The notes under the pieces: model-generated
The model's input: the letters and a program-made list of their open reading frames with translations, nothing else
Databases searched by the model: none
What the model was told of the DNA's origin: nothing
Translations under genes and position numbers: made by a program
Assembly (NCBI GenBank): GCA_949296705.1
Contig: CASFOW010000042.1
Span: 25,096-89,095, forward strand
From: an uncultured bacterium
GTDB lineage: Bacteria; Bacillota_I; Bacilli_A; RF39; UBA660
Reading direction: 5' to 3'
DNA: 64,000 bases
In this document: in pieces, positions 1 to 64,000 of the stretch
How the letters are laid out: every line of letters starts with the position of its first letter
Numbering within the stretch: the stretch's first letter is position 1

Positions 1-510
1 AGTTAAATTTCTAATTCCTAAGATGTAGGCTCCACCACTAGCGATATTATTAATTATCATTGTACTACCATCTGATGAACTAGGGACTGCTTGTTGCTGA
101 GTAAGATTGTTGCCGCCACTCGGACTACTATCTAACTGTTGTAAATGAGCGACGTCTCGATAAGTATTTGGATTATTTAATAGATAATTTACTCCATCTA
201 GATTAGTTGTGAAATTATAAATCCCCATTGAAATCATTTTAGATAGAAATTGAGGGGCTAAGCACTCAGGCGTATCAGGCAAAAGAATAATAATCTTTTC
301 CACATCTAAAGCCATAGACAGCTTTTGAAGATTTCTGATGTCATGATAGTCTTTCAATGCTGTTAAATCCAGAATCATTCTACCGAAGAAAAAATTACTA
401 AACATTTGAACTAATTCATCGGCATTAAATACCCCATGAATAGATTTGATTACTTCTATATCTAAATTGGCAAGCTCCGCTTGTCTTTCATTGGATATAA
501 TTACATTCAT
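1..510 (-). CDS. Partial CDS, running off the window start. Hypothetical protein with a receiver-like N-terminal region, possibly TadZ/CpaE-like.
   Basis: Minus-strand ORF starts at ATG 510 with RBS GGTGGTGAG 6 nt upstream and has no stop before position 1. It begins MNVIISNERQAELANLDIEVIKSIHGVFNADELVQMFS...EKIIILLPDTPE...GIYNF. The D/D/K spacing loosely resembles a degenerate receiver domain. No Walker A motif was seen in the available part. It is the last visible gene of the Tad-like operon. Confidence 0.3.
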   Translation of the reverse strand, partial: MNVIISNERQAELANLDIEVIKSIHGVFNADELVQMFSNFFFGRMILDLTALKDYHDIRNLQKLSMALDVEKIIILLPDTPECLAPQFLSKMISMGIYNFTTNLDGVNYLLNNPNTYRDVAHLQQLDSSPSGGNNLTQQQAVPSSSDGSTMIINNIASGGAYILGIRNLT

Positions 511-534
511 CTATTACTCACCACCATCCTGCCT

Positions 535-1056
535 TTAAGAATGCCTTGCATTTCTACATAATTCACTGTTATTTCCTGATGAATAAATGGTATCTGTCTC
601 CCCAGTTATCACTAAAAAATTCGCGGCAGCCGGAAAAATCCTATTGATAATTGGTATGTTTACATTAACAAAAGTAGCCACAGCATACTGAGCTCCTTTG
701 TAAGTCAAATTAGAATTATTAGTACCAGTCACATCAGCTAATTCGCATTTTACACAAAAGACAAACTTTTCGCCACTTTCTAAGGTCTGAACATATGGTT
801 CATACCCCATTCTACGACATTTATCTTCATAAATACTAGTAGAAGAAAAAGAGTAATTTAAGCGATTGGCGTAATCATCAATTTTGTCACTGGCACTAGG
901 CGTTAATCCCTCATATTGTTCAATGATTGTTATCAATTGGTTCTTCATATGAAAAGACTTTGTGTAGCTGACACTAAACATCAAAAGTCCTATCATTAAT
1001 ACTAAAAAAACAAATATAGCCTGAAAAGACAAAACACCACCTAATGCTTCTTTCAC
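535..1056 (-). CDS. TadE-like pseudopilin / minor pilin, paralog 1 (173 aa)
   Basis: N-terminus MKEALGG/VLSFQAIFVFLVLMIGLL has a short polar leader, Gly and a hydrophobic helix, like a class III prepilin. Size is typical of the TadE/TadF family. About 35% identity to the adjacent paralog with conserved Cys positions (C..GY, FCxKCE). Located in the Tad-like operon. Confidence 0.5.
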   Translation of the reverse strand: MKEALGGVLSFQAIFVFLVLMIGLLMFSVSYTKSFHMKNQLITIIEQYEGLTPSASDKIDDYANRLNYSFSSTSIYEDKCRRMGYEPYVQTLESGEKFVFCVKCELADVTGTNNSNLTYKGAQYAVATFVNVNIPIINRIFPAAANFLVITGETDTIYSSGNNSELCRNARHS

Positions 1057-1074
1057 GGTATCACCTACTTTACC

Positions 1075-1596
1075 CTATCTTCTCGAATTGCAGAACTCAC
1101 TTGCTTCTTTTGCATGGACATCAGAATAAATCAATGGTGTTTCTCCTGCTATTTTGAAAAAACTAGCGGTAAATGGCAAAATATTATTAACTAGTGGAAC
1201 ATCAAAAGTAACAAAAGTTACAATTGAATAATAGGCGGCTCTACTTCTATCATCATCATTGGGCCTACCTGTAATATCTGCATATTCACATTTGATACAA
1301 AAGCGAACTCCATTTCCATTTTCACTAGTTTTTCCATTATAGACATCATACCCCATTTGTTCGCAAACCGATTCATATTCAGCAGGTAAGAAATAATTCA
1401 TTCCACGAACAACGTCATTTATTTCATGACGTGCTTCTACTGACAATCCCTCATGCTTTTCAATAATATTACGTATTTCGTTTTTTACTCGAAAAGCTTT
1501 TGTATAATTGACAGAAAAAGCCAGTAAACAAGTAATGATTATCATCGCAACAACAATTGCCTGTAATACAAATACGCCACCTACTCCTTCTTTCAA
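1075..1596 (-). CDS. TadE-like pseudopilin / minor pilin, paralog 2 (173 aa)
   Basis: N-terminus MKEGVGG/VFVLQAIVVAMIIITCLL. Tandem paralog of 535..1056 with the same architecture and conserved cysteines. Confidence 0.5.
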   Translation of the reverse strand: MKEGVGGVFVLQAIVVAMIIITCLLAFSVNYTKAFRVKNEIRNIIEKHEGLSVEARHEINDVVRGMNYFLPAEYESVCEQMGYDVYNGKTSENGNGVRFCIKCEYADITGRPNDDDRSRAAYYSIVTFVTFDVPLVNNILPFTASFFKIAGETPLIYSDVHAKEASEFCNSRR

Positions 1597-1654
1597 ACTA
1601 CCACCGCTTTTCTTCTTTTATCTTATTTTTATTTACTATCTACTAGAGTAATGA

Positions 1655-1858
1655 CTAGCCACTAACACAACTTGTACCATTATAGTATTGCCCAGCTGGA
1701 CAGTTTACATCTTGACCGGCATTACCGCTAATTGTATTCCAAGTATCTGTAATCGTATTAGAAATAGTTGGCCACATTACCCAGAAAAAGGCAACAATCG
1801 CTCCTATCGCAATAATTGTTACAACGGTCATATTTAATTCACCAGTTGCTTCTTTCAT
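1655..1858 (-). CDS. Flp-family-like small pilin (67 aa)
   Basis: 67-aa protein MKEATG/ELNMTVVTIIAIGAIVAFFWVMW has a short leader, Gly and a single hydrophobic helix, with size typical of Flp pilins. It shares the MKEaxG leader with the two TadE-like proteins. It lies immediately downstream of tadC in the operon. The sequence does not fit the canonical G/xxxxEY motif. Confidence 0.45.
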   Translation of the reverse strand: MKEATGELNMTVVTIIAIGAIVAFFWVMWPTISNTITDTWNTISGNAGQDVNCPAGQYYNGTSCVSG

Positions 1859-1921
1859 AAATTATCTCCTCCTTATAATAATATTATAGCATAATTTTCA
1901 TTACCTGCATAGTTCTTTACG

Positions 1922-2707
1922 TTAAAGATTTGTAAACATGTAAATCATCGCTATTAGAATCAGAACCATAACACCAGCACCAGTCGCTACTAACATAACC
2001 ATAGTTTGTCCTTCCATATGCTCGATTCTTTCTTTGTATTTTTGATCTCTTGCCTTAGCTTGTAAATTAGATACTGTTCTAGAAAACATTAATAAACGTT
2101 CCTGTTTTCTTTCTTGGGAACCTAATCCTAAACGATATAGTAATCTCATCATTCTCATTGAATCACGAACTGGATACTGATTAGCAAAATCCATATAAGG
2201 CTGAATACTAGAATCGCCTGCATCAATTTTTGCAATCATTTCTCTAAGTCCTGGTTTAAATACATCCGGTGCTTCCGGAATTGATTTAGCTAGCGCAACT
2301 GGCACAGTATAGTGCTGTACTAAGATTTCTAATCCCTTTAAATAGTATGGCAACATGACATCAATTTCATGTAAGTGACGTTTATAGTATTTCTTTAAAT
2401 TTGTATATTCTATCTTATATACAAAGTAACCAACTAAAATCGATAACACAATATTAATTAATGATAATTCAGTTAAAAAAACAAAAAGAAAAATAACAAT
2501 AACTAAACCACCATTTTTTAATCGTTTGGCAAATATCTCATCTGGTGTTTTTTTATCCCCATAACGAGCAGCTACTAGAAACTCAAAATCATCTTCTTTT
2601 AATTTATCTAATAGCATCTTATTATCTTGAATAAACTTTTCACCATCAATATTTCGATTATATACTAAGATAAATACAAAAATTGCACCAACAATAAATA
2701 TTTCCAT
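1922..2707 (-). CDS. tadC: TadC-like pilus assembly membrane protein (T2SS-F domain)
   Basis: 261-aa polytopic membrane protein immediately downstream of a TadB-like gene with start/stop overlap at 2707. The order ATPase-TadB-TadC is canonical for Tad loci. Confidence 0.55.
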   Translation of the reverse strand: MEIFIVGAIFVFILVYNRNIDGEKFIQDNKMLLDKLKEDDFEFLVAARYGDKKTPDEIFAKRLKNGGLVIVIFLFVFLTELSLINIVLSILVGYFVYKIEYTNLKKYYKRHLHEIDVMLPYYLKGLEILVQHYTVPVALAKSIPEAPDVFKPGLREMIAKIDAGDSSIQPYMDFANQYPVRDSMRMMRLLYRLGLGSQERKQERLLMFSRTVSNLQAKARDQKYKERIEHMEGQTMVMLVATGAGVMVLILIAMIYMFTNL

Positions 2708-3600
2708 TATTCTTCACCCACATTCTCATTGTAAAACTTCTCACCCTTGAGTAGGAAGTAACTATTTACTAAGATAATACCGTGAAGAATTATCTTTACA
2801 AAGACATTATCTAACAATTGAATATAGGTATCTCTACCTAATAAATATTGAATTAGCATTACCATCAGATATAGCATAATTCCATATTTTAAGAATCCTT
2901 TATGAAAATTTGCTCTTTCCATACGGTCACGGTATACACTTTCTACTAGCATATCGATGTCTAGTTGCATGTTATCTAAAGATTCTCCAGAGTCTCTAGC
3001 TCCTTCTTTGGTAATTTGTAAAAATAATTGATGCATATTTTTAACAATATAATATGGATACTTGGTAGTCATAAATTCGATGGATTCATCGATAGATCCA
3101 TTCTGATAAGCTAGAGAAATCATTAAATCAACATCACTTAGTACAGGATCTTCTAAGACACCTGATGCAACAACACCTTCTAGAGCTTTTACGAAACTTT
3201 GTGTAGTTGCGAACTCCATAATTGTATTTGTCGTATAGATTTGAATTTGTTCAAAGATAAATTCGCTATAAACCCTTTTGCATCTTAGATAAGCAAGATA
3301 AGGAATCGTCATATCTAAGGCAATAATATAGATTACTGAAATCAATATATTATAGAAATATAGATAAGAAATAACTCCGGCAAAAATAGAAAAAGTTACT
3401 ACTTGAATCATATATTGTCTCGGAGTGTATTCTTGCCCTAAATCCTTTGTTTTCTGGCGAATAACTTTAAAGGAATACGGAGCAAAACGATTATACATGT
3501 TCGTTGCTTGTAACGTAATAAAGTGATAGACATTTTGTCCTTTATATTTACGGTAAAAAAGTATAAATAGCGCTATGGCTAATAGAATTAATAATTCCAC
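2707..3600 (-). CDS. tadB: TadB-like pilus assembly membrane protein (T2SS-F domain)
   Basis: 297-aa protein with N-terminal and C-terminal TM segments flanking a cytoplasmic helical domain. It directly follows the CpaF ATPase gene. Confidence 0.55.
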   Translation of the reverse strand: MELLILLAIALFILFYRKYKGQNVYHFITLQATNMYNRFAPYSFKVIRQKTKDLGQEYTPRQYMIQVVTFSIFAGVISYLYFYNILISVIYIIALDMTIPYLAYLRCKRVYSEFIFEQIQIYTTNTIMEFATTQSFVKALEGVVASGVLEDPVLSDVDLMISLAYQNGSIDESIEFMTTKYPYYIVKNMHQLFLQITKEGARDSGESLDNMQLDIDMLVESVYRDRMERANFHKGFLKYGIMLYLMVMLIQYLLGRDTYIQLLDNVFVKIILHGIILVNSYFLLKGEKFYNENVGEE

Positions 3601-3620
3601 TATTTCTCACCTCTTTTCAC

Positions 3621-5099
3621 TTAATTGTTGTTAAAATCCACGATGATTGGTTGAGTTTGATTCACTGTTGGATTTCCCCCTTGAGTTATACCACTACTAG
3701 TTGGTTGCAGTATAGCTTGTCCTAATGTCTGTGTTACTGGCTGTTGTTCGTGTGGTGGAGTTAAAGTTGTCGTTGAACTCTGGGAAGGAGTCGAAATCGG
3801 ATTAGGATTCGGTGTTGGAGCTACTGGTACATTGCCAACAGGATTAGAAACTGATGGTACTGGACTAGATACTGGTGTAATTGTTTCTTTTCTTTCCAAG
3901 GAAGCATTCACTGTCTCTGTTTGTTTGGATATATTATCTCCTGCGGTAGGAACTTTTACATTCTCTACCTTAGGAGATTCTAAATTTGTCGTTGGATTCT
4001 CCCCAATCACATCTTCCAATTTTATTCCCCCATCTTCTTCTTCCGCTCCTTCAAAAGTAGTTGATTCTAGTTCAACATTTTGTGCTAATAGTGAATCGAT
4101 CAAATGCTGACTAGGATTTTTCTTAATAATCTTTCCATTCATTAGTTTCTGATATAAAACATTGTAGACTGGTTTATTATTATCATCGATATAGAATTCC
4201 GTAATTTCATCAATTTCACGATGAAATTTTCCATATTTCTTACTATAGTAAGCTTTAATATGAACGCCTAATTGAACATAACGATAGATCGTACTTAAGA
4301 ATTGATCAACATCTAGTTCTGTTTCCATTAAAGAATACATACGATGTGGAATTGCACTTGCTTTATCTGAGTGGATTGTCGATAAAATATTATGTCCTGA
4401 AGAAATAGAGTTACGAACGGCACTTACAGCTTCGGCACTACGGACTTCTGACAAAAGAATCCATTTAGGGTTCTGTCTCATACAAGTAACTAATACATCA
4501 CTATAAGAAGCGATATTATTAGTTTTCATTGCGACAATATCACGATGTGGATAAATCTTATCTAAGTGTAATTCCAAGGTATCCTCAATCGTAATGATTT
4601 TTTCACTTTCTTTAGTATGGGATGCTAGATATTTGACAAATTCAGTTTTACCTGAACCTGTTTCTCCACAGACGATGATATTACAATGTCCATGAACGCA
4701 TTTAATTAAGAAATCATGAATATCTTTGGTTACATAATCTTCTTTTAATAACGTTTCTTCTTTTAATCGTATCTTAGCTGGTGTCTTACGAATAACTAAC
4801 GCAATTCCGTTAGTTGCAATTGATTCATGGACGAAATTCATACGTAACTCTGGACTTTCCGCATCAAGGAAAGGGCTAGCATTATTGAAAGTTGTCCCCA
4901 TAACGTTGGAACATTGAAAAGCTAACTTTTCTACTACACTATTATTAATGGCGGGATTTTCTACTCTAAGTGAACCTTGGGTTAAAGAACGAATCCAAAT
5001 TTGTCCATTATTCGTGTATGAGATATCGGTGATATCATCATTTTCGATATACTCTCTAAAAGCCCCAAAATCTAATTGTTCAAATAGGTTATCTTTCAT
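3621..5099 (-). CDS. cpaF: CpaF/TadA-family secretion ATPase with a C-terminal Pro/Thr/Ser-rich tail
   Basis: Walker A CGETGSGKTE and the family-typical segment VTCMRQNPKWILLSEVRSAEA, plus a His box. The core of about 350 aa is followed by about 130 aa of low complexity (PVSSPVPSVSNPVGNVPVAPTPNPNPISTPSQSSTTTLTPP...). Confidence 0.85.
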   Translation of the reverse strand: MKDNLFEQLDFGAFREYIENDDITDISYTNNGQIWIRSLTQGSLRVENPAINNSVVEKLAFQCSNVMGTTFNNASPFLDAESPELRMNFVHESIATNGIALVIRKTPAKIRLKEETLLKEDYVTKDIHDFLIKCVHGHCNIIVCGETGSGKTEFVKYLASHTKESEKIITIEDTLELHLDKIYPHRDIVAMKTNNIASYSDVLVTCMRQNPKWILLSEVRSAEAVSAVRNSISSGHNILSTIHSDKASAIPHRMYSLMETELDVDQFLSTIYRYVQLGVHIKAYYSKKYGKFHREIDEITEFYIDDNNKPVYNVLYQKLMNGKIIKKNPSQHLIDSLLAQNVELESTTFEGAEEEDGGIKLEDVIGENPTTNLESPKVENVKVPTAGDNISKQTETVNASLERKETITPVSSPVPSVSNPVGNVPVAPTPNPNPISTPSQSSTTTLTPPHEQQPVTQTLGQAILQPTSSGITQGGNPTVNQTQPIIVDFNNN

Positions 5100-5118
5100 A
5101 CTCTAGCTCCTCTTTTCT

Positions 5119-5958
5119 TTACTCTGTTGGTAATGGTGCGGGATTTTCTAAATCCAAATCAGTAAACTCAGTTACTTCGTTAATAAAGTCACGTAATGTT
5201 TCACTAGCAATACTTACCTCACCTGGTTCTTCTTTTAGTGATTCATTCGTTGGTACTGGGATAATAGCAACTTCATAAGTACGTAAATATCCAGCCTTTC
5301 TTAATAGAATATGATATTCTTCTGGTAAAGCGAAGATAATTTGTGATGGTGTTTTAACGTTTTCTAAGTCTTCGAATACATCATCACCATTTGAATCTAA
5401 TACCGCAAGAATTTTTACATTCTTTAATAGTTTACCAACCATAATTTTATCTTCAGTATCTGCGGTAATATTTTCTTCATCTACTTTATTGGTTGCTTTA
5501 ATATAGATATCAATATAGTTTCCAGGATAGATCTTGTTACCATAAGTTGTTTCCGTTGTAACGGCTAAGTTCATTAAGACATAATCATCTGGATAGTCAT
5601 ATAGTATTGAATCTGGCAACTCTGATTGGGTAACTACTGCTCTTTGATAGAATAAGCTACCTTGTGGGATTGTGCAATCTGCATTAACATAGTAATTAAT
5701 AATTTTACTAGTGTCAGTAATAACATCTCCCTGTACCATAGCCATTGGTACATCCACGATACCAACCATATCGCTAGTAATTCTTGTTCTAGAAGAAATA
5801 TCTACTAAGGCGTAAGGTACACTAGTTGGATTGGTTTTTTGACTAATTCTGTAATTGTAGAAAAAATACAAGACGACAATTGCGATAACAGTCAAGATTA
5901 TCGTAACTGTATTTTTGTTTGTTAAGAACTTCTTTACTCTGGTTCCTACTCCATTCAT
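5119..5958 (-). CDS. cpaB: CpaB/RcpC-like Flp pilus assembly protein
   Basis: N-terminal TM anchor (TVTIILTVIAIVVLYFFY) followed by a region resembling a SAF domain (ALVDISSRTRITSDMVGIVDVPMAMVQGDVI). It sits immediately upstream of cpaF, as in Tad loci. Confidence 0.55.
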   Translation of the reverse strand: MNGVGTRVKKFLTNKNTVTIILTVIAIVVLYFFYNYRISQKTNPTSVPYALVDISSRTRITSDMVGIVDVPMAMVQGDVITDTSKIINYYVNADCTIPQGSLFYQRAVVTQSELPDSILYDYPDDYVLMNLAVTTETTYGNKIYPGNYIDIYIKATNKVDEENITADTEDKIMVGKLLKNVKILAVLDSNGDDVFEDLENVKTPSQIIFALPEEYHILLRKAGYLRTYEVAIIPVPTNESLKEEPGEVSIASETLRDFINEVTEFTDLDLENPAPLPTE

Positions 5959-5970
5959 TATTTTCCCCTC

Positions 5971-6399
5971 CTACTCAACTTCTTCAATCTTTCTTTTTTC
6001 ATTATATTTTGTTTCTAATATACCATCAATCGTCGTTACGATATCGAAATCTTCGCCAACAAAAGAGGCAACTGTTGTCGTTCCTACTTGGATACTTGCT
6101 TTTGGTGGTGTTTCATTGAAGTCAATAATCTTGATTCGATAGGTAGAAGATGCAGAAACGCTGTCTGCAAATCTTCTAATAAAACTCTCTAAGAATTTTT
6201 CTCTATCTACTCGTATAATTCCACCGGATGTACGATAATATCCCCAATCGACGCCGTCAATCATTGCTGCTTCAGTTGTTTCTTTCAATAAGTAATAATC
6301 TAATTCGTTACCCGATTGATAGTTTTGAATTAAATTTACACAGGCTAGAGTTAATACTCCTAAGATTATAATTCCTGTAATGATCATTCCTTTACTCAT
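5971..6399 (-). CDS. Small membrane-anchored protein, possible minor pilin/pseudopilin
   Basis: 142 aa, N-terminus MSKG/MIITGIIILGVLTLA with one hydrophobic helix then a soluble domain. Context is between the cysteine-rich protein and cpaB. Confidence 0.35.
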   Translation of the reverse strand: MSKGMIITGIIILGVLTLACVNLIQNYQSGNELDYYLLKETTEAAMIDGVDWGYYRTSGGIIRVDREKFLESFIRRFADSVSASSTYRIKIIDFNETPPKASIQVGTTTVASFVGEDFDIVTTIDGILETKYNEKRKIEEVE

Positions 6400-6411
6400 A
6401 ACTCTCTCCTT

Positions 6412-9402
6412 TTAATCATCGTCACAATCGCCACCGTAGGCATTGTTGCATATGGCAATTTGTTTTCGTGACTGCGCATTATAACCACTTGTATAAGTAA
6501 CATTTCCTGTGTCGTCTAAGAAATTACTTGTACATACTTCACGACCACCTATCGTTGAACAACTCATATCATAGTCCAGATAATTTGTATATCCATCGCC
6601 GTTAAAGTCTCCTACATTCTTGTTGTACTGTCGTATTCGCATGATTTGTTCTGTCGTCAGGATGATGTCGTAATCTACTTCATTTGTATCACTATAGATT
6701 TCATTTCCCTTATATTCGATATCTTCAGTTAACTCAATTGGGTTGATCTTATATCCTAATAGATTATAGATTCGACTATCGGTTGGGATTGCTCCATTTG
6801 TCCAATTCCAACGTGGATTTCTATCATTAGGGAAGACATCGACTAAATCAATCGGTCTATAGATAAAGGTTATTCCAGAATAATCAATCGGTGGTGTATC
6901 TCCGCCAGGGCAATCTGGTCCTGTACAAGTCTCTGGACAATTTGGCCCGGTACATGGCTGATCACAATCTGGGCAATTAGATCCATCTACTTGGGTTGGA
7001 TCATCTGGGTCAATGAATAAATTATTATATACTCCATAGAAGCAATTGATTTGATCACTATAGTCACGAGTTCCAATTCCATTTACATTAACAGTTATAG
7101 TTGCTTTTTTATTGCCCTGACTGAAATATTGGTCATAGCCAATTAAACTAACTCTCTGATTATAATCTAGTGGGATGGATACATTTGTATTTCTGCTCTT
7201 TGGATCCGTATAGTATCTTCTTCCGCCAGCATAGAATTTCTTAGCATCAAAATTAATATTGCCTAAACGTCCGGTATTGGCATCAAATGCTTCATAGCCT
7301 CTGCCCGCTTTGTAAGCAGCTAGACCGGTTGTTTTATTTACATAAGCTTCTGGTAGTTGTAAATCTACTGTTATGGATTTTTCGTTTTTCGTACAGTAAC
7401 TTACTGTTATATTGAATGGAGTAGGTGAATCTCCTAATTGTACTGTTCTTGTACCACCTGGACAGCTTACACCACTATGACTTACATTTTCAATAATATC
7501 GGCATCATTTGAACTTACTGTATAAGTATAAGCCTGATTACCTTTCTTTAAATAAGAATCTGAAATATTAATCGTGTAAGTACCTGTCTTTTGTTGTTCT
7601 TCAGCGATGGATTTAAAGTTCACATATTCATTATTTGAGGCAATCAATTGATTACCGTATAACTCATCTGGATTATCTACACATCCTGCAGGACCTACTG
7701 TTTCAGTAATTGTGCAGATTCCATTATGATTATCACAATATGTTGAGAATGTCATTCCAACATCACCACAGTGTTCAGTATGTACACTACAGGTATACAT
7801 TCCTTTATAATTACCTGCACCGTCTACTGAATCATGACTGAAGCTGCAGCGACTATCCGAGGTAGAAGTAATTACATCGATAATACTCGTCCCAGTTCTT
7901 TCAATAGAATGCTCAAGAAATGTAGTTGGACGTTCTAGTTTGGCATCTAAAAGAGATAAATCTCTAGGGTTATTTTTGCCATACACTGTATTGTAGCAAG
8001 AATTAATACAACTTTGTGTATATTTACCACCATCACACGAATTTACGCAAGCGTCAAAATCGTCATTTGGACCGCTAGTAGGATCTTCACCAGGATCGTC
8101 ACCTTTAGTGACACGACCGCTTCTTTCATCATAGCTGCAGACTGTGTGACAACTGTAAACGCATTTAGGTTTCTTAATAACTTGTTGTTTATGAACTATT
8201 GAACATTGCCTTGTTGCTTGAAATGTTCCTCCATAAGTGAATCCTGCTCCTGCATAGACGAGTTTAGCTCCAACTGGATAAATGTCATATTTTTCCCAAC
8301 AGGTAAGTCCCCAATAGGTACCCGATTGACTATAGACTATTTGATATCCTTGGTGTCGTTCTGTATTACATTGAAAACCATTGCTCGTATCAAGAATTGA
8401 ATATCCATCCTCTGGAGCACTTCCAACTAAGGCTTGCAGATTTTGATAAGCTTTTTGAATATCTTCTCTTAATGTCAGATATTGACTGTAAGTAATTTTA
8501 TCTTCATAACAAACTCCTGCATAGTTAAGTTTTAAAGAGGAAATTAAAGTTTGCAAGTAAGCAGGGTCTGGGGAATAAACTACTTTGCTATCTACTAGAT
8601 ATTGAATATAATCTTCTATTGTTTTACACCCGTAAGAATTATTTGTATCCCTAGAAGTGACTGCTGGGTTATCAAGATTAATACTATCTGCGGTATTGAT
8701 AACGACTTCTACGCTTGCAATATAAGTATTATTACAAGGTGAAGAAGGATCATCAATATAATATTCTAAAGTTATTTTATTGACATCAATCGAACCGGTT
8801 GCAGCATTATATTTTGAAGGTTCAAGATTTCTCAATACATAATAGTTCCCTTCTTTTGACAAAAAATTGCTGTAATCAGTTGAAAATTGTGAAGTGGTAT
8901 TTTTTTCTTCGCCTGGGGCTACATACCGTATCTTTGCGGTGCCACCAAATAAATCTTTTATCTTAAGGGTAATTAAACCATTCGATAAATTTAATTCCAT
9001 TTCAATATTTTTGTATTGATTGGTTTCATCATCAACAGCTAGCACATTATTTAATTCGTATCTTTTATCTTCAGCTGTTGTAGGACAAGTCTGAATACTA
9101 CCATAACTATCTGTATAGCAATTATATCCCTTTTCTACCACATTAAGTTTATATGGCGTTAAATCAGTCGTACCGACTGGATAAGTAACATAACCACTCA
9201 TTATCGCCGCTTCATCGATTTTATCGAGGGTTACGGCAGTTGATACACTTGGATCCCAACTTACTTGGTAGTATCGCTTGTTGGAAAGACAAAAGTTTTT
9301 ATTTTGTAATCCTGTAGCTGCTTCTGTTTTTTGTGGTAATAAAATCACGCAGATTACAATCAAGAAAAAGAAAAGTATTTTTGATTTTCTCATTATGTTC
9401 AC
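6412..9402 (-). CDS. Large secreted cysteine-rich protein (996 aa), candidate pilus-associated adhesin
   Basis: Sec-type signal peptide MNIMRKSKILFFFLIVICVILLPQKTEA/A. Many cysteines, including the cluster NCPDCDQPCTGPNCPETCTGPDCPGG at nt ~6900-7000. No LPxTG-like sorting signal at the C-terminus (ends ...GGDCDDD). Confidence 0.7.
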   Translation of the reverse strand: MNIMRKSKILFFFLIVICVILLPQKTEAATGLQNKNFCLSNKRYYQVSWDPSVSTAVTLDKIDEAAIMSGYVTYPVGTTDLTPYKLNVVEKGYNCYTDSYGSIQTCPTTAEDKRYELNNVLAVDDETNQYKNIEMELNLSNGLITLKIKDLFGGTAKIRYVAPGEEKNTTSQFSTDYSNFLSKEGNYYVLRNLEPSKYNAATGSIDVNKITLEYYIDDPSSPCNNTYIASVEVVINTADSINLDNPAVTSRDTNNSYGCKTIEDYIQYLVDSKVVYSPDPAYLQTLISSLKLNYAGVCYEDKITYSQYLTLREDIQKAYQNLQALVGSAPEDGYSILDTSNGFQCNTERHQGYQIVYSQSGTYWGLTCWEKYDIYPVGAKLVYAGAGFTYGGTFQATRQCSIVHKQQVIKKPKCVYSCHTVCSYDERSGRVTKGDDPGEDPTSGPNDDFDACVNSCDGGKYTQSCINSCYNTVYGKNNPRDLSLLDAKLERPTTFLEHSIERTGTSIIDVITSTSDSRCSFSHDSVDGAGNYKGMYTCSVHTEHCGDVGMTFSTYCDNHNGICTITETVGPAGCVDNPDELYGNQLIASNNEYVNFKSIAEEQQKTGTYTINISDSYLKKGNQAYTYTVSSNDADIIENVSHSGVSCPGGTRTVQLGDSPTPFNITVSYCTKNEKSITVDLQLPEAYVNKTTGLAAYKAGRGYEAFDANTGRLGNINFDAKKFYAGGRRYYTDPKSRNTNVSIPLDYNQRVSLIGYDQYFSQGNKKATITVNVNGIGTRDYSDQINCFYGVYNNLFIDPDDPTQVDGSNCPDCDQPCTGPNCPETCTGPDCPGGDTPPIDYSGITFIYRPIDLVDVFPNDRNPRWNWTNGAIPTDSRIYNLLGYKINPIELTEDIEYKGNEIYSDTNEVDYDIILTTEQIMRIRQYNKNVGDFNGDGYTNYLDYDMSCSTIGGREVCTSNFLDDTGNVTYTSGYNAQSRKQIAICNNAYGGDCDDD

Positions 9403-9459
9403 CTCGCTACTATACTATATATTTCATTATAACATATTTTAATTTTTTGACATAGTTTT

Positions 9460-10263
9460 TTATCCAATTTCTGATGCAGCACCTTCTGCTAACATGTTAA
9501 AGTTTTTACTTTTCGTTACCTTATACTTCTCAATTTCTTCGTCATCTCTCACTTTACGTGCATCGATTACAAATTGTTGTTTCTCAAAAGCGCCAAAATA
9601 TCTAGTACATGTTTTAACAGCAATCAATTCATCATTTTCATTTACATCAATATCATAATCATAGATTGAATTATCGCGCACACTAGCAATATAATCTTTG
9701 ATTTGTTCAGGATTACTCATGCTTCTGTCATTATCTCCTGCATAATCATAGAATCCAATCGCATAAATTTTATAAAGTTCTTCTTTTCCTTCTTTGGTAT
9801 AACTGATATACAAATTATCCTGCGCAAAATCATAATAGGTAAAAGCCATCAAGCCTTCAAAATAATTTAACATGCTCATATCACGAATCGGTGTACTGGA
9901 CACATTAATAATATTATGACCATGTATAACTTCTCTAGTTTCATCGGTATCGTATTCCGAGCTACGCCACGCATAATCAGATATACCATCATCACCATAA
10001 TCAAAGCTATTCAAAACCGCCATATCAATGTTTGTACCTTGTACTTGAATCCAACCAACAGTATAAAAATCTTCATATTTAAATTCTAGGGAATCCTGAG
10101 TTCGATCTTTAAAATTCAAAGTGATACTTGTATCAAACTTACTACCCGTTATACTGAAATAAATAATGGCTATAATTAATACGATAATAACCAAAATGCT
10201 TATTGTAATTAACATTCTCTTTTTTAGATCTAGTCTCTTGTTTTTTGACTTTCTCTTTCTCAT
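9460..10263 (-). CDS. srtB: Class B sortase-family transpeptidase
   Basis: N-terminal signal-anchor. Sequence FYTVGWIQVQGTNIDMAVLNS matches SrtB DIVGWIKLSGTSLNYPVLQG. His motif VIHGHN, Cys motif LIAVKTCTRY (TLxTC-like) and Arg motif FVIDARKV give the His/Cys/Arg catalytic triad in the canonical order. Confidence 0.7.
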   Translation of the reverse strand: MRKRKSKNKRLDLKKRMLITISILVIIVLIIAIIYFSITGSKFDTSITLNFKDRTQDSLEFKYEDFYTVGWIQVQGTNIDMAVLNSFDYGDDGISDYAWRSSEYDTDETREVIHGHNIINVSSTPIRDMSMLNYFEGLMAFTYYDFAQDNLYISYTKEGKEELYKIYAIGFYDYAGDNDRSMSNPEQIKDYIASVRDNSIYDYDIDVNENDELIAVKTCTRYFGAFEKQQFVIDARKVRDDEEIEKYKVTKSKNFNMLAEGAASEIG

Positions 10264-10278
10264 TAGTTATCACTTCCT

Positions 10279-12120
10279 TTACTGCAATAAATATGGATCG
10301 TTCATTGTACCTTTTCCTGATCTTATTTTTAAATTGCCATTCACATGCATCACTACTTTAACTGAAAATTCAGGGAAATTATCATTTGTTAATTCAAATG
10401 ACATTCCTGTTACTACATTCATCATGATTACCATATTTTCTCCTGTAGAACGATCTAAGAATAGTTGAATACGTTGTCCACTATAAGGACTACCACTTAC
10501 ACTAGCAAACAAATCAATCGTTGATGCCAACATCAGTTTTGCTTCTACTTTTTCTGTTTCTAAATCATTATATTTCGTGCTAGGACTATTTGTAATAATC
10601 TCATATTCATAAGGAATAATATTACTGTCATCTAAGTATTCAATATAATCTTCATTAAGTATGTATCCTGGATTATTTTCATCAGTTAAGTTATATTGAT
10701 AATTTGGAATATCAGAAGTAGAGACAGTTAGAACTCTGTTATCACTAATATTTAGTAGCGGATGAGCGCCGATTACTTTAACACTACCGTCTTTCTCTTG
10801 ACCAATAATTCTAAATAATTGTCCTGAATAAGAAATATATTCACCAACCAACCTGTTTTTTATTTCCTCGTGTTCTTCTCCGTACTGATAATCATTTAAT
10901 TTATAAGGATTTTCTTTCGTTCCATCCCCTTCATAAATATAAAGACCATTTTTTATCGTAATGACCGGCTTAATTGGCAAAATATTCAAATTGCTCGTTA
11001 GACTAGCAGTTCTACGCTCAGTAATTATTAAATTTTCATTCTCACGCTTATTGGCAAGCAAATAATAATAATTATTCCAATAATTCATCGAACTGTAACT
11101 ATTTTCTACTGTCTTATAGTATTCGTCTAGGCTAGGTAATCCCACTTTAGCCGTTACTGTCTCACTACAGCTACTATTAATATCATCTACACTATTTACT
11201 GCGCCAACACAATAGGTAGTATCGACTAAATATTTATCTGGATTTGTTAAACTATTGTAGAAAACATTATTTAACCAAGCTTCGACATTAGAATCCTTAT
11301 ATCCAGTACTATCATATCTAAGATTACTGACGACATCTTCACTGATTAATTTTACGTTACCATTTTCATCAACATTGATAATACGCCATAACATACCAGA
11401 AAATTGAACATAGTTGTCTTCTACTTGTCCTTTATAGTAATTGCTTTCATCGGTTTCACTAGCTACTGTTTCTGAAAAATTTCTAGCTACTGTTACCGTT
11501 CTCGTCACTTTGGTTTGATTATGAGTACTATCTTTTACTTTATAGATTACTTCATAACTACCTACTTTACTAGTATCTACTTTACTGGTATCCACAGTTA
11601 CCTTAGAAATATCTATCTCTCCATCTACATTATCAATAACTTTTTTAACCCCTGGATCTTCATAAGTACTATTGTGGCTAATGATCATATTTTCTTCGCC
11701 ATTTAACTCGATTTTTGGTCCTTCGTGGTCGATATCGGATTCATATTTGCCACATTTTAGATAAGTATAATACTGATATTCTCCATCTTCGGTTTGTACT
11801 ACTCTAACCCAGCTTGAAGTATCACATAATTTTTTGGTCTTAGGTACATATAGAGCCTCTACTCTATTTTCTAAAAACATCTTTTCTAGTGAGATTTCTC
11901 TACTTTCTCCCTTACCTGGTAATAATTCTTGACGATACTCATAGTAACGTTTAACCGCATCTAGGAAAATTTGTTCTTCTTGTTTGAAAATTTCAATTTT
12001 TGATAGCCAGAATACCCATAGAAGATATCCAAGCAGGAATAAGAATAAACTAAGCGCAATCAATATTCCTACCGCTTTTAAGTATTTATTTCTTAGAAAC
12101 CAAGCTTTTACTTTTTCCAT
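10279..12120 (-). CDS. Signal-anchored large extracytoplasmic protein (613 aa), function unknown
   Basis: N-terminal TM segment AVGILIALSLFLFLLGYLLWVFWL followed by about 560 aa of predicted extracellular sequence. No recognisable catalytic motifs. Second gene of the operon. Confidence 0.6.
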   Translation of the reverse strand: MEKVKAWFLRNKYLKAVGILIALSLFLFLLGYLLWVFWLSKIEIFKQEEQIFLDAVKRYYEYRQELLPGKGESREISLEKMFLENRVEALYVPKTKKLCDTSSWVRVVQTEDGEYQYYTYLKCGKYESDIDHEGPKIELNGEENMIISHNSTYEDPGVKKVIDNVDGEIDISKVTVDTSKVDTSKVGSYEVIYKVKDSTHNQTKVTRTVTVARNFSETVASETDESNYYKGQVEDNYVQFSGMLWRIINVDENGNVKLISEDVVSNLRYDSTGYKDSNVEAWLNNVFYNSLTNPDKYLVDTTYCVGAVNSVDDINSSCSETVTAKVGLPSLDEYYKTVENSYSSMNYWNNYYYLLANKRENENLIITERRTASLTSNLNILPIKPVITIKNGLYIYEGDGTKENPYKLNDYQYGEEHEEIKNRLVGEYISYSGQLFRIIGQEKDGSVKVIGAHPLLNISDNRVLTVSTSDIPNYQYNLTDENNPGYILNEDYIEYLDDSNIIPYEYEIITNSPSTKYNDLETEKVEAKLMLASTIDLFASVSGSPYSGQRIQLFLDRSTGENMVIMMNVVTGMSFELTNDNFPEFSVKVVMHVNGNLKIRSGKGTMNDPYLLQ

Positions 12121-12123
12121 AAT

Positions 12124-13683
12124 CTATTCTCCTTTTAATTGATAAAAATATTGATAAGTTCTAACTGTAAAGTATAGTTCTATATTAGTCGCATTTACCA
12201 TCTCACTAGGTGCTGCGATAAATAAATGATCTCCACGATAATTCGTTAGTAGATAAGAAATATTCATCTCTTTTGTCTCTCCATTTATGGTATAGCGTAT
12301 CTTTCCATAAGTTTTTAAAAAATCGAGAAAATCCTTTTTGCTTCCTTCTTTTAATTTATATTTTGCGTAGAAAATCACTTGATTTTCTTTACTTTCTAGG
12401 GTCGCCTCATAGATAGGACAAGTTTTAGCATTACATTGTTCATAACGATAATCCATCGCATTCGTTAACGCAAAATTAGATAGGCTAAATGTCCATTCTT
12501 TCTCTAAATTGATAGGAACAGTTAACTCTTCGCCGAGAGAGACATTGGCTTTTTCAATAAATTTACTGATATCTCTTACCTGAACCCGAATTCTTTTGGC
12601 GGCATCATTAAATTTACCAGTTCGATAAGTTAATAAAAAGTTACTGTTTTCTTTTGGGGCATCAATCTCAAAAACAAATAAAATATTTTCACTACTAGAA
12701 GCTTTAATTTTCTTACCACTACTATAAAGCGTACCAATATCATTAAAATATAAATTGAATCTTTCAGAAGGGGTATACTGTTGATTATCTATATATAAGA
12801 AGAAATATTCATTACTGATTGGAACATCACTAGTTTGATCATTGGTAATTTTTACATCCAAGATAAAATAGTATTTACTTTTTGCAATTTGATTTCCGGT
12901 ATAATCACGATTAGTGATATAGGCATTCTCTATTTGGAATTTAAGTCCATTTGCGGATACTGCTTCTCCCATACTGTATACTTTATTGACTACAAAAGCA
13001 TAGTGATAGACATTAAATGAAGCTAATAACACAACCAAAACAATTAAAATACTAATACTAAACTTGTGTTCTAAAAAGGTATATTTTATATAACGAAGAT
13101 TTCTTCTAAAGGCTCTAATATAACGATCTTTATCAAAAGTAATCTCTACTTCTACTTCTTCACGATCTTCGTCGTTAATTTCTGCGAATTCTTTGTCTTC
13201 TCCAAATCCAAATCTCTTTAAGTCTAGACCTATGGAACGGATAAGTAATAATAAAATAGCTGGATAATAGGGAATAGTGACAATAAAAGATAAATCTCGA
13301 ATCGTTAACGCAGATACTAAATCAAACTCCTGTGTTACCGTTATCGTAAAGTAATAATAATGATAAATAAAGAAGGCTAACGTGATAATTGATACACCTA
13401 AGATAAATACATAGGAAATAAATGGTTTATCCTTATATTTTAGTAAATAAGCTAAGATTGCGGAAATAATAGTAATCAGTACAATAGCGCCAATAGAAAA
13501 AATATTTACATAGTTACTTATGGAATCTAATTGACTACTATAAATACCGGTTGCGATATAATCTTTTATGAATTGATATAATTCTAATTCTTTCCATAAA
13601 ACAAAAATAACTAGAGCGAGTAAGACTATATTGATTTTCTTAAAGTTACGAATTAAAAAGGCATATGGCTTTCTTAGAATCAC
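12124..13683 (-). CDS. Polytopic membrane protein with a large C-terminal extracytoplasmic domain (519 aa), function unknown
   Basis: GTG start with RBS AGGAGGGG. About 4 TM helices at the N-terminus, an acidic cytoplasmic loop (EINDEDREEVEVE), a further TM, then a soluble domain of about 300 aa. First gene of the operon. Confidence 0.6.
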   Translation of the reverse strand: MILRKPYAFLIRNFKKINIVLLALVIFVLWKELELYQFIKDYIATGIYSSQLDSISNYVNIFSIGAIVLITIISAILAYLLKYKDKPFISYVFILGVSIITLAFFIYHYYYFTITVTQEFDLVSALTIRDLSFIVTIPYYPAILLLLIRSIGLDLKRFGFGEDKEFAEINDEDREEVEVEITFDKDRYIRAFRRNLRYIKYTFLEHKFSISILIVLVVLLASFNVYHYAFVVNKVYSMGEAVSANGLKFQIENAYITNRDYTGNQIAKSKYYFILDVKITNDQTSDVPISNEYFFLYIDNQQYTPSERFNLYFNDIGTLYSSGKKIKASSSENILFVFEIDAPKENSNFLLTYRTGKFNDAAKRIRVQVRDISKFIEKANVSLGEELTVPINLEKEWTFSLSNFALTNAMDYRYEQCNAKTCPIYEATLESKENQVIFYAKYKLKEGSKKDFLDFLKTYGKIRYTINGETKEMNISYLLTNYRGDHLFIAAPSEMVNATNIELYFTVRTYQYFYQLKGE

Positions 13684-13795
13684 GTTTTTCCCCTCCTACT
13701 CTTCTATTCTTTTTCATTATAACCTATTTTGAATAAAAATAAAAGATTTTTTCCGCGCTTTGTGATATACTTTTTAATTATGAGAGGTAGATGTT
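13684..13795. promoter_or_regulatory. Divergent promoter region between the Tad-like operon (minus) and the thioredoxin-like lipoprotein gene (plus)
   Basis: Plus strand carries an extended -10 TGaTATACT about 30 nt upstream of ATG 13796 with RBS GAGAGGT. Minus strand carries TTTTAT-N17-TATAAT upstream of RBS AGGAGGGG and the GTG start at 13683. Confidence 0.45.
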
Positions 13796-14269
13796 ATGAA
13801 AAAATTTAGTTTTATTATTATCTTAGTTGCTCTTTTATTGGTTAGTGGGTGTTCTAAGAGTTATTTAAAAGAAATTTCTTATGATGAATACAAAAAACTA
13901 TTAGAAGATGAGGAAACTTTTATTTTGGAGGTAATGAGTGATGATTGTACGGCTTGTAAAGATTTTCGTCCGAAATTAAAAGATGTTGCTTCTAGTTACA
14001 AAATTGAAGTAAAGTATATCAATATTGATAAGTTAACTGCTGATCAATACGATGAACTTGCTGTTTCAGCAACGCCTACTGTGATTTTTTATATAGATGG
14101 TGAAGAGGAAACAACAGCCGCAAGAATTGTTGGATCAGTAAAAAGAGAAAAGATTATTTCTAAGTTTAAGGCTAGTGGGTTTATTGAAGATGAGGCTTCA
14201 GATCAATCTAATGAAAAAGATAACTCTGTTGAACAAGACGAGCAACAAGAGAAAAACACTTCAAAATAA
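13796..14269 (+). CDS. Thioredoxin-fold lipoprotein with a CxxC motif
   Basis: Lipobox LLVSGC. CTAC (CxxC) motif in DDCTACKDF, with a Trx-like fold pattern (ATPTVIFYIDGEE). Acidic C-terminal tail. Divergently transcribed from the Tad-like operon. Confidence 0.7.
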   Translation: MKKFSFIIILVALLLVSGCSKSYLKEISYDEYKKLLEDEETFILEVMSDDCTACKDFRPKLKDVASSYKIEVKYINIDKLTADQYDELAVSATPTVIFYIDGEEETTAARIVGSVKREKIISKFKASGFIEDEASDQSNEKDNSVEQDEQQEKNTSK

Positions 14270-14295
14270 AAAAGTAGGATTTCCTACTTAGTTTT
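14268..14295. terminator. Bidirectional rho-independent terminator
   Basis: Hairpin AGTAGGA-TT-TCCTACT, T-run on plus strand (TAGTTTT) and A-run upstream. It lies between convergent genes. Confidence 0.55.
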
Positions 14296-15723
14296 AAATA
14301 AATAATATTCATCAGTACTGAAGAGAAGATCATACTTCTCTTTTTCTTGCTGTAAATATGGGTATAAGACATCATTTGGGGCGACAATAAAGTGAGTAAA
14401 ATGGTAAGTGTTAATAAATTTATCTAGTGATAATTGTCCCTTTTGTAGGTTGTAATACTCCTGAAAGATATCTTTTTGATGATTATTTCGTTTTAAAAAC
14501 ACTTCGGCTCTAGAATCAATATACGTCTTTAAACCTCGGTATTCAACATATCCTCCTTCAGAGAAACCCGTATATAAAATAACTTGGTTCTTATCATAGT
14601 GTGATAATAAGTAATCGATAGTGGTTTTTAATGGATTGGTTAGCTCGTGGGGTAAAAAGATAAGAAGTGTTAGCATTAAACCAAATAGAAAAGTAATTAC
14701 TCGTTGCTGATATGCTGTTTTTTTTATTGTTGATATTGGAAGCTGGGGAAAATGCTCCTTTATACAATAGATTAATGGGAGTAATCCACCTAAAAGAAAG
14801 AAAGCAAAACCCTTGTATGAAGAAAGTGCTAAATAGGTTGTACCCAAAAGCAAGCACAAATATTTTAATTTTATCTTTCTTTTTTTAGAAACTAGATAAA
14901 TTATATAAACAGTTAAAACGACAGTATAAATGATTACTCCCATTCGTGTTGCCAATTGTGGTACTTGCATTTCTTGTACAAGGGCATTGATACTAGTATA
15001 TCCATAAGAGGTGAAAATATAAGTAATGGCAGCGATTCCATAGGGATTAAAAAGGCCTGCTAGAAACATCAATATGATACTAGTGTATAATGGTAGTATT
15101 CTTTTTAATTTTCTTTGCTGATAATCTTGAATGGTCATTTCAATGGTATACGGAAGCAAAAATAGAAATAACATGAACCACATTGAAGCGTGTAAATTGA
15201 TTTCTAAGAGAGACAGTAATGGTAAGAACAACAGATATTGTTTTTTTCTAGTTTGTTGATATTTTTCTAATGTGTAGATTAAAATTAATAGAATTAAGTA
15301 AGTAAAAACTTGAGGACGAGTTTGAATAAAATTCATTAATAATAAGCCATCGACTAAAATAGCAAAGAAAATGGATAAATTACGGCGATTATCACTAATC
15401 ACTAGACATATTTTATACAAAAAATACAAAATAAAAAGATTTATTGTGATAATAAGTAAGGATAATCCAAAGCCACCTAACCAATGATAGACTTCGTAAA
15501 AAATAGTAGCAGCTAGATGTTGTTGCATAACAAAGTCTAATCCTTCATGAATAGTAAAAGGCTCCATATAAGGAATACCATGAGTTACTACATATCTACC
15601 CTGATTAAGTAAAAACCAAATGTCATTATCATAACTAGTACTTACGATAATAGATACGGCAAAAGGAATAAAAAAATAGAGATAGGCATATTTAGTAGGT
15701 AAAGAAAAAAACTTTTTTTTCAT
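14284..15723 (-). CDS. Polytopic membrane protein (479 aa), possibly a GT-C-type glycosyltransferase
   Basis: At least 10 predicted TM helices with a soluble C-terminal domain. The architecture resembles GT-C/YfhO-like enzymes. No diagnostic motif was confirmed. Confidence 0.45.
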   Translation of the reverse strand: MKKKFFSLPTKYAYLYFFIPFAVSIIVSTSYDNDIWFLLNQGRYVVTHGIPYMEPFTIHEGLDFVMQQHLAATIFYEVYHWLGGFGLSLLIITINLFILYFLYKICLVISDNRRNLSIFFAILVDGLLLMNFIQTRPQVFTYLILLILIYTLEKYQQTRKKQYLLFLPLLSLLEINLHASMWFMLFLFLLPYTIEMTIQDYQQRKLKRILPLYTSIILMFLAGLFNPYGIAAITYIFTSYGYTSINALVQEMQVPQLATRMGVIIYTVVLTVYIIYLVSKKRKIKLKYLCLLLGTTYLALSSYKGFAFFLLGGLLPLIYCIKEHFPQLPISTIKKTAYQQRVITFLFGLMLTLLIFLPHELTNPLKTTIDYLLSHYDKNQVILYTGFSEGGYVEYRGLKTYIDSRAEVFLKRNNHQKDIFQEYYNLQKGQLSLDKFINTYHFTHFIVAPNDVLYPYLQQEKEKYDLLFSTDEYYLFKTK

Positions 15724-15733
15724 AAAATTCTCC

Positions 15734-15760
15734 TAAAAAAGAGCTAATGTTTAGCTCTCT
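15734..15760 (-). terminator. Rho-independent terminator downstream of trmL
   Basis: Minus strand reads AGAGCTAA-ACA-TTAGCTCT followed by TTTTTT. Confidence 0.55.
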
Positions 15761-15763
15761 CTT

Positions 15764-16294
15764 TTATTCTGTATCTTCTCGTTCTAGAAAATCGCTTCCC
15801 TTGTGGTGTTCATCTGATGGTTCATCACGAAATAAATCTTTAAAATTTTGTTGTCTTAGTACTTCGTAAACACATATTGCAACACAATTAGATAAGTTCA
15901 ATGCCCGCACATTGGCAGTCATAGGAATACGCATACAATGTTCTAAATCATTCTTTAATACTTCTTTAGGAATTCCGGTTGACTCTTTGCCAAAAATTAA
16001 ATAGATTTCTTTATCTTGATCAGAATAATCAAAGCTAGTATGTGGTTTGTGCCCATAACGAGTGAAATAGTAATAATCACCTGGATTTTTTTCTTTAAAC
16101 TCATCAAAATTCTCATAAACATGATAATCCAACTTATCGATATAATTAACTCCCGATCTTTTTAAATGAGTATCATCCAGCTGAAATCCTAAGGGTTTTA
16201 TCAAGTGTAATTTCGTATCTGTTGCGACACAAGTACGCATAATATTTCCTGTATTAGTAGGAATTTCTGGTTCATATAGTACAACATGAAGCAT
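15764..16294 (-). CDS. trmL: tRNA (cytidine/uridine-2'-O)-methyltransferase TrmL (SpoU family)
   Basis: N-terminus MLHVVLYEPEIPTNTGNIMRTC matches the TrmL hallmark (IxVVLxxPEIPxNTGNIIR). SPOUT family. Confidence 0.8.
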   Translation of the reverse strand: MLHVVLYEPEIPTNTGNIMRTCVATDTKLHLIKPLGFQLDDTHLKRSGVNYIDKLDYHVYENFDEFKEKNPGDYYYFTRYGHKPHTSFDYSDQDKEIYLIFGKESTGIPKEVLKNDLEHCMRIPMTANVRALNLSNCVAICVYEVLRQQNFKDLFRDEPSDEHHKGSDFLEREDTE

Positions 16295-16295
16295 A

Positions 16296-16838
16296 TCAAT
16301 TCACATCCATTATACGTTGTTGATGTTGATCTAGAAACTCAACTGCTTTTTCTTTTGATAACGTTCCGCCAGTACTGACTGTTAAAACATCTAATACTTT
16401 ACCATCTTGAAAAACAACTAATGAAGGATATCCAAGAAGATCAGTATCATAGAACTTATTAAACTCTTTAATGAATTTTGTTATATTAGATTCTTTAGTT
16501 AGGTTTAGATAGGTAATGCTATTTTCTAGTTGTCTTTCTGTAACAACATTTTGAAATTCTTCTTCAAATTTACGACAATTTCGATCATTTACAACCCCGA
16601 CATAAAGAATGGCATTTTCATTTTCTCTAATGTAGTTATATACTTCTTCGGTATTAATTTCTTGTACTAATACATTTCCAATAATTGGGGTATTCAATTG
16701 ATAGTTAATACCACTTAAATACCAATTTCTAAGTAAGAGAATAGCAAATATCGTTACAACAAAAATTAAAGCGATTTTGATGTAGCCACCTATGTTATTT
16801 TTATTATTACTACTCTTATTTTTAGTATTTTTTTTCAT
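16296..16838 (-). CDS. Membrane-anchored thioredoxin-fold-like protein without CxxC
   Basis: Lys/Asn-rich N-terminus, then a TM segment and a soluble domain ending ...PSLVVFQDGKVLDV. Single Cys only. Confidence 0.4.
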   Translation of the reverse strand: MKKNTKNKSSNNKNNIGGYIKIALIFVVTIFAILLLRNWYLSGINYQLNTPIIGNVLVQEINTEEVYNYIRENENAILYVGVVNDRNCRKFEEEFQNVVTERQLENSITYLNLTKESNITKFIKEFNKFYDTDLLGYPSLVVFQDGKVLDVLTVSTGGTLSKEKAVEFLDQHQQRIMDVN

Positions 16839-16868
16839 AATCTCACCTATCCTTATGAATTTATTTTA

Positions 16869-19148
16869 TCATACTTGTGGTAATTTGATAAGACGATTTT
16901 GGTATTTTTTTATGATATCCCGGGTTTGAGAAGCACTTTCATCAAAAAATTCCAAACGAAAAGTTCTAATCTTCATTGCATATAGATTTTCGATATTACG
17001 TTCTACTAGTTTATAGTAAAAAAGATGGGTACAATTTTCTTCTTCAATTAACGGATATTTCTCATGATTGCGGTCAACTAAATAGTATTTTTTCGCATTA
17101 GGCGTAGATGGAAGTGATGATGTAGCTTTCAAGTGTGAAATCGGATGATACTTCATAATCATTGCTTCTATTCTACCATAAACAATCACTTCTAATTGGT
17201 TGCTATCTACTTTTGAATTCGTGATTGCTTCAATATCCTCATCCTTACACTCAATAGAAAGGGTTACTCGTTTTAAACCTTGGCTAATTAGATAATCTAC
17301 ACTCTTGGCATTAGTAACATTCAAAAAATAATCACCAATTACTTCAGTAATTTCATGCTCTTTAGCAAGGATTATAGAGCCAGTTTCTCCTATCAACAGA
17401 CGTTTTGGTGTAGGTGATGGCATAACAGGATTTAATCTACTTAATCGTAAATATAAGTTCGGAAGATGGCTGTATTTCTGGTATAGTTTTTCATCTGTTA
17501 CATAAATGATAGGAATATTTTCTTCTAAGCAAACTTGTAATTGTTTTTCGGTTCGTACTAAAGCATGAAGGCATGGCGAAATTGGGTTGGATTTTACTAA
17601 AGGATAATCTTGGCTTTGATTAATGATTACTTGCTTTTTCTTATTACGTCTAACTTCTTCTAGTTCTCTACAAAGTAAACGCCTAAGTTCATTTAATTCT
17701 TTTATTGGAATAAAGATGTTAGAGTCAATTTCTTTCTTTATTTCAGTAACGGTAAACAAAGTAGACCCCATTTTAGTTAATTGTTCAATAATCCGTTCTT
17801 CTGAGGTTGGGTTTTTTACTGCATTTTCGACAATTTTCTCCGCCTTTTCTACTAGATTTTCTTGATCACATAAACTAACTTGTAATAGTCCTGTTTCTCT
17901 CGAGGCAGAGACGGTTAAAGCAATAGGAATTTTTTTTAATGAATAGTTTTTTAGTTCTTCCTCTAGTTGATGATCAATGGTTTTTCGAACGCTCCCGCCA
18001 CTTTTTTCCAAGCCAATTTTATTGTCGACTTCAACGATAGTTCCCTGCTTAGCATGGTGTTGAAGTAGTCCCTTTTGATCATAGATATAATTTACAATCA
18101 TACCCTTATTCTCTGGCATGAATCGAATTCCATCTTCTTGACTTAATTCTTCTTCTAGTTTTATTTTTATTCTTTTCTTGGTGACAGAAAGAACTTGTCC
18201 AAGAAAAATTCCGTGATGATTAGGACTTTTATTATTCATTAAATCCTTATCAGCCTCTTCAAAAAGATAGCCTTTCGTAAATTCACGATTAAATAAAGAA
18301 TAGAGATTTTTGATTTGTTTGGGAGTTAAATATGGTTTTTCATTGTTGGAGATTTGATCCATCATTTGACGATAAAGTCTAGTAATATAGCCGATTGTAG
18401 TAGGACTTTTCATCCTTCCTTCAATTTTAAAGCTGGTAATTGAAGAAGCCATTAATTTTTCCATATTATTTAACTCGTTTAATTCTTTAGGGCTTAAAAG
18501 ATACTTTCCAGAAGTTGGAACTTTACTTTCTTCTTCATATAAGGAAAATGGTAAACGACAAATTCCTGCACAGCTACCCCGATTCCCACTTCTATCTAAT
18601 AATAAACTACTAAATAAGCATTCGCCTGAATAACAGATACAAAGCGCTCCATGAACGAATACCTCTAATTCAAGATCTGTTGTTTTAGCTAAGTCTTCAA
18701 TTTCTTTTAACGATAATTCTCTAGCTAAAACTACTCTAGTTATTCCCAATTCTTTTAATAGTTTTAATTGATTACTATTATGATTATGCATCTGTGTCGA
18801 AGCATGAATCTCTAAATTGGGAAAGCGTTCATGGACAACACTAATTAATCCTAAATCTTGCATAATTAATGCATCTACACCATTTCGATAAAGGAACTCT
18901 ATGTAGTCTAAAACTTCTTTCATTTCATGTTCGTAAACTAAAGTGTTTACAGTAATATAAATTTTTACTCCATATAGATGACAATAGGAAATAGCTTCTT
19001 TTAATTCCTTCTCATTGAAATTTGGTGCGAATGATCGTGCACCGAATTTCTTTCCTCCTAAATAAACGGCATCACAACCATTATGAATCGCTTGTTTTAA
19101 TGTTTCAAAATCGCCAGCTGGGGCAAGTAATTCTTTTTTTGTTTTCAT
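16869..19148 (-). CDS. Peptidase U32 family protein (long form)
   Basis: N-terminus KELLAPAGDFETLKQAIHNGCDAVYLGG...FGAR plus the conserved Cys cluster CICYSGECLFSS. 759 aa. Confidence 0.85.
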   Translation of the reverse strand: MKTKKELLAPAGDFETLKQAIHNGCDAVYLGGKKFGARSFAPNFNEKELKEAISYCHLYGVKIYITVNTLVYEHEMKEVLDYIEFLYRNGVDALIMQDLGLISVVHERFPNLEIHASTQMHNHNSNQLKLLKELGITRVVLARELSLKEIEDLAKTTDLELEVFVHGALCICYSGECLFSSLLLDRSGNRGSCAGICRLPFSLYEEESKVPTSGKYLLSPKELNELNNMEKLMASSITSFKIEGRMKSPTTIGYITRLYRQMMDQISNNEKPYLTPKQIKNLYSLFNREFTKGYLFEEADKDLMNNKSPNHHGIFLGQVLSVTKKRIKIKLEEELSQEDGIRFMPENKGMIVNYIYDQKGLLQHHAKQGTIVEVDNKIGLEKSGGSVRKTIDHQLEEELKNYSLKKIPIALTVSASRETGLLQVSLCDQENLVEKAEKIVENAVKNPTSEERIIEQLTKMGSTLFTVTEIKKEIDSNIFIPIKELNELRRLLCRELEEVRRNKKKQVIINQSQDYPLVKSNPISPCLHALVRTEKQLQVCLEENIPIIYVTDEKLYQKYSHLPNLYLRLSRLNPVMPSPTPKRLLIGETGSIILAKEHEITEVIGDYFLNVTNAKSVDYLISQGLKRVTLSIECKDEDIEAITNSKVDSNQLEVIVYGRIEAMIMKYHPISHLKATSSLPSTPNAKKYYLVDRNHEKYPLIEEENCTHLFYYKLVERNIENLYAMKIRTFRLEFFDESASQTRDIIKKYQNRLIKLPQV

Positions 19149-19426
19149 AACTATCCTATCCTTTTACTTTTCTTTTCATTATTTTTTATATTGGATAAGC
19201 CAAAGCCTTGGTTTTTCTCTTGCCTTATTGTACCATGCATACTGTAAGTAGTAAATGGGTGTAAAAAATTCCCTTAATTTAAAAAGTAAGTGTAGATTTT
19301 TTTGAAACCGCACAATTAATGTGCAGTTAGTCTTAAAAAGTTATAATTTTTCTAGTACCGAGAACTGTTATCTCGATTCAACTCTTTTAGAGTAATCAAC
19401 CCTCACAAAATTTAATTTGTCTTCAT

Positions 19427-19711
19427 TCATGGTAGTCCAATTTTCACTAGGATTACATCTTCGCCAATTTTGGTAATGCTATGCCATTTTATTTCAGTAT
19501 CCACGCTATTACTACGGTTAAAGAAATGAAAAAAGTTTTTGTTAGGTTCGATGATAAAGGATACGATATTGCCCGTTTCTTCGTCTATTTTTACATCAAT
19601 AATATTTCCTACATTTCTACCATCAGTAATATTAACAATATCTTTACTTTGTAAATCCGATAATCTCATATTACCACCTAACAAAGTATATGAAAAAGAG
19701 ACTTTGTTCAT
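19427..19711 (-). CDS. ymxH: YlmC/YmxH-family sporulation protein (PRC barrel)
   Basis: MRLSDLQSKDIVNITDGRNVGNIIDVKIDEETGNIVSFII is the typical YlmC/YmxH sequence. The track ORF start may be too long; the likely true start is the internal Met (MRLSDL). Confidence 0.75.
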   Translation of the reverse strand: MNKVSFSYTLLGGNMRLSDLQSKDIVNITDGRNVGNIIDVKIDEETGNIVSFIIEPNKNFFHFFNRSNSVDTEIKWHSITKIGEDVILVKIGLP

Positions 19712-20340
19712 GTCTCTTTATCGGTTTAGTTTTCTTGTCTTTAGTAGTTAAAGAGTTAATGTTCCTTTCACATTGTAATTAATTCCTTCGCTGTTTAATT
19801 ATCGTTAGGCTAGTTCTAGAGGTGGTCTACTTTTTTGTTAAAATCTCGAACTTATTAAAATTCATCGGAAGAAAATCGAGATAAGCAATTTCTACTTTAA
19901 AGCTTCTTTTTAAGACATAATAACTTCTTGAAATGAGGGTGTGAAGCGATGGAAATAAAACCAGTATAGTTCTCCTTTTCTTATTTACCATTTGAAAATC
20001 ACGAGTAATTTCTTTAGTGTACCTTCTTTCTCTTACTAATAGATAAAAACTAACCCCAAGATTAAGAGAAAAAAAGAATAAGAACCTTTTTCTAGTTTTA
20101 CTAGCAGATTGTAGTGTAAATTTCGCTAATAGTGAATCTCTTTACAATGAAAGACTTACATTTCAGCAAATGTTTGCTAGTAGTAAGTTCCTCTAAAGAT
20201 TAATAACAAAAGCCTAACTATTTCTGCATTCAATCTTTTCTTAATTTTTTCTAGCCAACAGTCTCCTCTTCTATATTGAAATGACTTTTTATCGTCCAAG
20301 ACATACATCACTTTCATCTACTTCATTATATTTGAAGGTT

Positions 20341-21117
20341 TTATTTTAGTACTTTTTTTAAGGTATTAATTGCATTTTTTTCTAACCTTGAAATTTGAGC
20401 CTGGCTGATACCAAGCTCAGTCGCAATTTCCATTTGAGTTTTACCCATAATATATCGTTCATCGATAATATACTTTTCTCGTTCTTCCAAATCATTAATG
20501 GCATTGTCGAGAGCAAGATTAATATCCATATCGGAAGAAGCTACTTTTTTATCTTCAATCTGATCACAAAGATAAATGGTATCTCCCCCATCATTATAGA
20601 TTGGCTCAAAGATGCTGACAGGACTTTTCATCGAATCTAATGCTGTGATTACTTCGTAATCCTTTACACCTAACGATTTAGCTACTTCTTCTAATGGAAC
20701 TTCTTTTCCTTGTTCTAAAGTTAAACGTTCCTTTTCTTTTAGACTATTGTAAGCTAAATCTTTTAAAGAGCGACTAACTCTAACACTGTTGTTGTCTCGT
20801 AAGTACCTTTTTACTTCACCTAGAATCATAGGAACAGCATAGGTAGATAATTTTACCCCGTGGGAAATGTCAAAATTATCGATAGCTTTAACTAACCCAA
20901 TACACCCTACTTGAAATAAATCATCTAAGTTTTCATTACGGCGATTGAATCGTTTTAAAATACTTAAAACTAGTTTTAGGTTACCTTCGATTAATTCTTC
21001 ACGAGCAGTGGGATCATTTTCTTTCATTCTTCTAAAAAGATTCTCAGTCTCCTCACTACTCAATACTTTCATGCTCGCTGTATTCACGCCACTAATTTCT
21101 ACTTTGTGACGTGCCAT
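20341..21117 (-). CDS. sigG: Sporulation sigma factor SigG
   Basis: KVEISGV...EGNLKLVLSILKRFNRR...DDLFQVGCIGLVKAIDNFD...STYAVPMILGEVKRYLRDNN...GISQAQISRLEK closely matches B. subtilis SigG. The start is chosen at MARHK (ATG 21117) because of RBS AAAGGAGAT. The track ORF begins 8 codons earlier. Confidence 0.85.
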   Translation of the reverse strand: MARHKVEISGVNTASMKVLSSEETENLFRRMKENDPTAREELIEGNLKLVLSILKRFNRRNENLDDLFQVGCIGLVKAIDNFDISHGVKLSTYAVPMILGEVKRYLRDNNSVRVSRSLKDLAYNSLKEKERLTLEQGKEVPLEEVAKSLGVKDYEVITALDSMKSPVSIFEPIYNDGGDTIYLCDQIEDKKVASSDMDINLALDNAINDLEEREKYIIDERYIMGKTQMEIATELGISQAQISRLEKNAINTLKKVLK

Positions 21118-21162
21118 AAAAAAATCTCCTTTCGTATTCATTTTGAAACAAAAGAAAGATTT

Positions 21163-21921
21163 CTATTCATTTTCATATACGGTTATTGAGGTTGTTCCTT
21201 CAAAATACTCGATATTAGCATTACACCAAGCTAAATTTGGTTCATTCCCTGCACCAAAGGTTTTAGTTAGATTAATGACGATGATGTTATCTACATAGCC
21301 TTCGATATTACTTGTGCTATCTGCTCCTATTTGAGCAAAAATTTCAGTATCATCTCCTACTTTACCAATCATTCCATGGCGAATAAAACTATCATCAGTT
21401 GCAGTAGTAATAGTATATTTTCCTTCTAGTTCTTCTATTTTGTAACCATGAGTCGTCCCTTCCTCTTTATTTTGATTATAAGTAAGTCCCGCGCTCAACC
21501 CACCATCAATAATAGATTCTACATTAACTGATGCACCAAAATAAATTAAATCTCCTTTAGAAATAGCGCCTGATAATCGTTGATACTGCCAACCATTTAA
21601 ACTAATATGTAAACTTTTACTACCTGATTTATAAAAATTAGATACTATTTCATTTTGTGTAGTATTACTTGTTGTAACCATGTCTGTAGTCCAGCCCGTA
21701 GCTCCATCCTCAAATCCACCATTTGTAATCATATTTCTAAGTTGATAAGTGCTTCCTTTTACGCCACTCGCTTCCATTTTGATAGAATCTGACATATTAT
21801 TGACATTTTTTTCACCGGTGGATAGAACAGATAGAATCAAAAGCAACACCATAATAATAATCGTTGATGCACCGTATAAGACAACTGAAGCAGCAAATCC
21901 TTTATTATTTAATTCTCTCAT
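21163..21921 (-). CDS. Exported protein with a CBM4/9-like carbohydrate-binding motif
   Basis: N-terminal hydrophobic anchor. The motif TNGGFEDGATGWT is typical of the CBM_4_9 beta-sandwich. Confidence 0.45.
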   Translation of the reverse strand: MRELNNKGFAASVVLYGASTIIIMVLLLILSVLSTGEKNVNNMSDSIKMEASGVKGSTYQLRNMITNGGFEDGATGWTTDMVTTSNTTQNEIVSNFYKSGSKSLHISLNGWQYQRLSGAISKGDLIYFGASVNVESIIDGGLSAGLTYNQNKEEGTTHGYKIEELEGKYTITTATDDSFIRHGMIGKVGDDTEIFAQIGADSTSNIEGYVDNIIVINLTKTFGAGNEPNLAWCNANIEYFEGTTSITVYENE

Positions 21922-22224
21922 CCTATCACCCTATCTTATTCTATATTCATTATATAACATTTTTCGGTGATTGCAACTTTTTATTTTTAGAAAGTAATAC
22001 CACAAAATTGTTTTTTACAATACAAAAAAATAGCCTTGTATTAGATTATAAGAAATAATATTAAAAAAGAGAAACAAACAAAGATTACAACTTTACTTAC
22101 CATCCCACGAACTAGTAGGCATAAAAAGTAACTTTTTATCATTTTCGATTGACTTTAGCACCTACTTTATATTATAGTGAAGAAGTGGGTTGCATTTTTT
22201 TGAAAAGAATAAGGAGATACTATT

Positions 22225-22302
22225 ATGAAAAAAATTTATGAATACTTTGGTAGTTATGGGGTTTTTAAAATCATCAATAAAGGAAGAAGAACATATCGAT
22301 AA
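22225..22302 (+). CDS. Candidate small ORF (25 aa) with its own RBS and promoter
   Basis: AAGGAGAT lies 7 nt upstream of ATG. The peptide is MKKIYEYFGSYGVFKIINKGRRTYR. An upstream TTGACT...TATATTATAG promoter-like motif is present. Speculative. Confidence 0.2.
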   Translation: MKKIYEYFGSYGVFKIINKGRRTYR

Positions 22303-22437
22303 ATCCATAGGACATAGAAATATGTCTTTTTTAATTGTGTACAAACTTTAGTTATGTAGACCCCACATAATTTTAAGCAAAAAATAAAGCACTGCGATAA
22401 ACAGTACCTTTAACCCATCTAGGGATAATTTCAAATA

Positions 22438-22529
22438 TGGCGGAGACAGAGGGATTTGAACCCTCGCGCCAGTATTCCCGACCTACACCCTTAGCAGGGG
22501 CGCCTCTTCAGCCTCTTGAGTATGTCTCC
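22438..22529 (-). tRNA. tRNA-Ser (GCT)
   Basis: 92 nt: GGAGACA acceptor stem, anticodon loop CUGCUAA, long variable arm, T-loop GGTTCAAATCC, encoded CCA. The track ORF 22437..22622 (+) is its antisense. Confidence 0.9.
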
Positions 22530-22616
22530 ATTATAGAAACGGTTCATTGCATCCGTAGTTATAATGATACCGTATTCTTTAAAAGTTGTCAACTAATTTC
22601 CCTTACTAATTTTTGC

Positions 22617-24074
22617 TTATAACGGTTTTCCACACATGAAACATTTAAGAGAACCATTTTTTATTTTAGCACCGCAATGGGGACAAGTAATATATTCACT
22701 TTGTTCGCCTGATAGATTATTTGTTGGTTGGGTAGGAATATTATTCGTGATAGGTGGTATTTCTGATTGAAATGGAGGTATTGCAGTATTAGAATCAGTT
22801 GCTGGGAATGACATAGCGGGAATTTCTTTTTCTTCAATTTTAATTGCTTCTATTGGTTGTGGTGAAGAAAAATCGGTTAAAGGATTTAGCGTAGTTTCAT
22901 TATCTATCATCGATGGATTAGTTGAATTAGACATTATAGAATTTCCAATAGAATTTTCTACTGGTACTGATTCTTGTTGGATAATCGGAATTCCAAATTG
23001 CATCATATTAGAAGTTATTGATTCTGCATTCTCAAATGGAACATTTTCGTTTGACAATGATGAACTAGTAGCCGGAGTAATAGTAGAGCCAGTAGTATTG
23101 ATTACATCTTTATTTTGATCCAATAAATTTTGAAGATTAATATCATTGGCTGGGTGCGAATTTTCATTGATTGGTGAAGTATTTATTTGCTGAGCAGAAT
23201 TTTCTGTGTTATTTTCTAATGGATTAGGTTCCTGTTGAATTGCTGGAATTCCAATTTCTGGCATATTAAAAGCTGACGATTCTTGATTATTAGTTACCAT
23301 TTGTGCATCCTGAGTGGTGGTAATTGATTCTTGTGAAGATCCACTATCTGTTGCCTTTTGAGGAGTTGTTTCAATAAACTGTACATCGGCCAACAAATCT
23401 ATTCCATTGTTTTGTGATTTAGTATTTAATTCTTGTTGTTGAGAAGCATCTACTCTAAAGTCAGCTAAATTAGGTTTTTGAACTTTTTTCTTTCCTTCAA
23501 TATTGACCAACGTCTTTTGATAATCTTTCTGATAGACTCCGCCACCTAATGACATTTCTACCTTTTTCCGTTCTTGAAGTGGTTGAGCAGGCTTGTTAAT
23601 TGGATCTTCGTTACTTTCTTCGATAACTGGCAAATCTTTAGCTACTGATTTCCCAGACATAGCTTCAGAGTTAATTCCTATGTATTCGCTACTACCAAAA
23701 CCTAAAATTGGAATAAAAATTAGTGGAAAAAGTAACATTCCCAATATGAAAAGCGACGGTTTTCGAAAGGCTTTTCCTAATGCAACTATCACTTGGAAAT
23801 AAAAAATAAGATTAATAATAGGAATAAGTAACAATAATATGTAAATTTTTGGCTTATTGATAATTTCTAACAATACCCATAAATTATAAAAAGGTATATA
23901 AGCAGCAATACCAGAACGATTAGCCTTTTTAAATATTTTCATTAAAGCAATTAAGGTAATGATAAATAAGATAATTAATATTCCTACTCCAATCATAATT
24001 GGCACAATAAATTCATTTATCTTGGTCTCATACGTTGTGGGAAAGTCCTCATACAAGGTATCTAGTATAAACAT
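22617..24074 (-). CDS. Membrane protein with low-complexity linker, internal repeat and C-terminal zinc-ribbon
   Basis: N-terminus of about 130 aa with 3-4 TM helices. N/S/T/Q-rich region containing two related repeats (NMPEIGIPAIQQEPNPLEN / MMQFGIPIIQQESVPVEN). C-terminus CPHCGAKIKNGSLKCFMCGKPL. Confidence 0.6.
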   Translation of the reverse strand: MFILDTLYEDFPTTYETKINEFIVPIMIGVGILIILFIITLIALMKIFKKANRSGIAAYIPFYNLWVLLEIINKPKIYILLLLIPIINLIFYFQVIVALGKAFRKPSLFILGMLLFPLIFIPILGFGSSEYIGINSEAMSGKSVAKDLPVIEESNEDPINKPAQPLQERKKVEMSLGGGVYQKDYQKTLVNIEGKKKVQKPNLADFRVDASQQQELNTKSQNNGIDLLADVQFIETTPQKATDSGSSQESITTTQDAQMVTNNQESSAFNMPEIGIPAIQQEPNPLENNTENSAQQINTSPINENSHPANDINLQNLLDQNKDVINTTGSTITPATSSSLSNENVPFENAESITSNMMQFGIPIIQQESVPVENSIGNSIMSNSTNPSMIDNETTLNPLTDFSSPQPIEAIKIEEKEIPAMSFPATDSNTAIPPFQSEIPPITNNIPTQPTNNLSGEQSEYITCPHCGAKIKNGSLKCFMCGKPL

Positions 24075-24227
24075 AACAAGCCCCTCCTACTCTTAGCTTT
24101 ATTTTATTCTTCTATTATATAGTAACACAACTTAGCTAATTTTAGTCCACTTTTTTTTATTTCCTTATTTTTGTTTTTTAGTTTTATATGTTAACATAAA
24201 AAAATGCACCTAATTTGTACCTGAAAA

Positions 24228-24257
24228 TAGAAAAAAACCCTTACGGAATAAGGGTTG
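24228..24257 (-). terminator. Rho-independent terminator after the tRNA-Asn/tRNA-Glu unit
   Basis: Minus strand: AACCCTTA-TTCCG-TAAGGGTT followed by TTTTTTCTATTTT. Confidence 0.6.
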
Positions 24258-24266
24258 AGTAACATA

Positions 24267-24343
24267 TGGTGACCAGTACGGGATTCGGACCCGTGAATGC
24301 CGCCGTGAAAGGGCGGTGTGTTAAGCCACTTCACCAACTGGCC
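24267..24343 (-). tRNA. tRNA-Glu (TTC)
   Basis: Anticodon stem-loop CCGCC-CTTTCAC-GGCGG, T-loop TCCGAAT, acceptor GGCCAGT/ACTGGTC, encoded CCA. Confidence 0.85.
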
Positions 24344-24349
24344 AAAAGA

Positions 24350-24425
24350 TGGCGCCTGATGTAGGACTCGGACCTACGACCTATCGGTTAACAGCCGAGT
24401 GCTCTACCAACTGAGCTAATCAGGC
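24350..24425 (-). tRNA. tRNA-Asn (GTT)
   Basis: Acceptor GCCTGAT/ATCAGGC, D-arm GCTCAGTTGGTAGAGC, anticodon loop CTGTTAA, encoded CCA. One mismatch at the top of the anticodon stem. Confidence 0.8.
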
Positions 24426-24454
24426 ACATGAATAATTTCATAAAGCCATTTCAT

Positions 24455-24481
24455 TATATAATACAATTTTTACTTTGGCAA
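24455..24481 (-). promoter_or_regulatory. Putative sigma-A promoter for the tRNA-Asn/tRNA-Glu unit
   Basis: Minus strand TTGCCA-N17-TATAAT, about 25 nt upstream of tRNA-Asn. Confidence 0.45.
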
Positions 24482-24570
24482 TACTTTTTTTCAAAAATCT
24501 TTATTTTATTTTCACTTTCTGGTAAATTAGTGGGAAAACCAGAACGGTTTTCCACATAATTTCCCTATTT

Positions 24571-25947
24571 TTAGAAATCACAGTTACCTGGAGTTCTTGG
24601 ATACGGAATAACATCTCGAATATTTTCTACTCCTGTTAAGTAAATCAATAAGCGTTCAAATCCCATTCCAAATCCCGAATGTACGCAACCTCCAAAACGG
24701 CGTAAATTCAAATACCATTCCATTCCTTCAATAGGAACGTGCATTTCTTTCATTCTGGCAACTAATTTATCATAATCTTCTTCTCTTTGACTGCCTCCCA
24801 TTAGTTCCCCAGCGCCTGGTACTTCTAAGTCTACGGCAGCTACAGTTTTTCCATCTGAATTTTGTTTCATATAAAATGCCTTAATATCCTTTGGCCAATC
24901 TGTAATAAAGACTGGACCATCAAAATACTCGGTAATATATTTTTCATGTTCTTTGGCAATATCTTCCCCATATTCTGGCGCAAACTCCCATTTTACATCA
25001 GCTTTTTTCAAAATAGTGATCACATCCTCGTGACGAATTCTTGTGAATTTACTATTTACTAGCTTCGTCAATTTCTCAATTAATCCCTTTTCTACATATT
25101 GATCACAGAAAGCCATTTCCTCTTTGGCATGTTCTAACACATATTTTACTATAAATTTCAACATATCTTCTTCTACATCCATCAACTCTTCAAGATCACA
25201 GAATGCCATTTCTGGTTCAATCATCCAAAATTCACTAGCATGGGTTTTAGTATTAGAATTTTCAGCTCGGAAAGTTGGACCAAAAGTATATATGTTTCTG
25301 AATGCTAAAGCAAAAGTTTCTCCTTGTAGTTGGCCAGAAACAGTAAGTGATGCGGGTTTGCCAAAGAAATCTTTACTATAGTCTACTTTACCTGTTTCGG
25401 CCACCTTTTCTAAATCTAAGGTTGTTACTTGAAACATTTCTCCAGCACCCTCACAATCACTTGCGGTAATTAGTGGTGCATGTAAATACACAAATCCTTT
25501 TTCTTGAAAATAAGTATGAATTGCCATTGCCGCAACACTTCTAATTCTAAATACAGCTTGAAACAAGTTAGCTCGGGGGCGAAGATAGCCTATTTCCCGC
25601 AAAAATTCACGAGAGTGTTGCTTTGGCTGTAGTGGATAATCATCACTACAATCTCCTTCTAACGTTACTTCTTTGGCTTTAATTTCATATTGTTGACCTT
25701 TACCCTCCGATTTTACTAATTTTCCTACTACGCGAATCGCGCTGCCATGCTTAAGGGATTCTATCTTTTCATAGTCTTTACTATTTTCTTTATCATATAC
25801 AATTTGGATATGGGTAAAACATGTCCCATCAGAAAAGTCAATAAACCCAAATTCTTTCTGCTTACGATGCCTTCTTATCCATCCTTTAATTTCTACCTCT
25901 TTGTCTAGATATGTTTCTACTTTGTCATATAATTCTCTTAATGTCAT
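24571..25947 (-). CDS. asnS: Asparagine--tRNA ligase
   Basis: 458 aa. N-terminal OB anticodon-binding domain, then a class II core with FRAE, GxGxER-type (GFERL) and other AsnRS-typical segments (HAPLITASDCEGAGEMF). Confidence 0.9.
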   Translation of the reverse strand: MTLRELYDKVETYLDKEVEIKGWIRRHRKQKEFGFIDFSDGTCFTHIQIVYDKENSKDYEKIESLKHGSAIRVVGKLVKSEGKGQQYEIKAKEVTLEGDCSDDYPLQPKQHSREFLREIGYLRPRANLFQAVFRIRSVAAMAIHTYFQEKGFVYLHAPLITASDCEGAGEMFQVTTLDLEKVAETGKVDYSKDFFGKPASLTVSGQLQGETFALAFRNIYTFGPTFRAENSNTKTHASEFWMIEPEMAFCDLEELMDVEEDMLKFIVKYVLEHAKEEMAFCDQYVEKGLIEKLTKLVNSKFTRIRHEDVITILKKADVKWEFAPEYGEDIAKEHEKYITEYFDGPVFITDWPKDIKAFYMKQNSDGKTVAAVDLEVPGAGELMGGSQREEDYDKLVARMKEMHVPIEGMEWYLNLRRFGGCVHSGFGMGFERLLIYLTGVENIRDVIPYPRTPGNCDF

Positions 25948-26171
25948 TATTCTACCTCCTCAAAACGATATTTTTGCGACACTTGGGGATATTTTTTTGT
26001 ATCTACTAACGAATTAAATAACGAATAAGGTCTTACCCATACTTCATCAGTTCCTTCGTGAGTATAAACTACCATATCCTCCAGAGTTTCACTATGTTTA
26101 GCTATCGCTATTACTTTATGCGTTGTTCCTTTAAAATGTCGATAATAACTTCCTACTTTAATTTTTCTCAT
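25947..26171 (-). CDS. DUF1653-family small protein
   Basis: YRHFKG...HSETLEDMVVY...WVRP pattern. Stop/start overlap with asnS. Confidence 0.6.
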   Translation of the reverse strand: MRKIKVGSYYRHFKGTTHKVIAIAKHSETLEDMVVYTHEGTDEVWVRPYSLFNSLVDTKKYPQVSQKYRFEEVE

Positions 26172-26186
26172 CTTTATTCTCCTTCT

Positions 26187-26783
26187 TTATTTTTTAAGAC
26201 ATAACGGCTCTTTTTCAGGCAGTTTAGTCATTATGCTATTTCTATTTATCATATTTAAAAATTTGATAATTTCTTCTGGTTTGATAAACATACTCATTCC
26301 ATTATATAAGGGATGGAATACTAGTAATTCACTTTTTAGCAATTCTTTATCGATAATTAATTCCACTTGTCGAGCATTGTCATACAAAAGATTAAATATC
26401 GAAATATTGCCAGGATAGGTATTTAAAAGATAATATAGTTCCTCCTCGGAAATAAATTCAAGTTTAGTACTAACTAAGACATCTTTTAATTTTTTTAAGT
26501 CTACTTGTTTACTTTGGTCAGTGATAATCAAAAACTTTCGATGCTTTCCTTTTCGCTCATGCACAGCTAAGTTTTTACAAATTGTATAATTTTTTACATA
26601 GCTACAAAAACGTTGGTAGTAATTTTTTGATTCATCACACCCTAATACTTCTGGGTGCTTAAAGCAATACTCATAGAAAATGTTTTTTTGTTCTAAAAAA
26701 TCACAGAATAATTGAGCTTTTTTAATTTTTTCCCAAGAACTCTTATTCGTCAGATTATCCATAATCACGTGAGAATCTACCAT
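26187..26783 (-). CDS. YbaK/ProX-like aminoacyl-tRNA trans-editing (deacylase) domain protein
   Basis: C-terminal half FLIITDQSKQVDLKKLKDVL...YPGNISIFNLLYD...ELIIDKELLKSELLVFHP...MSMFIKPEEIIKFL aligns with E. coli YbaK LIMAVVPGDRRVNLKKLAAL...PGGVSPFGQ...VWLDTALLDHETVYV. N-terminal part is Cys-rich and unknown. Confidence 0.5.
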   Translation of the reverse strand: MVDSHVIMDNLTNKSSWEKIKKAQLFCDFLEQKNIFYEYCFKHPEVLGCDESKNYYQRFCSYVKNYTICKNLAVHERKGKHRKFLIITDQSKQVDLKKLKDVLVSTKLEFISEEELYYLLNTYPGNISIFNLLYDNARQVELIIDKELLKSELLVFHPLYNGMSMFIKPEEIIKFLNMINRNSIMTKLPEKEPLCLKK

Positions 26784-26892
26784 TTGCTCATATTTTCTCG
26801 TGATACGATATTGAATAATTTTTTGTTCACTTTCGTTTAATATTGGGTAAGGTCACTGCACTCATAAAATTTTCCTTCTTTCTTTTTCATCA

Positions 26893-27186
26893 TAAGTAAA
26901 AGACTAGTTCGCATCCAACACGTATTCAGATACGTATGGGACGAAACTAGTCTTCCGCGGTGCCACCCAATTTATCATAAACATTTCTGTTTGATTATGA
27001 TCCCTTTCGATTCTATTAAATCTAGTAATAAGATAACGGATTACTTCCGACTTACACTACTCTTTTGATTTCGCATAAGCAACTCCAAAGTGTTCTTCAT
27101 ATTGTTTTTATTGTTAGCTTCCACCATACCTAACTCGCTAGAATAAAAAAATCAATATTACTTTTCTTTATCTCAGTCGTTGTAGA
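26893..27186 (-). promoter_or_regulatory. T-box riboswitch leader, probable Asn (AAC) specifier, controlling the ybaK-like/DUF1653/asnS operon
   Basis: Minus strand carries the T-box sequence AAUUGGGUGGCACCGCGG (plus 26955..26973), followed by the terminator helix AAGACUAGUUUCG...CGAACUAGUCUUUU. A candidate specifier GAAGAACAC lies in the upstream stem I region. Promoter TTGACA-N17-TATATT sits at about 27190-27225. Confidence 0.6.
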
Positions 27187-27279
27187 AAATATATCATTTT
27201 TTATATTATATGTCAATCTTTTTTTGTTATTCATAAATTCTATTATAAGTTTAGTTTCTAGGAAAGCTATTTAGGAACC

Positions 27280-27307
27280 CAAAAAGATATCTATTTCTAG
27301 ATATCTC
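27280..27307 (-). terminator. Rho-independent terminator after tRNA-Ile
   Basis: Minus strand AGATATCTA-GAAA-TAGATATCT followed by TTTTT. Confidence 0.55.
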
Positions 27308-27341
27308 TCTATTCAACCTTATTTCTAAGGGCATTTTTAAA

Positions 27342-27418
<77 letters not shown>

Positions 27419-27574
27419 ATTTAAAAATTGTTGACTGTTACTATTTTACACTAACTTACTGTTCTCGCGCAAGCCTTTTTTGATTTTTTTTCAACTAATT
27501 CACAAGAACGTTTTTATTATATATCAAATTATTTTGAACGTCAACATTTTTTAATATCTTTTATAATATTTTAA

Positions 27575-28123
27575 CTATTCATCCTCGGCACTAAAAAATT
27601 CTTCAATCGCGTCTTTTCCTTCATATCTCTCTGTTACTTTATGATTAGAAATTTTTAATAATGATGGGTTTTTTACCTTCAATTGATCAAAACTATCTGG
27701 ATTTGACTCATACTCTTCGCCCTCTTGAACTAGGAAACCTTTATTAAAACCTTTTTCCATATCTACTAAATATATTTTAGGATTCTCGGTATCAGCTTCG
27801 AATACATCTTTATAAGTAATGTAACTTGAGGCATAATTACTTGTGAAATCGAATAATAGGGCATAATACTCATCGCCTGGTTGGTTAAAGATTTCTCCCA
27901 TGATGATTTCTTCATATTGAATTTCGGCAGGGACTTTTTCCTCTTCCTTAGGTGAACCAAATTTAATTTCTCCTGTCATCAATCCAGCAATTACATACGT
28001 AATTCCTAATACAGCTAAAACAGCGAATAAAATAATCACAGTTTTTACTACTTCATTATTGTAACTTGAGTTACTTGTTGTTATCTTTTTTTGTTTTTTC
28101 TTTTTGCTCATGTTTATCACCAC
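27575..28123 (-). CDS. Hypothetical membrane-anchored protein
   Basis: Lys-rich N-terminus, one TM segment (VIILFAVLAVLGITYVIAGL), acidic soluble domain. No known motif recognised. Confidence 0.5.
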   Translation of the reverse strand: MVINMSKKKKQKKITTSNSSYNNEVVKTVIILFAVLAVLGITYVIAGLMTGEIKFGSPKEEEKVPAEIQYEEIIMGEIFNQPGDEYYALLFDFTSNYASSYITYKDVFEADTENPKIYLVDMEKGFNKGFLVQEGEEYESNPDSFDQLKVKNPSLLKISNHKVTERYEGKDAIEEFFSAEDE

Positions 28124-28292
28124 ATTCCGATTATATCACGTTAGAAGAAGAAAAGTCAAAAGATAGCTATCAATTTCTAAAAAATATGTATTTTCTTATG
28201 AAATACACATTTTGGGTCATAATGCACTTAATTGTACGCTTTACTTAAAGCTTAACAAAAATAGGAAATTCAAAAAAGAGCCAATATTGACT

Positions 28293-29408
28293 CTATTTCA
28301 TATTTGGTACGACATTAACACTTCGCGCAATGTCTACTAATTCATCCTGACTCATTACATCAGATACAATGTAATAATCTATCCCATTACTACTCCAAGT
28401 GATTGAATTTTCCGTTAAGGCACCTACTGTGTCAATTAATAAATATGGTTCACCATAAGTAGGAATAATTGAAAATTCTTCCTCAATGCTAGATGTCTCT
28501 TCTACTAACAGGAATGGTTTTTCTCCTTCGAAAGTCATAATTACTCTTTCCCCATCTGTTTTAGGTATTTTTTCTTCTGACGTTAATACTGTTCCTGTTG
28601 GAATATATAATGGATAAATAGTATCCTCTAGTACATTGGTCTCGGCACTAGTGGTAGTTTGATTGTTGTTCTGTAAAGTATTATTTTGATTGTTTTGGGT
28701 ATTATTATTAGTGGTATTGTTTTGGTCACTAGACTGATCATTATTCTGGTTATTATTTAGGTTAGTACTACTCTTTTCCATGATTTTATCGAGATTAAAA
28801 CTGTCCGCATCTACTGTTTGATTCGTTTCTATGGTATTAAAAGTCATTTTCATCTGTTCAACATTGTTTTCATCTACTACTTTTACTTCCTTGATATTTT
28901 TATCTTTATCTACTTTAACAACTTGTTTTACTAGTTTGCGATTATTTGGATAATTTACGGTCGATGTGATCGTATAATAATTTTCATCTTCAGTGATCTC
29001 ATGTTTCTCATCATCTAGAATGTCTTCAATAATCGATTGTAATAAGTACACTTGCGAATTATTGTATGGCCAATCACTTTGAAATTTGAAGCTTTTATTT
29101 AAACTCGGTGTTAAAACATAAACTCCTTCTTCATTTTTTAAAATAATTTGCTCATGATTATTCGCTTTATTTTTTAAATTTACATTAAATTTATCTTTTT
29201 TCTGGTAAAGAACTTCAACATTGTAATTATATACATCGTCATTATTTATTATTTCCAAATCTCCAGTTAATTTGTATGATTTTAAATCATTATATTTTTT
29301 ATCTAATTCTTTAACGATATCTTTGCTATCTTTTCCAAAACATCCTGTTAACAGAAAGCTCATCACCAAGAGTAATAATAATATCTTTTTTTTCATTTTC
29401 CACCTCAA
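28293..29408 (-). CDS. Lipoprotein with an N/Q-rich low-complexity linker
   Basis: Lipobox LLTGC. Central NNNQNNDQSSDQNNTTNNNTQNNQNNTLQNNNQ tract. Confidence 0.6.
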   Translation of the reverse strand: MRWKMKKKILLLLLVMSFLLTGCFGKDSKDIVKELDKKYNDLKSYKLTGDLEIINNDDVYNYNVEVLYQKKDKFNVNLKNKANNHEQIILKNEEGVYVLTPSLNKSFKFQSDWPYNNSQVYLLQSIIEDILDDEKHEITEDENYYTITSTVNYPNNRKLVKQVVKVDKDKNIKEVKVVDENNVEQMKMTFNTIETNQTVDADSFNLDKIMEKSSTNLNNNQNNDQSSDQNNTTNNNTQNNQNNTLQNNNQTTTSAETNVLEDTIYPLYIPTGTVLTSEEKIPKTDGERVIMTFEGEKPFLLVEETSSIEEEFSIIPTYGEPYLLIDTVGALTENSITWSSNGIDYYIVSDVMSQDELVDIARSVNVVPNMK

Positions 29409-29510
29409 TCATCTTTCAATTAATTATATGGATTAGTTTTTTCTTTATTCATGAATAATTTAAGTTTTTCTGCTTATCCTAATATTAGAAATTTAAAAAG
29501 GAGGAAAAAG

Positions 29511-29708
29511 ATGAAAACATTACAGAAAGTATGCTTGGTACTAACGATTATTGGTGCACTTAACTGGGGACTTATCGGATTATTCGATTTCAATCTTGTT
29601 GCTACTTTGTTTGGTACTGATAATGTAATTACTAGAATTGTTTATGTTTTAGTAGGCATTGCCGGTATAATTAATATAGGATTGTTATTCGAAGATTTTG
29701 ATAAATAA
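29511..29708 (+). CDS. DUF378-family small membrane protein
   Basis: GALNWGLIG hallmark with two TM helices. Start chosen at ATG 29511 with RBS AGGAGGAAAAAG. The track ORF starts further upstream. Confidence 0.75.
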   Translation: MKTLQKVCLVLTIIGALNWGLIGLFDFNLVATLFGTDNVITRIVYVLVGIAGIINIGLLFEDFDK

Positions 29709-29732
29709 AAAGAGAACTCGCTTTGTAGTTCT

Positions 29733-31091
29733 CTATTTTTCTAATATTCTGATGTTTATTTTCTTGTTTTTTGCTTCATAACTTAATCGATTATCTTTGC
29801 CATTAATGATTACATCTACTTCATAATCACCTACAGTATAATTTTTTAAGTCAATGGTTGCAGTGATTGTCGATGGGTCTAATGATTCAATTACAGAAGC
29901 ACTTCCTTTGACAATAACAGTGACGGTATCGTCTCCTTCTGCCGCAGCATTAACTTTTAATGTTGAATCTAGATTAGTTGGTTGAACTCGGATATTATCA
30001 ATTTCCTTGGTAATACTATCATCTAATATAACCTTTACGTTGACTGTTTTAGAACTGATATCTCTAATTCCAGATGGCTTTTCTAAGTTAATATTGTATT
30101 CTTGATCTTCAGATAATCCCTCAACATCAATTTCTACTGGGATTGAATCGATGTCATCTAAGACTCCTTTATCACCATAAATCGTTACTTTGTCGACAGA
30201 AGAAGTAAATTCCTTGATTGCTTTACCAAATGCGACTTCTCCTGTTGGGATAATTTCTAGATTAACCTCTTTACTTGGTGAAGAAATGGTAATAGAGGCT
30301 TCAATTTTTCCAGGTACAATTTCAACATCAACTGGTTGTCCTTCTGAATCATAGGCAATTAATGGAATTTCACTTAACGTAGTTGTACCTACCGACTTCT
30401 TCGCAATGTTATCAACATCGATTAAAGCTTTTACGGTAGCAACTTCTTTTAATTTGTATTCGGCTCCTTTGATAATAACGTCATTACGATTTAAATCGAT
30501 ATTTTCAATAATTAATTTTTTATCGAGACTGTCACGATGAAGAATATCATAATCTAATTCTCTAGTTTCGGATACTTTTTCATAAATAACAATCGTCGCA
30601 CTGGATGGATCGATTTTGTAATCAATTGATGATAAGCGTTGATTGTATTTCAAATTTACTTTATGACTACCAGGCTTTAAACCACGTAAGTCAACAGAAA
30701 CACTATTAGCTGGATATTGTTTAGCTAGATATAAGTCAGCCTTTCTACCGATTAAAGTAATATCAGCCGTAGTTGGTAACCCCTCGATTACATAAGCTTC
30801 GGAATTATATTCAGCAACAACAGGAGTATTATATAAAATTTCTGCTTGTTTATTGATAATTGTATTGGAATTTTGGTCGATGATAAAAAAGAAAATGAAG
30901 GCAAAAATCAAGGACAGAACAATGAGAGTTTGTTTCTTATTGATAAATTTTTCCAGTTCTTTTCCATTATTTTTTGTGAAATCAGTGAGTGTTAGAATAC
31001 CTTTGGTAATTGGCGTAATTAGCCATTTATCGAAAAACAATAATATTTTCTTAAATACTTTACATATTTTCTTCATATAAATCTTCCTCAT
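29733..31091 (-). CDS. cdaR: CdaR (YbbR-domain) regulator of diadenylate cyclase
   Basis: N-terminal TM segment, then repeated YbbR-like beta domains. Immediately downstream of cdaA, overlapping it. The true start may be an internal Met. Confidence 0.7.
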   Translation of the reverse strand: MRKIYMKKICKVFKKILLFFDKWLITPITKGILTLTDFTKNNGKELEKFINKKQTLIVLSLIFAFIFFFIIDQNSNTIINKQAEILYNTPVVAEYNSEAYVIEGLPTTADITLIGRKADLYLAKQYPANSVSVDLRGLKPGSHKVNLKYNQRLSSIDYKIDPSSATIVIYEKVSETRELDYDILHRDSLDKKLIIENIDLNRNDVIIKGAEYKLKEVATVKALIDVDNIAKKSVGTTTLSEIPLIAYDSEGQPVDVEIVPGKIEASITISSPSKEVNLEIIPTGEVAFGKAIKEFTSSVDKVTIYGDKGVLDDIDSIPVEIDVEGLSEDQEYNINLEKPSGIRDISSKTVNVKVILDDSITKEIDNIRVQPTNLDSTLKVNAAAEGDDTVTVIVKGSASVIESLDPSTITATIDLKNYTVGDYEVDVIINGKDNRLSYEAKNKKINIRILEK

Positions 31092-31884
31092 CTAATTCAT
31101 CTAATACTTCATCTTCTTGCTTTGGACGCAACTCATCAATCAACATCATCCTAACGTCATCCAAAGATAGATTATAGAATAATTCTCCTTTTACAGCGAT
31201 AGACAATCTACCCGTTTCTTCACTAACGACAACACTGATGGCATCGCTTTCTTCGGTAATACCTAAGGCTGCGCGGTGTCTAGTACCAAACTTCTTATTC
31301 ACTTTAGAACTATTACTAGTTGGAAAAACTGCTCCAGCGCAACTAATTCTATCTCCTTGAATAATTACACCACCATCATGTAATGGATTGTTAGGGAAAA
31401 AGATAGAAATCAATAAATCGCTAGATAAATCAGCATAGATTTTCTTGGCTTTATCAATATAATTAGCAAGACTAGTATCTCTTTCTAGCACAATTAAAGC
31501 ACCGATTCTCGCTTTTCGCAAATAATCTACAGCTTGGACAATTTCATATACTAGCCTTTCCCTTTCATCAACCGTCAATACCTTATGTCTTCCTAAGAGC
31601 TGGGTTCTTCCTAATTGTTCTAAAACATTTCTAATCTCTGGCTGAAAGATAATAATTAAAGCTAATGGTCCCCACATCATTACATATTCTAGTAATAAGC
31701 CAATTGTCGTTAGTTCGAATACATCACTAACTACTTTTAAAATTAACAGAATAGCTACTCCTTTAAATAATAAGGTTAATTTCACATTATTACGAATATT
31801 CTTTAAAATGTAATAGAAAATAAACCATACTAAAGAAATATCAATTATTTTCTTTATAATTACAATTATACTATCTAATGTCAT
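31060..31884 (-). CDS. cdaA: Diadenylate cyclase CdaA (DisA_N domain)
   Basis: Three N-terminal TM helices. DAC-domain motifs DGAVII-like (HDGGVIIQGDRI) and RHRAALG. Confidence 0.85.
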   Translation of the reverse strand: MTLDSIIVIIKKIIDISLVWFIFYYILKNIRNNVKLTLLFKGVAILLILKVVSDVFELTTIGLLLEYVMMWGPLALIIIFQPEIRNVLEQLGRTQLLGRHKVLTVDERERLVYEIVQAVDYLRKARIGALIVLERDTSLANYIDKAKKIYADLSSDLLISIFFPNNPLHDGGVIIQGDRISCAGAVFPTSNSSKVNKKFGTRHRAALGITEESDAISVVVSEETGRLSIAVKGELFYNLSLDDVRMMLIDELRPKQEDEVLDELDEEDLYEENM

Positions 31885-31958
31885 TTTTTTCTTCCTTCCC
31901 TATGTTTTCTATTATAACAAAAAAGCCACCTCTGGTAAAGTTGACACTTTTTTGGGGC

Positions 31959-32453
31959 TTATAATTCGTCAATTTTGACATCATCTGTAGAACCAAAATC
32001 AATAACTTTGGTTAAATCTTCAGTTTTGGATACAGATTCAGTTTGTGGGTTCTCTGACTGCTCTTCTACAATTTCTGGTACATCCAATGTCGAACTATTA
32101 ATTGTCACTACAGTATCTTGTTTATTGACAATTTCTTCTTGTGGCGATTCAAGTTCCGGAGCAGGTGTTAGCATAATTTTTGATGATGAGCTTTCCTGTA
32201 GATCGGCTTCTGTTTTTTCTACAGGGATACCTATAATACGATCAACTTTAGAATCAAAGACAATGGTATCTCCTCGTTGTTCAGTTTCTTTTAAACGCAT
32301 ATAAGCTGTTTTGGCTTGTTCTTCTTTATAGGATTTAATTTTTTCCATCATAAAGCCAATAATCGCCAAAATAAGAATCACTGCAACTAAAGCTACTACT
32401 GTATAGATTGTTCCATCTAAAAAATCTCGATAGAAACTAATCATTCGTATCAC
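31959..32453 (-). CDS. Hypothetical membrane-anchored acidic protein
   Basis: One TM segment (YTVVALVAVILILAIIGFMM) followed by an E/S/T-rich soluble region. Confidence 0.5.
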   Translation of the reverse strand: MIRMISFYRDFLDGTIYTVVALVAVILILAIIGFMMEKIKSYKEEQAKTAYMRLKETEQRGDTIVFDSKVDRIIGIPVEKTEADLQESSSSKIMLTPAPELESPQEEIVNKQDTVVTINSSTLDVPEIVEEQSENPQTESVSKTEDLTKVIDFGSTDDVKIDEL

Positions 32454-32536
32454 ACCCTTTTTGATCCTATTATGATTATAACACAGACTTTTTTATTTTA
32501 ATAGAAAAAAGCATCTTCTTCTTCTCGAAATATGCT

Positions 32537-32752
32537 TTAATACTTATACTTCTTTTTATTTAAATCTAAGCTTTCTAACTGTAATTTTACTTTAATTTGC
32601 GTGATTTCTGAAGTTGAAAAGCCATTTTCTTTCAGTGTCTTTTTTTGACATTCCCACAATTCTCGCACTGTATAAATATTCAAACGATGAAGATCAGCAA
32701 CAATCTCTTTTTCTAGACCTAAAGTTTCAATTTTGTCTTTTAGTTTTACCAT
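32537..32752 (-). CDS. Small protein resembling the RNA polymerase alpha-subunit C-terminal (HhH) domain
   Basis: 71 aa. LGLEKEIVADLHRLNIYTVRELWECQKKTLKENGFSTSEITQIKVKL resembles the alpha-CTD helix-hairpin-helix. Confidence 0.4.
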   Translation of the reverse strand: MVKLKDKIETLGLEKEIVADLHRLNIYTVRELWECQKKTLKENGFSTSEITQIKVKLQLESLDLNKKKYKY

Positions 32753-33019
32753 ATACTACCTAGTTATCTTCAGCCAAGAATATTGTTTCAACTTGTAAAT
32801 TTACTTGTGGGCAATGAAAAGAGCATCTTTCGGTTAATATTATTTTTATCATTTTATCCAATTCCTCCTGAGGCGTATTTTTATTAATATGCGCTTTCTT
32901 TATGTGCTTATTATATCATTTTTTCAGCAGGAAAAGTAAGTATTTTTATTTTCTAAATGGATATTTAGACATATTTTGATATAATTTTTACATTTTTTGA
33001 GATTATATCTTCTAAACTG

Positions 33020-34150
33020 TTAATTATCTTTAGGTGTTTGTAAAGAAGAGTATAAGAAACAATCTTTTTCATGAGAATTAATGATACCAATTGCCTGGAG
33101 ATAGGAATAAATAATTGTTGTTCCTACAAATTTCATCCCCCGACGAATTAGATCTTTTGAGATTTTATCAGAGAGTTCGGAATGTGTTTTGTCATTTTCA
33201 TAGAAAGTTTCTCCTTTACTAAAAGTAACTAGATAGTGATAGAAGCTTCCAAATTCTTGAATAATTTTTTTAAATACTTGAGCATTGGTTATTGTTGCGG
33301 TAATTTTTCTACGATTACGGATAATTCCGGGATTCTCCATTAAGGATTCTATCTTATCTATCTGGTACTCGCTAATTTTTTCATAATCAAAGTGATCAAA
33401 AGCTAAACGGAAATTTTCTCTTTTATTTAGTATGCATTCCCAAGATAAACCAGCTTGAAAGGATTCTAAAACTAGCATTTCAAATAAATAATGATTATCA
33501 AATTTAGGAACTCCCCATTCTTTATCATGATAGTTAATATATCGTTCATTTTCTAAATTACACCATTTACAGCGATTGAGGGAAGATGTTCCTTTTGAAA
33601 GAACTTTTTCTTTAGGTAGATATAATTTACTCATATCGACACCTTCTAAGGTTAATAATTTTTTCTTGACATTTAATCCACCAGCATAGCCGATTAGATT
33701 ACCTGTTACTCCTACTACTCGGTGACAAGGAATAATAATCATGATTGGGTTACGAGCAATCGCATGTCCGACGGCTTGACTAGACATCGAAGTTTTATGA
33801 CGTTTTTTAGCTATTTCTTTCGCTACTTGTTGATAACTGACTGTTTTTCCATAAGGAATGGTTAACAAATATTGCCATACTTGTTTTTGAAAAGTTGTTC
33901 CCTGAGGAAGTAAATTTAACTGTTCATAACTAGGAGTTTTCTTTTTAAAATAATCATCTAGCCATTTTTTGGTTACTTGAAAAATAGGTAGTTCTTTTTT
34001 CAAAGTAGCTTCTTTTGAAATATAGTAACGGCTATTTTCTAGTTGTAAACTTAAAAGATGAGTACCATCACTTTCTAAAATAATTTTTCCTAATGGCGAG
34101 TGATAAATATATTGATACAATTCTATTTCTCTCATTATTTTGTTCACCAT
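33020..34150 (-). CDS. Bifunctional fusion: O6-methylguanine-DNA methyltransferase (Ogt) plus DNA-3-methyladenine glycosylase I (Tag)
   Basis: N-terminal half carries the MGMT active site IIIPCHRVVG. C-terminal half carries YINYHDKEWGVP...ESFQAGLSW, typical of Tag. Confidence 0.8.
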   Translation of the reverse strand: MVNKIMREIELYQYIYHSPLGKIILESDGTHLLSLQLENSRYYISKEATLKKELPIFQVTKKWLDDYFKKKTPSYEQLNLLPQGTTFQKQVWQYLLTIPYGKTVSYQQVAKEIAKKRHKTSMSSQAVGHAIARNPIMIIIPCHRVVGVTGNLIGYAGGLNVKKKLLTLEGVDMSKLYLPKEKVLSKGTSSLNRCKWCNLENERYINYHDKEWGVPKFDNHYLFEMLVLESFQAGLSWECILNKRENFRLAFDHFDYEKISEYQIDKIESLMENPGIIRNRRKITATITNAQVFKKIIQEFGSFYHYLVTFSKGETFYENDKTHSELSDKISKDLIRRGMKFVGTTIIYSYLQAIGIINSHEKDCFLYSSLQTPKDN

Positions 34151-34158
34151 GATTCTCT

Positions 34159-35001
34159 CTATAAATAATGAATTTGATCGACAACTATTAAATTCGGTAG
34201 TTTTTTTACTAGGGTTTTATTCATTCTATCCATTTCAGCTGATGTAAATTTTGTCATTTTTCTTTCTTCAAAATCTTCATTAGTTAGCCCATAGTCTGTT
34301 AACAATAATTGATGTATATCATTTGTTAATTCAATTTCTTTTTTATCTACTTCTGTCAATTCCCTTTTACTATCTAATTCTGCTAGTTTATCTTCTAATT
34401 TTTCGATTCTTTCTTTGTGTTGTCTTTCCCAATAGAAATCTGGTCCTCCCACTACACTATAGCGATGCGGATAGGGATTATGTGATGCATATAAACTTTC
34501 TAATTTTCTTAATATACGATTTATTTCTTTTTCTCTTATGTCTTGGTTTTGTAAAGAGCGATATAAGCTAATGGTACCAATCCTCATACACTTATATTCA
34601 TCTGGAATATCTTTTCTTAAGCTTATTCGTTCTTGATAGTCAAAGCTAAATAATTCGACTTTTCGATTTTCTACTTGCATAGAGATCTCTAATCTTTCGT
34701 TGTTGTCAATATCAAGAGGGTATTTTTGTTGCTCTAATAATTGTAAGGCTCTATGGTAAATATTATAAGTAGCAATCTTCTTATAAAGTTCTAGTTCTGA
34801 TAAAATTTCTCTTTCTTCTTTATTGATATTTGTTCTAACTACCGAAAACTCAAGTTCTATTAATGAATTTAAATAATCTAATATCACTTTTGTTAATATT
34901 CCTCTATGCTTGTTTAATAAATCAATTAATTCTTCTTTAGTAGCTAATTTGCTTTCTGGATTAACTCCTATTATTCCAAATTTCATATAATTATTTCCCA
35001 T
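34159..35001 (-). CDS. Hypothetical protein, charged and helix-rich
   Basis: 280 aa with no recognised motif. 8-bp gap to the ogt-tag fusion, so likely co-transcribed. Confidence 0.5.
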   Translation of the reverse strand: MGNNYMKFGIIGVNPESKLATKEELIDLLNKHRGILTKVILDYLNSLIELEFSVVRTNINKEEREILSELELYKKIATYNIYHRALQLLEQQKYPLDIDNNERLEISMQVENRKVELFSFDYQERISLRKDIPDEYKCMRIGTISLYRSLQNQDIREKEINRILRKLESLYASHNPYPHRYSVVGGPDFYWERQHKERIEKLEDKLAELDSKRELTEVDKKEIELTNDIHQLLLTDYGLTNEDFEERKMTKFTSAEMDRMNKTLVKKLPNLIVVDQIHYL

Positions 35002-35041
35002 ATTTCTCCTCCATTGATAATTTTTTTATAATAGTCTTTTT

Positions 35042-35647
35042 CTAAATATTTGTTTTTGATTCTATCTTTTTCTTTAAAGTTGGCACTTGCTGGCCATCTA
35101 TTTTTTCCTTCTGATTCGATAATACAAATGTAGTAAGAGTATCATCCCTATAGCAAGCAGGGATTCTAGCTAGCTGATGTTCATTTTTTAATACTTCTAT
35201 ATCAATGTTGTTCTCCTTTAATAAAGAAACAAGCAAAGAGTAATCTAAATATATTTGTCGGTAATGATTGATTGTAGTTTGTTGCGGAAAATCAATAAAA
35301 TATTTTCTTGTTTCTACATAATCTAAAATCGAATAAATTAAAACTACTTTTTCTTGTTTAGCTTCTAATAAATTAGAAAAAGATAAACAATCAGGTAGAA
35401 CATCAAAATCTCCGCAAAAAATAACATGAAACGGAATTTCTTTTTTTTCTTCGTTATTACACATTAAATTGACGATTAATTCATTCACAAAATTTCTAGT
35501 CACTATTTCTTTATTTTCATAAAGTTGTAATGTATGATAATCAGTCACTAAGTTAGCACCACCTTGAATCATCCTAGGTGAGATTATTAAAAAATTTTTC
35601 TCTTTATATTCATTAATTTTATTTATCATTTCTTCTCTTGTTAACAT
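35042..35647 (-). CDS. Hypothetical protein
   Basis: 201 aa with no recognised motif. First gene of a likely three-gene unit ending with the ogt-tag fusion. Confidence 0.5.
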   Translation of the reverse strand: MLTREEMINKINEYKEKNFLIISPRMIQGGANLVTDYHTLQLYENKEIVTRNFVNELIVNLMCNNEEKKEIPFHVIFCGDFDVLPDCLSFSNLLEAKQEKVVLIYSILDYVETRKYFIDFPQQTTINHYRQIYLDYSLLVSLLKENNIDIEVLKNEHQLARIPACYRDDTLTTFVLSNQKEKIDGQQVPTLKKKIESKTNI

Positions 35648-36138
35648 GGTAACCTCCCTTACACTTAACTAAAGTAATATAACATATAGCTTAGAAAAAA
35701 ACTTAAAATATATGAATAAATTTTCAAAAAAGTTATTAATCAGCTGAACTTTTTTGCCGTAATAAGATTAAAAAGCTAACATTAATGGATTTCAAAAAAT
35801 AGAAAGAGTAAAGCTTATGTTTCACTACTTTTGAAAATTATTTGGTTTTAAACCTTTTGACTTTTCCTTTTCTACACTACATTAATATTGGTCGCATCGA
35901 TAAACTGTTTAGAAATTAATTGAAAATACTCTTCTTTATTGGCACTAATTAAACGACAGATATCATCGAAGGATTGATTGATAAAATATTTTTAATGAGT
36001 CATGTTCTTCTTGAAGTGTTCCATTTTTAATATCAATTTTGATTCCAAAGTTATTTAATTCATTTAACAGAATATCTAAATTAATTTCATTTTCTAATCT
36101 TACGAAAATAGTTACGGAAGCCATCTTGAGTTAGTTCA

Positions 36139-36819
36139 TTAATTCCATAAATCACAGATTATCTTTCTAATAAACATATTTATCTTGACACCATTACTTT
36201 TCATAAAACAAGGTCGTCCATAAGTATATGTGTGTTCAAAGGTGTCATCGACTTTCCCACTTCTATAACTATTTTCATAGATTTTATTTAGCAATGACTG
36301 TTTAACATTTCTTTCCTCATAAACTAAGTTCTGTAAATATCTTATAGCCATTTTTACTCCATCATTAGCAAAAAAACTAACTGAATGAGGCATTTCTCGA
36401 TCAAAAGCCAACTCATACTCCCCCTCTGTAAAAGTCATTTTGGTAATAATAGGCGTTTCACTTCCAATATAATAAAGGTTTTCTTCTTTTCTGGTTAGTA
36501 GAAATAACATAATTAAATCATGTTGAACCACTAAAATTCAATAAATCTGTATCATCAGTATAAATAGCTACATAGGAAATAGTATTTTTTTATCTACTAT
36601 TTCTAGGGATAGTGTTTCTTCATCAAAACTTTTTATTGCATAATCCTCTATTCTTGATTTTTCTACTGGGGTATTAAAAAATTTAGCCACATCTAGTAGT
36701 GTCGCTTTTTCATCATGACTTTTGCCGATATATCTTTCATAAATCTTTTTTACCGTTCTTTTTACATATTCAATTTTTCTTGATATATACAAAACCTCCT
36801 TATTTCTATATTCTAGCAT
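36139..36819 (-). pseudogene. Probable frameshifted gene (the 83-aa and 130-aa ORFs are one reading unit broken at a poly-T tract)
   Basis: ORF 36568..36819 ends and ORF 36139..36531 begins within 40 nt on the same strand, either side of a T7 homopolymer (36587-36593). No RBS for the second ORF. The upstream neighbourhood is also degraded. Confidence 0.35.
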
Positions 36820-37268
36820 ACTTTTCTTGTTTTTTTGTTTCTTTCACTCCAAATTGTTACAGTTTTATTTCAATATTATTTTTTCGTATTTAATTCCCAA
36901 TAAAGTATTTAACATACTAAAGGATTTTTTTGAGGCATCAAAAAGCACCTCAATATTTACCTCCCATAATAAATAATTTAGTAATGATTAATACATATTT
37001 GTCTTTTTACAAAAACGTATAATATATATTTTCTATAAATGTTGAAATAGTAATTTTTGTTTATCTATATTATTATTTCTGGGTAATATTCCCTAAGCAA
37101 TTTTTCTATCACTTAATTCTTCTAAATATTTGGTTATAGTTGTAATTTAGAAAATTGAAAATAAGAATTTATTGTGAGTATTATATCTATTTATTTTATT
37201 CTTATCCATTCACTAGGCATCTTAAGACATATAAAAACGAACTATTTCTAGTTCGAATACTATTTATC

Positions 37269-37344
37269 TGGTGCCGACTATAGGGATCGAACCTACGACC
37301 TACGCGTTACGAGTGCGTTGCTCTACCAGCTGAGCTAAGTCGGC
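37269..37344 (-). tRNA. tRNA-Thr (CGT)
   Basis: GCCGACTTAGCTCAGCTGGTAGAGC..., anticodon loop CTCGTAA, T-loop GGTTCGATCC, encoded CCA. One A-C mismatch at 31-39. Confidence 0.85.
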
Positions 37345-37433
37345 GTCAATAACAATTGTTATTATACATGACATAGCCTTTCTTAGTCAATAGATTTTCC
37401 GTTATTTCATGTTAGCCTTCTCTGTGCAATCTG

Positions 37434-37997
37434 TTAATTAAAATTGTTTTTTCCTAAAATTTTTTCGCCCTCTTCAGGAGATTTTTTTAAATTGTATCCG
37501 TAGATATTATAGTCTCCATCCTGATAGTCATATCTACCAGTCTGAGAGGCGATGTGATTGATTTGTTCATCCCTAACATGAGCTTTCGCAAAAATATAAT
37601 AATTTGGCAAATCCTTCTCTACCGCTCTAAACCTTTCTCGATAATCGAGTACCTGTTCATTTCCAGCAATGATTTCTAATAATTGTTTTAGTGCTTCAAA
37701 AATATACTTATGATTTCTCCTTTCTTTCACTAAACCCCATCTTAGTTCTAGTGGTCCTTTTTTCATTTGCAATAATAGTATGAATCCTATTTTTTTATCT
37801 TTAAAGTATACTCTTTTTCCGTTTTCTTTCTTCTCCACATTGTATTTAATAAAATAAGCTAATTTGCCATAGGGTACTTCTTTTTCCATTTCGCATAAAG
37901 CAGAGTCACAAAAAATATCACTCATATCTTCTTGATCGAGATCACTTTCCTCATCATAATATTGTAAAGAAATCCACTCATAACATTCTTCTTGCAT
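37434..37997 (-). CDS. Hypothetical protein
   Basis: 187 aa with no recognised motif. Confidence 0.5.
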   Translation of the reverse strand: MQEECYEWISLQYYDEESDLDQEDMSDIFCDSALCEMEKEVPYGKLAYFIKYNVEKKENGKRVYFKDKKIGFILLLQMKKGPLELRWGLVKERRNHKYIFEALKQLLEIIAGNEQVLDYRERFRAVEKDLPNYYIFAKAHVRDEQINHIASQTGRYDYQDGDYNIYGYNLKKSPEEGEKILGKNNFN

Positions 37998-38060
37998 ATA
38001 TTTTCCTCTTTTCTGCTTATCTACTTATATTTTAATATCAAATTGAAAATAAGTATACCT

Positions 38061-38975
38061 TTATTTTTCTAAAAATTCTAGTATATTATGGATTTCTAAT
38101 TCAGATAAATGAATGTTTTCCTGAATTAGTCCAATTTCAGGATGTAAATTATCCTTACAATGAAAGTCGGAACCGATTGTAGTTTTTAAGTGGTGAGTTT
38201 TAGCAAACTGATTCCAAAAATTACTCTCATTTATTTTTTGTTGATTCTTATCAATATAGATATAATTGCTTTCTATCCCATCTGCTTGGATTTCTTGGAT
38301 AATATCAAGAATTTCTTGGGGATTAAGGTTATCCTCATAACAATAACTTACTGGATGAGCTAAAACTACTTTTCCTCCAGCTTTTCTAATCATCTTGCTA
38401 GCTTCCTTAGGGGTAACTGTCTTTTTCTCAACATAAGCAGGGCACCCTTCATTCATTATTGTTTCGATAAACTCTCCTTGATTAGGAAGATGACCGAAGT
38501 AGTGTTTTAGTTGATTTCTATTTTCTTCTTTAGTAATTATATCTTTCGCAATATGGGCTTTGGTTACCGTTTCTAGTCTACTTAATTTATTGATATCTAC
38601 TTGATAACCTAATGCTTCTAGTTTTTTGGTTACTTGTTTCAAATAAACTTGCCTAGCATTTCTTAAAGCACTTAATTCTTTTAAAAAAGTAGAATTTTTG
38701 ACATCAACATTGTAACCTAAAACATGAATACCGCATTTCTTTATTTTCGTCGATATTTCTACGGCAGGAATTAATTTTACTCCTCTTTCACGGGCGTATT
38801 GAATTAATTCATCACAATAAGCTTCTACTGTATCGTGATCCGCTATCGCAATACAATTAACCTTTAAGCGAACAGCTTCATCGATTACTTCTTGTGGCGA
38901 TAAATATCCATCCGAACAAGTAGTGTGTATGTGTAGATCTATTTTTGATTTCATTTTCTCCCCCCTTGCAATCAT
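38061..38975 (-). CDS. PHP-domain metal-dependent phosphoesterase
   Basis: IDLHIHTTCSDG...IAIADHDTV...is the PHP motif series. 304 aa. Confidence 0.75.
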   Translation of the reverse strand: MIARGEKMKSKIDLHIHTTCSDGYLSPQEVIDEAVRLKVNCIAIADHDTVEAYCDELIQYARERGVKLIPAVEISTKIKKCGIHVLGYNVDVKNSTFLKELSALRNARQVYLKQVTKKLEALGYQVDINKLSRLETVTKAHIAKDIITKEENRNQLKHYFGHLPNQGEFIETIMNEGCPAYVEKKTVTPKEASKMIRKAGGKVVLAHPVSYCYEDNLNPQEILDIIQEIQADGIESNYIYIDKNQQKINESNFWNQFAKTHHLKTTIGSDFHCKDNLHPEIGLIQENIHLSELEIHNILEFLEK

Positions 38976-39701
38976 TAAACACTCCCCTATATCATCTTGG
39001 AAAGCTAATATTTTGCTTGCTCTTTCTACGGAAATAGAATATTCTTAATCTATAGTTAACATCATCATTAAACTTACTAACCATTATCATAGTAGCCAAT
39101 AATTAAAATCACTAATTCCATTTCGCATTAAAGTACACTACGAGAAGTAATAAAATAATAACCGTAATACTTTTATATATCGAGAAAACAGAGTAGCTGT
39201 ATTTTTGGCATATGCTGTTTATTCTTTTTAAAAATGTCTTTTGTATGATGATTTAGAATAGCTTTTCATCTTCTTTGAAACCATTTTTAAATGGATAAGT
39301 TAATATTCTCTTAACTCGATCACTCAAAAATCACAGGCTATTTCTTTAATGAATTATATATTTCCATCCTACTACTTTTTATATCTTGTCTTCATTTTAT
39401 CATAGTTTGAAGAAAAAAGGAATTCTTTATGTATATTTCCATAAAATATGAAAACTAGTATTACAGATAATGTTTTTATTTAAATTATATAAAACTTCTT
39501 ATTATCCGATGAATTGATTTTCTTTTTCTTTACTTTAATTTTTCTTTTTACTTTTCCTAAAGAACACTATAAATTTTATTCATTGATGACATCTAAAACA
39601 GGGGGAATTCATGTTCTAATCAAACGAAATTTTATTCTTTCATAAAAAATACTTTCCTTTTTTCCCGTTATGTGCTATATTATATGAGTAATCAAATTTA
39701 T

Positions 39702-39777
39702 GGGCTGTTAGCTCAGTTGGTAGAGCAACTGACTCTTAATCAGTGGGTCTAGGGTTCGAATCCCTAACAGCCCACCA
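39702..39777 (+). tRNA. tRNA-Lys (CTT)
   Basis: GGGCTGTTAGCTCAGTTGGTAGAGC..., anticodon loop CTCTTAA, T-loop GGTTCGAATCC, encoded CCA. Confidence 0.9.
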
Positions 39778-39788
39778 TAATTTGTCTT

Positions 39789-39812
39789 AAAGACCGATTT
39801 ACGGTCTTTTTT
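39789..39812 (+). terminator. Rho-independent terminator after tRNA-Lys
   Basis: AAGACCG-ATTTA-CGGTCTT followed by TTTTTT. Confidence 0.6.
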
Positions 39813-40009
39813 GCTTTGTTTTTATTTTTCTATTTTCTTTCTATATAATTGTTGTTATAATTTAGTTATGATATACTTCATACATATTTCAACAAAAAAG
39901 TTATTCATTAGAAGATTTATATCAAATTTGTATTGAGGAGGCTTGATCACCAAGGAACTTTTTTGAATAAATCAAATAAAATATTAAAAACGATGGAGGT
40001 AAAAATAAA

Positions 40010-40453
40010 ATGAAAAATAAAATTATTTTAGGAACAATTATAGGAACTTTTTTAATTGCAAGTGCTGGATGTAGCAATACTAAAACCTTAACTTGTACAA
40101 GTGAATCACAAGAAAGTGGAGCTAAACTTACTCAACAAGTGCTTGTTACTTTTGATAAAAATGATACACTTTCTCACGTAAAAATAACTACAAAGATTGA
40201 TGCGGAAGATGATTATGCTGATGAGATGGATGAATATGAGGAAATGATAAAAGAAACCGTTGATAGTAACGAAGAAGAACACATCAAAATATCCTATAGA
40301 AGAAATGGGAATTCCCTATCTCAAGTCATGGATTATTATGTAAGTGATATGAGTGATGAGGAAAAAGAAAATAATGGATTCGATGATCCTGATGAAAATT
40401 CTTATGATACTTTGAAAGAAAATTTCGAAGAACAAGGCTATACTTGTAAATAA
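40010..40453 (+). CDS. Acidic lipoprotein
   Basis: Lipobox IASAGC. D/E-rich mature protein. Confidence 0.6.
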   Translation: MKNKIILGTIIGTFLIASAGCSNTKTLTCTSESQESGAKLTQQVLVTFDKNDTLSHVKITTKIDAEDDYADEMDEYEEMIKETVDSNEEEHIKISYRRNGNSLSQVMDYYVSDMSDEEKENNGFDDPDENSYDTLKENFEEQGYTCK

Positions 40454-40504
40454 TTAAATTTTAAATATCAAAAAAACTCTTCTCTTAATTTAGAGAGGAG
40501 TTTT

Positions 40505-41038
40505 TTATACCAAACTTTGCTTTAATTTTGTTTCCTCATGGTTAATCTTATGAATTAATTCGTCGATTGTTTTTAAGTTTAATAATTGTCTTGAAGTTTT
40601 ATCTCGAAGATTTCTTTCAACAAAATCCATATTTCCCACAATCAATTTATTTCTTTCTTCCATAATTCCATAAGTATAATCTTGATAATTAGCTTCTAAT
40701 TCTTGCTTTTTTACTTGAGTAAATTCAGAAATAGGATAGAAATCTAAATTATCCAATATTTTTTCATCATAGCGCTTATAATAAAAATTAGATTCGCAAC
40801 TATAACGAAAGAGAATTCCCTTATACAAACTATTTTCTCGGTTAATATAAGCATCAATTTCTTCATCTTGTTCAACCTCTTGTAGAGTAACTAATAGTTT
40901 TAATAATTCCCCAAAATCTTTAGACATATATTTTAAATAATAATCTTCCCCATCATAATAGACTGGACTAACCAAAACAGAATGATTGTTGTCTAGCGGT
41001 TTTCCCTCAATTACACCGATTATTTCTTTTTCTTTCAT
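40505..41038 (-). CDS. Hypothetical protein
   Basis: 177 aa with no recognised motif. Confidence 0.5.
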   Translation of the reverse strand: MKEKEIIGVIEGKPLDNNHSVLVSPVYYDGEDYYLKYMSKDFGELLKLLVTLQEVEQDEEIDAYINRENSLYKGILFRYSCESNFYYKRYDEKILDNLDFYPISEFTQVKKQELEANYQDYTYGIMEERNKLIVGNMDFVERNLRDKTSRQLLNLKTIDELIHKINHEETKLKQSLV

Positions 41039-41126
41039 TTTGCTTCACCTTGCGTTATATAATAACATGTGTCTATTTTTAAAAGCAAGAAAAAGATATC
41101 TTTTTCAGATACCTTTTTTTGGAAAA

Positions 41127-42353
41127 CTATTTACGAAGTGATTTTACTCCTTTACTTCCCTTACTACCAAACTCAGTGAAACCTTTTAAAATATTTGTAT
41201 CAAAAGAGTGAGTCTTGGTGATACGATGTTTATAATCCTTAATACCAATATTTACTAAGTCATCTAACAACTCAGAATATTCTTTACCAATAGGTTCCCA
41301 TAAATAGAAAGATAACGATCCTGGTATATTGTTGATTTCATTAATATATGGCTTATTGGTTTTTGTATCAACTAAGAAGTCAATTCTCACTACACCTGAT
41401 GTTTTTAATGCTTTACAAGCATTTATAGCAATCTCTTCAATTTGTTCTTTTAATTTATCTTCTAAAGGAGCAGGAATTATTCTATCTGTTGAAACCATTC
41501 CTTTGGAACTCTTATATTTCATACCGTGCTTTCCCTTAGTTTTGCCATCCCCAACATACTTATCTTCATAAGTTAGAAAAGCACTTTTAGGAATTACTTG
41601 TTCAATCGCACTTAATTGATAGTTTTCATAATTGCCTAAAACACTGATATTGACTTCCATTAAATTTTCTACTACTTTTTCGACAACAATCCGATTATCA
41701 TAACTAATCGCAGTCTCAATTGCTTCTTTTAATTCTTCTTTATCTTTCGCTACACTGATACCGACACTACTTCCTAACAAGCAAGGTTTAACAATTACTG
41801 GATATTTTAAGTGTTCTATTTTCTTAATCACTTCTTCACTATCATCCTGGTATTCACTATCATAGAACCATACATAATCAGTAATTGGTAAGTTTTCAGC
41901 TTTAAAAATTTGCTTCATATAGATTTTATCTTGACCAACTACCGAAGCATAAACATCTCCTCCCACATAAGGAACACCAATAGATTGTAAATATCCTTGT
42001 AATGTTCCATCTTCCACATTAGTTCCATGTACGATTGGGAAGATGATATCTACTTCTTTTACTACTCTTTTAAATAAGCCTTTCTTATTTTGAAGAACAA
42101 AGTGCCCATTCTTGGCATATAACACAACATTATTACAGTATCTCTTTAATAAATCCATATCTTGGAAAGTATCGATATCTTTAAGAGATTCCCCTGTATA
42201 CCATTCACGATTTTTGGCTATATAAATGGGAATAATTTCATACTTTTCATTATCCATTTTATTCATTGCTTGAATAGCAGAAATAATACTTACTTCATGT
42301 TCTACACTTTCTCCACCAAATATAACGCCCAATTTAATTTTCATTTTATTCAC
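41127..42353 (-). CDS. ddl: D-alanine--D-alanine ligase (long form)
   Basis: N-terminus KIKLGVIFGGESVEHEVSIISA and ATP-grasp segments. 408 aa with a Lys/Gly-rich insert and tail. Confidence 0.85.
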   Translation of the reverse strand: MNKMKIKLGVIFGGESVEHEVSIISAIQAMNKMDNEKYEIIPIYIAKNREWYTGESLKDIDTFQDMDLLKRYCNNVVLYAKNGHFVLQNKKGLFKRVVKEVDIIFPIVHGTNVEDGTLQGYLQSIGVPYVGGDVYASVVGQDKIYMKQIFKAENLPITDYVWFYDSEYQDDSEEVIKKIEHLKYPVIVKPCLLGSSVGISVAKDKEELKEAIETAISYDNRIVVEKVVENLMEVNISVLGNYENYQLSAIEQVIPKSAFLTYEDKYVGDGKTKGKHGMKYKSSKGMVSTDRIIPAPLEDKLKEQIEEIAINACKALKTSGVVRIDFLVDTKTNKPYINEINNIPGSLSFYLWEPIGKEYSELLDDLVNIGIKDYKHRITKTHSFDTNILKGFTEFGSKGSKGVKSLRK

Positions 42354-42355
42354 TC

Positions 42356-43951
42356 CTATTCATTATAAAGATCTGGCAAATCATTTTCAAATAAAGCATA
42401 AAGAACTTTATCTGTACTCATCGTTTGTAATAAGGTATAAGCATCATAAACACTATTTACGACATAAATTTTTTCTTTATCGAAATTCCCTTCGATAATA
42501 CCCTTAAAAATTGGTTTCGTTCTTTTTTCGCCAACCAAAATAACATAGTCTGCGACTTTACTAATCTGGTTACCAAAGATTTGATTCAATTCTTCTTCTT
42601 TCTCACCTAATTCTGTCATTCCTGGGGTTACAACAACCTTCTTTCCTGGCATCATTGCAAGAACATCTAAAGCAGCTTTAGCACCAACTGGATTAGAATT
42701 ATAAGCATCATTTATCTGATACATATAACCATAATTTCTAAGTTCTAGACGACTTTCAATCGGTTTTACTTTTTTTACTCCCTTTTCAAGTTCATTAATA
42801 GACATACCAAATTCTTTACCTAAAGCAATTCCCGCTAAAATATTATAAATATTATGATTACCTAACAGTTTAGTTTCAAAAGAATATCGCTTGTCATCCC
42901 CTTTAAAAACAACATCAAATTTACTTCCCTTGTAATTACAGCTAATATTTTCAGCATAGATATCGACATCTTTATTATCGATTCCAATCCATACTTTTTT
43001 ACATTTACTTTTTATCGGATAAGATAACTGCTTTGGATCATCTCCATTTAATACCGCAATTCCATCATCTGGTAAGCTTTCAATAAGTTCAAATTTTGTT
43101 TTCATGATATTTTCAGCACTACCAAATGTCTCCAAATGAGCAAGACCAATACGAGTTAAGATTCCATACTTAGGGTGGACCATATCACAAAGTTTTTTGA
43201 TTTCTCCTCTTTTATAAGCTCCCATTTCAGCAATAAATACTTCATCAAATTTATCTAGATAGTTATTAATGGTAATCATTAAGCCGTACTCAGTATTTAA
43301 ATTTTTTGGAGTTGGTCTCGTAATATATTTTAAATTTAATATATCACTTAAAATATTCTTACTACTAGTTTTTCCGTAGCTTCCTGTAATGCCAATTACT
43401 TTTAAGTGATTCATACTACGTAATTTTTTCTTTGCTTTAGTTTCATAGTATTTGTAGACAAACTTTTCAACCGGGGTATTGATCACCTTAGCTAAGAAGA
43501 CAATAAGATAACTAAAATAAGTAAACAAAGCGGATAATAATAACATTAAGTAACCATTTCGATAGTCTACTAAGTAAAAAACAAGAGGAATGGCAAATAA
43601 AACGGTTAACGTTACAATTAATCTTCTTACCCTTTTCGTAATAACAAGTGGTTTTTTTGTTTTTTCAGATTTATATAAAGAAAGTAACCGAAGTGCTTCT
43701 CCAATATAGGCAATAATCGCTAAACCAACAAAGATAATTGAAATATCATTGTTTAAATAATATGCAACTAAAATTAATAATAGAGACAATAAGTCTAAAG
43801 AAATAAATACTTGTTTACTATTTCTTTTTAACCATTTTAAATAACGGTTATTTTCGTTATATAAATTTTGTTGTAACATATGGAGTGATTTCTTATTTTT
43901 TATAATATTAAAAATAATTATCGCAATAAAAGTAATCGTAAAAATATTCAT
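42356..43951 (-). CDS. murF: UDP-MurNAc-tripeptide--D-Ala-D-Ala ligase MurF with an N-terminal multi-TM extension
   Basis: Mur-ligase P-loop VIGITGSYGKTSSKNIL at about residue 190. The preceding 150 aa or so hold 4-5 hydrophobic helices where MurF normally has a soluble N-domain. Follows ddl. Confidence 0.75.
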   Translation of the reverse strand: MNIFTITFIAIIIFNIIKNKKSLHMLQQNLYNENNRYLKWLKRNSKQVFISLDLLSLLLILVAYYLNNDISIIFVGLAIIAYIGEALRLLSLYKSEKTKKPLVITKRVRRLIVTLTVLFAIPLVFYLVDYRNGYLMLLLSALFTYFSYLIVFLAKVINTPVEKFVYKYYETKAKKKLRSMNHLKVIGITGSYGKTSSKNILSDILNLKYITRPTPKNLNTEYGLMITINNYLDKFDEVFIAEMGAYKRGEIKKLCDMVHPKYGILTRIGLAHLETFGSAENIMKTKFELIESLPDDGIAVLNGDDPKQLSYPIKSKCKKVWIGIDNKDVDIYAENISCNYKGSKFDVVFKGDDKRYSFETKLLGNHNIYNILAGIALGKEFGMSINELEKGVKKVKPIESRLELRNYGYMYQINDAYNSNPVGAKAALDVLAMMPGKKVVVTPGMTELGEKEEELNQIFGNQISKVADYVILVGEKRTKPIFKGIIEGNFDKEKIYVVNSVYDAYTLLQTMSTDKVLYALFENDLPDLYNE

Positions 43952-44679
43952 GATTTCACCTCTTTAAAAAATTCATTTAAAATACTTACAACTCGTGGTA
44001 AAGCTTCTAGATAGGCATAATGTGTATAACCTTCTAATTCAATTAATGCCCCATCCTTTAGTAGTTTTTCTAATTTTTTTGCATCTTCTATTGGCGCAGC
44101 TTCGTCATTGGTTCCCCAGATTAATAAAGTGGGACAGGTAATTTTTTTAGCGTATTCACTTAAATCTTGATTAATGATTTTAACAAATGATTCCCGTAAA
44201 ATGGGAGAAGCTTTTTTATAATCTTCTGAACCGATGTAATTTTTGGCAAATTCACCTATTTTTTTCATACCCGGTAGTTTCTTTAGTGTTTTTAATACTT
44301 TTTCTTTTGACGATGTTTTTTGCTCGCGAACACAAGGACTACCGAATAACACTAATTTTTCTACTTCATGTCTACTTGCATAAATGATAGCTACTCTTCC
44401 TCCAAAAGAATGGCCAATTAGAATTGGTTTTTTTACATTCACTTTTTCTAAGAACTCAGCTATACATTCTTCATAATCCTCTATCGACCAAGCAACCTTT
44501 AAGTCATCACTTTGGCCAAATCCAGGAAAGTCGATAATCGTAATTCGGTAATTGGAAAACTCTTTAGCAAGTGGTTGCATCATTGCGATGTTTTGACCCC
44601 AACCATGTAATAATACGATATCCTTACCACTACCATATTGTATGTAATTGATGTTCAAATCTCTAATCTTTATTGACAT
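43948..44679 (-). CDS. Alpha/beta-hydrolase fold protein
   Basis: VLLHGWGQN and the nucleophile elbow GHSFGG. Confidence 0.75.
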   Translation of the reverse strand: MSIKIRDLNINYIQYGSGKDIVLLHGWGQNIAMMQPLAKEFSNYRITIIDFPGFGQSDDLKVAWSIEDYEECIAEFLEKVNVKKPILIGHSFGGRVAIIYASRHEVEKLVLFGSPCVREQKTSSKEKVLKTLKKLPGMKKIGEFAKNYIGSEDYKKASPILRESFVKIINQDLSEYAKKITCPTLLIWGTNDEAAPIEDAKKLEKLLKDGALIELEGYTHYAYLEALPRVVSILNEFFKEVKS

Positions 44680-44986
44680 TATACCACCAAAAACATTATA
44701 ACATGCTTCTAATTCATAACCAAATAGTTTTATGAGAATTTTTCTTTTTTCATTGTCTATTTTATTAAAATTTAAGTCTTGATTTTTATATAGTTAATTA
44801 TCTATTTTTCCTTCTTCGTCCAAAATGAGTAATTTTTATTTAATATCATGATTAGTCGTTATCCATTTAGCTAGCAATTAACTTAAAAGTGGATACTTCC
44901 AAGCATTAATGAAATTTTCTATTTGAATCTTGACAGTCTAGAGAAAAAAATATAATAAATTATTGTCAAGAAAGGAACGAAATAAG

Positions 44987-45745
44987 ATGAATGAGGAAAT
45001 TATAGAATCTCTAACTACCTTAGTTATAAAACTTTTACAGACAAAATATGGAAATGATTTACATGAGTATATGAATTTAACTAATTTAGAAAAAGGAAAA
45101 ATTATTGAGGATTCTATTTTAGAAAATCTAATCGAAAATATCGATCAGAAATTGAACTTTTTATCTTTTTCCGATACTGTTGTTCGATTAAAAGAAATAG
45201 GGTTTAAAGAAGTAATCTTTTCTAGAATTCCTATGGCCGATCGTTTGCCAGTAGAATTTTGTTCAGACTTTACAATTATGTACCATAGTGATTATTTAAT
45301 ACTAAGTTCTATTCATAAGAAGAAGGAAAATTCTGTTTGTATTACATGTGCATCTCCTCATTTTAAAAAGCCTCTGATTTTTGATAATTGCTTAAACTTT
45401 TTTAAAAATTTTGAAGCAAATGGAGAAATTGGGCAACGATTATGTTCCTCTCATTCACTACAAATGATCGAGCTTAATGATCTCCCTCTTTTAACCCCTT
45501 CTGAAATAGCTAAGTATCCGCCGATGAAGGAGGAGTTTGATCATTTTTGTGATAGACACCCCCTTAGTGACTGTTCTCAATTGGATTATACGAAAAAATT
45601 AGAAATATTTAAAGGCGATTATTTAGAGCATCTTGAGTATCTAAAAGAAGAGCAGAAAAGAATAAGAAAAAGAAGGCTTACTCAGTTCCCAAAAGAATTT
45701 CGACATTGGGTAAATGTTTTAGAAGAAAACAAAAAAAAGATATAG
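44987..45745 (+). CDS. Hypothetical protein
   Basis: Start chosen at MNEEIIE (RBS AAGGAA). TTGACA...TATAAT promoter-like motif at 44930..44956. Several Cys/His but no clear motif. Confidence 0.45.
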   Translation: MNEEIIESLTTLVIKLLQTKYGNDLHEYMNLTNLEKGKIIEDSILENLIENIDQKLNFLSFSDTVVRLKEIGFKEVIFSRIPMADRLPVEFCSDFTIMYHSDYLILSSIHKKKENSVCITCASPHFKKPLIFDNCLNFFKNFEANGEIGQRLCSSHSLQMIELNDLPLLTPSEIAKYPPMKEEFDHFCDRHPLSDCSQLDYTKKLEIFKGDYLEHLEYLKEEQKRIRKRRLTQFPKEFRHWVNVLEENKKKI

Positions 45746-45762
45746 ATGATAAAATTTGTCTA

Positions 45763-46152
45763 CTATATCTTTTTATTTATTTGATTATCTAAACACCACT
45801 TTAAAGCAAGATATTTTACTTCTTGTTCTAAAAATGGTTCGAGATAAAAATACCAATTTAAATTCGTTTTGTTAAGGTAATGAAAACTATCTTCTAGCGG
45901 ATGCTTAGAGTGATTTAAAATTTGCTTGATTATTCTTTTATCTTTCTTACTTGGTAAAATCTTACTATAGTTATAGATAATATTCTTTTTGACACTAAGA
46001 GGAAAATCTAGATATAAGCGAGAATTATCCCTATTCTTCGTAAAGTTAAAGTAATTTTTTTCCGGATTATAATAAATGTTGGGTGCTTCTAAAGAAAATA
46101 ACTCTTTATAACAACTGATTAATTTTTCCCATTCTACTTCTACTCTTTTCAT
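45763..46152 (-). CDS. Hypothetical protein
   Basis: 129 aa with no recognised motif. Confidence 0.4.
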   Translation of the reverse strand: MKRVEVEWEKLISCYKELFSLEAPNIYYNPEKNYFNFTKNRDNSRLYLDFPLSVKKNIIYNYSKILPSKKDKRIIKQILNHSKHPLEDSFHYLNKTNLNWYFYLEPFLEQEVKYLALKWCLDNQINKKI

Positions 46153-46236
46153 AGTATGCTACCCTTCAATTAAAGGTTATCATACGTAGTTTTTGCAAGT
46201 CAACTATTCGTTAACTTTCTACAAAATTTTCTATTT

Positions 46237-46995
46237 TTATTTCTTCGTTAGAAAAGTAAAAAAGCGTTCTTCTTTTTGCCTATTATGGCTAGAATCTTCG
46301 AAATAAACTGCGTTTTTGACATTGTTTAAATTTAATTGCTGATTAGTTTCTAAAATACGGAACAAATGATTAGCAATTCCTTTACCACCGTCATAAAACT
46401 TTACCTCTCCTAAGATATTTTTTATTTTTTCTGAAATTAATGGATAATGTGTACAGCCTAGTACGACTGATTCTATTTTTTTATTTTGATATGATTCTAA
46501 TAATTCTTGAAGGTAACTTGTTAATTTTTCTTCTTCCCCCTCTTCAATTAAATGAGCTAAATTAGGGCAGGCTAGTAAATAGGTTTTTTGATTATCATAG
46601 TGGTGATATAAGTTTTGAAATCGTTCACTTTCGATAGTTGCGGGTGTTGCCATAACTAAAGTTTTCGTATTAGGTGCATAATCATGAATCATCTTATAAG
46701 CAGGCTCTGTGCCAATTAAGTGTAAATCCGGATATTTTTTCCGCATTTCATCAATTGCTAATGCGGTTGCGGTATTACAAGCAAAAACAATTGCCTTACA
46801 ATCTTTAGCGATAAAATAATTGATAATTTTATCAACGAAATCAATCACTTCCTGTTTAGTTTTTTCTCCATAAGGATTATGTTTAGAGTCACTATAATAG
46901 ATGTAGTTTTCCCTTGGCATTTTAAGAAGTAAACAGGAAAGTATAGTCACTCCTCCAATTCCGGAATCGAAAACACCAATTGGACGATTATCCAT
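46237..46995 (-). CDS. murI: Glutamate racemase
   Basis: PIGVFDSGIGGVT, VFACNTA, VLGCTHYP. Confidence 0.85.
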   Translation of the reverse strand: MDNRPIGVFDSGIGGVTILSCLLLKMPRENYIYYSDSKHNPYGEKTKQEVIDFVDKIINYFIAKDCKAIVFACNTATALAIDEMRKKYPDLHLIGTEPAYKMIHDYAPNTKTLVMATPATIESERFQNLYHHYDNQKTYLLACPNLAHLIEEGEEEKLTSYLQELLESYQNKKIESVVLGCTHYPLISEKIKNILGEVKFYDGGKGIANHLFRILETNQQLNLNNVKNAVYFEDSSHNRQKEERFFTFLTKK

Positions 46996-47026
46996 CTTTT
47001 CACCTTCCTTGGTTTATTATCTATTT

Positions 47027-50000
47027 TTAAAATAACGTCATCTGACTAGATTCTGGTAAATCATCTAATATCCCCATCATTTTCATTTTATCGATTAAAG
47101 TTGCGGATACTTTAGCACGTTTTTGTAAATCCTCAATACTTAAAAAGGCTTTTTCTTCTCGCTCTTTTACGATACCACTAGCTACTGCTCCACCTAGTCC
47201 ATCAATACAACGAAATGGTGGAATCAAAGTCATTTCATCATCTTCATCGATTTTAAAACGTTCAGCATCACTTTTGTAAATATCAATAGATGCAAATTTT
47301 ATTCCTCGAGCACTTGCTTCTAAAGCATTTTTTAAACACTCTAAAATGTTAGTTTCTTTATTCGTTGCTTCGAATCCTTTCTCTGTTAAATCTTCGATTC
47401 TCTTTCTAATTGAATTATACCCTTTCATCATGCATTCGATGTCAAAGTCGCTTTCCCTTACAGAGAAATAAGCAGCATAATAACGGTTAGGCTGATAAAC
47501 TTTGAACCAAGCGATTCGTAAAGCTGACATAACATAAGCACAAGCATGGGCTTTCGGAAACATGTATTTGATTTTACGACATGACTCAATATACCAATCA
47601 GGAACATTCGCTTTTTTCATGTCTTCTGCCATTCCTTTCCAAGTCTCTGGATCTTTACTGGCTTTTCCTTTACGGACAAACTCCATAATTTTGAAAGCTC
47701 GTTTTGGTTCCATTCCCCAGTTCATTAAGTTGACCATGATATCATCACGACACCCAATAACTTCCTTAAAAGGAACAACGTTATTTTCAATTAATTCACT
47801 AGCATTTCCTGCCCAAACATCAGTTCCATGGGATAAACCTGAGATTTTTACTAATTCAGAAAATGTTTTAGGCTTAGTCTCTACCAACATATTAATAACG
47901 AACTTGGTTCCCATTTCTGGCAAGCCTAAGGTTCCAGTTGGACACATGATTTGTTCTTCAGTTACGCCAAGCGCTTCAGGACTACAAAGTAAGCTTAATA
48001 CTTTTTCATCGCTAACTGGTAATGTTGTCACGTCGATTCCGGATAAATCTTGAAGCATTCTTAATACCGTCGGATCATCGTGTCCTAGTATATCTAGTTT
48101 TAATACATCTTGATCGATAGCATGGTAATCGAAGTGGGTCGTTCGCCATAAACTTGTTGGATCATCAGCTGGATACTGGAATGGAGTAAAATCAAAGACA
48201 TCCATATATCCAGGAATAACAACAATACCACCTGGATGTTGGCCTGTCGTCCTTTTCACCCCTGTACAACCTAAAGCAAGTCGTTCGATCTCTGCGGTAC
48301 GCATATTGGTAATTCCATGTTCTTCAAGATATCCTTTTACGTAACCAAAGGCAGTTTTTTCGGCAACAGTACCAATGGTTCCGGCTCGATATACATTGTC
48401 AACACCAAATAATACTTTCGTATACTCGTGGGCTTTCCATTGATATTCGCCCGAGAAGTTCAAGTCAATATCGGGAACTTTATCAGCATTAAATCCAAGG
48501 AAAGTCGCAAATGGCATATCCTGTCCTTCTTTTCCTAATGGTTTACCACATTTAGGACAAATTTTATCTGGCAAGTCATATCCGCTTGAATATTCTTTAC
48601 CATAGGCTTCGCCATTTTCGTTGATAAATTCAGAATATTTACATTCCTCATTACGACATAAATAATGGGCAGGAAGTGGGTTAACCTCCGTAATTCCCAT
48701 CATTGTTGCGACGAAACTTGATCCTACCGAACCACGTGAACCAACAAGATAACCATCATCGTTTGAATGCTTAACTAACTTTTGAGCAATCAGATAGATA
48801 ACGTCAAATCCTCCACCGATAACACCACCTAATTTCTTTTTTAATGTTTTTTCTCGATCAGCATCGGTTAAGTCTGGATCATTTTCTTTTAAATCTTTCC
48901 AAACCAGATCCTTTACTTGATCAAATCCAGCTAAAATCACCTCATGTAAATTGCGATACAGTTCTTTCACTGCTTCTTCTTTGCTTAGATCTTTCTTTGC
49001 TACTTCTTTTTTAATAACATCAATTAATAAATCACCATATAACTCTTTCGCAATTCGCTCTTCAATATTAAATGGTAATGGATCCCCATACCAAGAAGAA
49101 GCCTTTGTATATACTAATTCTGTTACGGTTTCTACACTTCGATCAATAGCAGGAGAAAAAGGAATACCACCGGTATCGATAATTACTTCGATTTCTTCTA
49201 CCATATCTAAGATTTTATTTGGATTTGTAATTACAATTTCTTGTCTTGTTACATCATCTAGGAAGGAAAAATCTTCCATCATTTCATCAGTCGTTCTAAA
49301 ATGATTACTTGGAATGTCAGTAATATCACTTTTCGCTAATGGATGTCTACCTCCACCTGGAACTTTCTGATTGACAATAATTTCACGGTATATTTTATCT
49401 TCTCGCTTCAAATGGTGAACATCTCCGGTTGCGACGATTAATTTGCCACTATCCTTCGTTACACGAATTACCTTCTTTATATTTTCCAATAATTGTTCTT
49501 CATTATCAAAATCATGCATTTGAATTAAATGGTCATAACACTCTGGTGGTTGAACTTCGACATAATCATAAAAATTGATAATATTGGTTAACTCTTCATC
49601 AGATTTACTTCTTGCTTCTTTAAATACTTCACTTTCATAGCAACCACTTCCTACTAGTAATCCTTCGCGATGATTTTCGATTTCACTACGTAAGATTCTT
49701 GGTGTTTTGTAGAGATACTTTGTATTAGCTAAACTGATAATTTTAAACAAGTTTTTAAGCCCAGTTTTATTTTTGGCTAATAAATTCACATGGTAACTAC
49801 GCCCATATTTATGAATTTCTTCTTTAGAAACTAGATTGTTTAAATCCGCTATCGTTTCAAAGTTTCTATCACTTAGCTTTTTTAACATTTTATGAAAAAC
49901 TAATGCTGTTCCTTCGGCATCGTAATCCGCACGGTGATGGGCATCTTCATCCCAAGGTACATCGTATCGTTTGACTAAGGCACTCAAGCTATGACGAGCA

Positions 50001-51664
50001 TAATTCGTATCTAATGTTCTAGAAAGTTCAAGCGTATCTATGATGGGATTAGTTAATTTTTTTAGTCCGTATTTTTTTATGGCCATTTCTAAGAAAGAAG
50101 TATCAAACTTTGCATTGTGCGCAACCATAGGTAAATCCCCATACCATTCAATAAAACGACGAACGGCATTTTCTTCATTATCTTTACCGATTAACATCTG
50201 ATCAGTAATGTTGGTCACCTCGGTAATTTTGGCACTTAATGGTTTCCCAGGATTAACAAGTTCATCAAATCGTTCGATAATCTCACCATTTTTTATCTTT
50301 ACTGCACCAATTTCGATAATCGTATCTTCGCCACCGGCATTAAATCCTGTTGTTTCAAAGTCGAAAACAACATAGGTAGTTGCAAGTAGATCTCTATCAT
50401 CGCCACGAATAACAATATCGACACTATCATCAATTAAAGTAAGTTCCGTTCCATAGATTGCTTTAAATTTATCTTGTTCTTCTTTTCCTTTATTATAATC
50501 GGTTACGGTATTGTAGACATGAGGAAAAGCTTGACAACCATTATGGTCTGTAATCGCAATTCCACGATGACCCCACTTCATTGCCTGTTTCACTAATTTA
50601 ACCTCATCAACTACACCATCCATCTGACTCATCATCGTATGGGCGTGTAATTCTACTCTTTTTTCTTCATAAGTATCTTTTATTTCTTCGACTTGGCGTT
50701 CTAGAATACATATATCCCGTACATTCAATACTAATTCCTTAGAAAATTGATCATTTTTGGTATATCCTCTAATAACAAACCATTTTCCCGCTTTTAATTC
50801 TTTAGAAAGACGGGCATATTCTTCATCACCACGAACAAAAACTTTAGCATAAATACTATCGCTATAATCAGTTAGTTTTAAAGTGATGATTTTAAAATCG
50901 GTTTTACTTGACTCAAAGTAATCAACACCAAAAACATATCCTTCTACGGTAATATTATCACTTTCACCAACAATACTTTTCATCGATATTGGTTTATCGC
51001 CAATTTTACGCCCCAATATTACATTAGGATCATCCTCTTTTTTAGCAGGGCGACGATAAGGTTGTTTCTCACCATTATTACTATAGTTTTTCTTCTCAAC
51101 AGTAGGTTTTTCTACTTCCACGACTGGCGGAATCGTAGTCATTGCTTCATGCAATTCATCTTTTATTTTTTGACGAACTAGTTCCTTTTTCTCTTCATTA
51201 AGTAAAGTAGTTAATGGTGAAGTAAATCCCGCTAAGTTTAATAGATAATTTAATTTAGGTAAAAAAGTATGTACTTCTTTTTCTTCTTCAGCGTTCGTCA
51301 CTTCGATTTTATATTCGCCATTTTGTTCAATTAAGTTTTCCTCAAAAGCAGGCGCAAATATCAAAATATCTTTTACTTCAACTAATGTCTGTTTATAATA
51401 ATTAGGTAAATAGTCAAAAGATGGATGATGGGGATTAATCTTAAAGACAACTTGTTTAATATGTTCAAAAGCTTTTTTTCCTTTTTCTTTTAGTAATTGA
51501 TAATCTTCTGGTGGTAAGATTCCTTCACTACCTAATAGAAATGTCCAACAGCTATTTTTAGGATTTACTAGTACTTTTTCTAATGACAATCCTTGAAAAT
51601 GACTTTTTTCTTCATCGGTTAGTTTTAGTTGTTCAAATAAAATAGTTATTTTATCTTCTGTCAT
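47027..51664 (-). CDS. polC: DNA polymerase III PolC-type
   Basis: OB/PHP/exonuclease (VVFDFETTG..H..AHNAKFD) and polymerase core organisation over about 1545 aa. Start at MTEDK (ATG 51664) because of RBS GGGGGAAG. The track ORF starts 10 codons earlier. Confidence 0.95.
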   Translation of the reverse strand: MTEDKITILFEQLKLTDEEKSHFQGLSLEKVLVNPKNSCWTFLLGSEGILPPEDYQLLKEKGKKAFEHIKQVVFKINPHHPSFDYLPNYYKQTLVEVKDILIFAPAFEENLIEQNGEYKIEVTNAEEEKEVHTFLPKLNYLLNLAGFTSPLTTLLNEEKKELVRQKIKDELHEAMTTIPPVVEVEKPTVEKKNYSNNGEKQPYRRPAKKEDDPNVILGRKIGDKPISMKSIVGESDNITVEGYVFGVDYFESSKTDFKIITLKLTDYSDSIYAKVFVRGDEEYARLSKELKAGKWFVIRGYTKNDQFSKELVLNVRDICILERQVEEIKDTYEEKRVELHAHTMMSQMDGVVDEVKLVKQAMKWGHRGIAITDHNGCQAFPHVYNTVTDYNKGKEEQDKFKAIYGTELTLIDDSVDIVIRGDDRDLLATTYVVFDFETTGFNAGGEDTIIEIGAVKIKNGEIIERFDELVNPGKPLSAKITEVTNITDQMLIGKDNEENAVRRFIEWYGDLPMVAHNAKFDTSFLEMAIKKYGLKKLTNPIIDTLELSRTLDTNYARHSLSALVKRYDVPWDEDAHHRADYDAEGTALVFHKMLKKLSDRNFETIADLNNLVSKEEIHKYGRSYHVNLLAKNKTGLKNLFKIISLANTKYLYKTPRILRSEIENHREGLLVGSGCYESEVFKEARSKSDEELTNIINFYDYVEVQPPECYDHLIQMHDFDNEEQLLENIKKVIRVTKDSGKLIVATGDVHHLKREDKIYREIIVNQKVPGGGRHPLAKSDITDIPSNHFRTTDEMMEDFSFLDDVTRQEIVITNPNKILDMVEEIEVIIDTGGIPFSPAIDRSVETVTELVYTKASSWYGDPLPFNIEERIAKELYGDLLIDVIKKEVAKKDLSKEEAVKELYRNLHEVILAGFDQVKDLVWKDLKENDPDLTDADREKTLKKKLGGVIGGGFDVIYLIAQKLVKHSNDDGYLVGSRGSVGSSFVATMMGITEVNPLPAHYLCRNEECKYSEFINENGEAYGKEYSSGYDLPDKICPKCGKPLGKEGQDMPFATFLGFNADKVPDIDLNFSGEYQWKAHEYTKVLFGVDNVYRAGTIGTVAEKTAFGYVKGYLEEHGITNMRTAEIERLALGCTGVKRTTGQHPGGIVVIPGYMDVFDFTPFQYPADDPTSLWRTTHFDYHAIDQDVLKLDILGHDDPTVLRMLQDLSGIDVTTLPVSDEKVLSLLCSPEALGVTEEQIMCPTGTLGLPEMGTKFVINMLVETKPKTFSELVKISGLSHGTDVWAGNASELIENNVVPFKEVIGCRDDIMVNLMNWGMEPKRAFKIMEFVRKGKASKDPETWKGMAEDMKKANVPDWYIESCRKIKYMFPKAHACAYVMSALRIAWFKVYQPNRYYAAYFSVRESDFDIECMMKGYNSIRKRIEDLTEKGFEATNKETNILECLKNALEASARGIKFASIDIYKSDAERFKIDEDDEMTLIPPFRCIDGLGGAVASGIVKEREEKAFLSIEDLQKRAKVSATLIDKMKMMGILDDLPESSQMTLF

Positions 51665-51706
51665 ACTTCTTCCCCCTATTAAAATAGATTTCACGAAGAA
51701 TGAAAT

Positions 51707-52540
51707 CTATATTATTTCTAAATTATTAATTCGGATAATATGTTTTTGATTTTTTATACAAAAACGGATAAACTCATATAAATCCACTTTTTTTAATGCC
51801 GTTTCCATTGTGTAATTATCGATATCAAATGCAATTTTATCCCGCATCATATAATGAGTCATATCTTCCCGATCACATCCTAAATACATTAGCCAATAAG
51901 GATAGATCTGACGCTTTAAATACATCAAGGTATGATCCCCTTCTAAATAATTGGAATTATTTACTAGTCTTGTATAAAGTTCATTATGAATTGCTAATTC
52001 TAAGATAGCTTGAACAATTTCTTTGTATTCCTTTTCAAAATCTCCTACTTCATTTTTAATTAATGTATAGAGAATATTGGAAAGAGCCATATACTGATCT
52101 TCTGTATCTTTTTTAAAGCCCCAACCAATACTGGTTTTTGTCGTTTTAGAGATTAGAACACTATCCATTTCCGGACAAAGAACTAATATATTATAATTAT
52201 CTGCTAGTGGAAAACGTAAGATCTCTTTTAAATATTGATTAACTTCTTTTTTCTTTTCATCCCATACTTTCATCAAAGTCAGACGATGTTTTTCGGCACT
52301 TTTCTTTAGTATTTCAAATACATCTGTTTCAAATATTAAATTATATAAAGTATCATCATCAGGAATGTAATTTTTGATATCTTGAAGCATCTCATCTTTA
52401 TCTTTCATACCAGCATTGTATTGTTTTTTATAGGCAGACCATAATTTTTGTTTAGTAGCATGAATTTTAGGTGAAATAGAAGCTCCGTATAATAAATTCC
52501 AGGTTAGCAGATAGTCGTTTGTTTCAAATGTTAATTTCAT
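51707..52540 (-). CDS. Hypothetical protein
   Basis: 277 aa with no recognised motif. Sits between polC and dnaE. Confidence 0.5.
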   Translation of the reverse strand: MKLTFETNDYLLTWNLLYGASISPKIHATKQKLWSAYKKQYNAGMKDKDEMLQDIKNYIPDDDTLYNLIFETDVFEILKKSAEKHRLTLMKVWDEKKKEVNQYLKEILRFPLADNYNILVLCPEMDSVLISKTTKTSIGWGFKKDTEDQYMALSNILYTLIKNEVGDFEKEYKEIVQAILELAIHNELYTRLVNNSNYLEGDHTLMYLKRQIYPYWLMYLGCDREDMTHYMMRDKIAFDIDNYTMETALKKVDLYEFIRFCIKNQKHIIRINNLEII

Positions 52541-52613
52541 ATACCCACATCCTCATCATATATATAAATATATCATACTATCCCTATTTTGGAAAGTTTT
52601 CTTCTTTAGATTT

Positions 52614-53390
52614 TCAACACATTTTTCCTATTTTTTTAACTTTAGATATCATATGATCTATTTTTTGTCTAGTAGTATTTATATAATTAATTTCTTCTTC
52701 AGTGAAATGATAATTTTCAATCATTTGAACTTTTTCTTCTTGGGAATAATATCTCCAATCAATGATACATTGACGAAGTAAATCTGATCTATCCTTATCC
52801 ATTTCTTGCTCATTATTTTTGACGTTATAAAAACTTAAAGAGAGACAATAAACTTCTTCAATGTCTTCTGGTGAAAAATGATATTCTCTCATTTTTTTTA
52901 GTTTTTTCTTTCCATCAGTTTCTAATCCTACTTCGTATATTTGAAACAATCTGATTCTATGAAATATCCTAAGAGACAAGTCTGTTAAATACTTTTCCTC
53001 TTCATTAGTTAGTTTATGTTCTTTTATCCCAATCAAGAAGTCACTAATTACTTTAACTGTTTCGGTATTTTGACTTTCTAACAGTAAATTTACTAAATAT
53101 TTGGTTGTCATCGTTAACCATTTTTTATCTTGTTTCTCAACATTTTCATCATTAATCATTTGAAGAGTAATCACTTCTTCTAATGGAAGAATTTCTTGTT
53201 TCATTAAGGTGATAATTTGTTTTACAGGAAAGTTTAAATATTTTAAAATTTCTATCACATATGGAGTATACTTTTCCATAATCCAAGCTGGGATTTCTTT
53301 TCCTTTAGTATTTTCTTTTATACTTCTTGTTAGTATTTGTTCAAAGGATTCATCTGGAAAAAGTTGTTTAAATTTGACTACATTGGTCAA
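52614..53390 (-). CDS. Hypothetical protein
   Basis: 258 aa with no recognised motif. Confidence 0.5.
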   Translation of the reverse strand: MTNVVKFKQLFPDESFEQILTRSIKENTKGKEIPAWIMEKYTPYVIEILKYLNFPVKQIITLMKQEILPLEEVITLQMINDENVEKQDKKWLTMTTKYLVNLLLESQNTETVKVISDFLIGIKEHKLTNEEEKYLTDLSLRIFHRIRLFQIYEVGLETDGKKKLKKMREYHFSPEDIEEVYCLSLSFYNVKNNEQEMDKDRSDLLRQCIIDWRYYSQEEKVQMIENYHFTEEEINYINTTRQKIDHMISKVKKIGKMC

Positions 53391-53589
53391 GATCTCTTCA
53401 TTATAACCACTATTCTTACAAAATATTTTTATAGTTTTGTTTTCTAGATTTTTATTAACTATTTTTTTACTTAGTTTTTCTTCTAATATTAAACAAAAAG
53501 TTTCGTAATCGATAAAGAACTGTTCTAAGATATTATCTAGTTCATACTTTTCGTTTTCTAAAAGTTGGTATTCTTTACAAAGGCTTGAT

Positions 53590-54101
53590 GGCGAGGTGGC
53601 TCAGCTTTCTTTTTATGGCTCCAAACATCATCCCAGATCATTCCTTCCGCACTCCACCATTTGATTTGTTCGGAAGATAATGGTTTCCTACCTTCACATG
53701 ATTTTCCTTGTTTTTGCATCTTATATATTCTTCTCATTACACTAAGATAATAACCAATATTTACGGTGCCAAATTCTTTAATATAGACTGATGCGTTGGT
53801 TGTTATTTGGGAGAGATCTTTTTTATTTTCCTTTTCCCAGATTAACGCCGCCTGACGATATTTTTTCTCTTTTCGTTCGCTTTTATCTTCAAGCGCACCA
53901 GTTGATTACCAAAACTCCAGGTTATCTAAATAACGTTCCGGGTAATACTTCATATGATTAATTCTAGTTCCTAATCTAATTTGTTTTCCATTTACTTCTA
54001 CGACTGCGCTTTGTGGAATATCCGCCCCCCGTTTTTCCAGGATGTTGTTGAAGCCACTTTCTATACGCTTCTCGGTACTCTTCTTCGGTTGGGTGTGCCA
54101 T
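53590..54101 (-). pseudogene. Frameshifted remnant of a helicase-associated (HA) domain repeat protein
   Basis: Minus strand has RBS AAAGGAG then MAHPTEEEYREAYRKWLQQHPGKTGG, followed by a frameshift at a G6CGG run, then GADIPQSAVVEVNGKQIRLGTRINHMKYYPERYLDNLEFW. A second unit reads ...YYLSVMRRIYKMQKQGK...SSEQIKWWSAEGMIWDD (HA-domain pattern W..L..L.G..W). Multiple stops interrupt it. Confidence 0.35.
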
Positions 54102-54112
54102 TTTTTACTCCT

Positions 54113-57076
54113 TTACTCATGTTTATTTTGTTGATTTAACCATTCTATACTATCGACGATGATTTGGAATTTGTCATATCTTCTCTCTACTCGACCAAAT
54201 ATTTTTACAATCATATTACTTTGTAACGATAAATTTAAATAACGTTGATATACTTTAGGAAAAAGGGTAAAGTCCATAGCTTGATACTCATCACTTCCCC
54301 AAATAAACATCATCTCATCGCCATTTTTAGTTTTTATTGTCCGTACTTTATCAATCAAGATAATGACATTAACTCTTTGATTATAATAGTTTTGAATTTG
54401 ATCCAAGGAAATAATATTGGAATATTTAGCTTTATAAAAGGTAACTGGGTGATTACTTAAATAGAAACCAAATAATTCTTTTTCTTTACTAATTAAATAT
54501 TCTTTACTGTATTCTTCTACGATTTCTATTTCTGGCTTTAGTACATATTCACTATCTAAGTCTTTTACTAATTCAGCATAATTCATAATACTATCAAGGT
54601 TGTGATGAAGAGTATTATGATTGTAACCAAAAGTGTCAAAACATCCGGCATCAATCAGCGACTCTACGATTTTACTATATATTTTTCCGGCGGTTTTTTG
54701 GACAAAATCGAAAAGATCCGTATAAGGCTGATTTTGAATAATTACATCTACTGATACTAGACCAACATTTTTTATTCCTGATAAGGGATATCTAATTCCA
54801 TCAGATTCAACGACATATTCTTTACCACTATTGTTGATACAAGGCTTTTTGATTGCGATCTTTTTGGCTTTAATTTCGTTGATATATTCTTTGGTCTTTG
54901 TCTCACTACCAATTACAGAAGTTAAAAGACTGCTATAAAAATATTTAGGGAAGTATACTTTAAGATAAGCCATCTTATAAGCAATTAAAGAATAGGCAAC
55001 AGAGTGCGAACGATTGAATCCATAATTAGCAAAGTTTAAAATCAAATCAAATATTTGTTTAGCAATTTCTTTATCATGACCACGCATAACACTTTGTCTA
55101 ATAAATTTTTCTTCTTCGTTTTTTAAGACATCGCTTTTCTTTTTACTCATTGCTTTTCTTAAAATGTCCGCCTCACCTAAAGTATATCCCGCTAATTGAT
55201 TCGCAATTTGCATAATCTGTTCTTGATAGATGATAATTCCTTTGGTACTTTTTAAAATTGCTTCTAGGGATGGATCTAGATAAGTAATTTCTTCTTGACC
55301 TTTTTTTCTACGGATGTAAGAATCGATATTACTAGCAGGACCCGGTCTAAATAAAGCAATCGCTGCGAAAATATCTTCAAAACTATTGGGTTCTAAATTT
55401 CGTAAAAAATTTCTCATCCCCTCTGATTCAAACTGGAAAATTCCTGTTGTGTCTGCTTTTTGAAATAGTGTTAGTACTTTTTTGTCATCTAGAGGAATGC
55501 GGTTAAAATCAATATGGATATGTTCTTTTTCAGCAATTAATTCCATGATGTGCATAATCGTTGTTAATGTTCTAAGTCCTAGAAAATCCATTTTTAATAA
55601 TCCTAATGGCTCTAAATATTCCATAGAAAATCCCGTTAAATACATATCATCACTTTTGGTTAACGGAATAACTTCATCTAAGTCTTTTTTACACATAACA
55701 ATTCCAGCCGCGTGAGATGAGGTATGTCTTGGGAAGCCTTCTATATGACAAGCAACTTTAAACATAAGTTGAAGTTTTTTCTCACTATCAATTAACTGTC
55801 TTAACTCTTGGTCTTGACGATAAAAGTCTAGTAACTTTAACTTGGTAAAATTAGGAATTCTTTTAGTAATCAAATCAATCTGAAAGCTTGGAACATTTAA
55901 GACTCTTGCGACGTCTCGTAAGGCTTGTTTTGCGGCCAAGGTACCAAAAGTAACGATGCCACTTACTCTTTTTTTTCCGTACTTATCTACAACATAATCA
56001 ATAACTTTATCACGGTAAATATCTGGAAAATCAGTATCGATATCAGGCATGCTTATTCGTTCTGGGTTCAAAAAGCGTTCAAAGAGAAGATCATATTTTA
56101 TAGGGTCAATATCTGTTATTCCAATTGAATAACAAACAAGAGAACCTGCTCCACTCCCTCTACCTGGTCCAACTAGAATTTTATTTTTCTTCGCGTATTT
56201 AATAAAGTCGTACACAACTAAAAAATAATTAGAAAATCCCATTTTTTCAATTACGGATAATTCATAACTTAAACGTTTACTGTATACTTCGCTTACTTCA
56301 CCACTTAGTCTTCGGTTAAGTCCTATTTTGGCTAAATTAGCTAAGTACTCATCTGAAGTCATTTCTTTTCCCGTTTCAAAAATAGGAAGTAATAATTCTG
56401 CTTGCGGAAATTCCAAATCACAAGAACTAGCTATTTTCTCCGTTTGAAATAAGCCTTGATTCGTCGAATATTCATAAACTTCTTCAAGACGTAATTCATG
56501 ATTTAATAAATCATAATCTAAAGTTTCGGCAATTGTCTTACCATCTCTAATCATGTATAAATATTTTAAATATTCATTTTCTTCTGGATCTAAATATAAA
56601 GTTTTATTGAGGTAGATGACTTGAGAAGTTATTTTTCTAGCCTCTATTTCTTGTTGTTTATCTTTATATCCTAAGAAGCAGTCTTCCTCTTTGATTATTT
56701 TTTTGATTTTATCCAAAGAATTATGACTATCAAAAGGAACAATAGCAATTACTTCCTCGTGAAGATTTTCTATATCACCAAAAGATACTTTACGTTCACT
56801 TTGAATTGTAGATAATTTAATTAATGTTTGATAACCTCGATAATTTTTCGCATATAATAAAATAATATCATTTTCTACTTCTAATTCTAAACCGATAATA
56901 GCATGAATCCCCGCCGCCTTACACTTTTGATAAAATTCCATTGTTCCAAACATATTATTATCGGTGATAGCTAGAGAGGAAAAATGATTTTCTTTGGCTC
57001 TTTCGATTAACGTATCAATTTTAATCATACTAGATAACAAAGAATAATTTGTTTTTATATATAATGGTACGTACAT
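54113..57076 (-). CDS. dnaE: DNA polymerase III alpha subunit, DnaE-type
   Basis: N-terminal PHP (YVPLYIKTNYSLLSS), GPGRGSGAGSLV and the polymerase core. 987 aa. Confidence 0.95.
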   Translation of the reverse strand: MYVPLYIKTNYSLLSSMIKIDTLIERAKENHFSSLAITDNNMFGTMEFYQKCKAAGIHAIIGLELEVENDIILLYAKNYRGYQTLIKLSTIQSERKVSFGDIENLHEEVIAIVPFDSHNSLDKIKKIIKEEDCFLGYKDKQQEIEARKITSQVIYLNKTLYLDPEENEYLKYLYMIRDGKTIAETLDYDLLNHELRLEEVYEYSTNQGLFQTEKIASSCDLEFPQAELLLPIFETGKEMTSDEYLANLAKIGLNRRLSGEVSEVYSKRLSYELSVIEKMGFSNYFLVVYDFIKYAKKNKILVGPGRGSGAGSLVCYSIGITDIDPIKYDLLFERFLNPERISMPDIDTDFPDIYRDKVIDYVVDKYGKKRVSGIVTFGTLAAKQALRDVARVLNVPSFQIDLITKRIPNFTKLKLLDFYRQDQELRQLIDSEKKLQLMFKVACHIEGFPRHTSSHAAGIVMCKKDLDEVIPLTKSDDMYLTGFSMEYLEPLGLLKMDFLGLRTLTTIMHIMELIAEKEHIHIDFNRIPLDDKKVLTLFQKADTTGIFQFESEGMRNFLRNLEPNSFEDIFAAIALFRPGPASNIDSYIRRKKGQEEITYLDPSLEAILKSTKGIIIYQEQIMQIANQLAGYTLGEADILRKAMSKKKSDVLKNEEEKFIRQSVMRGHDKEIAKQIFDLILNFANYGFNRSHSVAYSLIAYKMAYLKVYFPKYFYSSLLTSVIGSETKTKEYINEIKAKKIAIKKPCINNSGKEYVVESDGIRYPLSGIKNVGLVSVDVIIQNQPYTDLFDFVQKTAGKIYSKIVESLIDAGCFDTFGYNHNTLHHNLDSIMNYAELVKDLDSEYVLKPEIEIVEEYSKEYLISKEKELFGFYLSNHPVTFYKAKYSNIISLDQIQNYYNQRVNVIILIDKVRTIKTKNGDEMMFIWGSDEYQAMDFTLFPKVYQRYLNLSLQSNMIVKIFGRVERRYDKFQIIVDSIEWLNQQNKHE

Positions 57077-57644
57077 AGTTCCCCTCCAGTCTATTCATAT
57101 TTTACCACAAAAGTATTGATTCTACTTCTTTTTCTAAGCATAAATTTTTATTTTTTTTGTTATATATTACAGGTGACTTTTCCTATAAAATTTCAAAACT
57201 AAGTAGAGCCTAATAATCTTATCTTAAATTTTAATCCTAGAAAAATAATTATTATTTCTTATCTTGAATAAATCTAAATAAAAGTGAATCTATATTTCAA
57301 AAATTCAGATTAAAAGCCCGCTAATATTATTGTTACAATAAATTTTGGCCACCTCTTGGTTCATCCTCTTTAACTTTGCGTTTTTCTTATTATATCGTTT
57401 TTTTATGAAAATGCAATAAAATGGCAGTAACTGTCATTTAAATAACTAATGATGTACTAGAGAATAATAGTTAAAAATAATAAGAACTTATTTTTTTGAC
57501 TATTACTTTCAGATATCACAAAGATATATTTTTTCCCCTATCTCATTGTCAATAGTTTTTTACTTGTTTTATTTGACTTATTGTTCAATCTATGATAAAG
57601 TTATAAGCGCAAGTTAAAACATGTATCAAAGGAGGAAAAAGACT

Positions 57645-57836
57645 ATGGCAGTTAAAGTTACGAATAAGAAGCCTTTATTTGGAAATAAACGTTCTCATGC
57701 ATTAAATGCTACTAGAAAAAAACAAGGAGTCAATCTTCAAACTGTTACTTTAGAAGATGGTACTAAAGTAAGACTTAGTGCAAGAGAAATTAGAACTTCT
57801 AGAAAAGATGAAAAAATCGAAGAAGTAAGTGAATAA
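57645..57836 (+). CDS. rpmB: 50S ribosomal protein L28
   Basis: MAVKVTNKKPLFGNKRSHALNATRKKQGVNLQ is the L28 signature (GNxRSHAxNAT). RBS AGGAGGAAAAAG. Confidence 0.85.
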   Translation: MAVKVTNKKPLFGNKRSHALNATRKKQGVNLQTVTLEDGTKVRLSAREIRTSRKDEKIEEVSE

Positions 57837-57873
57837 TCACTTATTTTTGGTTATTTACAAAAAGAATGAAAAT

Positions 57874-58584
57874 CTAAATTTCAGTTTGTCTCTGAACTAG
57901 ATTTTCATTTTTTTCATTTACTTCTATATTATCATTATTCTCTTTTTTTTCTTTTCCCCGCAAGATATCAATTTGTTCTTGATAGTCATCACTACTAGTG
58001 ATATAGGAACCACTTACCATAATATCGACAAAAGGAGAAACTTCCTTAGCCGTTTCTTGGTTAATTCCACCATCTATACTTAAAAGAGTCCTTGTTTGGT
58101 GTTCAGTAATCATTTTTCTAATAATCGCCACTCTATTTTTCACCTCAGGAATGAACTCTTGACCTCCATAACCAGGATTTACTCCCATTACCAGAATAAG
58201 ATCAATTTGGTTTATCCATTTTTCTAATAAATGTAAATTGGTATCAGGATTAATAGATAGACCACATTTTAATCCATATTTTTTAATCAAATTTAAATTC
58301 TTTTCGATATCTTTATCGATTTCAATTGGAAAAGTAATCATTTCAGTATTTAATTTTACAAATTGTTTAATATATTTTTTGGGTTTATTCACCATTAAGT
58401 GAACATCTAGACGTTTTGTTGTGTAACGATATATTTTTTTTAGTTTTCGAATGGGAATTTTTCTTCCTTGACAGAAAGTATTATCAACAAAGTCGACATG
58501 AATATAGTCGACATCGGTAAGCGATAGTTTCTCTATTGCTTTTTCTATCTTTCTGCAAGTTAGAAAAGAAGCAGATACTTTCAT
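57874..58584 (-). CDS. rpe: Ribulose-phosphate 3-epimerase
   Basis: HVDFVDN...DVHLMV...GLSINP...LVMGVNPGYGGQEFI. Confidence 0.85.
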   Translation of the reverse strand: MKVSASFLTCRKIEKAIEKLSLTDVDYIHVDFVDNTFCQGRKIPIRKLKKIYRYTTKRLDVHLMVNKPKKYIKQFVKLNTEMITFPIEIDKDIEKNLNLIKKYGLKCGLSINPDTNLHLLEKWINQIDLILVMGVNPGYGGQEFIPEVKNRVAIIRKMITEHQTRTLLSIDGGINQETAKEVSPFVDIMVSGSYITSSDDYQEQIDILRGKEKKENNDNIEVNEKNENLVQRQTEI

Positions 58585-58585
58585 T

Positions 58586-59419
58586 TTACCACCTACTTTT
58601 CTTCATTAATTTCTGATAATTTTCATAACGGCTCGCTAAAATTTTTCCATTTTTAACATTAGCCTTAACCTGACATTCTTTTTCTGATAAATGCATACAG
58701 TCTTTATATGGACAGGGGTATTTTTGAAATTCAATAAAAGTATCCCTTAAATCTTCATCTGGTACTTCTTGAAAATCTAACTGCGAAAAGCCTGGTGTAT
58801 CTAATACTTTACCCTTACATAAATGGAGAAGTTCTACATGTCTAGTCGTATGTTTTCCTCTTCCTAATGCTTTAGAGATTTCTCCAGTTTCTAAATGAAA
58901 GTGAGGGTCTAATTTATTAATCAAAGTAGATTTTCCAGCTCCAGTTTGACCTGTCAAGACTGTGGTTTTATTTTTGAATATTTTTTTTACTTGACCTAAT
59001 TTGTGATTATAGATCACTTTATAACCGATTTTTTGATAGTATTTTAAAATCTTTTTGATTTCTTTTTTTTCTTTTCCTGTTAGTAGATCCCACTTGGTTA
59101 CACAAATAATTGGTGTAATTTGATGATACTCCATCACAGTTAACAATTTATCTAATAAATTTGTAGAAAAATCGGGACTTTTTACACTAGTTACTAAAAG
59201 TCCCTGATCGATATTAGCAACGAGTGGACGTTCCAGATAGTTCTTACGTGGTAAGATATCTAACAAGTATTTGTTTTCTTCTTCAAATTCGACAAAGTCC
59301 CCGACGACGGGGCTAATTTTTTGATTACGGAATTTGCCTCTAGGTGTGCATTCAAACACTTGACCTTCACACTCGACTGAACATAAATTACTTACAATTT
59401 TAACAATTTGACCTTTCAT
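58586..59419 (-). CDS. rsgA: Ribosome small-subunit-dependent GTPase A
   Basis: OB N-domain, TGQTGAGKSTLINKL, C-terminal Cys cluster CPYKDCMHLSEKEC. Confidence 0.85.
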   Translation of the reverse strand: MKGQIVKIVSNLCSVECEGQVFECTPRGKFRNQKISPVVGDFVEFEEENKYLLDILPRKNYLERPLVANIDQGLLVTSVKSPDFSTNLLDKLLTVMEYHQITPIICVTKWDLLTGKEKKEIKKILKYYQKIGYKVIYNHKLGQVKKIFKNKTTVLTGQTGAGKSTLINKLDPHFHLETGEISKALGRGKHTTRHVELLHLCKGKVLDTPGFSQLDFQEVPDEDLRDTFIEFQKYPCPYKDCMHLSEKECQVKANVKNGKILASRYENYQKLMKKSRW

Positions 59420-59431
59420 TTATCCCCCTGT

Positions 59432-61303
59432 TTATTGTTTTGATGATGGTGATGGTGTTGGCGAAGTTGATGGTGTCGGTGATGGAGAAGTTGATGGTTC
59501 TTCTTCATCCAACTCATCATCAGGTGTAGGCGTTGGCGTTGGTGTTGTTACATTTGGTTTTTCTGCTACTACGATTTTTAAGGTTGATCCAGATATAATC
59601 GGTGTTTTTGGTGAACGCGATTGACTAATTAACGTTCCTTCTGTATACTGTGCGGTTGCCTCATAATCGACAGTTAATTTAATATTATATTTTTCACAGA
59701 ATGCTTCAACATCTTCAACTGTCCAGCCATCAGCGACCATATCAGGATAAACATCTTCGATATCCGGTACATAAAGTATAATCGAATCTCCTTTTACTAA
59801 GGTGCTACCCACATCAACACTTTGATCAATAATTTCTCCTTCATCATAATCATCTGGGTTATCTACAGCTTTCTTTTCAATCTCTACTTTTAACCCATAC
59901 ATCGCTTCTAGAATCTCTTTTTGTGCTTCAGCGTTTTCACCTGTTAAATCGACTACTTCGTATTTTTCTTGTCCAAGAGATTCATATAAAGTAATCACTG
60001 TACCTTCTTTAACCGTTCTTCCGGCGGACGGCGAAGTTTTTATCACTTTTCCTGCTTCAATAGTTGCATTTTCTTCTTTTTTCGTTTCAACGGCAACTTC
60101 AAAACCTTCTTCTTTTAATTTTCTTTCTGCTTCTACAACAGATAAATTCGATACATCTGGTACTTCAATATCTGGGGTTCTTGAAAAATAAGGAACAACA
60201 AGGAATACGGTTACGACGCCGATTACGATTAAAGTAAATAGAGAAGCTAGAATCCATACAATTCGGTTCGTTCTTTTTAAACTCTTGTCTTCAACGGTCT
60301 GTTCTTCTTTCTCTTCTTCTTTTACTTCTTTCTCCTCTTTATCTTCTTTACCTTTTTTATCTTCTTTAGCTTCTTGAATTTTTTCTTCCGTTTTCTTTTT
60401 TACTACTGTAATATTTTTCGTATTATCATCAATTTCATGTTCTGGATACTTAAAAACTATTTTTTCTTCGTTCATTCGCTCATCATTTAATACTGTAAGT
60501 AAATCAGCATGCATCTCTTTGGCATCCGCATAACGATTCTTTGGATTCTTGGCCGTTGCTTTTAAGATAACATTTTCGACACTCTGTGGTATAGCAGGAT
60601 TCTTTTTTCTGATACTTGGAATATCATCACGCATTTGTTTTAAGGCAATTTCAACAGCGTTATCCCCTTTAAAAGGTAATTGACCGGTCAATAATTCATA
60701 AAATAAAATTCCCATTGAATAAATATCACTACGAATTGTCGATCCCTTACCACTCGCTTGTTCTGGTGGAAGATAATGAACCGAACCCATTACAGAGTTT
60801 GTCTGAGTTAACTGGGTTGAATTTAAGGCCATAGCGATACCAAAATCAGTAATTTTTATCGAACCATCTTCTCGGATCATAATATTTTGTGGTTTTAAAT
60901 CACGATGAATAATATAACTATCATGGGCATGAGAAATACCATCAGTAAGCTGAAGCATAATATCAATTGCTTCACTTAGAGTTAGGCTTCCCCTTTTCTT
61001 AATTAATTGTTTAAGTGTTTTTCCTTCAATATATTCCATAACGATGTAATACAAGCCATTATCTTCACCTACATCGTACATTTCGACAATATTTGGATGA
61101 GATAGGGACGATGCAGATAAGGCTTCCCGTTGAAAACGTCTGACGAACTTCTCATCGCCAGATAAATCTCCACGTAATACTTTTATTGCTACTCTTCTAT
61201 CTAAGATAGTGTCATAAGCTAGATAGACATTCGCCATACCACCTTCGCCTATACTTTTAATAATCTCATAACGATCATTAATTTTCTGCCCCTTTTCTAT
61301 CAT
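59432..61303 (-). CDS. prkC: Ser/Thr protein kinase with PASTA repeats
   Basis: Hanks kinase motifs (GEGGMANVY, HRDLKPQN, DFG), a TM segment, then PASTA-like repeats. PT-rich C-terminus. Confidence 0.9.
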   Translation of the reverse strand: MIEKGQKINDRYEIIKSIGEGGMANVYLAYDTILDRRVAIKVLRGDLSGDEKFVRRFQREALSASSLSHPNIVEMYDVGEDNGLYYIVMEYIEGKTLKQLIKKRGSLTLSEAIDIMLQLTDGISHAHDSYIIHRDLKPQNIMIREDGSIKITDFGIAMALNSTQLTQTNSVMGSVHYLPPEQASGKGSTIRSDIYSMGILFYELLTGQLPFKGDNAVEIALKQMRDDIPSIRKKNPAIPQSVENVILKATAKNPKNRYADAKEMHADLLTVLNDERMNEEKIVFKYPEHEIDDNTKNITVVKKKTEEKIQEAKEDKKGKEDKEEKEVKEEEKEEQTVEDKSLKRTNRIVWILASLFTLIVIGVVTVFLVVPYFSRTPDIEVPDVSNLSVVEAERKLKEEGFEVAVETKKEENATIEAGKVIKTSPSAGRTVKEGTVITLYESLGQEKYEVVDLTGENAEAQKEILEAMYGLKVEIEKKAVDNPDDYDEGEIIDQSVDVGSTLVKGDSIILYVPDIEDVYPDMVADGWTVEDVEAFCEKYNIKLTVDYEATAQYTEGTLISQSRSPKTPIISGSTLKIVVAEKPNVTTPTPTPTPDDELDEEEPSTSPSPTPSTSPTPSPSSKQ

Positions 61304-62052
61304 TATACTTCACCTTCCTCATTTTCCTCTCTAATCAGGTATGCGATGGAAATATTGTCTGTTCCTCCTCGATTATTTGCTTTATGTACAAGTTTAATCA
61401 ATTTATCTTCAATTGTCAAATCACTGAGCAATACTCTTTCAATTTGTTCTTCTTCTAACATATTGGTCAATCCATCACTACAAAGAAATAAACCACTCAC
61501 AGAAGTATCGCAATCAAAAATATCCATATCAATATTTTTGGTCGCACCTAAAGCTTTCATCAATACATTTTTTTTCGGATGATCTTTAGCTTCTTCTTTG
61601 GTAAGTTCTCCAGCTGTGACTAATAAATTAACTAAAGTATGATCATAAGTTATTTTATGAAGTTTACCATCTTTCATCACAAAGCCACTAGAATCGCCAA
61701 TATTTCCATACAAAACATAATCTTTGGTGTTAATGGCTACGACTAAAGTTGCCCCCATTCCTTTACTTTCAGGATGATCATCGGCATAGCTAAAAATTAA
61801 ATGATTAATTTCTGTCGCACTATTTCTTAACCACTCGATAGCTTGATCTTTACTCATATTTAAAAAAGTCTCTTGAAAATGTTTACCTAGATAACTAATG
61901 GCAATAGATGAGGCAACTTCTCCAGCTGAATGACCACCCATTCCATCTGATACTGCTAATAGATAATCATTGTTTTTGTTTCTGACGATGATAACACTAT
62001 CTTCATTATGATCTCGTACTTTACCGGTATCTGTTAAACAAAATGATTTCAT
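61303..62052 (-). CDS. prpC: PP2C-family Ser/Thr phosphatase
   Basis: TDTGKVRDHNED...DGMGGH...SDG. Overlaps the prkC start. Confidence 0.85.
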   Translation of the reverse strand: MKSFCLTDTGKVRDHNEDSVIIVRNKNNDYLLAVSDGMGGHSAGEVASSIAISYLGKHFQETFLNMSKDQAIEWLRNSATEINHLIFSYADDHPESKGMGATLVVAINTKDYVLYGNIGDSSGFVMKDGKLHKITYDHTLVNLLVTAGELTKEEAKDHPKKNVLMKALGATKNIDMDIFDCDTSVSGLFLCSDGLTNMLEEEQIERVLLSDLTIEDKLIKLVHKANNRGGTDNISIAYLIREENEEGEV

Positions 62053-62053
62053 A

Positions 62054-63073
62054 TTAGTCCTCCTTTTTACTCCTTAATTGACCACAAGCTGCACTGATAT
62101 TGGAACCGAACTCTTTTCTAATCGTAGCGTTTATTTTATTCTTTTTTAGTATATCATAAAACTTAGTGATCGATTCATAATCACTTCGTTTAAAACTTAA
62201 ATTATTGGTTTCGTTATAAGGGATTAAATTGACATAACAGGTTAAATCTTTTACCAAGTTGGCTAGTTCTAAGGCATCAGTTTCTCTATCATTAATTCCT
62301 TTTAACAATATATATTCGAAAGTAACGCGGCGATTCGTCTTTTTTACGTAATCTTTTAAGACAAGCATTAATTCATTTATAGTATACACTTTATTGATAG
62401 GCATAATACTGTTTCTTATCTCATTATTTGGAGCATGAAGACTAATCGCTAAATTTACTTGATATGGCAAATTGGAAAACTCTTTTATTTTGGGAATAAT
62501 TCCACAAGTAGATACGGTAATATGACGACTACCTAAAGCTAAACCTTTAGGATGATTAATGATTTCTATAAATTTCACTAAATTGTCATAGTTATCGAAT
62601 GGTTCACCAATTCCCATGACTACAACATGACTAATTCGTACTTGTTCTTCTTGCTCAACTTTTAAAATTTGTTCTACCATTTCGGCGGTTTCTAAGTTAC
62701 GTACTTTTTTTAAACGGCCACTCTCACAGAATTTACAGCCCATGTTGCATCCTACTTGGGTAGATATACAGAGACTATTTCCATAGTGATGATTCATTAA
62801 AACAGCTTCGATTTTTTCTCCATCTTGTAGAGAAAATAAATATTTACTGACATCTTGATCTCGTTCTATTTTCTTTATGGAAATACTTGAAATTGAAAAA
62901 TCTGCTTCTAATCTAGCAATGACTTCTTTTTTTAAATTGGACATTTCTTCAAAGGTCGTTACTTTTTTCTGATAGAGCCATTCAAACACTTGAACTGCTC
63001 GAAATTTTTTATCTTGCTTTGCTAAAAAGTAATCTTCTAGTTCTGACATTGTTTTGTTATAAATACTTTCCAT
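62054..63073 (-). CDS. rlmN: 23S rRNA/tRNA m2A methyltransferase RlmN (radical SAM)
   Basis: CNMGCKFC radical-SAM motif with RlmN-like flanks. Confidence 0.9.
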   Translation of the reverse strand: MESIYNKTMSELEDYFLAKQDKKFRAVQVFEWLYQKKVTTFEEMSNLKKEVIARLEADFSISSISIKKIERDQDVSKYLFSLQDGEKIEAVLMNHHYGNSLCISTQVGCNMGCKFCESGRLKKVRNLETAEMVEQILKVEQEEQVRISHVVVMGIGEPFDNYDNLVKFIEIINHPKGLALGSRHITVSTCGIIPKIKEFSNLPYQVNLAISLHAPNNEIRNSIMPINKVYTINELMLVLKDYVKKTNRRVTFEYILLKGINDRETDALELANLVKDLTCYVNLIPYNETNNLSFKRSDYESITKFYDILKKNKINATIRKEFGSNISAACGQLRSKKED

Positions 63074-63166
63074 ATATCCACTTCCACACCATAATTATAG
63101 CATAGAAAAAGATTACCTTTAAAGATAATCTTTTTTAGTTGTCAAGTAAAGTGTAAAGAAATATAA

Positions 63167-63946
63167 CTAGCTACCAAGGGTAACTTCAAAATCTTCCGTT
63201 GTTCCTACTTGGCTAAATTCCATTTCTATAGTCAAAGTAGATAGCTGTCCGCTTACTGTTGTGAAATAGTTATTATAGTTTGCCTTGATTGTTTTTAGTG
63301 TACCATTTTCAGTAGTTAGCGTGATCGTATCTGTTAAGTTAGAATCGATTGAAGTCGTATCAAAAGTTGGGTTATATATTTTGACAATTTGTATGACTGG
63401 TACTTGATAAGTATAGACATTTCCCTGTGCCGTTAAAGTGCCTATTTCTGTCAAGTAAGAGATATCTTCGACATCACAGTAGATAAGATTAGGACTAGGA
63501 CTTTCGACAATGTGATATTCTCCATTTTCTTTTTGAAGGTAGTTATTACTTAATTTGGCATAACTATTACTTCCTTCTTTCGTAATAATGGTAAATATTT
63601 CTTTCTCGTCGATCTTTTTACCTGTAACTACTTCTTGAACACCATTATTGGTCACAGTATAGATATAGCTAAAATTTACTTCAAAAGATTCGGTAGGATC
63701 ATTTGAAGTATTATTATCGTTATTATTTCCAATATCGGGGGTTGGATTTTCTACTTGATTTTGATTATCTTTGTTATCATTAGGGGTAGTAGTTTGCTCA
63801 TCGGAAGTAGGACTTAACCGAATCATAATCACCAGAATCAATATAAAAATTCCCCAAATAATAAGCATAGCTATCGCGTGAAGTCGCTCATCTTTTTCTT
63901 TACCAAAACATTTTTTTAATAAGGCTTGCCAATCCTCTTTTTTCAT
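63167..63946 (-). CDS. Hypothetical membrane-anchored protein
   Basis: One TM segment (MLIIWGIFILILVIMI) and an N/D/T-rich extracytoplasmic region. Confidence 0.5.
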   Translation of the reverse strand: MKKEDWQALLKKCFGKEKDERLHAIAMLIIWGIFILILVIMIRLSPTSDEQTTTPNDNKDNQNQVENPTPDIGNNNDNNTSNDPTESFEVNFSYIYTVTNNGVQEVVTGKKIDEKEIFTIITKEGSNSYAKLSNNYLQKENGEYHIVESPSPNLIYCDVEDISYLTEIGTLTAQGNVYTYQVPVIQIVKIYNPTFDTTSIDSNLTDTITLTTENGTLKTIKANYNNYFTTVSGQLSTLTIEMEFSQVGTTEDFEVTLGS

Positions 63947-64000
63947 TATACTCTACTCCTCATTAAATACTTTTCCCAGTAAATCCTCTTCATGAACTCC

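Follow-up and report, generated by a model that had tools for sequence, protein, structure and literature searches.

A chromosomal operon of RF39-like Bacilli that joins a Tad-like assembly module to a Gram-positive type IV secretion system

Introduction

Which machine is encoded by the minus-strand operon that starts at position 13683 of the 64-kb window (i.e., the whole stretch of DNA that was analyzed) and in which Tad-like assembly genes follow a set of exported proteins? The original prediction took it for a stand-alone monoderm Tad locus, but past position 1 the operon goes on with the genes of a Gram-positive type IV secretion system (T4SS). Here, we report a chromosomal operon of ~27 kb and ~22 genes, the promoter-proximal half of which occupies window 1-13683 on the minus strand. 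It is made of three blocks, i.e., exported and envelope proteins, a Tad-type filament assembly module, and a monoderm T4SS. The function of the locus we infer from homology and gene order.

Operon organization and conservation

ORF calls place 13 minus-strand genes at window 1-13683 (Table 1); their coordinates agree with those given earlier, and the intergenic gaps of -1 to 63 bp fit the predicted single operon that reaches below position 1. The GTG start at 13683 is preceded by a TATAAT box and a strong ribosome-binding site, AGGAGG (13690-13722). The envelope block encodes two Ig-domain proteins (519 and 613 aa), a sortase B anchored in the membrane, and a secreted, Cys-rich protein of 996 aa. 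It is followed by the Tad-type block, with a DUF5411 pilin-like protein, CpaB, an ATPase of the CpaF/VirB11 family, a platform protein of the GspF fold with its partner, a short pilin candidate, a larger pilin-like protein in one or two copies, and a protein in the TadZ position. The T4SS block lies entirely beyond window position 1; the two halves of the operon share one strand, and the gaps between their genes are small.

Table 1. Features of the operon and its divergent neighbor (window coordinates)
Feature	Coordinates	Strand	Evidence
Thioredoxin-fold lipoprotein, divergent from operon	13796..14269	+	Thioredoxin 1.4e-11, TraF 4.2e-5, F-type TrbB isomerase model 6.7e-7
First operon gene, 519-aa polytopic membrane protein	12124..13683	-	DUF4352 (Pfam 3.6e-5), TM scan
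613-aa surface protein, N-terminal TM anchor	10279..12120	-	Bact_surface_Ig-like 8e-18, DUF6273 1.5e-9 (Pfam)
Class B sortase homologue, 267 aa, membrane-anchored	9460..10263	-	TIGR03064 1.9e-8
Secreted Cys-rich protein, 993-996 aa	6412..9402	-	Sec signal peptide, 36 Cys, many invariant
DUF5411 protein, 142 aa	5971..6399	-	Pfam DUF5411 4.3e-46; MxKG leader, one TM helix, small ectodomain
CpaB/RcpC-type protein, 279 aa, N-terminal TM helix and SAF/RcpC domains	5119..5958	-	TIGR03177 6e-8, RcpC 1.7e-5
Secretion ATPase, 492 aa, CpaF/VirB11/FlaI superfamily	3621..5099	-	T2SSE (Pfam) 1.2e-26
Platform protein, 297 aa, TadB/PilC/GspF type	2707..3600	-	T2SSF 2.3e-5 in remote homologue
Second polytopic membrane protein (C), 261 aa, TadC position	1922..2707	-	TM scan; start overlaps preceding gene by 1 base
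Short pilin candidate, 67 aa	1655..1858	-	Leader MK-x-A-T/S-G-E-L, then hydrophobic helix of ~22 aa
Two paralogous pilin-like proteins, 173 aa each	1075-1596 and 535-1056	-	M-x4-GG leader, one TM helix
TadZ-position protein, N-terminal 169 of 335 aa	1..507	-	Full length in L001 and L081

A synteny check across genomes, which had been proposed together with the original prediction, found the 13 window genes collinear in 80 of 80 fetched species-level genomes, as far as their contigs reach, and the ATPase occurs in at least 537 species genomes. The operon is collinear across RF39-like (uncultured gut) Bacilli, and in each of 42 long metagenome loci its Tad-like half directly adjoins the T4SS half. 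This collinearity also corrects one earlier view: the 519-aa, 613-aa, sortase B, and 996-aa genes, regarded as non-canonical additions, are conserved members of the operon and no insertions. The flanks hold housekeeping genes (rhodanese, BipA, ProRS, RmuC, tRNA synthetases), and the divergence of the locus tracks that of its neighbors (rho 0.77 and 0.50, from related and therefore non-independent genomes). The locus is chromosomal and probably vertically inherited.

The Tad-like assembly module

Of the predicted Tad core, a secretion ATPase of the CpaF/VirB11/FlaI superfamily, CpaB, and a platform protein were recovered; the Flp, TadE, and TadZ/receiver labels, which rest on size, an N-terminal leader with a hydrophobic helix, and gene position, found no HMM support. 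An HMM comparison of Tad with T4SS and competence families came out divided, with VirB11 as the best NCBIfam model of the ATPase (TIGR02788, 4.8e-34) and with a platform protein and a CpaB that are Tad/type IV pilus-like. A TadA-conjugal model follows for the ATPase at 1.1e-27; both scores are below the cut-offs, that of VirB11 far below. Against PDB structures the ATPase is about equally close to FlaI (3.5e-18), CpaF (1.1e-17), and HP0525, a VirB11 (2e-16). The "VirB11-like" proteins of pLS20/pXO2-type conjugative plasmids match it at 1e-30 to 3e-42, compared with ~1e-16 to 1e-20 for sampled bona fide CpaF proteins, and pLS20 gene 37 matches the ATPase family HMM at 2.5e-55. The best ComGA match (3e-21) is much weaker than that of VirB11 or TadA. 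The C-terminal tail of ~140 aa is variable and rich in Pro, Thr, Ser, and Gln.

T2SSF sequence models gave no support for the platform protein of the window itself, the match in Table 1 coming from a remote homologue. Protein C resembles the platform protein in size and TM layout; no Pfam or NCBIfam family model matched it, and its family HMM finds pLS20 gene 39 at 2.6e-6 (hhalign probability 85%). We presume that C is the partner of the 297-aa platform protein, i.e., a TadB/TadC pair of GspF-fold platform proteins was found with C as its putative second member. The CpaB protein matches TIGR03177 and RcpC, both under the curated cut-offs, and its hhalign comparison with proteobacterial CpaB (probability 94.8%, P = 5e-8) points to the same identity.

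The small proteins of the module are pilin-like to different degrees. The DUF5411 protein, which occupies the position of pLS20 gene 36 (weak hhalign match, P = 0.005) and whose gene adjoins CpaB and the ATPase in locus L169 as well, is probably a minor-pilin-like component. Orthologues of the short pilin candidate are 49-83 aa long with a median identity of 61%; neither the candidate nor any of its 34 orthologues matched Flp_Fap, and its leader has no Glu5-Tyr6, so that its likeness to Flp consists of size and a single hydrophobic helix. The two 173-aa proteins, single-copy in most relatives, have a pilin-like architecture (leader, TM helix, ectodomain), carry the motif Y-x-K-A-F-R-x-K-N and a pair of Cys residues, all conserved, and show a weak likeness to pLS20 gene 40 and DUF4320 (hhalign P = 0.002). 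They gave no TadE match, and hhalign against two TadE proteins returned P = 0.48. The TadZ-position protein, whose C-terminal half lies outside the window, contains a degenerate ParA-like P-loop region with a degenerate Walker A; it matched nothing in Pfam, NCBIfam, or PDB, and its hhalign match to the ParA P-loop region is weak and covers 40 columns (P = 0.002).

As originally predicted, the window contains neither a prepilin peptidase nor a secretin. No polytopic GxGD protein of the TadV/CpaA kind was found in the 64-kb window, and no candidate appears in the gene lists of the fetched parts of the locus; processing of the pilin-like leaders is therefore putative.

The T4SS half

The continuation of the operon was read on locus L081, whose bases 1-11056 equal window 1-11056 with 0 mismatches and in which T4SS genes stand directly downstream of the Tad-like half with small gaps. 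Through L081, this genome is seen to carry genes for a VirB2-like protein, VirB6, a VirB3-like protein, a split VirB4 (a TraC-like part of 182 aa and a P-loop_TraG part of 595 aa), and a cell-wall hydrolase with SpoIID plus NlpC/P60 or Peptidase_M15_4 domains. Pfam matches of the downstream genes include T4SS_pilin (5.9e-5) and, for VirB6, TrbL_4 (1.5e-8). VirD4 was recognized in L087 (T4SS-DNA_transf, 4.3e-62), whose VirB4 is 97% identical, and also in L172-L175; altogether it is present in 38 of the 42 long loci. Please note that VirD4 and the downstream end of the operon were read from 97-98%-identical relatives and not from the own contig; in these relatives, VirD4 is followed by housekeeping genes. 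The family HMMs of VirB4 and VirD4 match their pLS20 counterparts at 5.5e-40 and 5.5e-69, respectively. By these sequence comparisons, VirB4, VirD4, a VirB6-like channel protein, and a cell-wall hydrolase were all identified, VirD4 in the close relatives. The T4SS half also includes a VirB2-like gene, so the structure outside the cell could be VirB2-based, not Tad-based.

Exported proteins and sortase

The exported parts of the operon have median identities of 32-38%, in contrast to 62-74% for the machine parts. The 519-aa protein, with ~5 N-terminal TM helices and an extracellular, Ig-like DUF4352 domain, is collinear in 68 of 80 loci, and the 613-aa protein is present in 69 of 80, each at a median identity of 32%. 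The Cys-rich protein evolves rapidly, is restricted to its own lineage, and is a candidate adhesin or contact protein.

The predicted class B sortase was confirmed at the level of sequence: a profile of 36 orthologues matches solved SrtB structures at 2.5e-22, and the catalytic His116 and Cys219 are invariant in 36 of 36, as are T218 and an extra R221. Of the 36 orthologues, 28 keep the canonical Arg (R236) and six have Lys instead. No sortase substrate turned up in the window, L081, or L087 when they were scanned for sorting signals (xPxT[GNASD] or NPx[TS]x with a hydrophobic stretch and a basic terminus behind it).

Comparison with known systems

The closest known arrangement is the conjugation operon (genes 34-54) of the pLS20-family plasmids of Bacillus, a type that is also found on the Enterococcus faecium E745 plasmid pl6 and on pXO2/pAW63-like plasmids. 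The gene order of pLS20 and pl6 matches that of the locus: a large surface adhesin, a small N-terminal-TM protein, a "VirB11-like" ATPase, and two membrane proteins come first, followed by small N-terminal-TM proteins and then VirD4, VirB6, a VirB3-like protein, VirB4, and a hydrolase. Four locus proteins (the ATPase, protein C with gene 39, VirB4, and VirD4) have HMM-level homology to pLS20, and plasmids of this type are the best matches of the ATPase in the plasmid collection. A relaxase (MobL) and a replication module, present on these plasmids, were not found near the locus, which is chromosomal; its VirD4 is at the operon end rather than in the middle, and it has CpaB, the TadZ-position protein, sortase B, and the 996-aa, 519-aa, and 613-aa proteins in addition. 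pLS20 gene 37 has been named VirB11, genes 38-45 are described as unknown, no pilus is reported, and pilus homologues are stated to be absent (PMC8557374), so that the plasmid analogue offers no functional precedent.

Tad/Flp (type IVc) systems, including those of Aggregatibacter and Caulobacter and the monoderm TANB77 cluster (PMC11680825), resemble the locus in having a secretion ATPase, a platform protein of the GspF fold, CpaB, a pilin of very small size along with larger pilin-like proteins, and a gene that is ParA-like or in the TadZ position. The lack of a secretin in the locus is expected for a monoderm. In contrast to Tad/Flp, the pilin has no G/XXXXEY motif and no Flp_Fap match, TadE is not matched, the locus has no TadV, for the ATPase, CpaF is no nearer a relative than FlaI or VirB11 is, and the module is fused to a T4SS.

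A CpaF/PilC/DUF5411/internalin-like operon of Roseburia, Ruminococcus, and Eubacterium has been predicted computationally as "secretion-related" (Miller, Stern and Burstein 2022, PMC9523054). In these operons and in L169, as in our locus, DUF5411 adjoins the ATPase and platform genes and a large surface protein lies upstream; the Roseburia-type operons comprise 8-9 genes, and their description names no T4SS genes. L169 carries a large PXO2_28_C protein, DUF5411, CpaB, a ParA-like protein, the ATPase, the platform protein (B), C, and small proteins, with homology to the locus in the ATPase (9.2e-60), CpaB (2.1e-38), C (2.6e-18), and B (9e-18).

Two further systems show likeness at the level of organization. 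The MPF_FATA-like T4SS of Patescibacteria (PMC12102498) is, like the locus, monoderm-type and chromosomally fixed in small-genome uncultured bacteria; it has VirB2-like (PF18895) pilin genes and usually no relaxase, which suggests co-option (PMC12102498), and the same holds for the locus. Patescibacteria are, however, another lineage in which type IV pili are separate systems, whereas in these Bacilli the T4SS and the Tad-like module form one operon. Cooperation of a T4SS with type IV pilus machinery in making or stabilizing cell contacts is known from the IncI plasmid R64 (a Dot/Icm-like T4SS with a PilV thin type IVb pilus) and from the PAPI-1 island (review PMC12857230). Both differ from the locus in being diderm, in having separate gene clusters and type IVb instead of Tad-like pili, and in carrying a relaxase.

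Discussion

The reading that we favor, with slightly more confidence than doubt and on the basis of sequence comparison, is that the locus encodes a chromosomally fixed T4SS of the pLS20 class, in which the Tad-like module and the fast-evolving surface proteins would make cell contact. Seated on the platform pair, the ATPase would build a short filament or piston from pilin-like subunits, scaffolded by CpaB and positioned by the TadZ-like protein. This filament would span the thick wall and let the fast-evolving surface proteins meet a target cell; the T4SS next to it, with VirB4 and VirD4 as motors, VirB6 as channel, and the hydrolase, would then carry a substrate across. The cargo could be protein or DNA, to or from neighboring cells. 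Given its apparently vertical inheritance and the failure to find a relaxase within the locus or its flanks, it was probably co-opted from conjugation for some other contact-dependent transfer.

A working conjugation system, i.e., an old integrative element or a chromosomal transfer apparatus with its relaxase and oriT elsewhere in the genome, we regard as unlikely. The VirD4 coupling protein is what such a system would use, the nearest relatives of the ATPase, VirB4, and VirD4 sit on conjugative plasmids, and relaxase genes can be remote from mating-pair genes (cases in PMC12102498). Against it, the 90 ORFs that flank VirB4 and VirD4 in ~28 diverse loci include no match to a relaxase or integrase family, none was found in L087 or L172, and no flanking direct (att-like) repeat was found at the locus. 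The conserved chromosomal neighbors and their co-divergence with the locus point the same way, as does the G+C content, which at 0.30-0.37 (1-kb windows) is near the 0.29-0.33 of the adjoining 6 kb.

Decidedly unlikely is a stand-alone monoderm Tad adhesion pilus with a Cys-rich tip adhesin and a sortase that anchors parts to the wall, the T4SS being a separate neighbor. Such modules do exist, since L169 has no T4SS genes within 10 kb, the Roseburia-type operon is predicted without them, and a Tad-like cluster has been reported in uncultured TANB77 (PMC11680825). In the RF39-like lineage, however, the two halves are never apart in 42 long loci, they share a strand with small gaps between genes, an equal fusion is present in pLS20, pl6, and pXO2-type plasmids, and the locus offers no sortase substrate.

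A DNA-uptake machine, in which a retractile Tad-like filament captures DNA and T4SS parts import it as in ComB or Ced, is very improbable even though Tad/Flp pili support transformation elsewhere (e.g., Micrococcus luteus and Liberibacter; PMC4322843, PMC8513845), T4SS-derived importers such as ComB and Ced are known (review PMC12857230), and RF39 is counted as a reduced-genome uncultured clade (PMC11680825): the locus retains VirD4, a receptor dedicated to substrate secretion that ComB lacks (PMC12857230), its gene lists contain no ComEC- or ComEA-like gene, and the ATPase is far closer to VirB11 than to ComGA.

Returning to the contact-dependent T4SS, a bolder extension of it, which we offer tentatively and think rather doubtful, is that in RF39-like gut Bacilli this domesticated T4SS is a vertically inherited core device that has lost plasmid transfer, in which a Tad-type filament replaces or joins the VirB2 pilus and which serves as the main means of contact-dependent exchange (protein, DNA, or nutrients, delivered or acquired). 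If so, it would be analogous to the T4SS that epibiotic Patescibacteria need for growth on their hosts (PMC12857230) and would imply a partner-dependent lifestyle for an abundant uncultured order; the "VirB11" block of pLS20/pXO2-type plasmids would then be an unrecognized type IV filament machine in Gram-positive conjugation.

Two minor observations concern the host and the neighboring gene. The host had been called an endospore-former, which is plausible: SigG scores 370 bits, just under its cut-off of 372, and YlmC/YmxH exceeds its own. The divergent thioredoxin-fold gene at 13796..14269, which 24 of the 80 loci have upstream of the operon, possibly encodes an accessory disulfide oxidoreductase for Cys-rich exported proteins.

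A Tad-type module continued by a T4SS

The original prediction read this locus as a pilus operon, which is half right: the Tad-type module is there, and what was missed is the T4SS that continues it past window position 1 and gives the locus its likely meaning. All 12 complete minus-strand ORFs, and the one running off position 1, were recovered where they had been reported, with gaps of -1 to 63 bp between genes. The first gene opens with GTG at 13683, preceded by AGGAGG 7 nt upstream and TATAAT ~35 nt upstream, both inside a divergent intergenic region of 112 bp, and a consensus scan of the minus strand gave no convincing internal terminator.

Locus L081 matches window positions 1-11056 with 0 mismatches and extends 9.5 kb further, physically joining the module to the T4SS genes listed in the table. 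The exported protein encoded there is 449-487 aa long across loci; its C-terminal two-TM segment weakly matches T4SS_pilin (E 0.007-0.02 in L001 and L087), which gives the protein the look of a VirB2-like anchor bearing a large ectodomain. Please note that VirD4 and the downstream boundary are known from 97-98%-identical relatives, not from this genome's own contig: in one of these (L087, VirB4 97% identical) the last two operon genes encode a 284-aa protein and the VirD4 coupling protein (4.3e-62), rhodanese and BipA genes come next, and the arrangement is the same in L172-L175, with ProRS further on. In some close relatives an IS1595-family transposase separates the rhodanese gene from bipA, immediately downstream of the locus.

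Features of the locus and its surroundings (window positions unless another contig is named)
Feature	Position	Strand	Evidence or remark
E1/E2 paralogues	535-1596	-	42% identical to each other
ATPase	3621-5099	-	Pfam T2SSE 1.2e-26
ATPase low-complexity tail	3624-4052	-	residues ~350-492, ~140 aa
CpaB	5119-5958	-	weak HMM matches; hhalign vs proteobacterial CpaB clear, 94.8%
DUF5411 protein	5971-6399	-	Pfam 4.3e-46; MxKG leader + helix
Sortase	9460-10263	-	36-orthologue profile vs solved class B sortases 2.5e-22
Thioredoxin-fold lipoprotein	13796-14269	+	extracytoplasmic
PedC/BrcD-like thioredoxin-fold protein	16296-16838	-	membrane-anchored, extracytoplasmic
SigG and YlmC/YmxH genes	19427-19711 and 20341-21141	-	family models
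252-aa protein	21163-21921	-	prepilin-like N-terminus
T-box leader	26934-27183	-	130.8 bits
112-aa two-TM protein	L081, after the 335-aa gene		weak match to VirB2-type T4SS_pilin
487-aa exported protein	L081 12054-13517		orthologue in L001 16212-17561
TrbL/VirB6-like protein, 112-aa VirB3-like protein, split VirB4	L081, next in order
SpoIID + NlpC/P60 hydrolase	L081, last in listed order
PXO2_28_C protein	L169 3330-6311		upstream of DUF5411
DUF6273 protein	L110 17436-18650		~400 aa, after VirD4
IS1595-family transposase	L172 and L173 13053-14108	-	between rhodanese gene and bipA

Assembly and pilin-like proteins

Compared with solved structures, the ATPase is approximately equidistant from FlaI, CpaF, and VirB11, and its best NCBIfam matches are VirB11 and "TadA family conjugal transfer-associated ATPase," both far under their cut-offs. 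The ComG competence pilus was rejected since ComGA matches the ATPase much more weakly than VirB11 or TadA does, and the SpoIIIA sporulation channel was rejected on the SpoIIIAA match (only E = 0.05) and a different gene set. The ATPase, a cytoplasmic protein, ends in a Pro/Thr/Ser/Gln-rich tail of highly variable length, orthologue totals ranging from 374 to 752 aa.

Structure prediction, which was applied to the 297-aa protein B of the two platform candidates, shows a platform protein of GspF fold. Neither B nor the 261-aa protein C matched T2SSF in single-sequence and 140-orthologue Pfam/NCBIfam scans, hhalign paired neither of them significantly with any of four proteobacterial TadB/TadC proteins (P = 0.11 and 0.03), and the assignment of C as a TadC-type platform is supported by no family model. 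Orthologue profiles of B, C, the TadZ-position protein, E1/E2, and the DUF5411 protein retrieved nothing from PDB sequences.

The same two kinds of scans left several earlier labels unsupported: the 67-aa protein named Flp has no Flp_Fap match and the two 173-aa proteins named TadE-like have no TadE match; nor did Pfam/NCBIfam scans find Response_reg or ParA in the last gene, taken for a receiver or TadZ. The 67-aa small pilin candidate has a nearly invariant leader (MK-x-A-T/S-G-E-L) followed by one hydrophobic helix, and in the 173-aa paralogues E1/E2 an M-x4-GG leader is accompanied by a helix and a Y-x-K-A-F-R-x-K-N motif. Most relatives among L003-L080 hold a single copy at the E1/E2 position, some distant ones again two. 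The TadZ-position protein, 335 aa at full length, contains a degenerate ParA-like P-loop region of weak similarity in its C-terminal half (P = 0.002), and its hhalign comparison with TadZ was not significant. No prepilin peptidase with a GxGD motif is encoded in the 64-kb window. Elsewhere in the window, the 252-aa protein (N-terminus MRELNNKGF-AASVVLYGASTIIIMVLLLIL), which has no family match, could be a further type IV pilin-like protein, and if so, a prepilin peptidase elsewhere in the genome is implied.

Exported proteins and sortase

In the 613-aa and 519-aa proteins, TM anchors are followed by ectodomains of the Ig-like, DUF6273, and DUF4352 types. DUF6273 also occurs in the post-VirD4 protein of distant relatives such as L110. 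The 996-aa protein carries a signal peptide, and many of its 36 Cys are invariant; it has no Pfam domain and just 60 detectable homologues among 5.8 billion proteins; its predicted model is β-rich and multidomain, similar solely to generic Ig-like sandwiches. L169, which contains a stand-alone form of the module, encodes a large protein ahead of DUF5411 with Pfam PXO2_28_C, named after a B. anthracis pXO2 gene, a model that the 996-aa protein does not match.

The His and Cys of the sortase are invariant among 36 orthologues, and a motif scan of the window, L081, and L087 found no substrate with a sorting signal. Two thioredoxin-fold proteins adjoin the operon and may serve the Cys-rich exported proteins; the lipoprotein weakly matches the F-plasmid pilin-assembly disulfide isomerases TraF and TrbB, and 24 of 80 relatives also encode it upstream of the operon.

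Relatives in other systems and likely function

Against Gram-positive conjugative plasmids the ATPase scores E 1e-30 to 3e-42, the best matches being the pLS20 family, E. faecium pl6, pXO2, pXO1, and B. thuringiensis plasmids, compared with ~1e-16 to 1e-20 for true CpaF (Ralstonia, Sulfitobacter, Sphingobium). The gene order of pLS20 and pl6 matches the one here, except that their VirD4 lies in the middle and not at the operon end: adhesin, small TM protein, ATPase, two membrane proteins, and small TM proteins (one annotated DUF4320, one TrbC/VirB2), then VirD4, VirB6, DUF5592, and VirB4. Family HMMs tie four proteins to pLS20 (the ATPase, protein C, VirB4, and VirD4), and weaker collinear hhalign signals pair B with gene 38, E1 with gene 40, and the DUF5411 protein with gene 36. 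In pLS20 itself gene 37 is a putative VirB11, genes 38-45 are described as unknown, and pilus homologues are said to be absent (PMC8557374); a 2025 review has VirB11 homologues universally missing from Gram-positive T4SSs (PMC12857230), and a study of Patescibacteria describes these systems as lacking major-pilin (virB2) genes and dependent on surface adhesins (PMC12102498). The plasmid kinship would also suit a genuine conjugation system whose relaxase is encoded at another site, a reading we regard as unlikely; relaxase and integrase genes were not found in the regions examined.

Stand-alone versions of the module exist, in L169 and, as a computational prediction, in the CpaF/PilC/DUF5411 operon of Roseburia, Ruminococcus, and Eubacterium (PMC9523054). 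That the present module is likewise an independent adhesion pilus seems quite improbable; the Tad-like half adjoins the T4SS half in 42 of 42 long metagenome loci for which VirB4 served as the anchor. A DNA-uptake machine is very doubtful.

From homology and gene order we infer, and lean toward, a filament-plus-T4SS contact and transfer machine. The ATPase, acting on the B/C platform, would build a filament or piston from the short pilin together with the larger pilin-like proteins, which CpaB would scaffold and the TadZ-position protein would place. The filament would span the wall and confront a target cell with the variable surface proteins, and the T4SS would next transfer a VirD4-chosen substrate. 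Maturation or anchoring of the Cys-rich exported parts would fall to the sortase and the two nearby thioredoxin-fold proteins.

The components are of known kinds: filament machines of the Tad type and pLS20-class T4SSs of monoderms. A Tad-like cluster is on record for the uncultured gut order TANB77 (PMC11680825), and in Patescibacteria a monoderm-type T4SS with VirB2-like pilins is encoded on the chromosome, mostly without a relaxase (PMC12102498). The literature searched does not describe this locus, nor a single operon that unites the module and T4SS with CpaB, a gene in the TadZ position, a sortase B, and Cys-rich proteins specific to the lineage. Because a CpaF/VirB11-family ATPase, GspF-fold platform, CpaB, pilin-like proteins, and a monoderm T4SS share one operon, the locus and its plasmid relatives suggest a filament-assisted class of Gram-positive T4SS.

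Distribution and inheritance

Relatives of the ATPase occur in at least 537 species-representative genomes, and in the 80 best loci all 13 window genes are collinear as far as the contigs reach. Median identity is high for the machine parts (ATPase 74%, B 71%, C 62%, pilin 61%) and 32-38% for the exported parts (the 996-aa, 613-aa, and 519-aa proteins, E1/E2, and sortase). Divergence of locus genes tracks that of neighboring genes (rho 0.77 and 0.50, n = 24 each, the points not being independent). Among 90 ORFs flanking VirB4 and VirD4 in ~28 diverse loci, no relaxase or integrase family was found; the flanking ORFs include RmuC, DedA-type, SpoVA, tRNA-synthetase, and similar genes, and no att-like direct repeat of ≥12 bases is common to both flanks. 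Taken together, collinearity, codivergence, and flank content argue for a chromosomally fixed, mainly vertically inherited locus. The operon is a chromosomal fixture across an entire uncultured gut lineage, and no relaxase was found beside it. These features, together with its conservation in at least 537 species, make the locus a candidate key to the neighbor interactions of this abundant, small-genome lineage.

Host and remainder of the window

The titles of homologous-locus records include uncultured Bacilli, "Tenericutes," Mycoplasma sp. CAG:877, and Candidatus Scybalousia, which we take to be the RF39-like gut lineage. Host G+C is ~31%, and ORFs resembling Ddl, MurI, and a PASTA-type kinase, judged by eye, indicate a peptidoglycan wall; others, likewise by eye, resemble PolC and DnaE. 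A phage or plasmid origin of the window was rejected on the strength of tRNAs, a T-box leader, model-confirmed SigG, and the ORFs resembling PolC, DnaE, Ddl, and MurI. SigG (370 bits vs a cut-off of 372), the YlmC/YmxH sporulation protein, and the SpoVAC, SpoVAD, and SpoVAEB genes beside the locus in several relatives make the label of endospore-former plausible. These findings point to sporulation genes in a lineage that goes by "Tenericutes" or "Mycoplasma" in several public records. The T-box leader lies among several tRNA genes and is ordinary and unrelated to the operon.

Follow-up and report, generated by a model that had tools for sequence, protein, structure and literature searches.

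Pilin-like proteins with a short glycine-ending leader in a conserved T4SS-linked gene cluster of uncultured gut Bacilli

Genes at the locus and their conservation

The 64-kb window (the whole stretch of DNA that was analysed) carries on its minus strand three small pilin-like open reading frames, here called p67, p173a and p173b, which were found at the coordinates and with the N-termini given for them in the original prediction. They directly follow the genes for a secretion ATPase of the T2SSE/CpaF/FlaI type, two polytopic membrane proteins, a CpaB/RcpC-like protein and a DUF5411 protein. The features are given below in the order of their coordinates.

1..510, minus strand: 5' part of the gene for a 335-aa cytoplasmic protein, always found after p173 (full length in the related locus L001, 11087-12094)
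535..1056, minus strand: p173b, 173 aa, GTG start, tandem paralogue of p173a, leader MKEALGG
1075..1596, minus strand: p173a, 173 aa, TTG start, minor-pilin-like, leader MKEGVGG, Gln12, weaker Shine-Dalgarno GGTGGT
1655..1858, minus strand: p67, 67 aa, ATG start, pilin-like and Flp-sized, putative major subunit, leader MKEATG, Glu7, hydrophobic helix, C53-C64 hairpin
1866..1874, minus strand: strong Shine-Dalgarno of p67, AAGGAGGAG, read from the sequence, 7 nt ahead of the p67 ATG
1922..2707, minus strand: 261-aa polytopic membrane protein, four predicted TM segments, TadC-like by position and topology alone, no Pfam, NCBIfam or PDB match
2707..3600, minus strand: 297-aa polytopic membrane protein, five predicted TM segments, TadB-like by position and topology alone, no Pfam or PDB match
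3621..5099, minus strand: 492-aa secretion ATPase of the FlaI/CpaF/VirB11 group, PF00437 T2SSE, E 1.2e-26
5119..5958, minus strand: 279-aa CpaB/RcpC-like bitopic protein, PF16976 RcpC E 1.7e-5 and TIGR03177 CpaB E 6e-8, both sub-cutoff
5971..6399, minus strand: 142-aa DUF5411 protein, PF17424 E 4e-46, N-terminus MSK[G/A] (in orthologues) and a TM helix
6412..9402, minus strand: 996-aa secreted Cys-rich protein, Sec signal peptide, no known domain, syntenic in most loci
9460..10263, minus strand: 267-aa class-B-sortase-like protein, TIGR03064 E 1.9e-8, sub-cutoff
10279..13683, minus strand: two operon-head genes, encoding 613 aa (surface Ig-like and DUF6273) and 519 aa (five TM segments and DUF4352), syntenic in many loci

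Comparison with related loci showed that the p67 and p173 genes and their start sites are real and that the leader is under purifying selection. An ATG, GTG or TTG codon stands exactly at the M-K/R position in all 81 p67 orthologues and in all 86 orthologues of the 173-aa genes, and an element resembling a Shine-Dalgarno lies upstream in 78/81 and 85/86 of them, respectively, strong for p67 as against weak for p173. The leader codons vary synonymously (GCA/GCG; ACT/ACA/ACC/ACG; GGT/GGA/GGG) with the amino acids fixed, and both start sites and leader are kept across approximately 80 species of uncultured gut Bacilli. As for the two 173-aa genes, the tandem duplication proposed earlier is seen again here, as are the conserved cysteines, four of which align (C78, C100, C103 and C169, in the numbering of the upstream copy), but the identity between the copies is 42% by BLASTP (E 4e-48) and not about 35%. 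The duplication is confined to a Scybalousia-like subclade (L001-L004 and L019), with a single copy present in most species.

The 492-aa ATPase gave sub-cutoff NCBIfam matches to VirB11 (the best, E 4.8e-34) and to TadA-family models, while its best PDB matches were FlaI (3.5e-18), CpaF (1.1e-17) and VirB11 (1.9e-16). The two polytopic proteins showed no T2SSF match, though their position and topology are TadB/TadC-like, and the idea that they are paralogues of one another was not supported (probability 15%). Both have homologues on the conjugative Bacillus thuringiensis plasmid pBMB68: the 261-aa protein corresponds to the 297-aa protein after the pBMB68 ATPase (34 bits) and the window 297-aa protein to a 316-aa protein (40 bits). 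The CpaB/RcpC-like protein scored 90 bits against the SAF/RcpC protein of the same plasmid. The DUF5411 protein is possibly a further pilin-like subunit. In the sortase-like protein, His116 and Cys219 (within TCTR) are conserved among 51 sequences. At the other end of the group, the 335-aa protein resembles a TadZ/ParA-type protein by eye alone; it had no Pfam or PDB match, and no TadZ similarity was detected.

The second half of the cluster is a Gram-positive T4SS (VirB4, TrbL/VirB6, PrgI-like protein, hydrolase). The pilin-like genes thus belong to a conserved chromosomal T4SS-linked supercluster, a point absent from the original prediction. They adjoin the T4SS in most loci, and the trio of p67, p173 and the 335-aa gene is contiguous with a 113-aa T4SS_pilin-like gene in 72/72 loci. 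Among the 64 species loci for which 7 kb or more of upstream sequence was available, 63 have the T2SSE ATPase module directly upstream, a tighter linkage than that of p67/p173 to VirB4/VirB6 (52/61). Nine loci have the ATPase module and p67/p173 with no VirB4/VirB6 within 8.5 kb downstream, and in two others, L077 and L081, p67 and p173 lie beside T4SS genes while the surrounding 10 kb contain no ATPase module. No relaxase or coupling protein (VirD4) was seen in the chromosomal loci, up to their 10-kb flanks.

Such a neighbourhood could also be read to mean that the three proteins are channel components specific to the T4SS (VirB8-, VirB3- or TcpD-like, for example) and have nothing to do with type IV filaments, and that the ATPase beside them is a VirB11, which is its best, if sub-cutoff, NCBIfam match and the annotation given to its homologue on plasmid pAW63 (PMC1196294). 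We regard this as very improbable, as VirB11 systems are not known to include a pair of platform-like polytopic proteins, DUF5411 or a CpaB/RcpC-like protein, and the nine loci above keep the ATPase module and p67/p173 with no nearby VirB4/VirB6. Moreover, a fold search gave no VirB8-like match, and the NTF2-like fold that follows a single TM helix in VirB8/TcpC/PrgL-like proteins was not seen.

The leader and the N-terminal helix

Each of the three proteins begins, as first described, with a leader of 6-7 residues that ends in Gly and is followed by a hydrophobic helix, a pilin-like architecture: MKEATG/E in p67, MKEGVGG/V in p173a and MKEALGG/V in p173b (the slash marks the putative end of the leader). 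In the p67 family the leader reads M-K-[EAD]-A-[TSMN]-G-E in all orthologues whose contig includes the N-terminus, with M1, K2, A4, G6 and E7 invariant in the alignment, and in a comparison of 82 orthologues the N-terminal half proved invariant and the C-terminal half hypervariable. In the 173-aa family, the leader derived from 125 distinct N-termini is M-[RK]-[DE]-A-[IFLVM]-[GS]-[G>>Q,S,N], and among 1408 cluster representatives the 147 most similar still have it; within this clade set (n=125), position 6 is G in 102 and S in 22 members, and position 7 is G in 117/125. When the p67 family was compared with the p173 family by hhalign, the 8-residue leader was the sole part to align, suggesting that two otherwise unrelated proteins have acquired the same leader as a module, as would be expected if it served both as a common signal for processing or recognition. 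In 93% of family members the leader has a net charge of 0, unlike typical prepilin leaders, which are basic.

The original prediction also held that the canonical G/xxxxEY signal is lacking. For p67 this proved correct, the protein having an invariant Glu at +1 and Thr at +5 (G6/E-L-N-M-T-V). The Gln reported at +5 of the 173-aa pair (G7/VFVLQA and G7/VLSFQA) is there if cleavage occurs after G7, but not otherwise. With Gln at this position, neither window copy has the G/xxxxE[FY] found at the helix start of TadE, TadF and TadG. Among the clade members, position 12 is Q in 60%, E in 13% and another residue in 27%, with 10/125 reading 'EF' like TadE; the clade therefore keeps the canonical G-x4-[Q/E] register, while the +5 position shows no conservation in the wider family. 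The Glu and 'EF' cases at +5 after G7 are small points in favour of pilins.

The leader runs into about 20 hydrophobic residues, a feature of class III signals. The AF2 model of p67 shows a single helix (residues 10-50) and a short beta hairpin (pLDDT 80), so that p67 has the form of Flp/Fap proteins, that is, some 50-80 aa with one long hydrophobic helix and no globular domain. In p173 the hydrophobic residues are 8-28, a stretch of approximately 22 residues after the leader, and the AF2 models place them in a long N-terminal helix that is continuous and confident from residue 3 to residue 47. This helix bears on the possibility that the 173-aa proteins, at least, carry an ordinary Sec signal peptide, cut by SPase I at A-F-S/V-N-Y to give a soluble secreted protein starting VNYTKAFRVKN. 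Ala at position 26 in 89% of members and Ser, Ala, Thr or Gly at position 28 in approximately 77% would fit the -3/-1 rule, and the segment after the putative site is highly conserved. However, the helix runs unbroken through that site, 20% of members have Asn at -1, and the n-region, with its net charge of 0 in 93%, is atypical for Gram-positive Sec signals and, unlike them, strictly conserved, while p67 has the same leader and no AxA-type site after its helix. Neither p173 nor p67 showed a basic n-region or an A-x-A-type site with a helix break, and we consider a Sec signal very improbable.

Homology searches and processing of the leader

Pfam and NCBIfam searches returned nothing at threshold for the three proteins, for 29 p67 orthologues or for 23 and 140 p173 relatives. 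Neither p67 nor its 29 orthologues matched the Flp/Fap pilin model PF04964 at E ≤ 10, p173 and its relatives did not match TadE PF07811, and there was no Pfam or NCBIfam match to N_methyl PF07963, nor any G-[FMILV]-[ST]-L-[IVL]-E motif in the window. An absence of TadE/Flp similarity in profile searches is an outcome that the original prediction had listed as speaking against itself. Two sub-threshold hints lean towards pilins: archaeal Pilin_N PF07790 was matched in 3/29 p67 orthologues, at best with 19.1 bits (residues 5-46), below the gathering score of 25.2, and Tad PF13400 was matched by 4/23 and 5/140 p173 members, at the same level as by unrelated TM families. Structure searches gave weak pilin matches at best, and PDB sequence searches with the p67 and p173 profiles gave no meaningful match. 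The p173 family has no Pfam model and falls into 1408 or more sequence clusters; plasmid and phage sequences searched by tblastn contained no match to p173, and comparison with DUF4320 (PF14208) yielded no Pfam match and an hhalign probability of 17-19%, at which homology is not established. Searches for distant Clostridial relatives via DUF5411 or DUF4320 found close homologues only. A resemblance of p67 to the C-terminal TM segment of the T4SS_pilin-like protein ('K-x-A-T-S-K-L') was attributed to chance (hhalign 5.5%).

An A24 prepilin peptidase was found neither in the 64-kb window nor within 10 kb in 86 related loci. A regular expression for the GxGD motif had no match in the window or the loci, clustering of unassigned ORFs with at least three TM segments within 10 kb in the 86 loci produced no conserved family, and the 519-aa protein at the operon head has no protease motif in its TM domain. 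These results bear out the earlier statement that the operon encodes no peptidase. They do not imply the divergent prepilin-peptidase specificity that was deduced along with it, since operons without a peptidase are normal and Gly(-1) is retained. Gly(-1) is the main cleavage determinant in the PilD literature. MSH loci are without a peptidase of their own, and tadV may be a 'loner' (PMC6668835). Cutting of the 'EATG/E' leader by the sortase-like enzyme was rejected on grounds of topology, as the catalytic domain of the sortase is external and the leader is taken to be cytoplasmic, the C-terminal part with its Cys pairs being the external one.

By context and architecture, the three proteins look like divergent pilins of a conjugation-type Tad-like module. 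We favour, with somewhat better than even confidence, a reading in which a divergent module for a type IV filament (Tad/'VirB11'-type) uses them as its filament subunits, p67 being the Flp-sized major subunit and p173a and p173b duplicated minor (pseudopilin-like) ones. They would share a short class-III-type leader, M-K/R-D/E-A-x-G(-G), insert into the membrane N-in/C-out and lose the leader after Gly through an A24-type aspartic prepilin peptidase encoded elsewhere in the genome, so that mature p67 would begin E-L-N-M-T... and mature p173 V-F-x-L-Q.... In place of the canonical Glu5, p67 would have Glu at +1, and p173 would have Gln or variable residues. The subunits would then be extracted from the membrane and polymerised by the FlaI/CpaF-like ATPase together with the two platform-like polytopic proteins.

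Alternatively, p67 and p173 may be uncleaved bitopic, signal-anchored stator, scaffold or adaptor proteins that form no filament, with M-K-E-A-x-G serving as a cytoplasmic docking motif for the ATPase or the platform. This is the strongest competitor, if an unlikely one: it would fit the lack of a peptidase in the 86 loci and on pBMB68, the charge-neutral leader, the missing E5 and the unconserved +5 position of the wider p173 family, as well as the constant contiguity of the trio with the T4SS_pilin-like gene and its ability to lie beside a T4SS with no ATPase module adjacent. The positional counterparts on pBMB68 (115-aa and DUF4320 proteins) are likewise without a Gly-terminated leader. It is harder to square with a near-invariant Gly where the leader meets the hydrophobic helix, which is the hallmark of class III signals, with the pilin-style conservation of p67 (invariant N-terminal and hypervariable exposed C-terminal half), with its strong Shine-Dalgarno, which suggests an abundant structural subunit, and with a linkage to the ATPase module that exceeds that to VirB4/VirB6.

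Several observations sit on either side of the pilin assignment. The silence of the profile searches, the absence of a local peptidase, the neutral leader, the variable +5 position, the loci L077 and L081, and the lack of T2SSF and TadZ similarity in the platform candidates and the 335-aa protein, respectively, speak against it. The two halves of p67 and its Shine-Dalgarno speak for it, as do the ATPase module upstream, the homology of both modules to pBMB68 tra genes and the precedent of published Firmicutes pilins that escaped homology searches (PMC11680825; PMC9523054).

Related systems and a possible role for a filament

The Tad/Flp (type IVc) pili of Aggregatibacter and Caulobacter resemble the window genes in several ways: the genes for a CpaF-type ATPase and two membrane proteins are immediately followed by those for a tiny helical major subunit and for larger minor ones, there is a CpaB/RcpC-like protein, and the p173 clade keeps the G-x4-[Q/E] register. 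The window set differs in having no Flp, TadE or T2SSF profile match. Flp leaders are long, ending in K-D-E-x-G, whereas the leader here has 6-7 residues and is charge-neutral, and p67 has Glu at +1, none at +5, and no Tyr6. The window locus is also without TadV and without a secretin (the organism is a monoderm), and its module is joined to a sortase-like gene and a T4SS.

Archaeal Epd (EppA-dependent) and other type IV pilins are, like p67, short and without Glu5, and it is their Pilin_N model that p67 matched below threshold. EppA substrates have a conserved polar residue at +1, which is Gln, as opposed to the Glu found here; the leader sequence differs as well, the host here is bacterial, and the neighbourhood revealed no peptidase of the EppA or FlaK type. 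Tad systems have been proposed to derive from Epd-like systems (PMC6668835).

Direct examination of pBMB68 showed DUF5411, CpaB/SAF, a T2SSE ATPase and two membrane proteins of approximately 300 aa, followed by small proteins of 115-130 aa. The replicon also has T4SS_pilin-like, TrbL, PrgI and VirB4 proteins and a cell-wall hydrolase, and thus the same two-module layout; pairwise scores between pBMB68 and window proteins ranged from 34 to 262 bits, and both modules are homologous to pBMB68 tra genes. Plasmid pAW63 has the same layout as read from its published gene table alone (PMC1196294). The small pBMB68 proteins (115-aa, DUF4320) differ in having no MKEAxG or other Gly-terminated leader and no detectable homology to p67 or p173, and no prepilin peptidase was found on that plasmid. 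Unlike the chromosomal loci as far as their 10-kb flanks, the B. cereus-group plasmids with a 'VirB11' block (pBMB68, pAW63, pXO2 and pBT9727) carry a relaxase and VirD4, and unlike the window they have no sortase-like gene in the block.

In the uncultured TANB77 gut clade, a Tad-like cluster consists of CpaB, TadZ, TadA and TadB/C-type machinery and then 140-240-aa single-TM 'pilin-like' proteins without homologues in sequence or structure (PMC11680825), and a CpaF+PilC+DUF5411 operon is present in Roseburia, Ruminococcus and Eubacterium (PMC9523054). Both systems belong to gut Firmicutes, and their pilins, which escape homology searches, were named from context and topology; DUF5411 is common to the Clostridia operon and the window. 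The lineage differs, the window being from Bacilli, and p173 is likened to their proteins by description. The two papers do not describe an MK[DE]AxG leader or a 67-aa subunit and report no linkage to a T4SS or sortase (PMC11680825; PMC9523054).

Because the supercluster has two modules, with the same layout on pBMB68 and in the pAW63 gene table, a filament would most likely serve cell-cell or surface contact for the adjoining T4SS. To our knowledge, conjugation in Gram-positive bacteria is usually said to proceed without pili, and we know of no role assigned so far to the 'VirB11' block of pAW63/pXO2-type plasmids. A 2022 review of B. cereus-group conjugation makes no mention of pili. Reading that block, on sequence grounds, as a putative Tad-like filament module with its own pilin-like family offers a hypothesis for T4SS cell contact. 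More speculatively, there may be a class of Gram-positive conjugation-type T4SSs, comprising those of pAW63/pXO2/pBMB68 and the vertically conserved gut Bacilli loci, that assembles its type IV filament out of non-canonical pilins, in which the leader is a minimal MK[DE]AxG, Glu5 is replaced by an N-terminal Glu, and processing is by a housekeeping or novel peptidase or does not occur at all. We put this forward tentatively. If true, the new amino terminus could be neutralised or cyclised through the N-terminal Glu, monoderm bacteria would have in this filament their missing 'conjugative pilus', and the apparatus of the gut lineage, with no relaxase or coupling protein seen within 10-kb flanks, may be domesticated for adhesion or contact-dependent transfer. 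The MK[DE]AxG-E/G leader would be a natural test case for separating the class III features that matter for cleavage from those that matter for assembly, and could serve as a search motif for annotating subunits in gut metagenomes. Tad-like pilins of uncultured gut Firmicutes have been linked to host effects (PMC11680825).

Genes, starts and translation signals

The original prediction placed three small leader-bearing ORFs at 535-1858, and we confirmed them on the minus strand:

1655-1858, minus strand: p67, the 67-aa Flp-sized pilin-like protein, ATG start
1075-1596, minus strand: p173a, first of the tandem 173-aa pilin-like paralogues, TTG start
535-1056, minus strand: p173b, the second paralogue, GTG start

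Short overlapping ORFs on either strand were unsupported and were treated as spurious. The sequence AAGGAGGAG stands upstream of p67 with a spacer of 7 nt, and p173a and p173b have weaker Shine-Dalgarno (SD) elements of the GGTG type at the same spacing. In related loci from other genomes, the start codon falls exactly at the M-K/R position in all p67 (81/81) and p173 (86/86) orthologues, an SD-like element lies upstream of 78 of the 81 and 85 of the 86, and the leader codons carry synonymous differences that leave the peptide unchanged. The leaders are thus translated and under purifying selection.

The 63 nt separating the 261-aa gene from p67 contain an extended -10-like element, TGCTATAAT (1883-1891, minus strand), about 25 nt before the p67 start codon. 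Judging by its sequence, this element could be p67's own promoter; it is absent from the list of a consensus scan because it has no -35 element.

Protein families, the leader and its proposed processing

Scanning the p173 alignment against one genome per species (GTDB) gave 243 confirmed loci. Of these the best 80 were retained. At 98% identity, a 'Candidatus Scybalousia intestinigallinarum' contig is the nearest among them, and the others are uncultured gut MAGs labelled 'Bacilli' or 'Tenericutes'. The genus Candidatus Scybalousia (closest record DVKF01000051.1) is filed under Bacteroidales in the NCBI taxonomy, an entry that looks inconsistent: related records carry the label Bacilli, and features typical of Bacillota occur in the window (PolC, 31% GC, strong SD sites, PASTA kinase/Mur genes).

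The p173 leader, the short polar N-terminus ending in Gly, has the consensus M-[RK]-[DE]-A-[IFLVM]-[GS]-[G>>Q,S,N]. About 21 hydrophobic residues come next, and after them a highly conserved A-F-S-V-N-Y-T-K-A-F-R-V-K-N. At position 12 (+5 after G7), 60% of sequences have Gln, 13% have Glu (10 sequences reading 'EF') and 27% have some other residue. Among 1.84 billion cluster representatives there are 1408 p173 relatives at E ≤ 1e-3 (939 at E ≤ 1e-10), and the 147 most similar of the 1408 keep the leader, with position 12 not conserved. The p67 consensus is M-K-[EAD]-A-[TSMN]-G-E-[LM]-[NSQ]-[MLI]-[TA]-V, with G6 and E7 in all matches whose N-terminus is on the contig; its C-terminal 25-40 residues are hypervariable, often with a Cys pair. 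When the profiles of the two families are aligned with each other, only residues 1-8 match; the leader is thus a signal common to otherwise unrelated proteins. The paralogues p173a and p173b share four aligned Cys and are 42% identical rather than the estimated 35% or so. Their duplication is found only in the closest subclade. Most species have a single copy, and in a distant group p67 and p173 are each present twice.

The AlphaFold2 (AF2) model of p67 (pLDDT 80) consists of one helix (residues 10-50) and a C53-C64 hairpin; that of p173a (pLDDT 77, pTM 0.72) starts with an unbroken helix (residues 3-47) and continues with two short helices and a sheet of four strands. Sequence searches of Pfam, NCBIfam and PDB returned no family for p67 or p173, and comparison with Flp/TadE profiles, which the original prediction had proposed, gave no above-threshold match for either. 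Below threshold, a 'Tad' domain (TadE/G-like) matched 4/23 and 5/140 p173 relatives, and the archaeal Pilin_N matched p67 in three orthologues (19.1 bits, cutoff 25.2, the alignment starting at residue 5). As these matches are all sub-threshold, membership of Flp, TadE or N_methyl is not established; architecture and context point to p67 and p173 as probable pilins. The interpretation in the original prediction is thus supported in part.

A Sec signal peptide on p173, cut by SPase I at A-F-S/V, is formally possible, and would fit with Ala at position 26 in 89% of members and Ser, Ala, Thr or Gly at position 28 in about 77%, but Asn stands at -1 in 20%, the strictly conserved n-region is neutral in charge, the predicted helix runs unbroken through the site, and p67 has the same leader but no such site.

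The original prediction was also right that the operon is without a prepilin peptidase. The GxGD motif is absent from every window ORF, the stricter pattern GxGD[K/R] had a single, non-membrane match in the 80 loci, no conserved ORF with at least three TM segments was left in 86 loci once known families were removed, and no prepilin peptidase is annotated on plasmid pBMB68 (see below). Such an operon is not unusual: MSH loci are without a peptidase, and tadV is sometimes encoded apart (PMC6668835). An N_methyl protein 9 kb away on one related contig suggests that a PilD/ComC-type enzyme is probably present in that organism. We infer that the leader is cleaved, after G6 or G7; that p67 and p173 are instead uncleaved membrane components seems to us rather unlikely.

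The operon and the linked secretion genes

Genes of the operon, 5' to 3', all on the minus strand

Gene 1: 519 aa, five TM segments and DUF4352
Gene 2: 613 aa, surface Ig-like domain and DUF6273
Gene 3, 9460-10263: 267 aa, class-B-sortase-like, conserved His116 and Cys219
Gene 4, 6412-9402: 996 aa, secreted, very Cys-rich, without known domain
Gene 5, 5971-6399: DUF5411 protein
Gene 6: CpaB/RcpC-like protein
Gene 7: T2SSE ATPase, best PDB relatives FlaI, CpaF and VirB11
Genes 8 and 9: 297-aa and 261-aa polytopic proteins without detectable family
Genes 10-12: p67, p173a, p173b
Gene 13, 1-510, running off the window: 335 aa, whole in related locus L001 (11087-12094)

This order is kept across species loci. 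No LPXTG-type sorting signal was found at the C-terminus of the proteins neighbouring the sortase-like gene; the 996-aa protein, whose gene is conserved immediately before DUF5411, is a possible tip adhesin. DUF5411 orthologues all start M-[SN]-[KR]-[GA] and continue into a TM helix; with this second, different short leader ending in Gly/Ala, DUF5411 may be a further pilin-like subunit. The 335-aa protein is cytoplasmic and encoded directly after p173 in 72/72 loci; it had no match in Pfam or PDB and, by eye, its receiver-like N-terminal half and degenerate Walker A (DHAGAT) recall TadZ.

Beside the operon head lies a divergently oriented gene for a thioredoxin-fold lipoprotein (13796-14269, plus strand) with a weak match to the TraF conjugation family, which could form disulfides of exported Cys-containing proteins. 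A 460-480-aa polytopic protein (window 14284-15723; L018 8274-9653; L081 6951-9682; all minus) is encoded near the operon in the window and, in several other species, between the 261-aa gene and p67 on the opposite strand; it has a weak GT87 match in L081 and is a possible glycosyltransferase tied to the pilin genes.

Past the downstream edge of the window, L001 and most other loci encode a 113-aa T4SS_pilin-like protein, whose C-terminal module is shared by a 449-aa protein, and then TrbL/VirB6-like, PrgI-sized, TraC-like and VirB4-like ATPase genes and a large cell-wall hydrolase. In L001 (12168-18525, beyond window coordinate 1; also L014-L080) this is a complete Gram-positive-type type IV secretion system (T4SS) gene set, present after the pilin-like genes in 52 of 61 species loci; the DNA covered by the loci showed neither a relaxase nor a coupling protein. 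All 72 of 72 loci have the 335-aa and 113-aa genes after p173, the ATPase module lies upstream in 63 of the 64 loci with at least 7 kb there, and VirB4/VirB6 lie downstream in 52/61. In two places (L077, L081) p67 and p173 adjoin the T4SS and the surrounding 10 kb contain no ATPase module; nine loci have the ATPase module with VirB4/VirB6 absent within 8.5 kb downstream.

The reading of p67 and p173 as purely T4SS components is weakened by these loci without VirB4, by the platform-like pair, CpaB-like protein and DUF5411, and by the fold search. We lean towards p67 and p173 being divergent pilins of a conjugation-type Tad-like module. By analogy, the system would work most like a Tad/Flp (type IVc) pilus, with p67 and p173 placed in neither the Flp nor the TadE family. 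Published work describes divergent Tad-like clusters of gut Firmicutes whose 'pilin-like' proteins escape detection (PMC11680825; PMC9523054), so the general phenomenon is already known; new here are a leader defined as MK[DE]AxG, a Glu that is invariant at +1 in the 67-aa subunit, how large the p173 family, so far without annotation, is, and a filament module consistently coupled to a Gram-positive T4SS on plasmids and chromosomes.

Relation to conjugative plasmids

The window is part of a chromosome, with genes for PolC, DnaE, Ddl, MurF and a PASTA kinase, and p173 has no relatives among known plasmids or phages. The VirB4-like protein has full-length relatives on 2603 Gram-positive plasmids, with about 28% identity among the matches listed. 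One plasmid, pBMB68 of B. thuringiensis (L087, NZ_CP010581.1, record 9706-39064), typed conjugative with a MOBP relaxase, combines a T4SS module and a second block on one replicon:

T4SS module: MobP3 relaxase, VirD4-like, T4SS_pilin-like, TrbL, PrgI, 227-aa, VirB4, NlpC/P60
Second block: 861-aa, DUF5411, SAF/RcpC, ParA-like ATPase, T2SSE ATPase, 316-aa and 297-aa membrane proteins
End of second block: 115-aa, DUF4320 (129 aa) and 129-aa proteins

Pairwise, window and pBMB68 proteins match at 124 bits (ATPase), 90 (CpaB-like), 40 and 34 (polytopic pair), 60 (TraC-like) and 262 (VirB4); the plasmid block that runs from DUF5411 to the two membrane proteins is homologous to the one in the window. 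The small pBMB68 proteins are without the MKEAxG leader, the 115-aa protein and DUF4320 (start MSEAVQY) having no Gly-terminated leader, and their homology to p67/p173 is not demonstrable. The published pAW63 gene table has the same layout as pBMB68, 'VirB11' followed by 278-, 250-, 121-, 84- and 100-aa proteins (PMC1196294). A 2022 review of B. cereus-group conjugation does not mention pili (PMC9673590).

Follow-up and report, generated by a model that had tools for sequence, protein, structure and literature searches.

A protein crowded with cysteines and exported by an uncultured gut member of the Bacilli raises the question of what it does there and how its cysteines are handled. Such a disulfide-rich protein is unusual, as the exported proteins of this bacterial group normally avoid Cys. 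An earlier note on the window (the whole 64,000-nucleotide stretch of DNA analyzed) had described the protein as part of a Tad pilus operon, and had proposed a dedicated disulfide-handling step served by a divergently encoded CxxC lipoprotein. The features are collected in Table 1.

Table 1. Features of the locus in the window, with their positions and the evidence for each.
Feature	Position	Strand	Evidence or detail
N-terminal 170 aa of a 335-aa cytoplasmic protein at the TadZ position	1..510	(-)	runs off the window
Two tandem 173-aa 'TadE-like' paralogs	1075..1596 and 535..1056 (span 535..1596)	(-)	position and hydrophobic N-terminus
Short pilin-like protein, 67 aa, MKEATGELNMTVVTIIAIGAI...	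1655..1858	(-)	C-terminal Cys pair
Two polytopic membrane proteins at the TadB/TadC position	2707..3600 and 1922..2707 (span 1922..3600)	(-)	synteny only
Secretion ATPase, VirB11/TadA/CpaF superfamily	3621..5099	(-)	PF00437, 1.2e-26
CpaB/RcpC-like protein, weak match	5119..5958	(-)	PF16976, 25.2 bits vs cut-off 28.8; TIGR03177, 6e-8
DUF5411 protein, N-terminal hydrophobic helix	5971..6399	(-)	PF17424, 4.3e-46
Cys-rich secreted protein	6412..9402	(-)	996-aa ORF; no Pfam, NCBIfam or PDB match
Conserved C-terminal alpha/beta domain, aa 849-996	6415..6858	(-)	R849, F857, P858, R861, N866, W867, P888, D910, Y911
Hypervariable Cys/Pro/Gly/Asp linker, aa 793-852	6847..7026	(-)	holds CPDC...CPGG run
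Twin Cx3C helical hairpin, most conserved block GPNxDFDxC-x3-C-DGGKYTQS-C-x3-C-Y, aa 444-474	7981..8073	(-)	
Sec-type signal peptide, aa 1-28	9319..9402	(-)	read from sequence; A29 invariant in 60/60
Class-B-like sortase homologue, N-terminal membrane anchor	9460..10263	(-)	H116 and T-C219-T-R kept in 74/75
Ig-like + DUF6273 surface protein (613 aa), membrane-anchored	10279..12120	(-)	Cys 99, 123, 304, 318 invariant, 71-73/73
First operon gene (519 aa), polytopic membrane protein, extracellular DUF4352-like domain	12124..13683	(-)	C417, C422 invariant in 67/67
Divergent intergenic region, 112 bp	13684..13795	.	sequence read
Thioredoxin-fold lipoprotein, PedC-like type, CTAC active site	13796..14269	(+)	Pfam/NCBIfam matches
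Bidirectional terminator-like hairpin	14272..14289	.	directly 3' of thioredoxin stop codon

The Cys-Rich Exported Protein

With 36 Cys residues (3.6%), the ORF ranked first in both count and fraction among the 51 ORFs of the window, for which the median Cys content was 1.0%. None of the other exported or membrane proteins encoded in the window contains more than 0.8% Cys, and the Cys-rich locus is therefore an exception. The sequence identified the protein as Sec-exported; inspection of the N-terminus by eye revealed a basic n-region, a hydrophobic core, and TEA/A. Neither an LPXTG motif nor a C-terminal hydrophobic tail was present in the sequence, sequence reading and profile search yielded no membrane anchor or wall-binding domain, and no ligand-binding domain was recognized. 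The earlier description of a secreted, Cys-rich protein with a Sec signal and no wall anchor thus held. Its length of 996 aa is correct for the ORF, but translation probably starts at ATG 9393, giving 993 aa, since the GTG at 9402 falls within the Shine–Dalgarno sequence GAGGTG. Gene callers picked the equivalent ATG for the homologues P0001 and L090.

The protein founds a family that lacks annotation. Pfam, NCBIfam, PDB, and fold searches were all empty, and a known unrelated family, such as S-layer proteins or hydrolases, was not matched. The family comprises 1037 representative clusters (~1000 at 50% identity), and every member found came from MAGs of uncultured gut Bacilli/'Tenericutes'. 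Alignment of 60 homologues, obtained by a word-index search, revealed 15 near-invariant Cys residues, each kept in at least 55 of the 60. The twin Cx3C block reached 59% identity vs 9–38% in other bins, with C452/C456/C465/C469, D457, G459, and Y461 conserved at 100%, and the AF2 model placed helices at aa 447–457 and 463–474 of this block. The N-terminal 360 aa were the least conserved part. Median identity of the family to the window protein was 24%, against 47–70% for the machine parts of the locus and 80–98% for the top VirB4-like matches. These sequence comparisons showed that, of all components of the conserved chromosomal locus, the Cys-rich protein evolves fastest. Its gene occurs there as one copy in a fixed slot, with the sortase gene on one side and the DUF5411/CpaB-like genes on the other.

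Disulfide Pairing Deduced from Parity and Covariation

Cys counts were odd in 227 of 244 non-identical family members, with a range of 21–45, and the mature proteins had odd counts in 57/60 homologues and 55/59 independent GTDB ORFs. Because the counts span this range yet stay odd, Cys residues appear to be gained and lost in pairs, and the spread argues for many independent paired changes. The C-terminal domain had an even count (0, 2, or 4) in 60/60 homologues. Of the 48 homologues with any Cys in the linker, 43 had an even number there (nominal p = 1.4e-8); these parity statistics are drawn from related sequences, so the nominal p-values overstate independence. Co-variation was found for the Cys pairs 948/957, 985/993, 647/670, 519/538, 95/106, and 259/298.

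The prevailing odd count implies that all Cys residues are paired in disulfides except for one conserved residue that stays free. We infer, on strong evidence, that nearly all Cys residues form intrachain disulfides, about 17 bonds, and that exactly one is left unpaired. With similar strength, two of these disulfides are assigned to the twin Cx3C hairpin, which would present the invariant DGGKYTQ loop. Conserved Cys pairs in five proteins, together with the parity rule in the large one, strongly imply that the exported proteins of the locus are disulfide-bonded, as the earlier note had suspected.

A Composite Locus with a T4SS Core

The Tad label could be kept only in part. The ATPase matched PF00437 above cut-off, but its best NCBIfam matches were VirB11 (4.8e-34) and conjugal TadA (1e-27), both below their cut-offs; the CpaB/RcpC-like match was weak, and no HMM match was obtained for the proteins at the TadB/C, pilin, TadE, and TadZ positions. 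The TadB/TadC-position proteins, which lacked a T2SSF profile match, were the most conserved of the window-encoded locus proteins (63–70% median identity). The N-terminus of the pilin-like protein was conserved in 53 loci and its Cys pair in only 9 of them. Conserved cysteines had also been claimed for the 'TadE-like' paralogs; this is true of C100 (25/26) and C78 (18/26), but not of the rest of their 4–5 Cys residues. The sortase homologue matched NCBIfam srtB below cut-off (1.9e-8) and SrtB of C. difficile/C. perfringens in the PDB (1.6e-7); the Cys-rich protein carries no sorting signal. Operon genes co-occurred with the Cys-rich gene in 72–81 of 86 loci, and the TadE-like paralogs in 65.

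Instead of encoding a plain Tad pilus, the operon forms the front end of a ~30-kb chromosomal locus of uncultured gut Bacilli. Beyond the window, this locus runs on into a Gram-positive T4SS core with VirB6-, VirB4-, and VirD4-like proteins and a wall hydrolase. Downstream of the operon, T4SS pilin-like genes were present in 55/58 loci and TrbL-like genes in 43 loci; VirB4-like, hydrolase, and T4CP genes were found in L090 and L092, and no relaxase was seen in the locus. The locus therefore consists of a surface module (membrane protein, Ig-like protein, SrtB-like sortase, and Cys-rich protein), a filament module of a short pilin driven by a VirB11/TadA-type ATPase, and the T4SS core.

The Divergent CxxC Lipoprotein

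The lipoprotein carries a lipobox (LLVSGC), the CTAC motif, and a T-P-T cis-Pro loop. It matched Pfam Thioredoxin (44.8 bits, cut-off 23.5; 1.4e-11), TraF (23.9 bits, cut-off 23), and LPAM_1; the NCBIfam matches to TrbB (6.7e-7) and PedC_BrcD (2.2e-5) were below cut-off. G18-C19, C51, C54, and T93-P94-T95 were kept in 22/22 sequences, and the CxxC dipeptide varied (CTAC, CSAC, CSHC, CPYC, and others). Its thioredoxin fold is a minimal one, a core of ~105 aa that lacks the DsbA helical insert. The gene is indeed divergent from the operon. The intergenic region contains a TATAAT-like -10 element toward the operon and a TGnTATACT-like one toward the thioredoxin gene; a promoter consensus scan gave no match above chance, so both promoters are putative. 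Terminator-like sites numbered 3 vs 0.3 expected from shuffles, and the thioredoxin gene is monocistronic, with a promoter-like site and terminator of its own. In the 64-kb window, we found neither a re-oxidizing partner (DsbB, VKOR, CcdA) nor a CcdA/DsbD-type electron supplier.

The gene adjoins the operon, divergently, in 21 of 59 species loci and in L001–L004, L087, and L089. In 20 of these 21 species loci, its distance upstream, on the opposite strand, is 69–171 bp (2189 bp in the remaining one), as it is in the metagenome loci L087 and L089. Its far-side neighbors are of at least eight kinds, including a 479-aa membrane protein, SpoU, an acetyltransferase, BipA, and an M50 peptidase. Because its place is constant while the far-side neighbor changes, the gene travels with the locus and not with the flank. 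Wherever the gene was found in this position, the operon was present as well. On these comparisons, the lipoprotein is supported as a recurrent partner of the locus.

The lipoprotein could also be a general housekeeping extracytoplasmic thiol–disulfide oxidoreductase, placed beside the locus by inherited synteny and not by dedication. We regard this as rather unlikely. In its favor, the gene is missing at 38/59 loci whose proteins retain all conserved Cys residues (3.2% vs 3.5% Cys). In the TadA tree, the gene is present in whole clades, which fits one ancestral placement with losses; a 42%-identical CSAC lipoprotein (P0163) occurs in an unrelated context, away from any such operon; a second, PedC-like thioredoxin gene lies nearby beside housekeeping genes; and the separate transcription signals agree with such a role. 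The constant divergent position opposite a variable flank argues against it, as do the lipoprotein clusters at least 51% identical, all checkable ones of which (100-odd) lie beside the operon, and the Cys-poor nature of the other exported window proteins, which leaves few other evident clients. A locus-linked disulfide catalyst is thus plausible but neither universal nor proven, since the gene adjoins the operon in 21/59 loci and is missing in 38 species that keep the cysteines. The proposed handling step gains from the recurrent partnership and the paired Cys residues of the exported proteins; 'dedicated' is too strong a word for it.

Proposed Role and Alternatives

Our best overall explanation, to which we give an even chance, is a disulfide-rich surface adhesin or target-recognition subunit accompanied by a locus-linked lipoprotein catalyst. 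The conserved core and the C-terminal domain would dock the Cys-rich protein to the machine or cell surface, and the variable N-terminal third would contact the target, by analogy with TraN of F-type T4SS. The PedC/TrbB-like lipoprotein may act on the outside of the membrane, forming or reshuffling disulfides in the Cys-rich and other Cys-bearing exported proteins of the locus. Lineages that lack the adjacent gene would rely on an enzyme encoded elsewhere.

The Cys-rich protein might instead be a structural part of the machine (a wall-crossing conduit, collar, or alignment component), in the role of secretin/RcpA or VirB9/10 in diderms. Its single copy, fixed slot, and strongly conserved core and C-terminal domains would suit such a part, heavy cross-linking befits a rigid scaffold, and the unpaired Cys could form covalent oligomers. 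This is unlikely: the protein evolves fastest in the locus, with a hypervariable N-terminal third and linker, as is usual for exposed proteins that face a target; neither a membrane anchor nor a wall-binding domain was detected, and fold comparison gave nothing similar to secretins or VirB9/10.

A reductive lipoprotein that keeps the lone unpaired Cys or the sortase catalytic Cys reduced, like ResA, CcmG, or TlpA, is less probable still. A Thr before the cis-Pro is typical of reductase/isomerase-type thioredoxin folds and not of DsbA; the window lipoprotein has it (T93-P94), its minimal core agrees with this, and both thiols would need protection in an oxidizing compartment. However, an electron supplier is absent from the window, the named families closest to the lipoprotein (PedC/BrcD, TrbB) consist of isomerases or oxidases, and the gut lumen is already reducing.

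The compact Cys run that the earlier note had located at nt ~6900–7000 is present as CPDCDQPCTGPNCPETCTGPDCPGG (aa 810–834, nt 6900–6975). The idea that it is a separately functioning module, knotted (knottin-like) or metal-binding, draws on six Cys in 22 residues at regular C-x2-C and C-x4-C spacings, known from metal sites, but is very improbable, as this form occurs in only 6–9 of 60 homologues, the linker ranges over 14–114 aa with 0–10 Cys, the AF2 pLDDT is <50 at aa 806–849, and no His or other ligand residue is conserved. The nearly always even Cys count and the tandem C-x-G-x-x-C units of many variants fit short disulfide loops in a spacer. There is strong evidence that the run is a disulfide-stapled spacer joining the body and the conserved C-terminal domain.

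Comparison with Known Systems

Tad/Flp systems are type IVc pili, and Gram-positive Tad loci exist, for example in Bifidobacterium breve. The present locus shares with them a CpaF/TadA-superfamily ATPase, a CpaB/RcpC-like protein, two polytopic membrane proteins, a Tad-like gene order, a 50–70-aa pilin-like protein, and two minor-pilin-like paralogs. It differs in lacking HMM matches for TadB/C, Flp, TadE/F, and TadZ, the G/xxxxEY motif in its pilin, and a prepilin peptidase in the 64-kb window; its ATPase scores best with VirB11, and a sortase, a DUF5411 protein, the ~1000-aa Cys-rich protein, and a T4SS core are added.

Pilus-dedicated disulfide catalysts include TcpG of V. cholerae, BdbDC of B. 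subtilis (for ComGC), and MdbA of Actinomyces. These and the bacteriocin isomerases PedC/BrcD, which the window lipoprotein resembles in its Pfam and NCBIfam matches, are likewise extracytoplasmic thioredoxin-fold enzymes that are required for a particular exported product with disulfide bonds or are encoded alongside it. Unlike the present enzyme, they are DsbA-like or belong to bacteriocin loci, and most of their hosts are aerobic or facultative. In the present case, the window yielded no DsbB/VKOR partner, and the client would hold ~17 disulfides.

Gene-context embedding has predicted CpaF/PilC operons that contain DUF5411 in Roseburia, Ruminococcus, and Eubacterium (Miller et al. 2022, PMC9523054). 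Like the present locus, these are uncharacterized Gram-positive gut secretion/pilus operons in which a CpaF-type ATPase and a platform protein in the membrane accompany DUF5411 and a large protein of the cell surface, but they occur in Clostridia with an internalin-like protein, and the Cys-rich family, thioredoxin, sortase, and T4SS linkage are unreported there. Patescibacteria carry relaxase-less chromosomal MPF-FATA-type T4SS with VirB2-like pilins (PMC12102498). These are also reduced-genome uncultured bacteria with a chromosomal monoderm-type T4SS, PF18895 pilin-like genes, and a cluster lacking a relaxase; they belong to another phylum, and the Tad-like module, Cys-rich protein, and thioredoxin lipoprotein are not described there.

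The closest analogue is F-plasmid TrbB with the Cys-rich TraN. TrbB is a disulfide isomerase with the putative clients TraN (22 Cys), TraU, and TraH (PMC11315126). A locus-encoded catalyst, which had been called unusual for Tad systems, is not without precedent, as thioredoxin-fold enzymes such as F-plasmid TrbB/TraF are already known for such machines. By contrast, the present host is a monoderm, its T4SS core is FATA-like, and a relaxase was not seen; its enzyme is a PedC-like lipoprotein far below the TrbB cut-off, whose gene is missing from about two thirds of the loci, and profile, PDB, and fold comparisons detected no similarity of the Cys-rich protein to TraN. The likeness lies in the VirB4-, VirB6-, and VirD4-like genes, in the TraF and TrbB matches of the lipoprotein, and in a locus with a thioredoxin-fold protein of its own and a large Cys-rich protein that is exposed on the surface to contact the target (PMC11315126), as the Cys-rich protein described here may be.

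Results

The Cys-Rich Protein and Its Family

The ORF of the Cys-rich protein is present, and its product carries 36 Cys (3.6%), the highest fraction and count among the 51 non-overlapping ORFs of the window (median 1.0%). Proteins with a hydrophobic N-terminus encoded outside the locus contain at most 0.8% Cys. The N-terminus (MRKSK, a hydrophobic core and TEA-A) reads as a Sec-type signal, and the sequence has neither an LPXTG motif nor a C-terminal hydrophobic tail, in agreement with the earlier note, which had described a Sec-exported protein without a wall anchor. Since the GTG at 9402 falls within the Shine-Dalgarno sequence GAGGTG, the ATG at 9393, three codons downstream, is the likely start, giving a protein of 993 aa (residue numbers here follow the 996-aa scale). 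Gene callers start the identical database protein at the equivalent ATG. An extended -10-like element, TGTTATAAT, in the 57 bp that separate the sortase gene from the Cys-rich gene suggests an internal promoter for the latter.

No match to the protein was found in Pfam, NCBIfam or the PDB sequences. A word-index search returned 60 homologues of 800-1150 aa, none with a Pfam domain, and 1037 clusters at E <=1e-3, 564 of them at E <=1e-30, came from a profile search across 1.84 billion representatives. Scanning of the GTDB species representatives gave 170 candidate stretches with relatives; we retained the 80 best, which represent 78 distinct loci. The listed GTDB relatives all come from MAGs of uncultured gut bacteria that carry labels like Bacilli, Tenericutes or Mollicutes, for example Clostridium sp. 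CAG:417, Mycoplasma sp. CAG:877 and Ca. Scybalousia/Alloscybalousia; we infer that the hosts are RF39-type. The family is not carried on known plasmids, because tblastn against 72,556 plasmids gave no match.

The AlphaFold2 model (m7efc361c160f; mean pLDDT 75.4, pTM 0.58) divides the protein into the segments listed in the table. Foldseek comparison of this model with PDB and BFVD yielded nothing above 0.25 probability, except for one local BFVD match to FirrV-1-A51 of the Feldmannia irregularis virus (189 columns, probability 0.63, E 0.06). The pilus-binding maturation proteins of ssRNA phages and USP-type proteases recurred among the matches at probability <=0.1 and TM <0.1 (<=0.02 probability for the USP-like matches), and both are most likely noise. 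An S-layer protein or a secreted hydrolase, the kind of unrelated family that would have spoken against the earlier note, was matched neither by sequence nor by fold. Papain-like enzymes, other Cys proteases and transglutaminase-like Cys enzymes were rejected because no His is conserved in more than 11% of 244 sequences, leaving no conserved Cys-His (Asp/Asn) set. A thioester-domain (TED) or isopeptide adhesin was rejected in the absence of a Pfam or NCBIfam match and of the TQxA(I/V)W motif; the sole conserved Gln of the family, Q463, lies within DGGKYTQSC.

Features of the locus, the Cys-rich protein and the surrounding genes. Positions are those of the window, with strand, unless amino acids or another contig are named; median identity (%) is to the window orthologue across 41 loci.
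Feature	Position	Place in gene order	Median identity (%)	Remark
519-aa polytopic membrane protein with DUF4352	12124..13683(-)	1	32-35	First operon gene
Ig-like/DUF6273 protein	10279..12120(-)	2	32-35	
Sortase homologue	9460..10263(-)	3	32-35	
Gap between sortase gene and Cys-rich gene	9411..9459			
Extended -10-like element	~9422-9431(-)			
Cys-rich protein	6412..9402(-)	4	24	GTG and ATG codons, 9393..9402(-)
Beta-rich N-terminal domains	~aa 31-240			AlphaFold2 model
Helical bundle	aa 246-326			AlphaFold2 model
Beta-sheet core	aa 342-433			AlphaFold2 model
Helical hairpin	aa 447-474			AlphaFold2 model
Further beta domains	aa 504-792			AlphaFold2 model
Low-confidence segment	aa 806-849			AlphaFold2 model
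CPDC run	aa 810-834, nt 6900-6975			
Alpha/beta C-terminal domain	after aa 849			AlphaFold2 model
DUF5411 protein		5	47	
CpaB-like protein		6	52	
Secretion ATPase		7	60	
Two membrane proteins	2707..3600, 1922..2707	8	63-70	
Pilin-like protein, 50-70 aa	1655..1858(-)	9		
One or two paralogs, 150-180 aa	1075..1596, 535..1056	10	32-35	173 aa in the window
335-aa protein	leaves the window at position 1	11		
T4SS-pilin-like protein, 112 aa	L090 (within 11627-20522), past window position 1			PF18895; minus-strand continuation
Secreted protein, 487 aa, 17 Cys	L090:12054-13517			VirB2-like C-terminus
TrbL/VirB6-like protein	L090			TrbL_4 22.5 bits, below the cut-off of 27
TraC-like protein	L090			
VirB4-like ATPase	L090:16170-17957			P-loop_TraG/AAA_10 above cut-off
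SpoIID+NlpC/P60 hydrolase (or M15)	L090			Above cut-off
250-aa protein, then VirD4-type coupling protein, then housekeeping genes	L092:5631-17896			
Thioredoxin-fold lipoprotein	13796..14269(+)			
479-aa polytopic membrane protein	14284..15723(-)			
PedC-like/DUF6568 thioredoxin-like protein, 180 aa	16296..16838(-)			
PolC and DnaE	47027..51694(-), 54113..57076(-)			

Cysteine Pattern

Fifteen Cys are kept in at least 55 of the 60 homologues, among them the invariant C345, C368, C400, C452, C456, C465, C469, C556 and C787. Conservation within the family peaks in the block GPNxDFDxC-x3-C-DGGKYTQS-C-x3-C-Y, and in the model C452, C456, C465 and C469 lie on two successive predicted helices. We read this Cx3C pair of helices as a putative disulfide-stapled hairpin, with an inferred pairing, that would present the loop of the invariant D457, G459 and Y461.

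After removal of the signal peptide, the number of Cys was odd in 57 of the 60 homologues, in 55 of 59 independently extracted GTDB ORFs and in 227 of 244 non-identical members, with values of 21, 23, 25 and so on up to 45. The C-terminal domain always had an even count (0, 2 or 4), as did, in 43 of 48 non-zero cases, the linker that connects this domain to the last beta domain. Odd totals combined with these even counts imply that Cys were gained and lost in pairs many times, one staying unpaired. Co-variation gave six confident Cys pairs (948/957, 985/993, 647/670, 519/538, 95/106 and 259/298) and two weak ones (422/563 and 414/574). The unpaired residue would belong to the invariant set and is most probably one of C345, C368, C400, C556 or C787.

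The linker contains the CPDC run (CPDCDQPCTGPNCPETCTGPDCPGG). Across homologues it spans 14-114 aa with 0-10 Cys. Pro, Gly, Asp and Asn are frequent in it, and many variants are built from C-x-G-x-x-C units in tandem; a six-Cys version like that of the window is confined to the closest relatives. The linker, whose pLDDT in the model is below 50, is most readily interpreted as a spacer or hinge stapled by disulfides.

The Thioredoxin-Fold Lipoprotein

As the earlier note had proposed, a CTAC lipoprotein is encoded divergently from the operon, 112 bp from its first gene. The product has a lipobox (LLVSG-C19), the CTAC site and a T-P-T cis-Pro loop, and it scores above the thioredoxin-fold cut-offs (PF00085, 44.8 bits vs 23.5; PF13098, 27.5 vs 27), with a precomputed PedC-like PF20207 assignment for its orthologues. 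LPAM_1, at 18.2 bits, falls just under its cut-off of 20. The Pfam TraF score of 23.9 bits (cut-off 23) covers only 72 of 224 profile positions, and the NCBIfam matches to TrbB (29.1 vs 132), TraF-like (15.2 vs 232) and PedC/BrcD stay below their cut-offs, those to TrbB and PedC/BrcD by far. No PF01323 match to the DsbA family was obtained, and the mature core of ~105 aa is too short for the helical insert. Residues G18-C19, C51-x-x-C54 and T93-P94-T95 are conserved in 22/22; the dipeptide between the two invariant Cys varies (CTAC, CSAC, CSSC, CSHC, CVHC, CPYC, CINC and CVAC), and the lipobox and the T-P-T loop are invariant.

Among 59 GTDB species loci with a judgeable upstream region, 21 have a CxxC lipoprotein gene of this family running the opposite way, at 69-171 bp from the first operon gene in 20 loci and at 2189 bp in one; the gene is absent in the other 38. 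The divergent arrangement recurs in the metagenome loci L001-L004, L087 and L089. The gene stays with the locus and not with the flank, because its far-side neighbour changes from locus to locus (479-aa membrane protein, SpoU, acetyltransferase, TPM-like protein, BipA, M50 peptidase and others). On the TadA tree, the lipoprotein is present in 16/17 of the window clade and in two smaller clades, a distribution in keeping with an old association and later losses. Where the gene is lacking, the locus has kept its cysteines (3.2% vs 3.5% Cys). The gene is monocistronic, followed by a bidirectional terminator-like hairpin, and a consensus scan of the divergent promoter region found no shared regulatory motif above chance. 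The most distant family member found, a CSAC lipoprotein of 42% identity, lies in an unrelated context. Taken strictly, the "dedicated" disulfide step of the earlier note has three points against it: the 38 loci without the gene, this homologue and the monocistronic layout.

Pfam scans of the other ORFs in the 64 kb revealed no DsbB, VKOR or CcdA. The membrane-anchored PedC-like/DUF6568 protein of the window lacks a CxxC and keeps one conserved Cys (xxxC-R; C-T-A-S-x3-C in some orthologues); in many relatives its gene adjoins Peptidase_U32 and SpoU, whether or not the lipoprotein is present. The 479-aa membrane protein, encoded between SpoU and the thioredoxin gene, has no Pfam or NCBIfam match. 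Of the loci examined, L029 and the window's close relatives L001-L003 and L009 encode it, with a phmmer match in 8/86 loci. The window also encodes PolC, DnaE, CdaA/YbbR, Ddl, a Mur ligase, MurI and a PASTA kinase with a PP2C phosphatase; Ddl, the Mur ligase, MurI and the kinase indicate that the organism has peptidoglycan. Taken together, these genes make up a normal chromosomal setting for Bacillota.

A Composite Pilus and T4SS Locus

In the loci examined, the Cys-rich gene always lies within the one gene order given in the table, and each of the eleven window operon proteins was found in 65-81 of 86 loci (72-81 when the two TadE-like paralogs are left out). The Tad label of the earlier note is weak, being carried by the ATPase and a sub-threshold CpaB match; the other supposed Tad proteins gave no HMM match. 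The ATPase is of the TadA/CpaF type (PF00437, 93.7 bits; cut-off 24.9), with an ambiguous sub-family, as VirB11 (the best NCBIfam match) ranks above conjugal TadA and both are under their cut-offs. The CpaB/RcpC-like protein remains below threshold (PF16976, 25.2 vs 28.8 bits; TIGR03177, 32.2 vs 71). The two membrane proteins gave no Pfam or NCBIfam match to T2SSF (TadB/TadC) at E up to 1 and 0.1 and fit these proteins solely in position and topology. Neither the Flp G/xxxxEY motif nor a Flp or TadE HMM match was found in the pilin-like protein and the 173-aa paralogs. The former has a near-invariant N-terminus in 53 related loci, MK(E/A)ATGEL(N/S)(M/L)TV(V/I)TI.AI.A....FFW.MWP.I, and a Cys pair in some lineages that shows no strict link to the thioredoxin gene. 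No prepilin peptidase (TadV/CpaA) was seen in the Pfam-scanned window ORFs or the loci examined; its gene may lie in another part of the genome.

A SrtB-like sortase in which a His and a Cys are conserved is a constant component of the locus. It matches SrtB of C. difficile and C. perfringens (1.6e-7), and H116 and T218-C219-T220 are kept in 74/75 sequences, the Cys aligning with the catalytic Cys of C. difficile SrtB. R221 of T-C219-T-R is conserved at an atypical position, TIGR03064 scores 34 bits against 153.75, and PF04203 does not match the window protein, its relatives giving weak matches. No sorting signal (LPXTG or NPQTN-type) was recognisable in the locus proteins. The motif G-x-G-T-x3-P-Y occurs two times in the Ig-like/DUF6273 protein (~aa 398-406 and, at the extreme C-terminus, 602-610), both copies being kept in at least 90% of 73 orthologues.

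Contig L090, which contains the window's own sequence, shows the genes past the 335-aa gene, and contig L092, a related one, is the sole locus seen to its end. Together they bring a VirB4-like ATPase, a VirB6/TrbL-like protein, a wall hydrolase and a VirD4-type protein into one cluster, as in an MPF-FATA-like T4SS. L092 adds a precomputed TrbL_4 match (E <=1e-5) and the coupling-protein families T4SS-DNA_transf, TrwB_AAD_bind and TraG-D_C; no relaxase was found among its genes called up to the housekeeping flank. The operon is followed by the T4SS-pilin-like gene in 55/58 species loci and by the TrbL-like gene in 43. The 487-aa protein, present in 55 of the 58 loci reaching that far, has a signal peptide, 3.5% Cys and a C-terminal membrane hairpin resembling VirB2/T4SS_pilin. 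Because these downstream genes recur, the "Tad operon" is the front half of a chromosomal pilus-plus-T4SS locus of ~30 kb. Its frequent position near Peptidase_U32 and SpoU genes points to vertical inheritance.

The rates of change differ strongly within the locus. Among the top 120 clusters (90% identity) of the VirB4-like ATPase (P0290-P0409), identity is 80-98%, in extreme contrast to the ~20-25% of the Cys-rich protein. In the latter, conservation is lowest over the N-terminal 360 aa and highest in the hairpin and the C-terminal domain. Such a pattern would fit an exposed, target-facing protein, with its conserved parts docking to the machine.

Discussion

The Cys-rich proteins are a large, unannotated and fast-evolving family, predicted to be exported, with a strict disulfide-parity signature and a fixed place in a composite pilus/T4SS locus. 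The thioredoxin lipoprotein is a recurrent, non-universal neighbour of this locus. In the mechanism that we propose, the Cys-rich protein would be an adhesin or target-recognition subunit, and the lipoprotein would help its oxidative folding and that of other Cys-bearing exported proteins of the locus. These clients would include the Ig-like protein (two invariant Cys pairs), the 519-aa protein (one pair), the 173-aa paralogs, the pilin pair of some lineages and the 17-Cys protein downstream. Taken further, the single unpaired Cys would be functional: by thioester-like or disulfide-exchange chemistry, it might join the protein covalently to a second copy of itself, to a subunit of the filament or to a target molecule. 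The lipoprotein would then be a dedicated isomerase setting ~17 disulfides while sparing this thiol, and the unit would form the target-recognition head of an undescribed, relaxase-less chromosomal pilus-plus-T4SS machine, used by genome-reduced RF39-type gut Bacilli on other cells. As a whole, this extended scheme is improbable.

A housekeeping oxidoreductase retained by synteny is a tentative alternative for the lipoprotein: the majority of species loci lack the gene and keep their cysteines, and the changing far-side neighbours tell against it. The Cys-rich protein could also be a structural, conduit-type part, which we regard as unlikely; its fixed gene-order position would suit such a part, and the divergence of its N-terminal region would suit target recognition. 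A lipoprotein acting reductively is quite doubtful. Finally, the knot or metal-binding module that the earlier note saw in the CPDC run is very hard to believe, being largely excluded by the variable length and Cys content of the linker.

Firmicutes are reported to keep cysteines out of exported proteins (Daniels et al. 2010). Here, ~35 Cys have been held under a strict "all paired but one" rule over long evolutionary time in presumably anaerobic gut bacteria. With no DsbB/VKOR-type partner visible in the window, it may be asked what drives oxidative folding in these organisms. The family, with ~1000 clusters at 50% identity, is a marker of the composite locus in 170 or more species-level genomes from a gut lineage that is common but uncultured.

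No earlier account of this system emerged from a literature search on Tad or other pili in RF39 and on disulfides or thioredoxins in connection with Tad pili. Miller et al. (2022, PMC9523054) drew attention to DUF5411/CpaF operons in Clostridia as a secretion system not yet characterised. Relaxase-less, monoderm-type T4SSs with VirB2-like pilins, comparable to the present locus, occur in Patescibacteria (PMC12102498). Locus-encoded thioredoxin-fold helpers for pili and T4SSs are of a known kind. The closest functional precedent is the F plasmid, where the disulfide isomerase TrbB has TraN, a mating-pair protein with 22 Cys, among its putative clients (PMC11315126). No protein of the locus is detectably homologous to TraN, and the lipoprotein does not belong to the TrbB family by score. 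What is new is the monoderm setting in a group that usually avoids exported cysteines, the uncharacterised family with its one-free-Cys rule, and the composite pilus/T4SS locus across an uncultured gut lineage. The locus may represent a monoderm counterpart to TraN/TrbB of the F plasmid, with its fastest-evolving surface component as a candidate for setting the specificity for partner or host.
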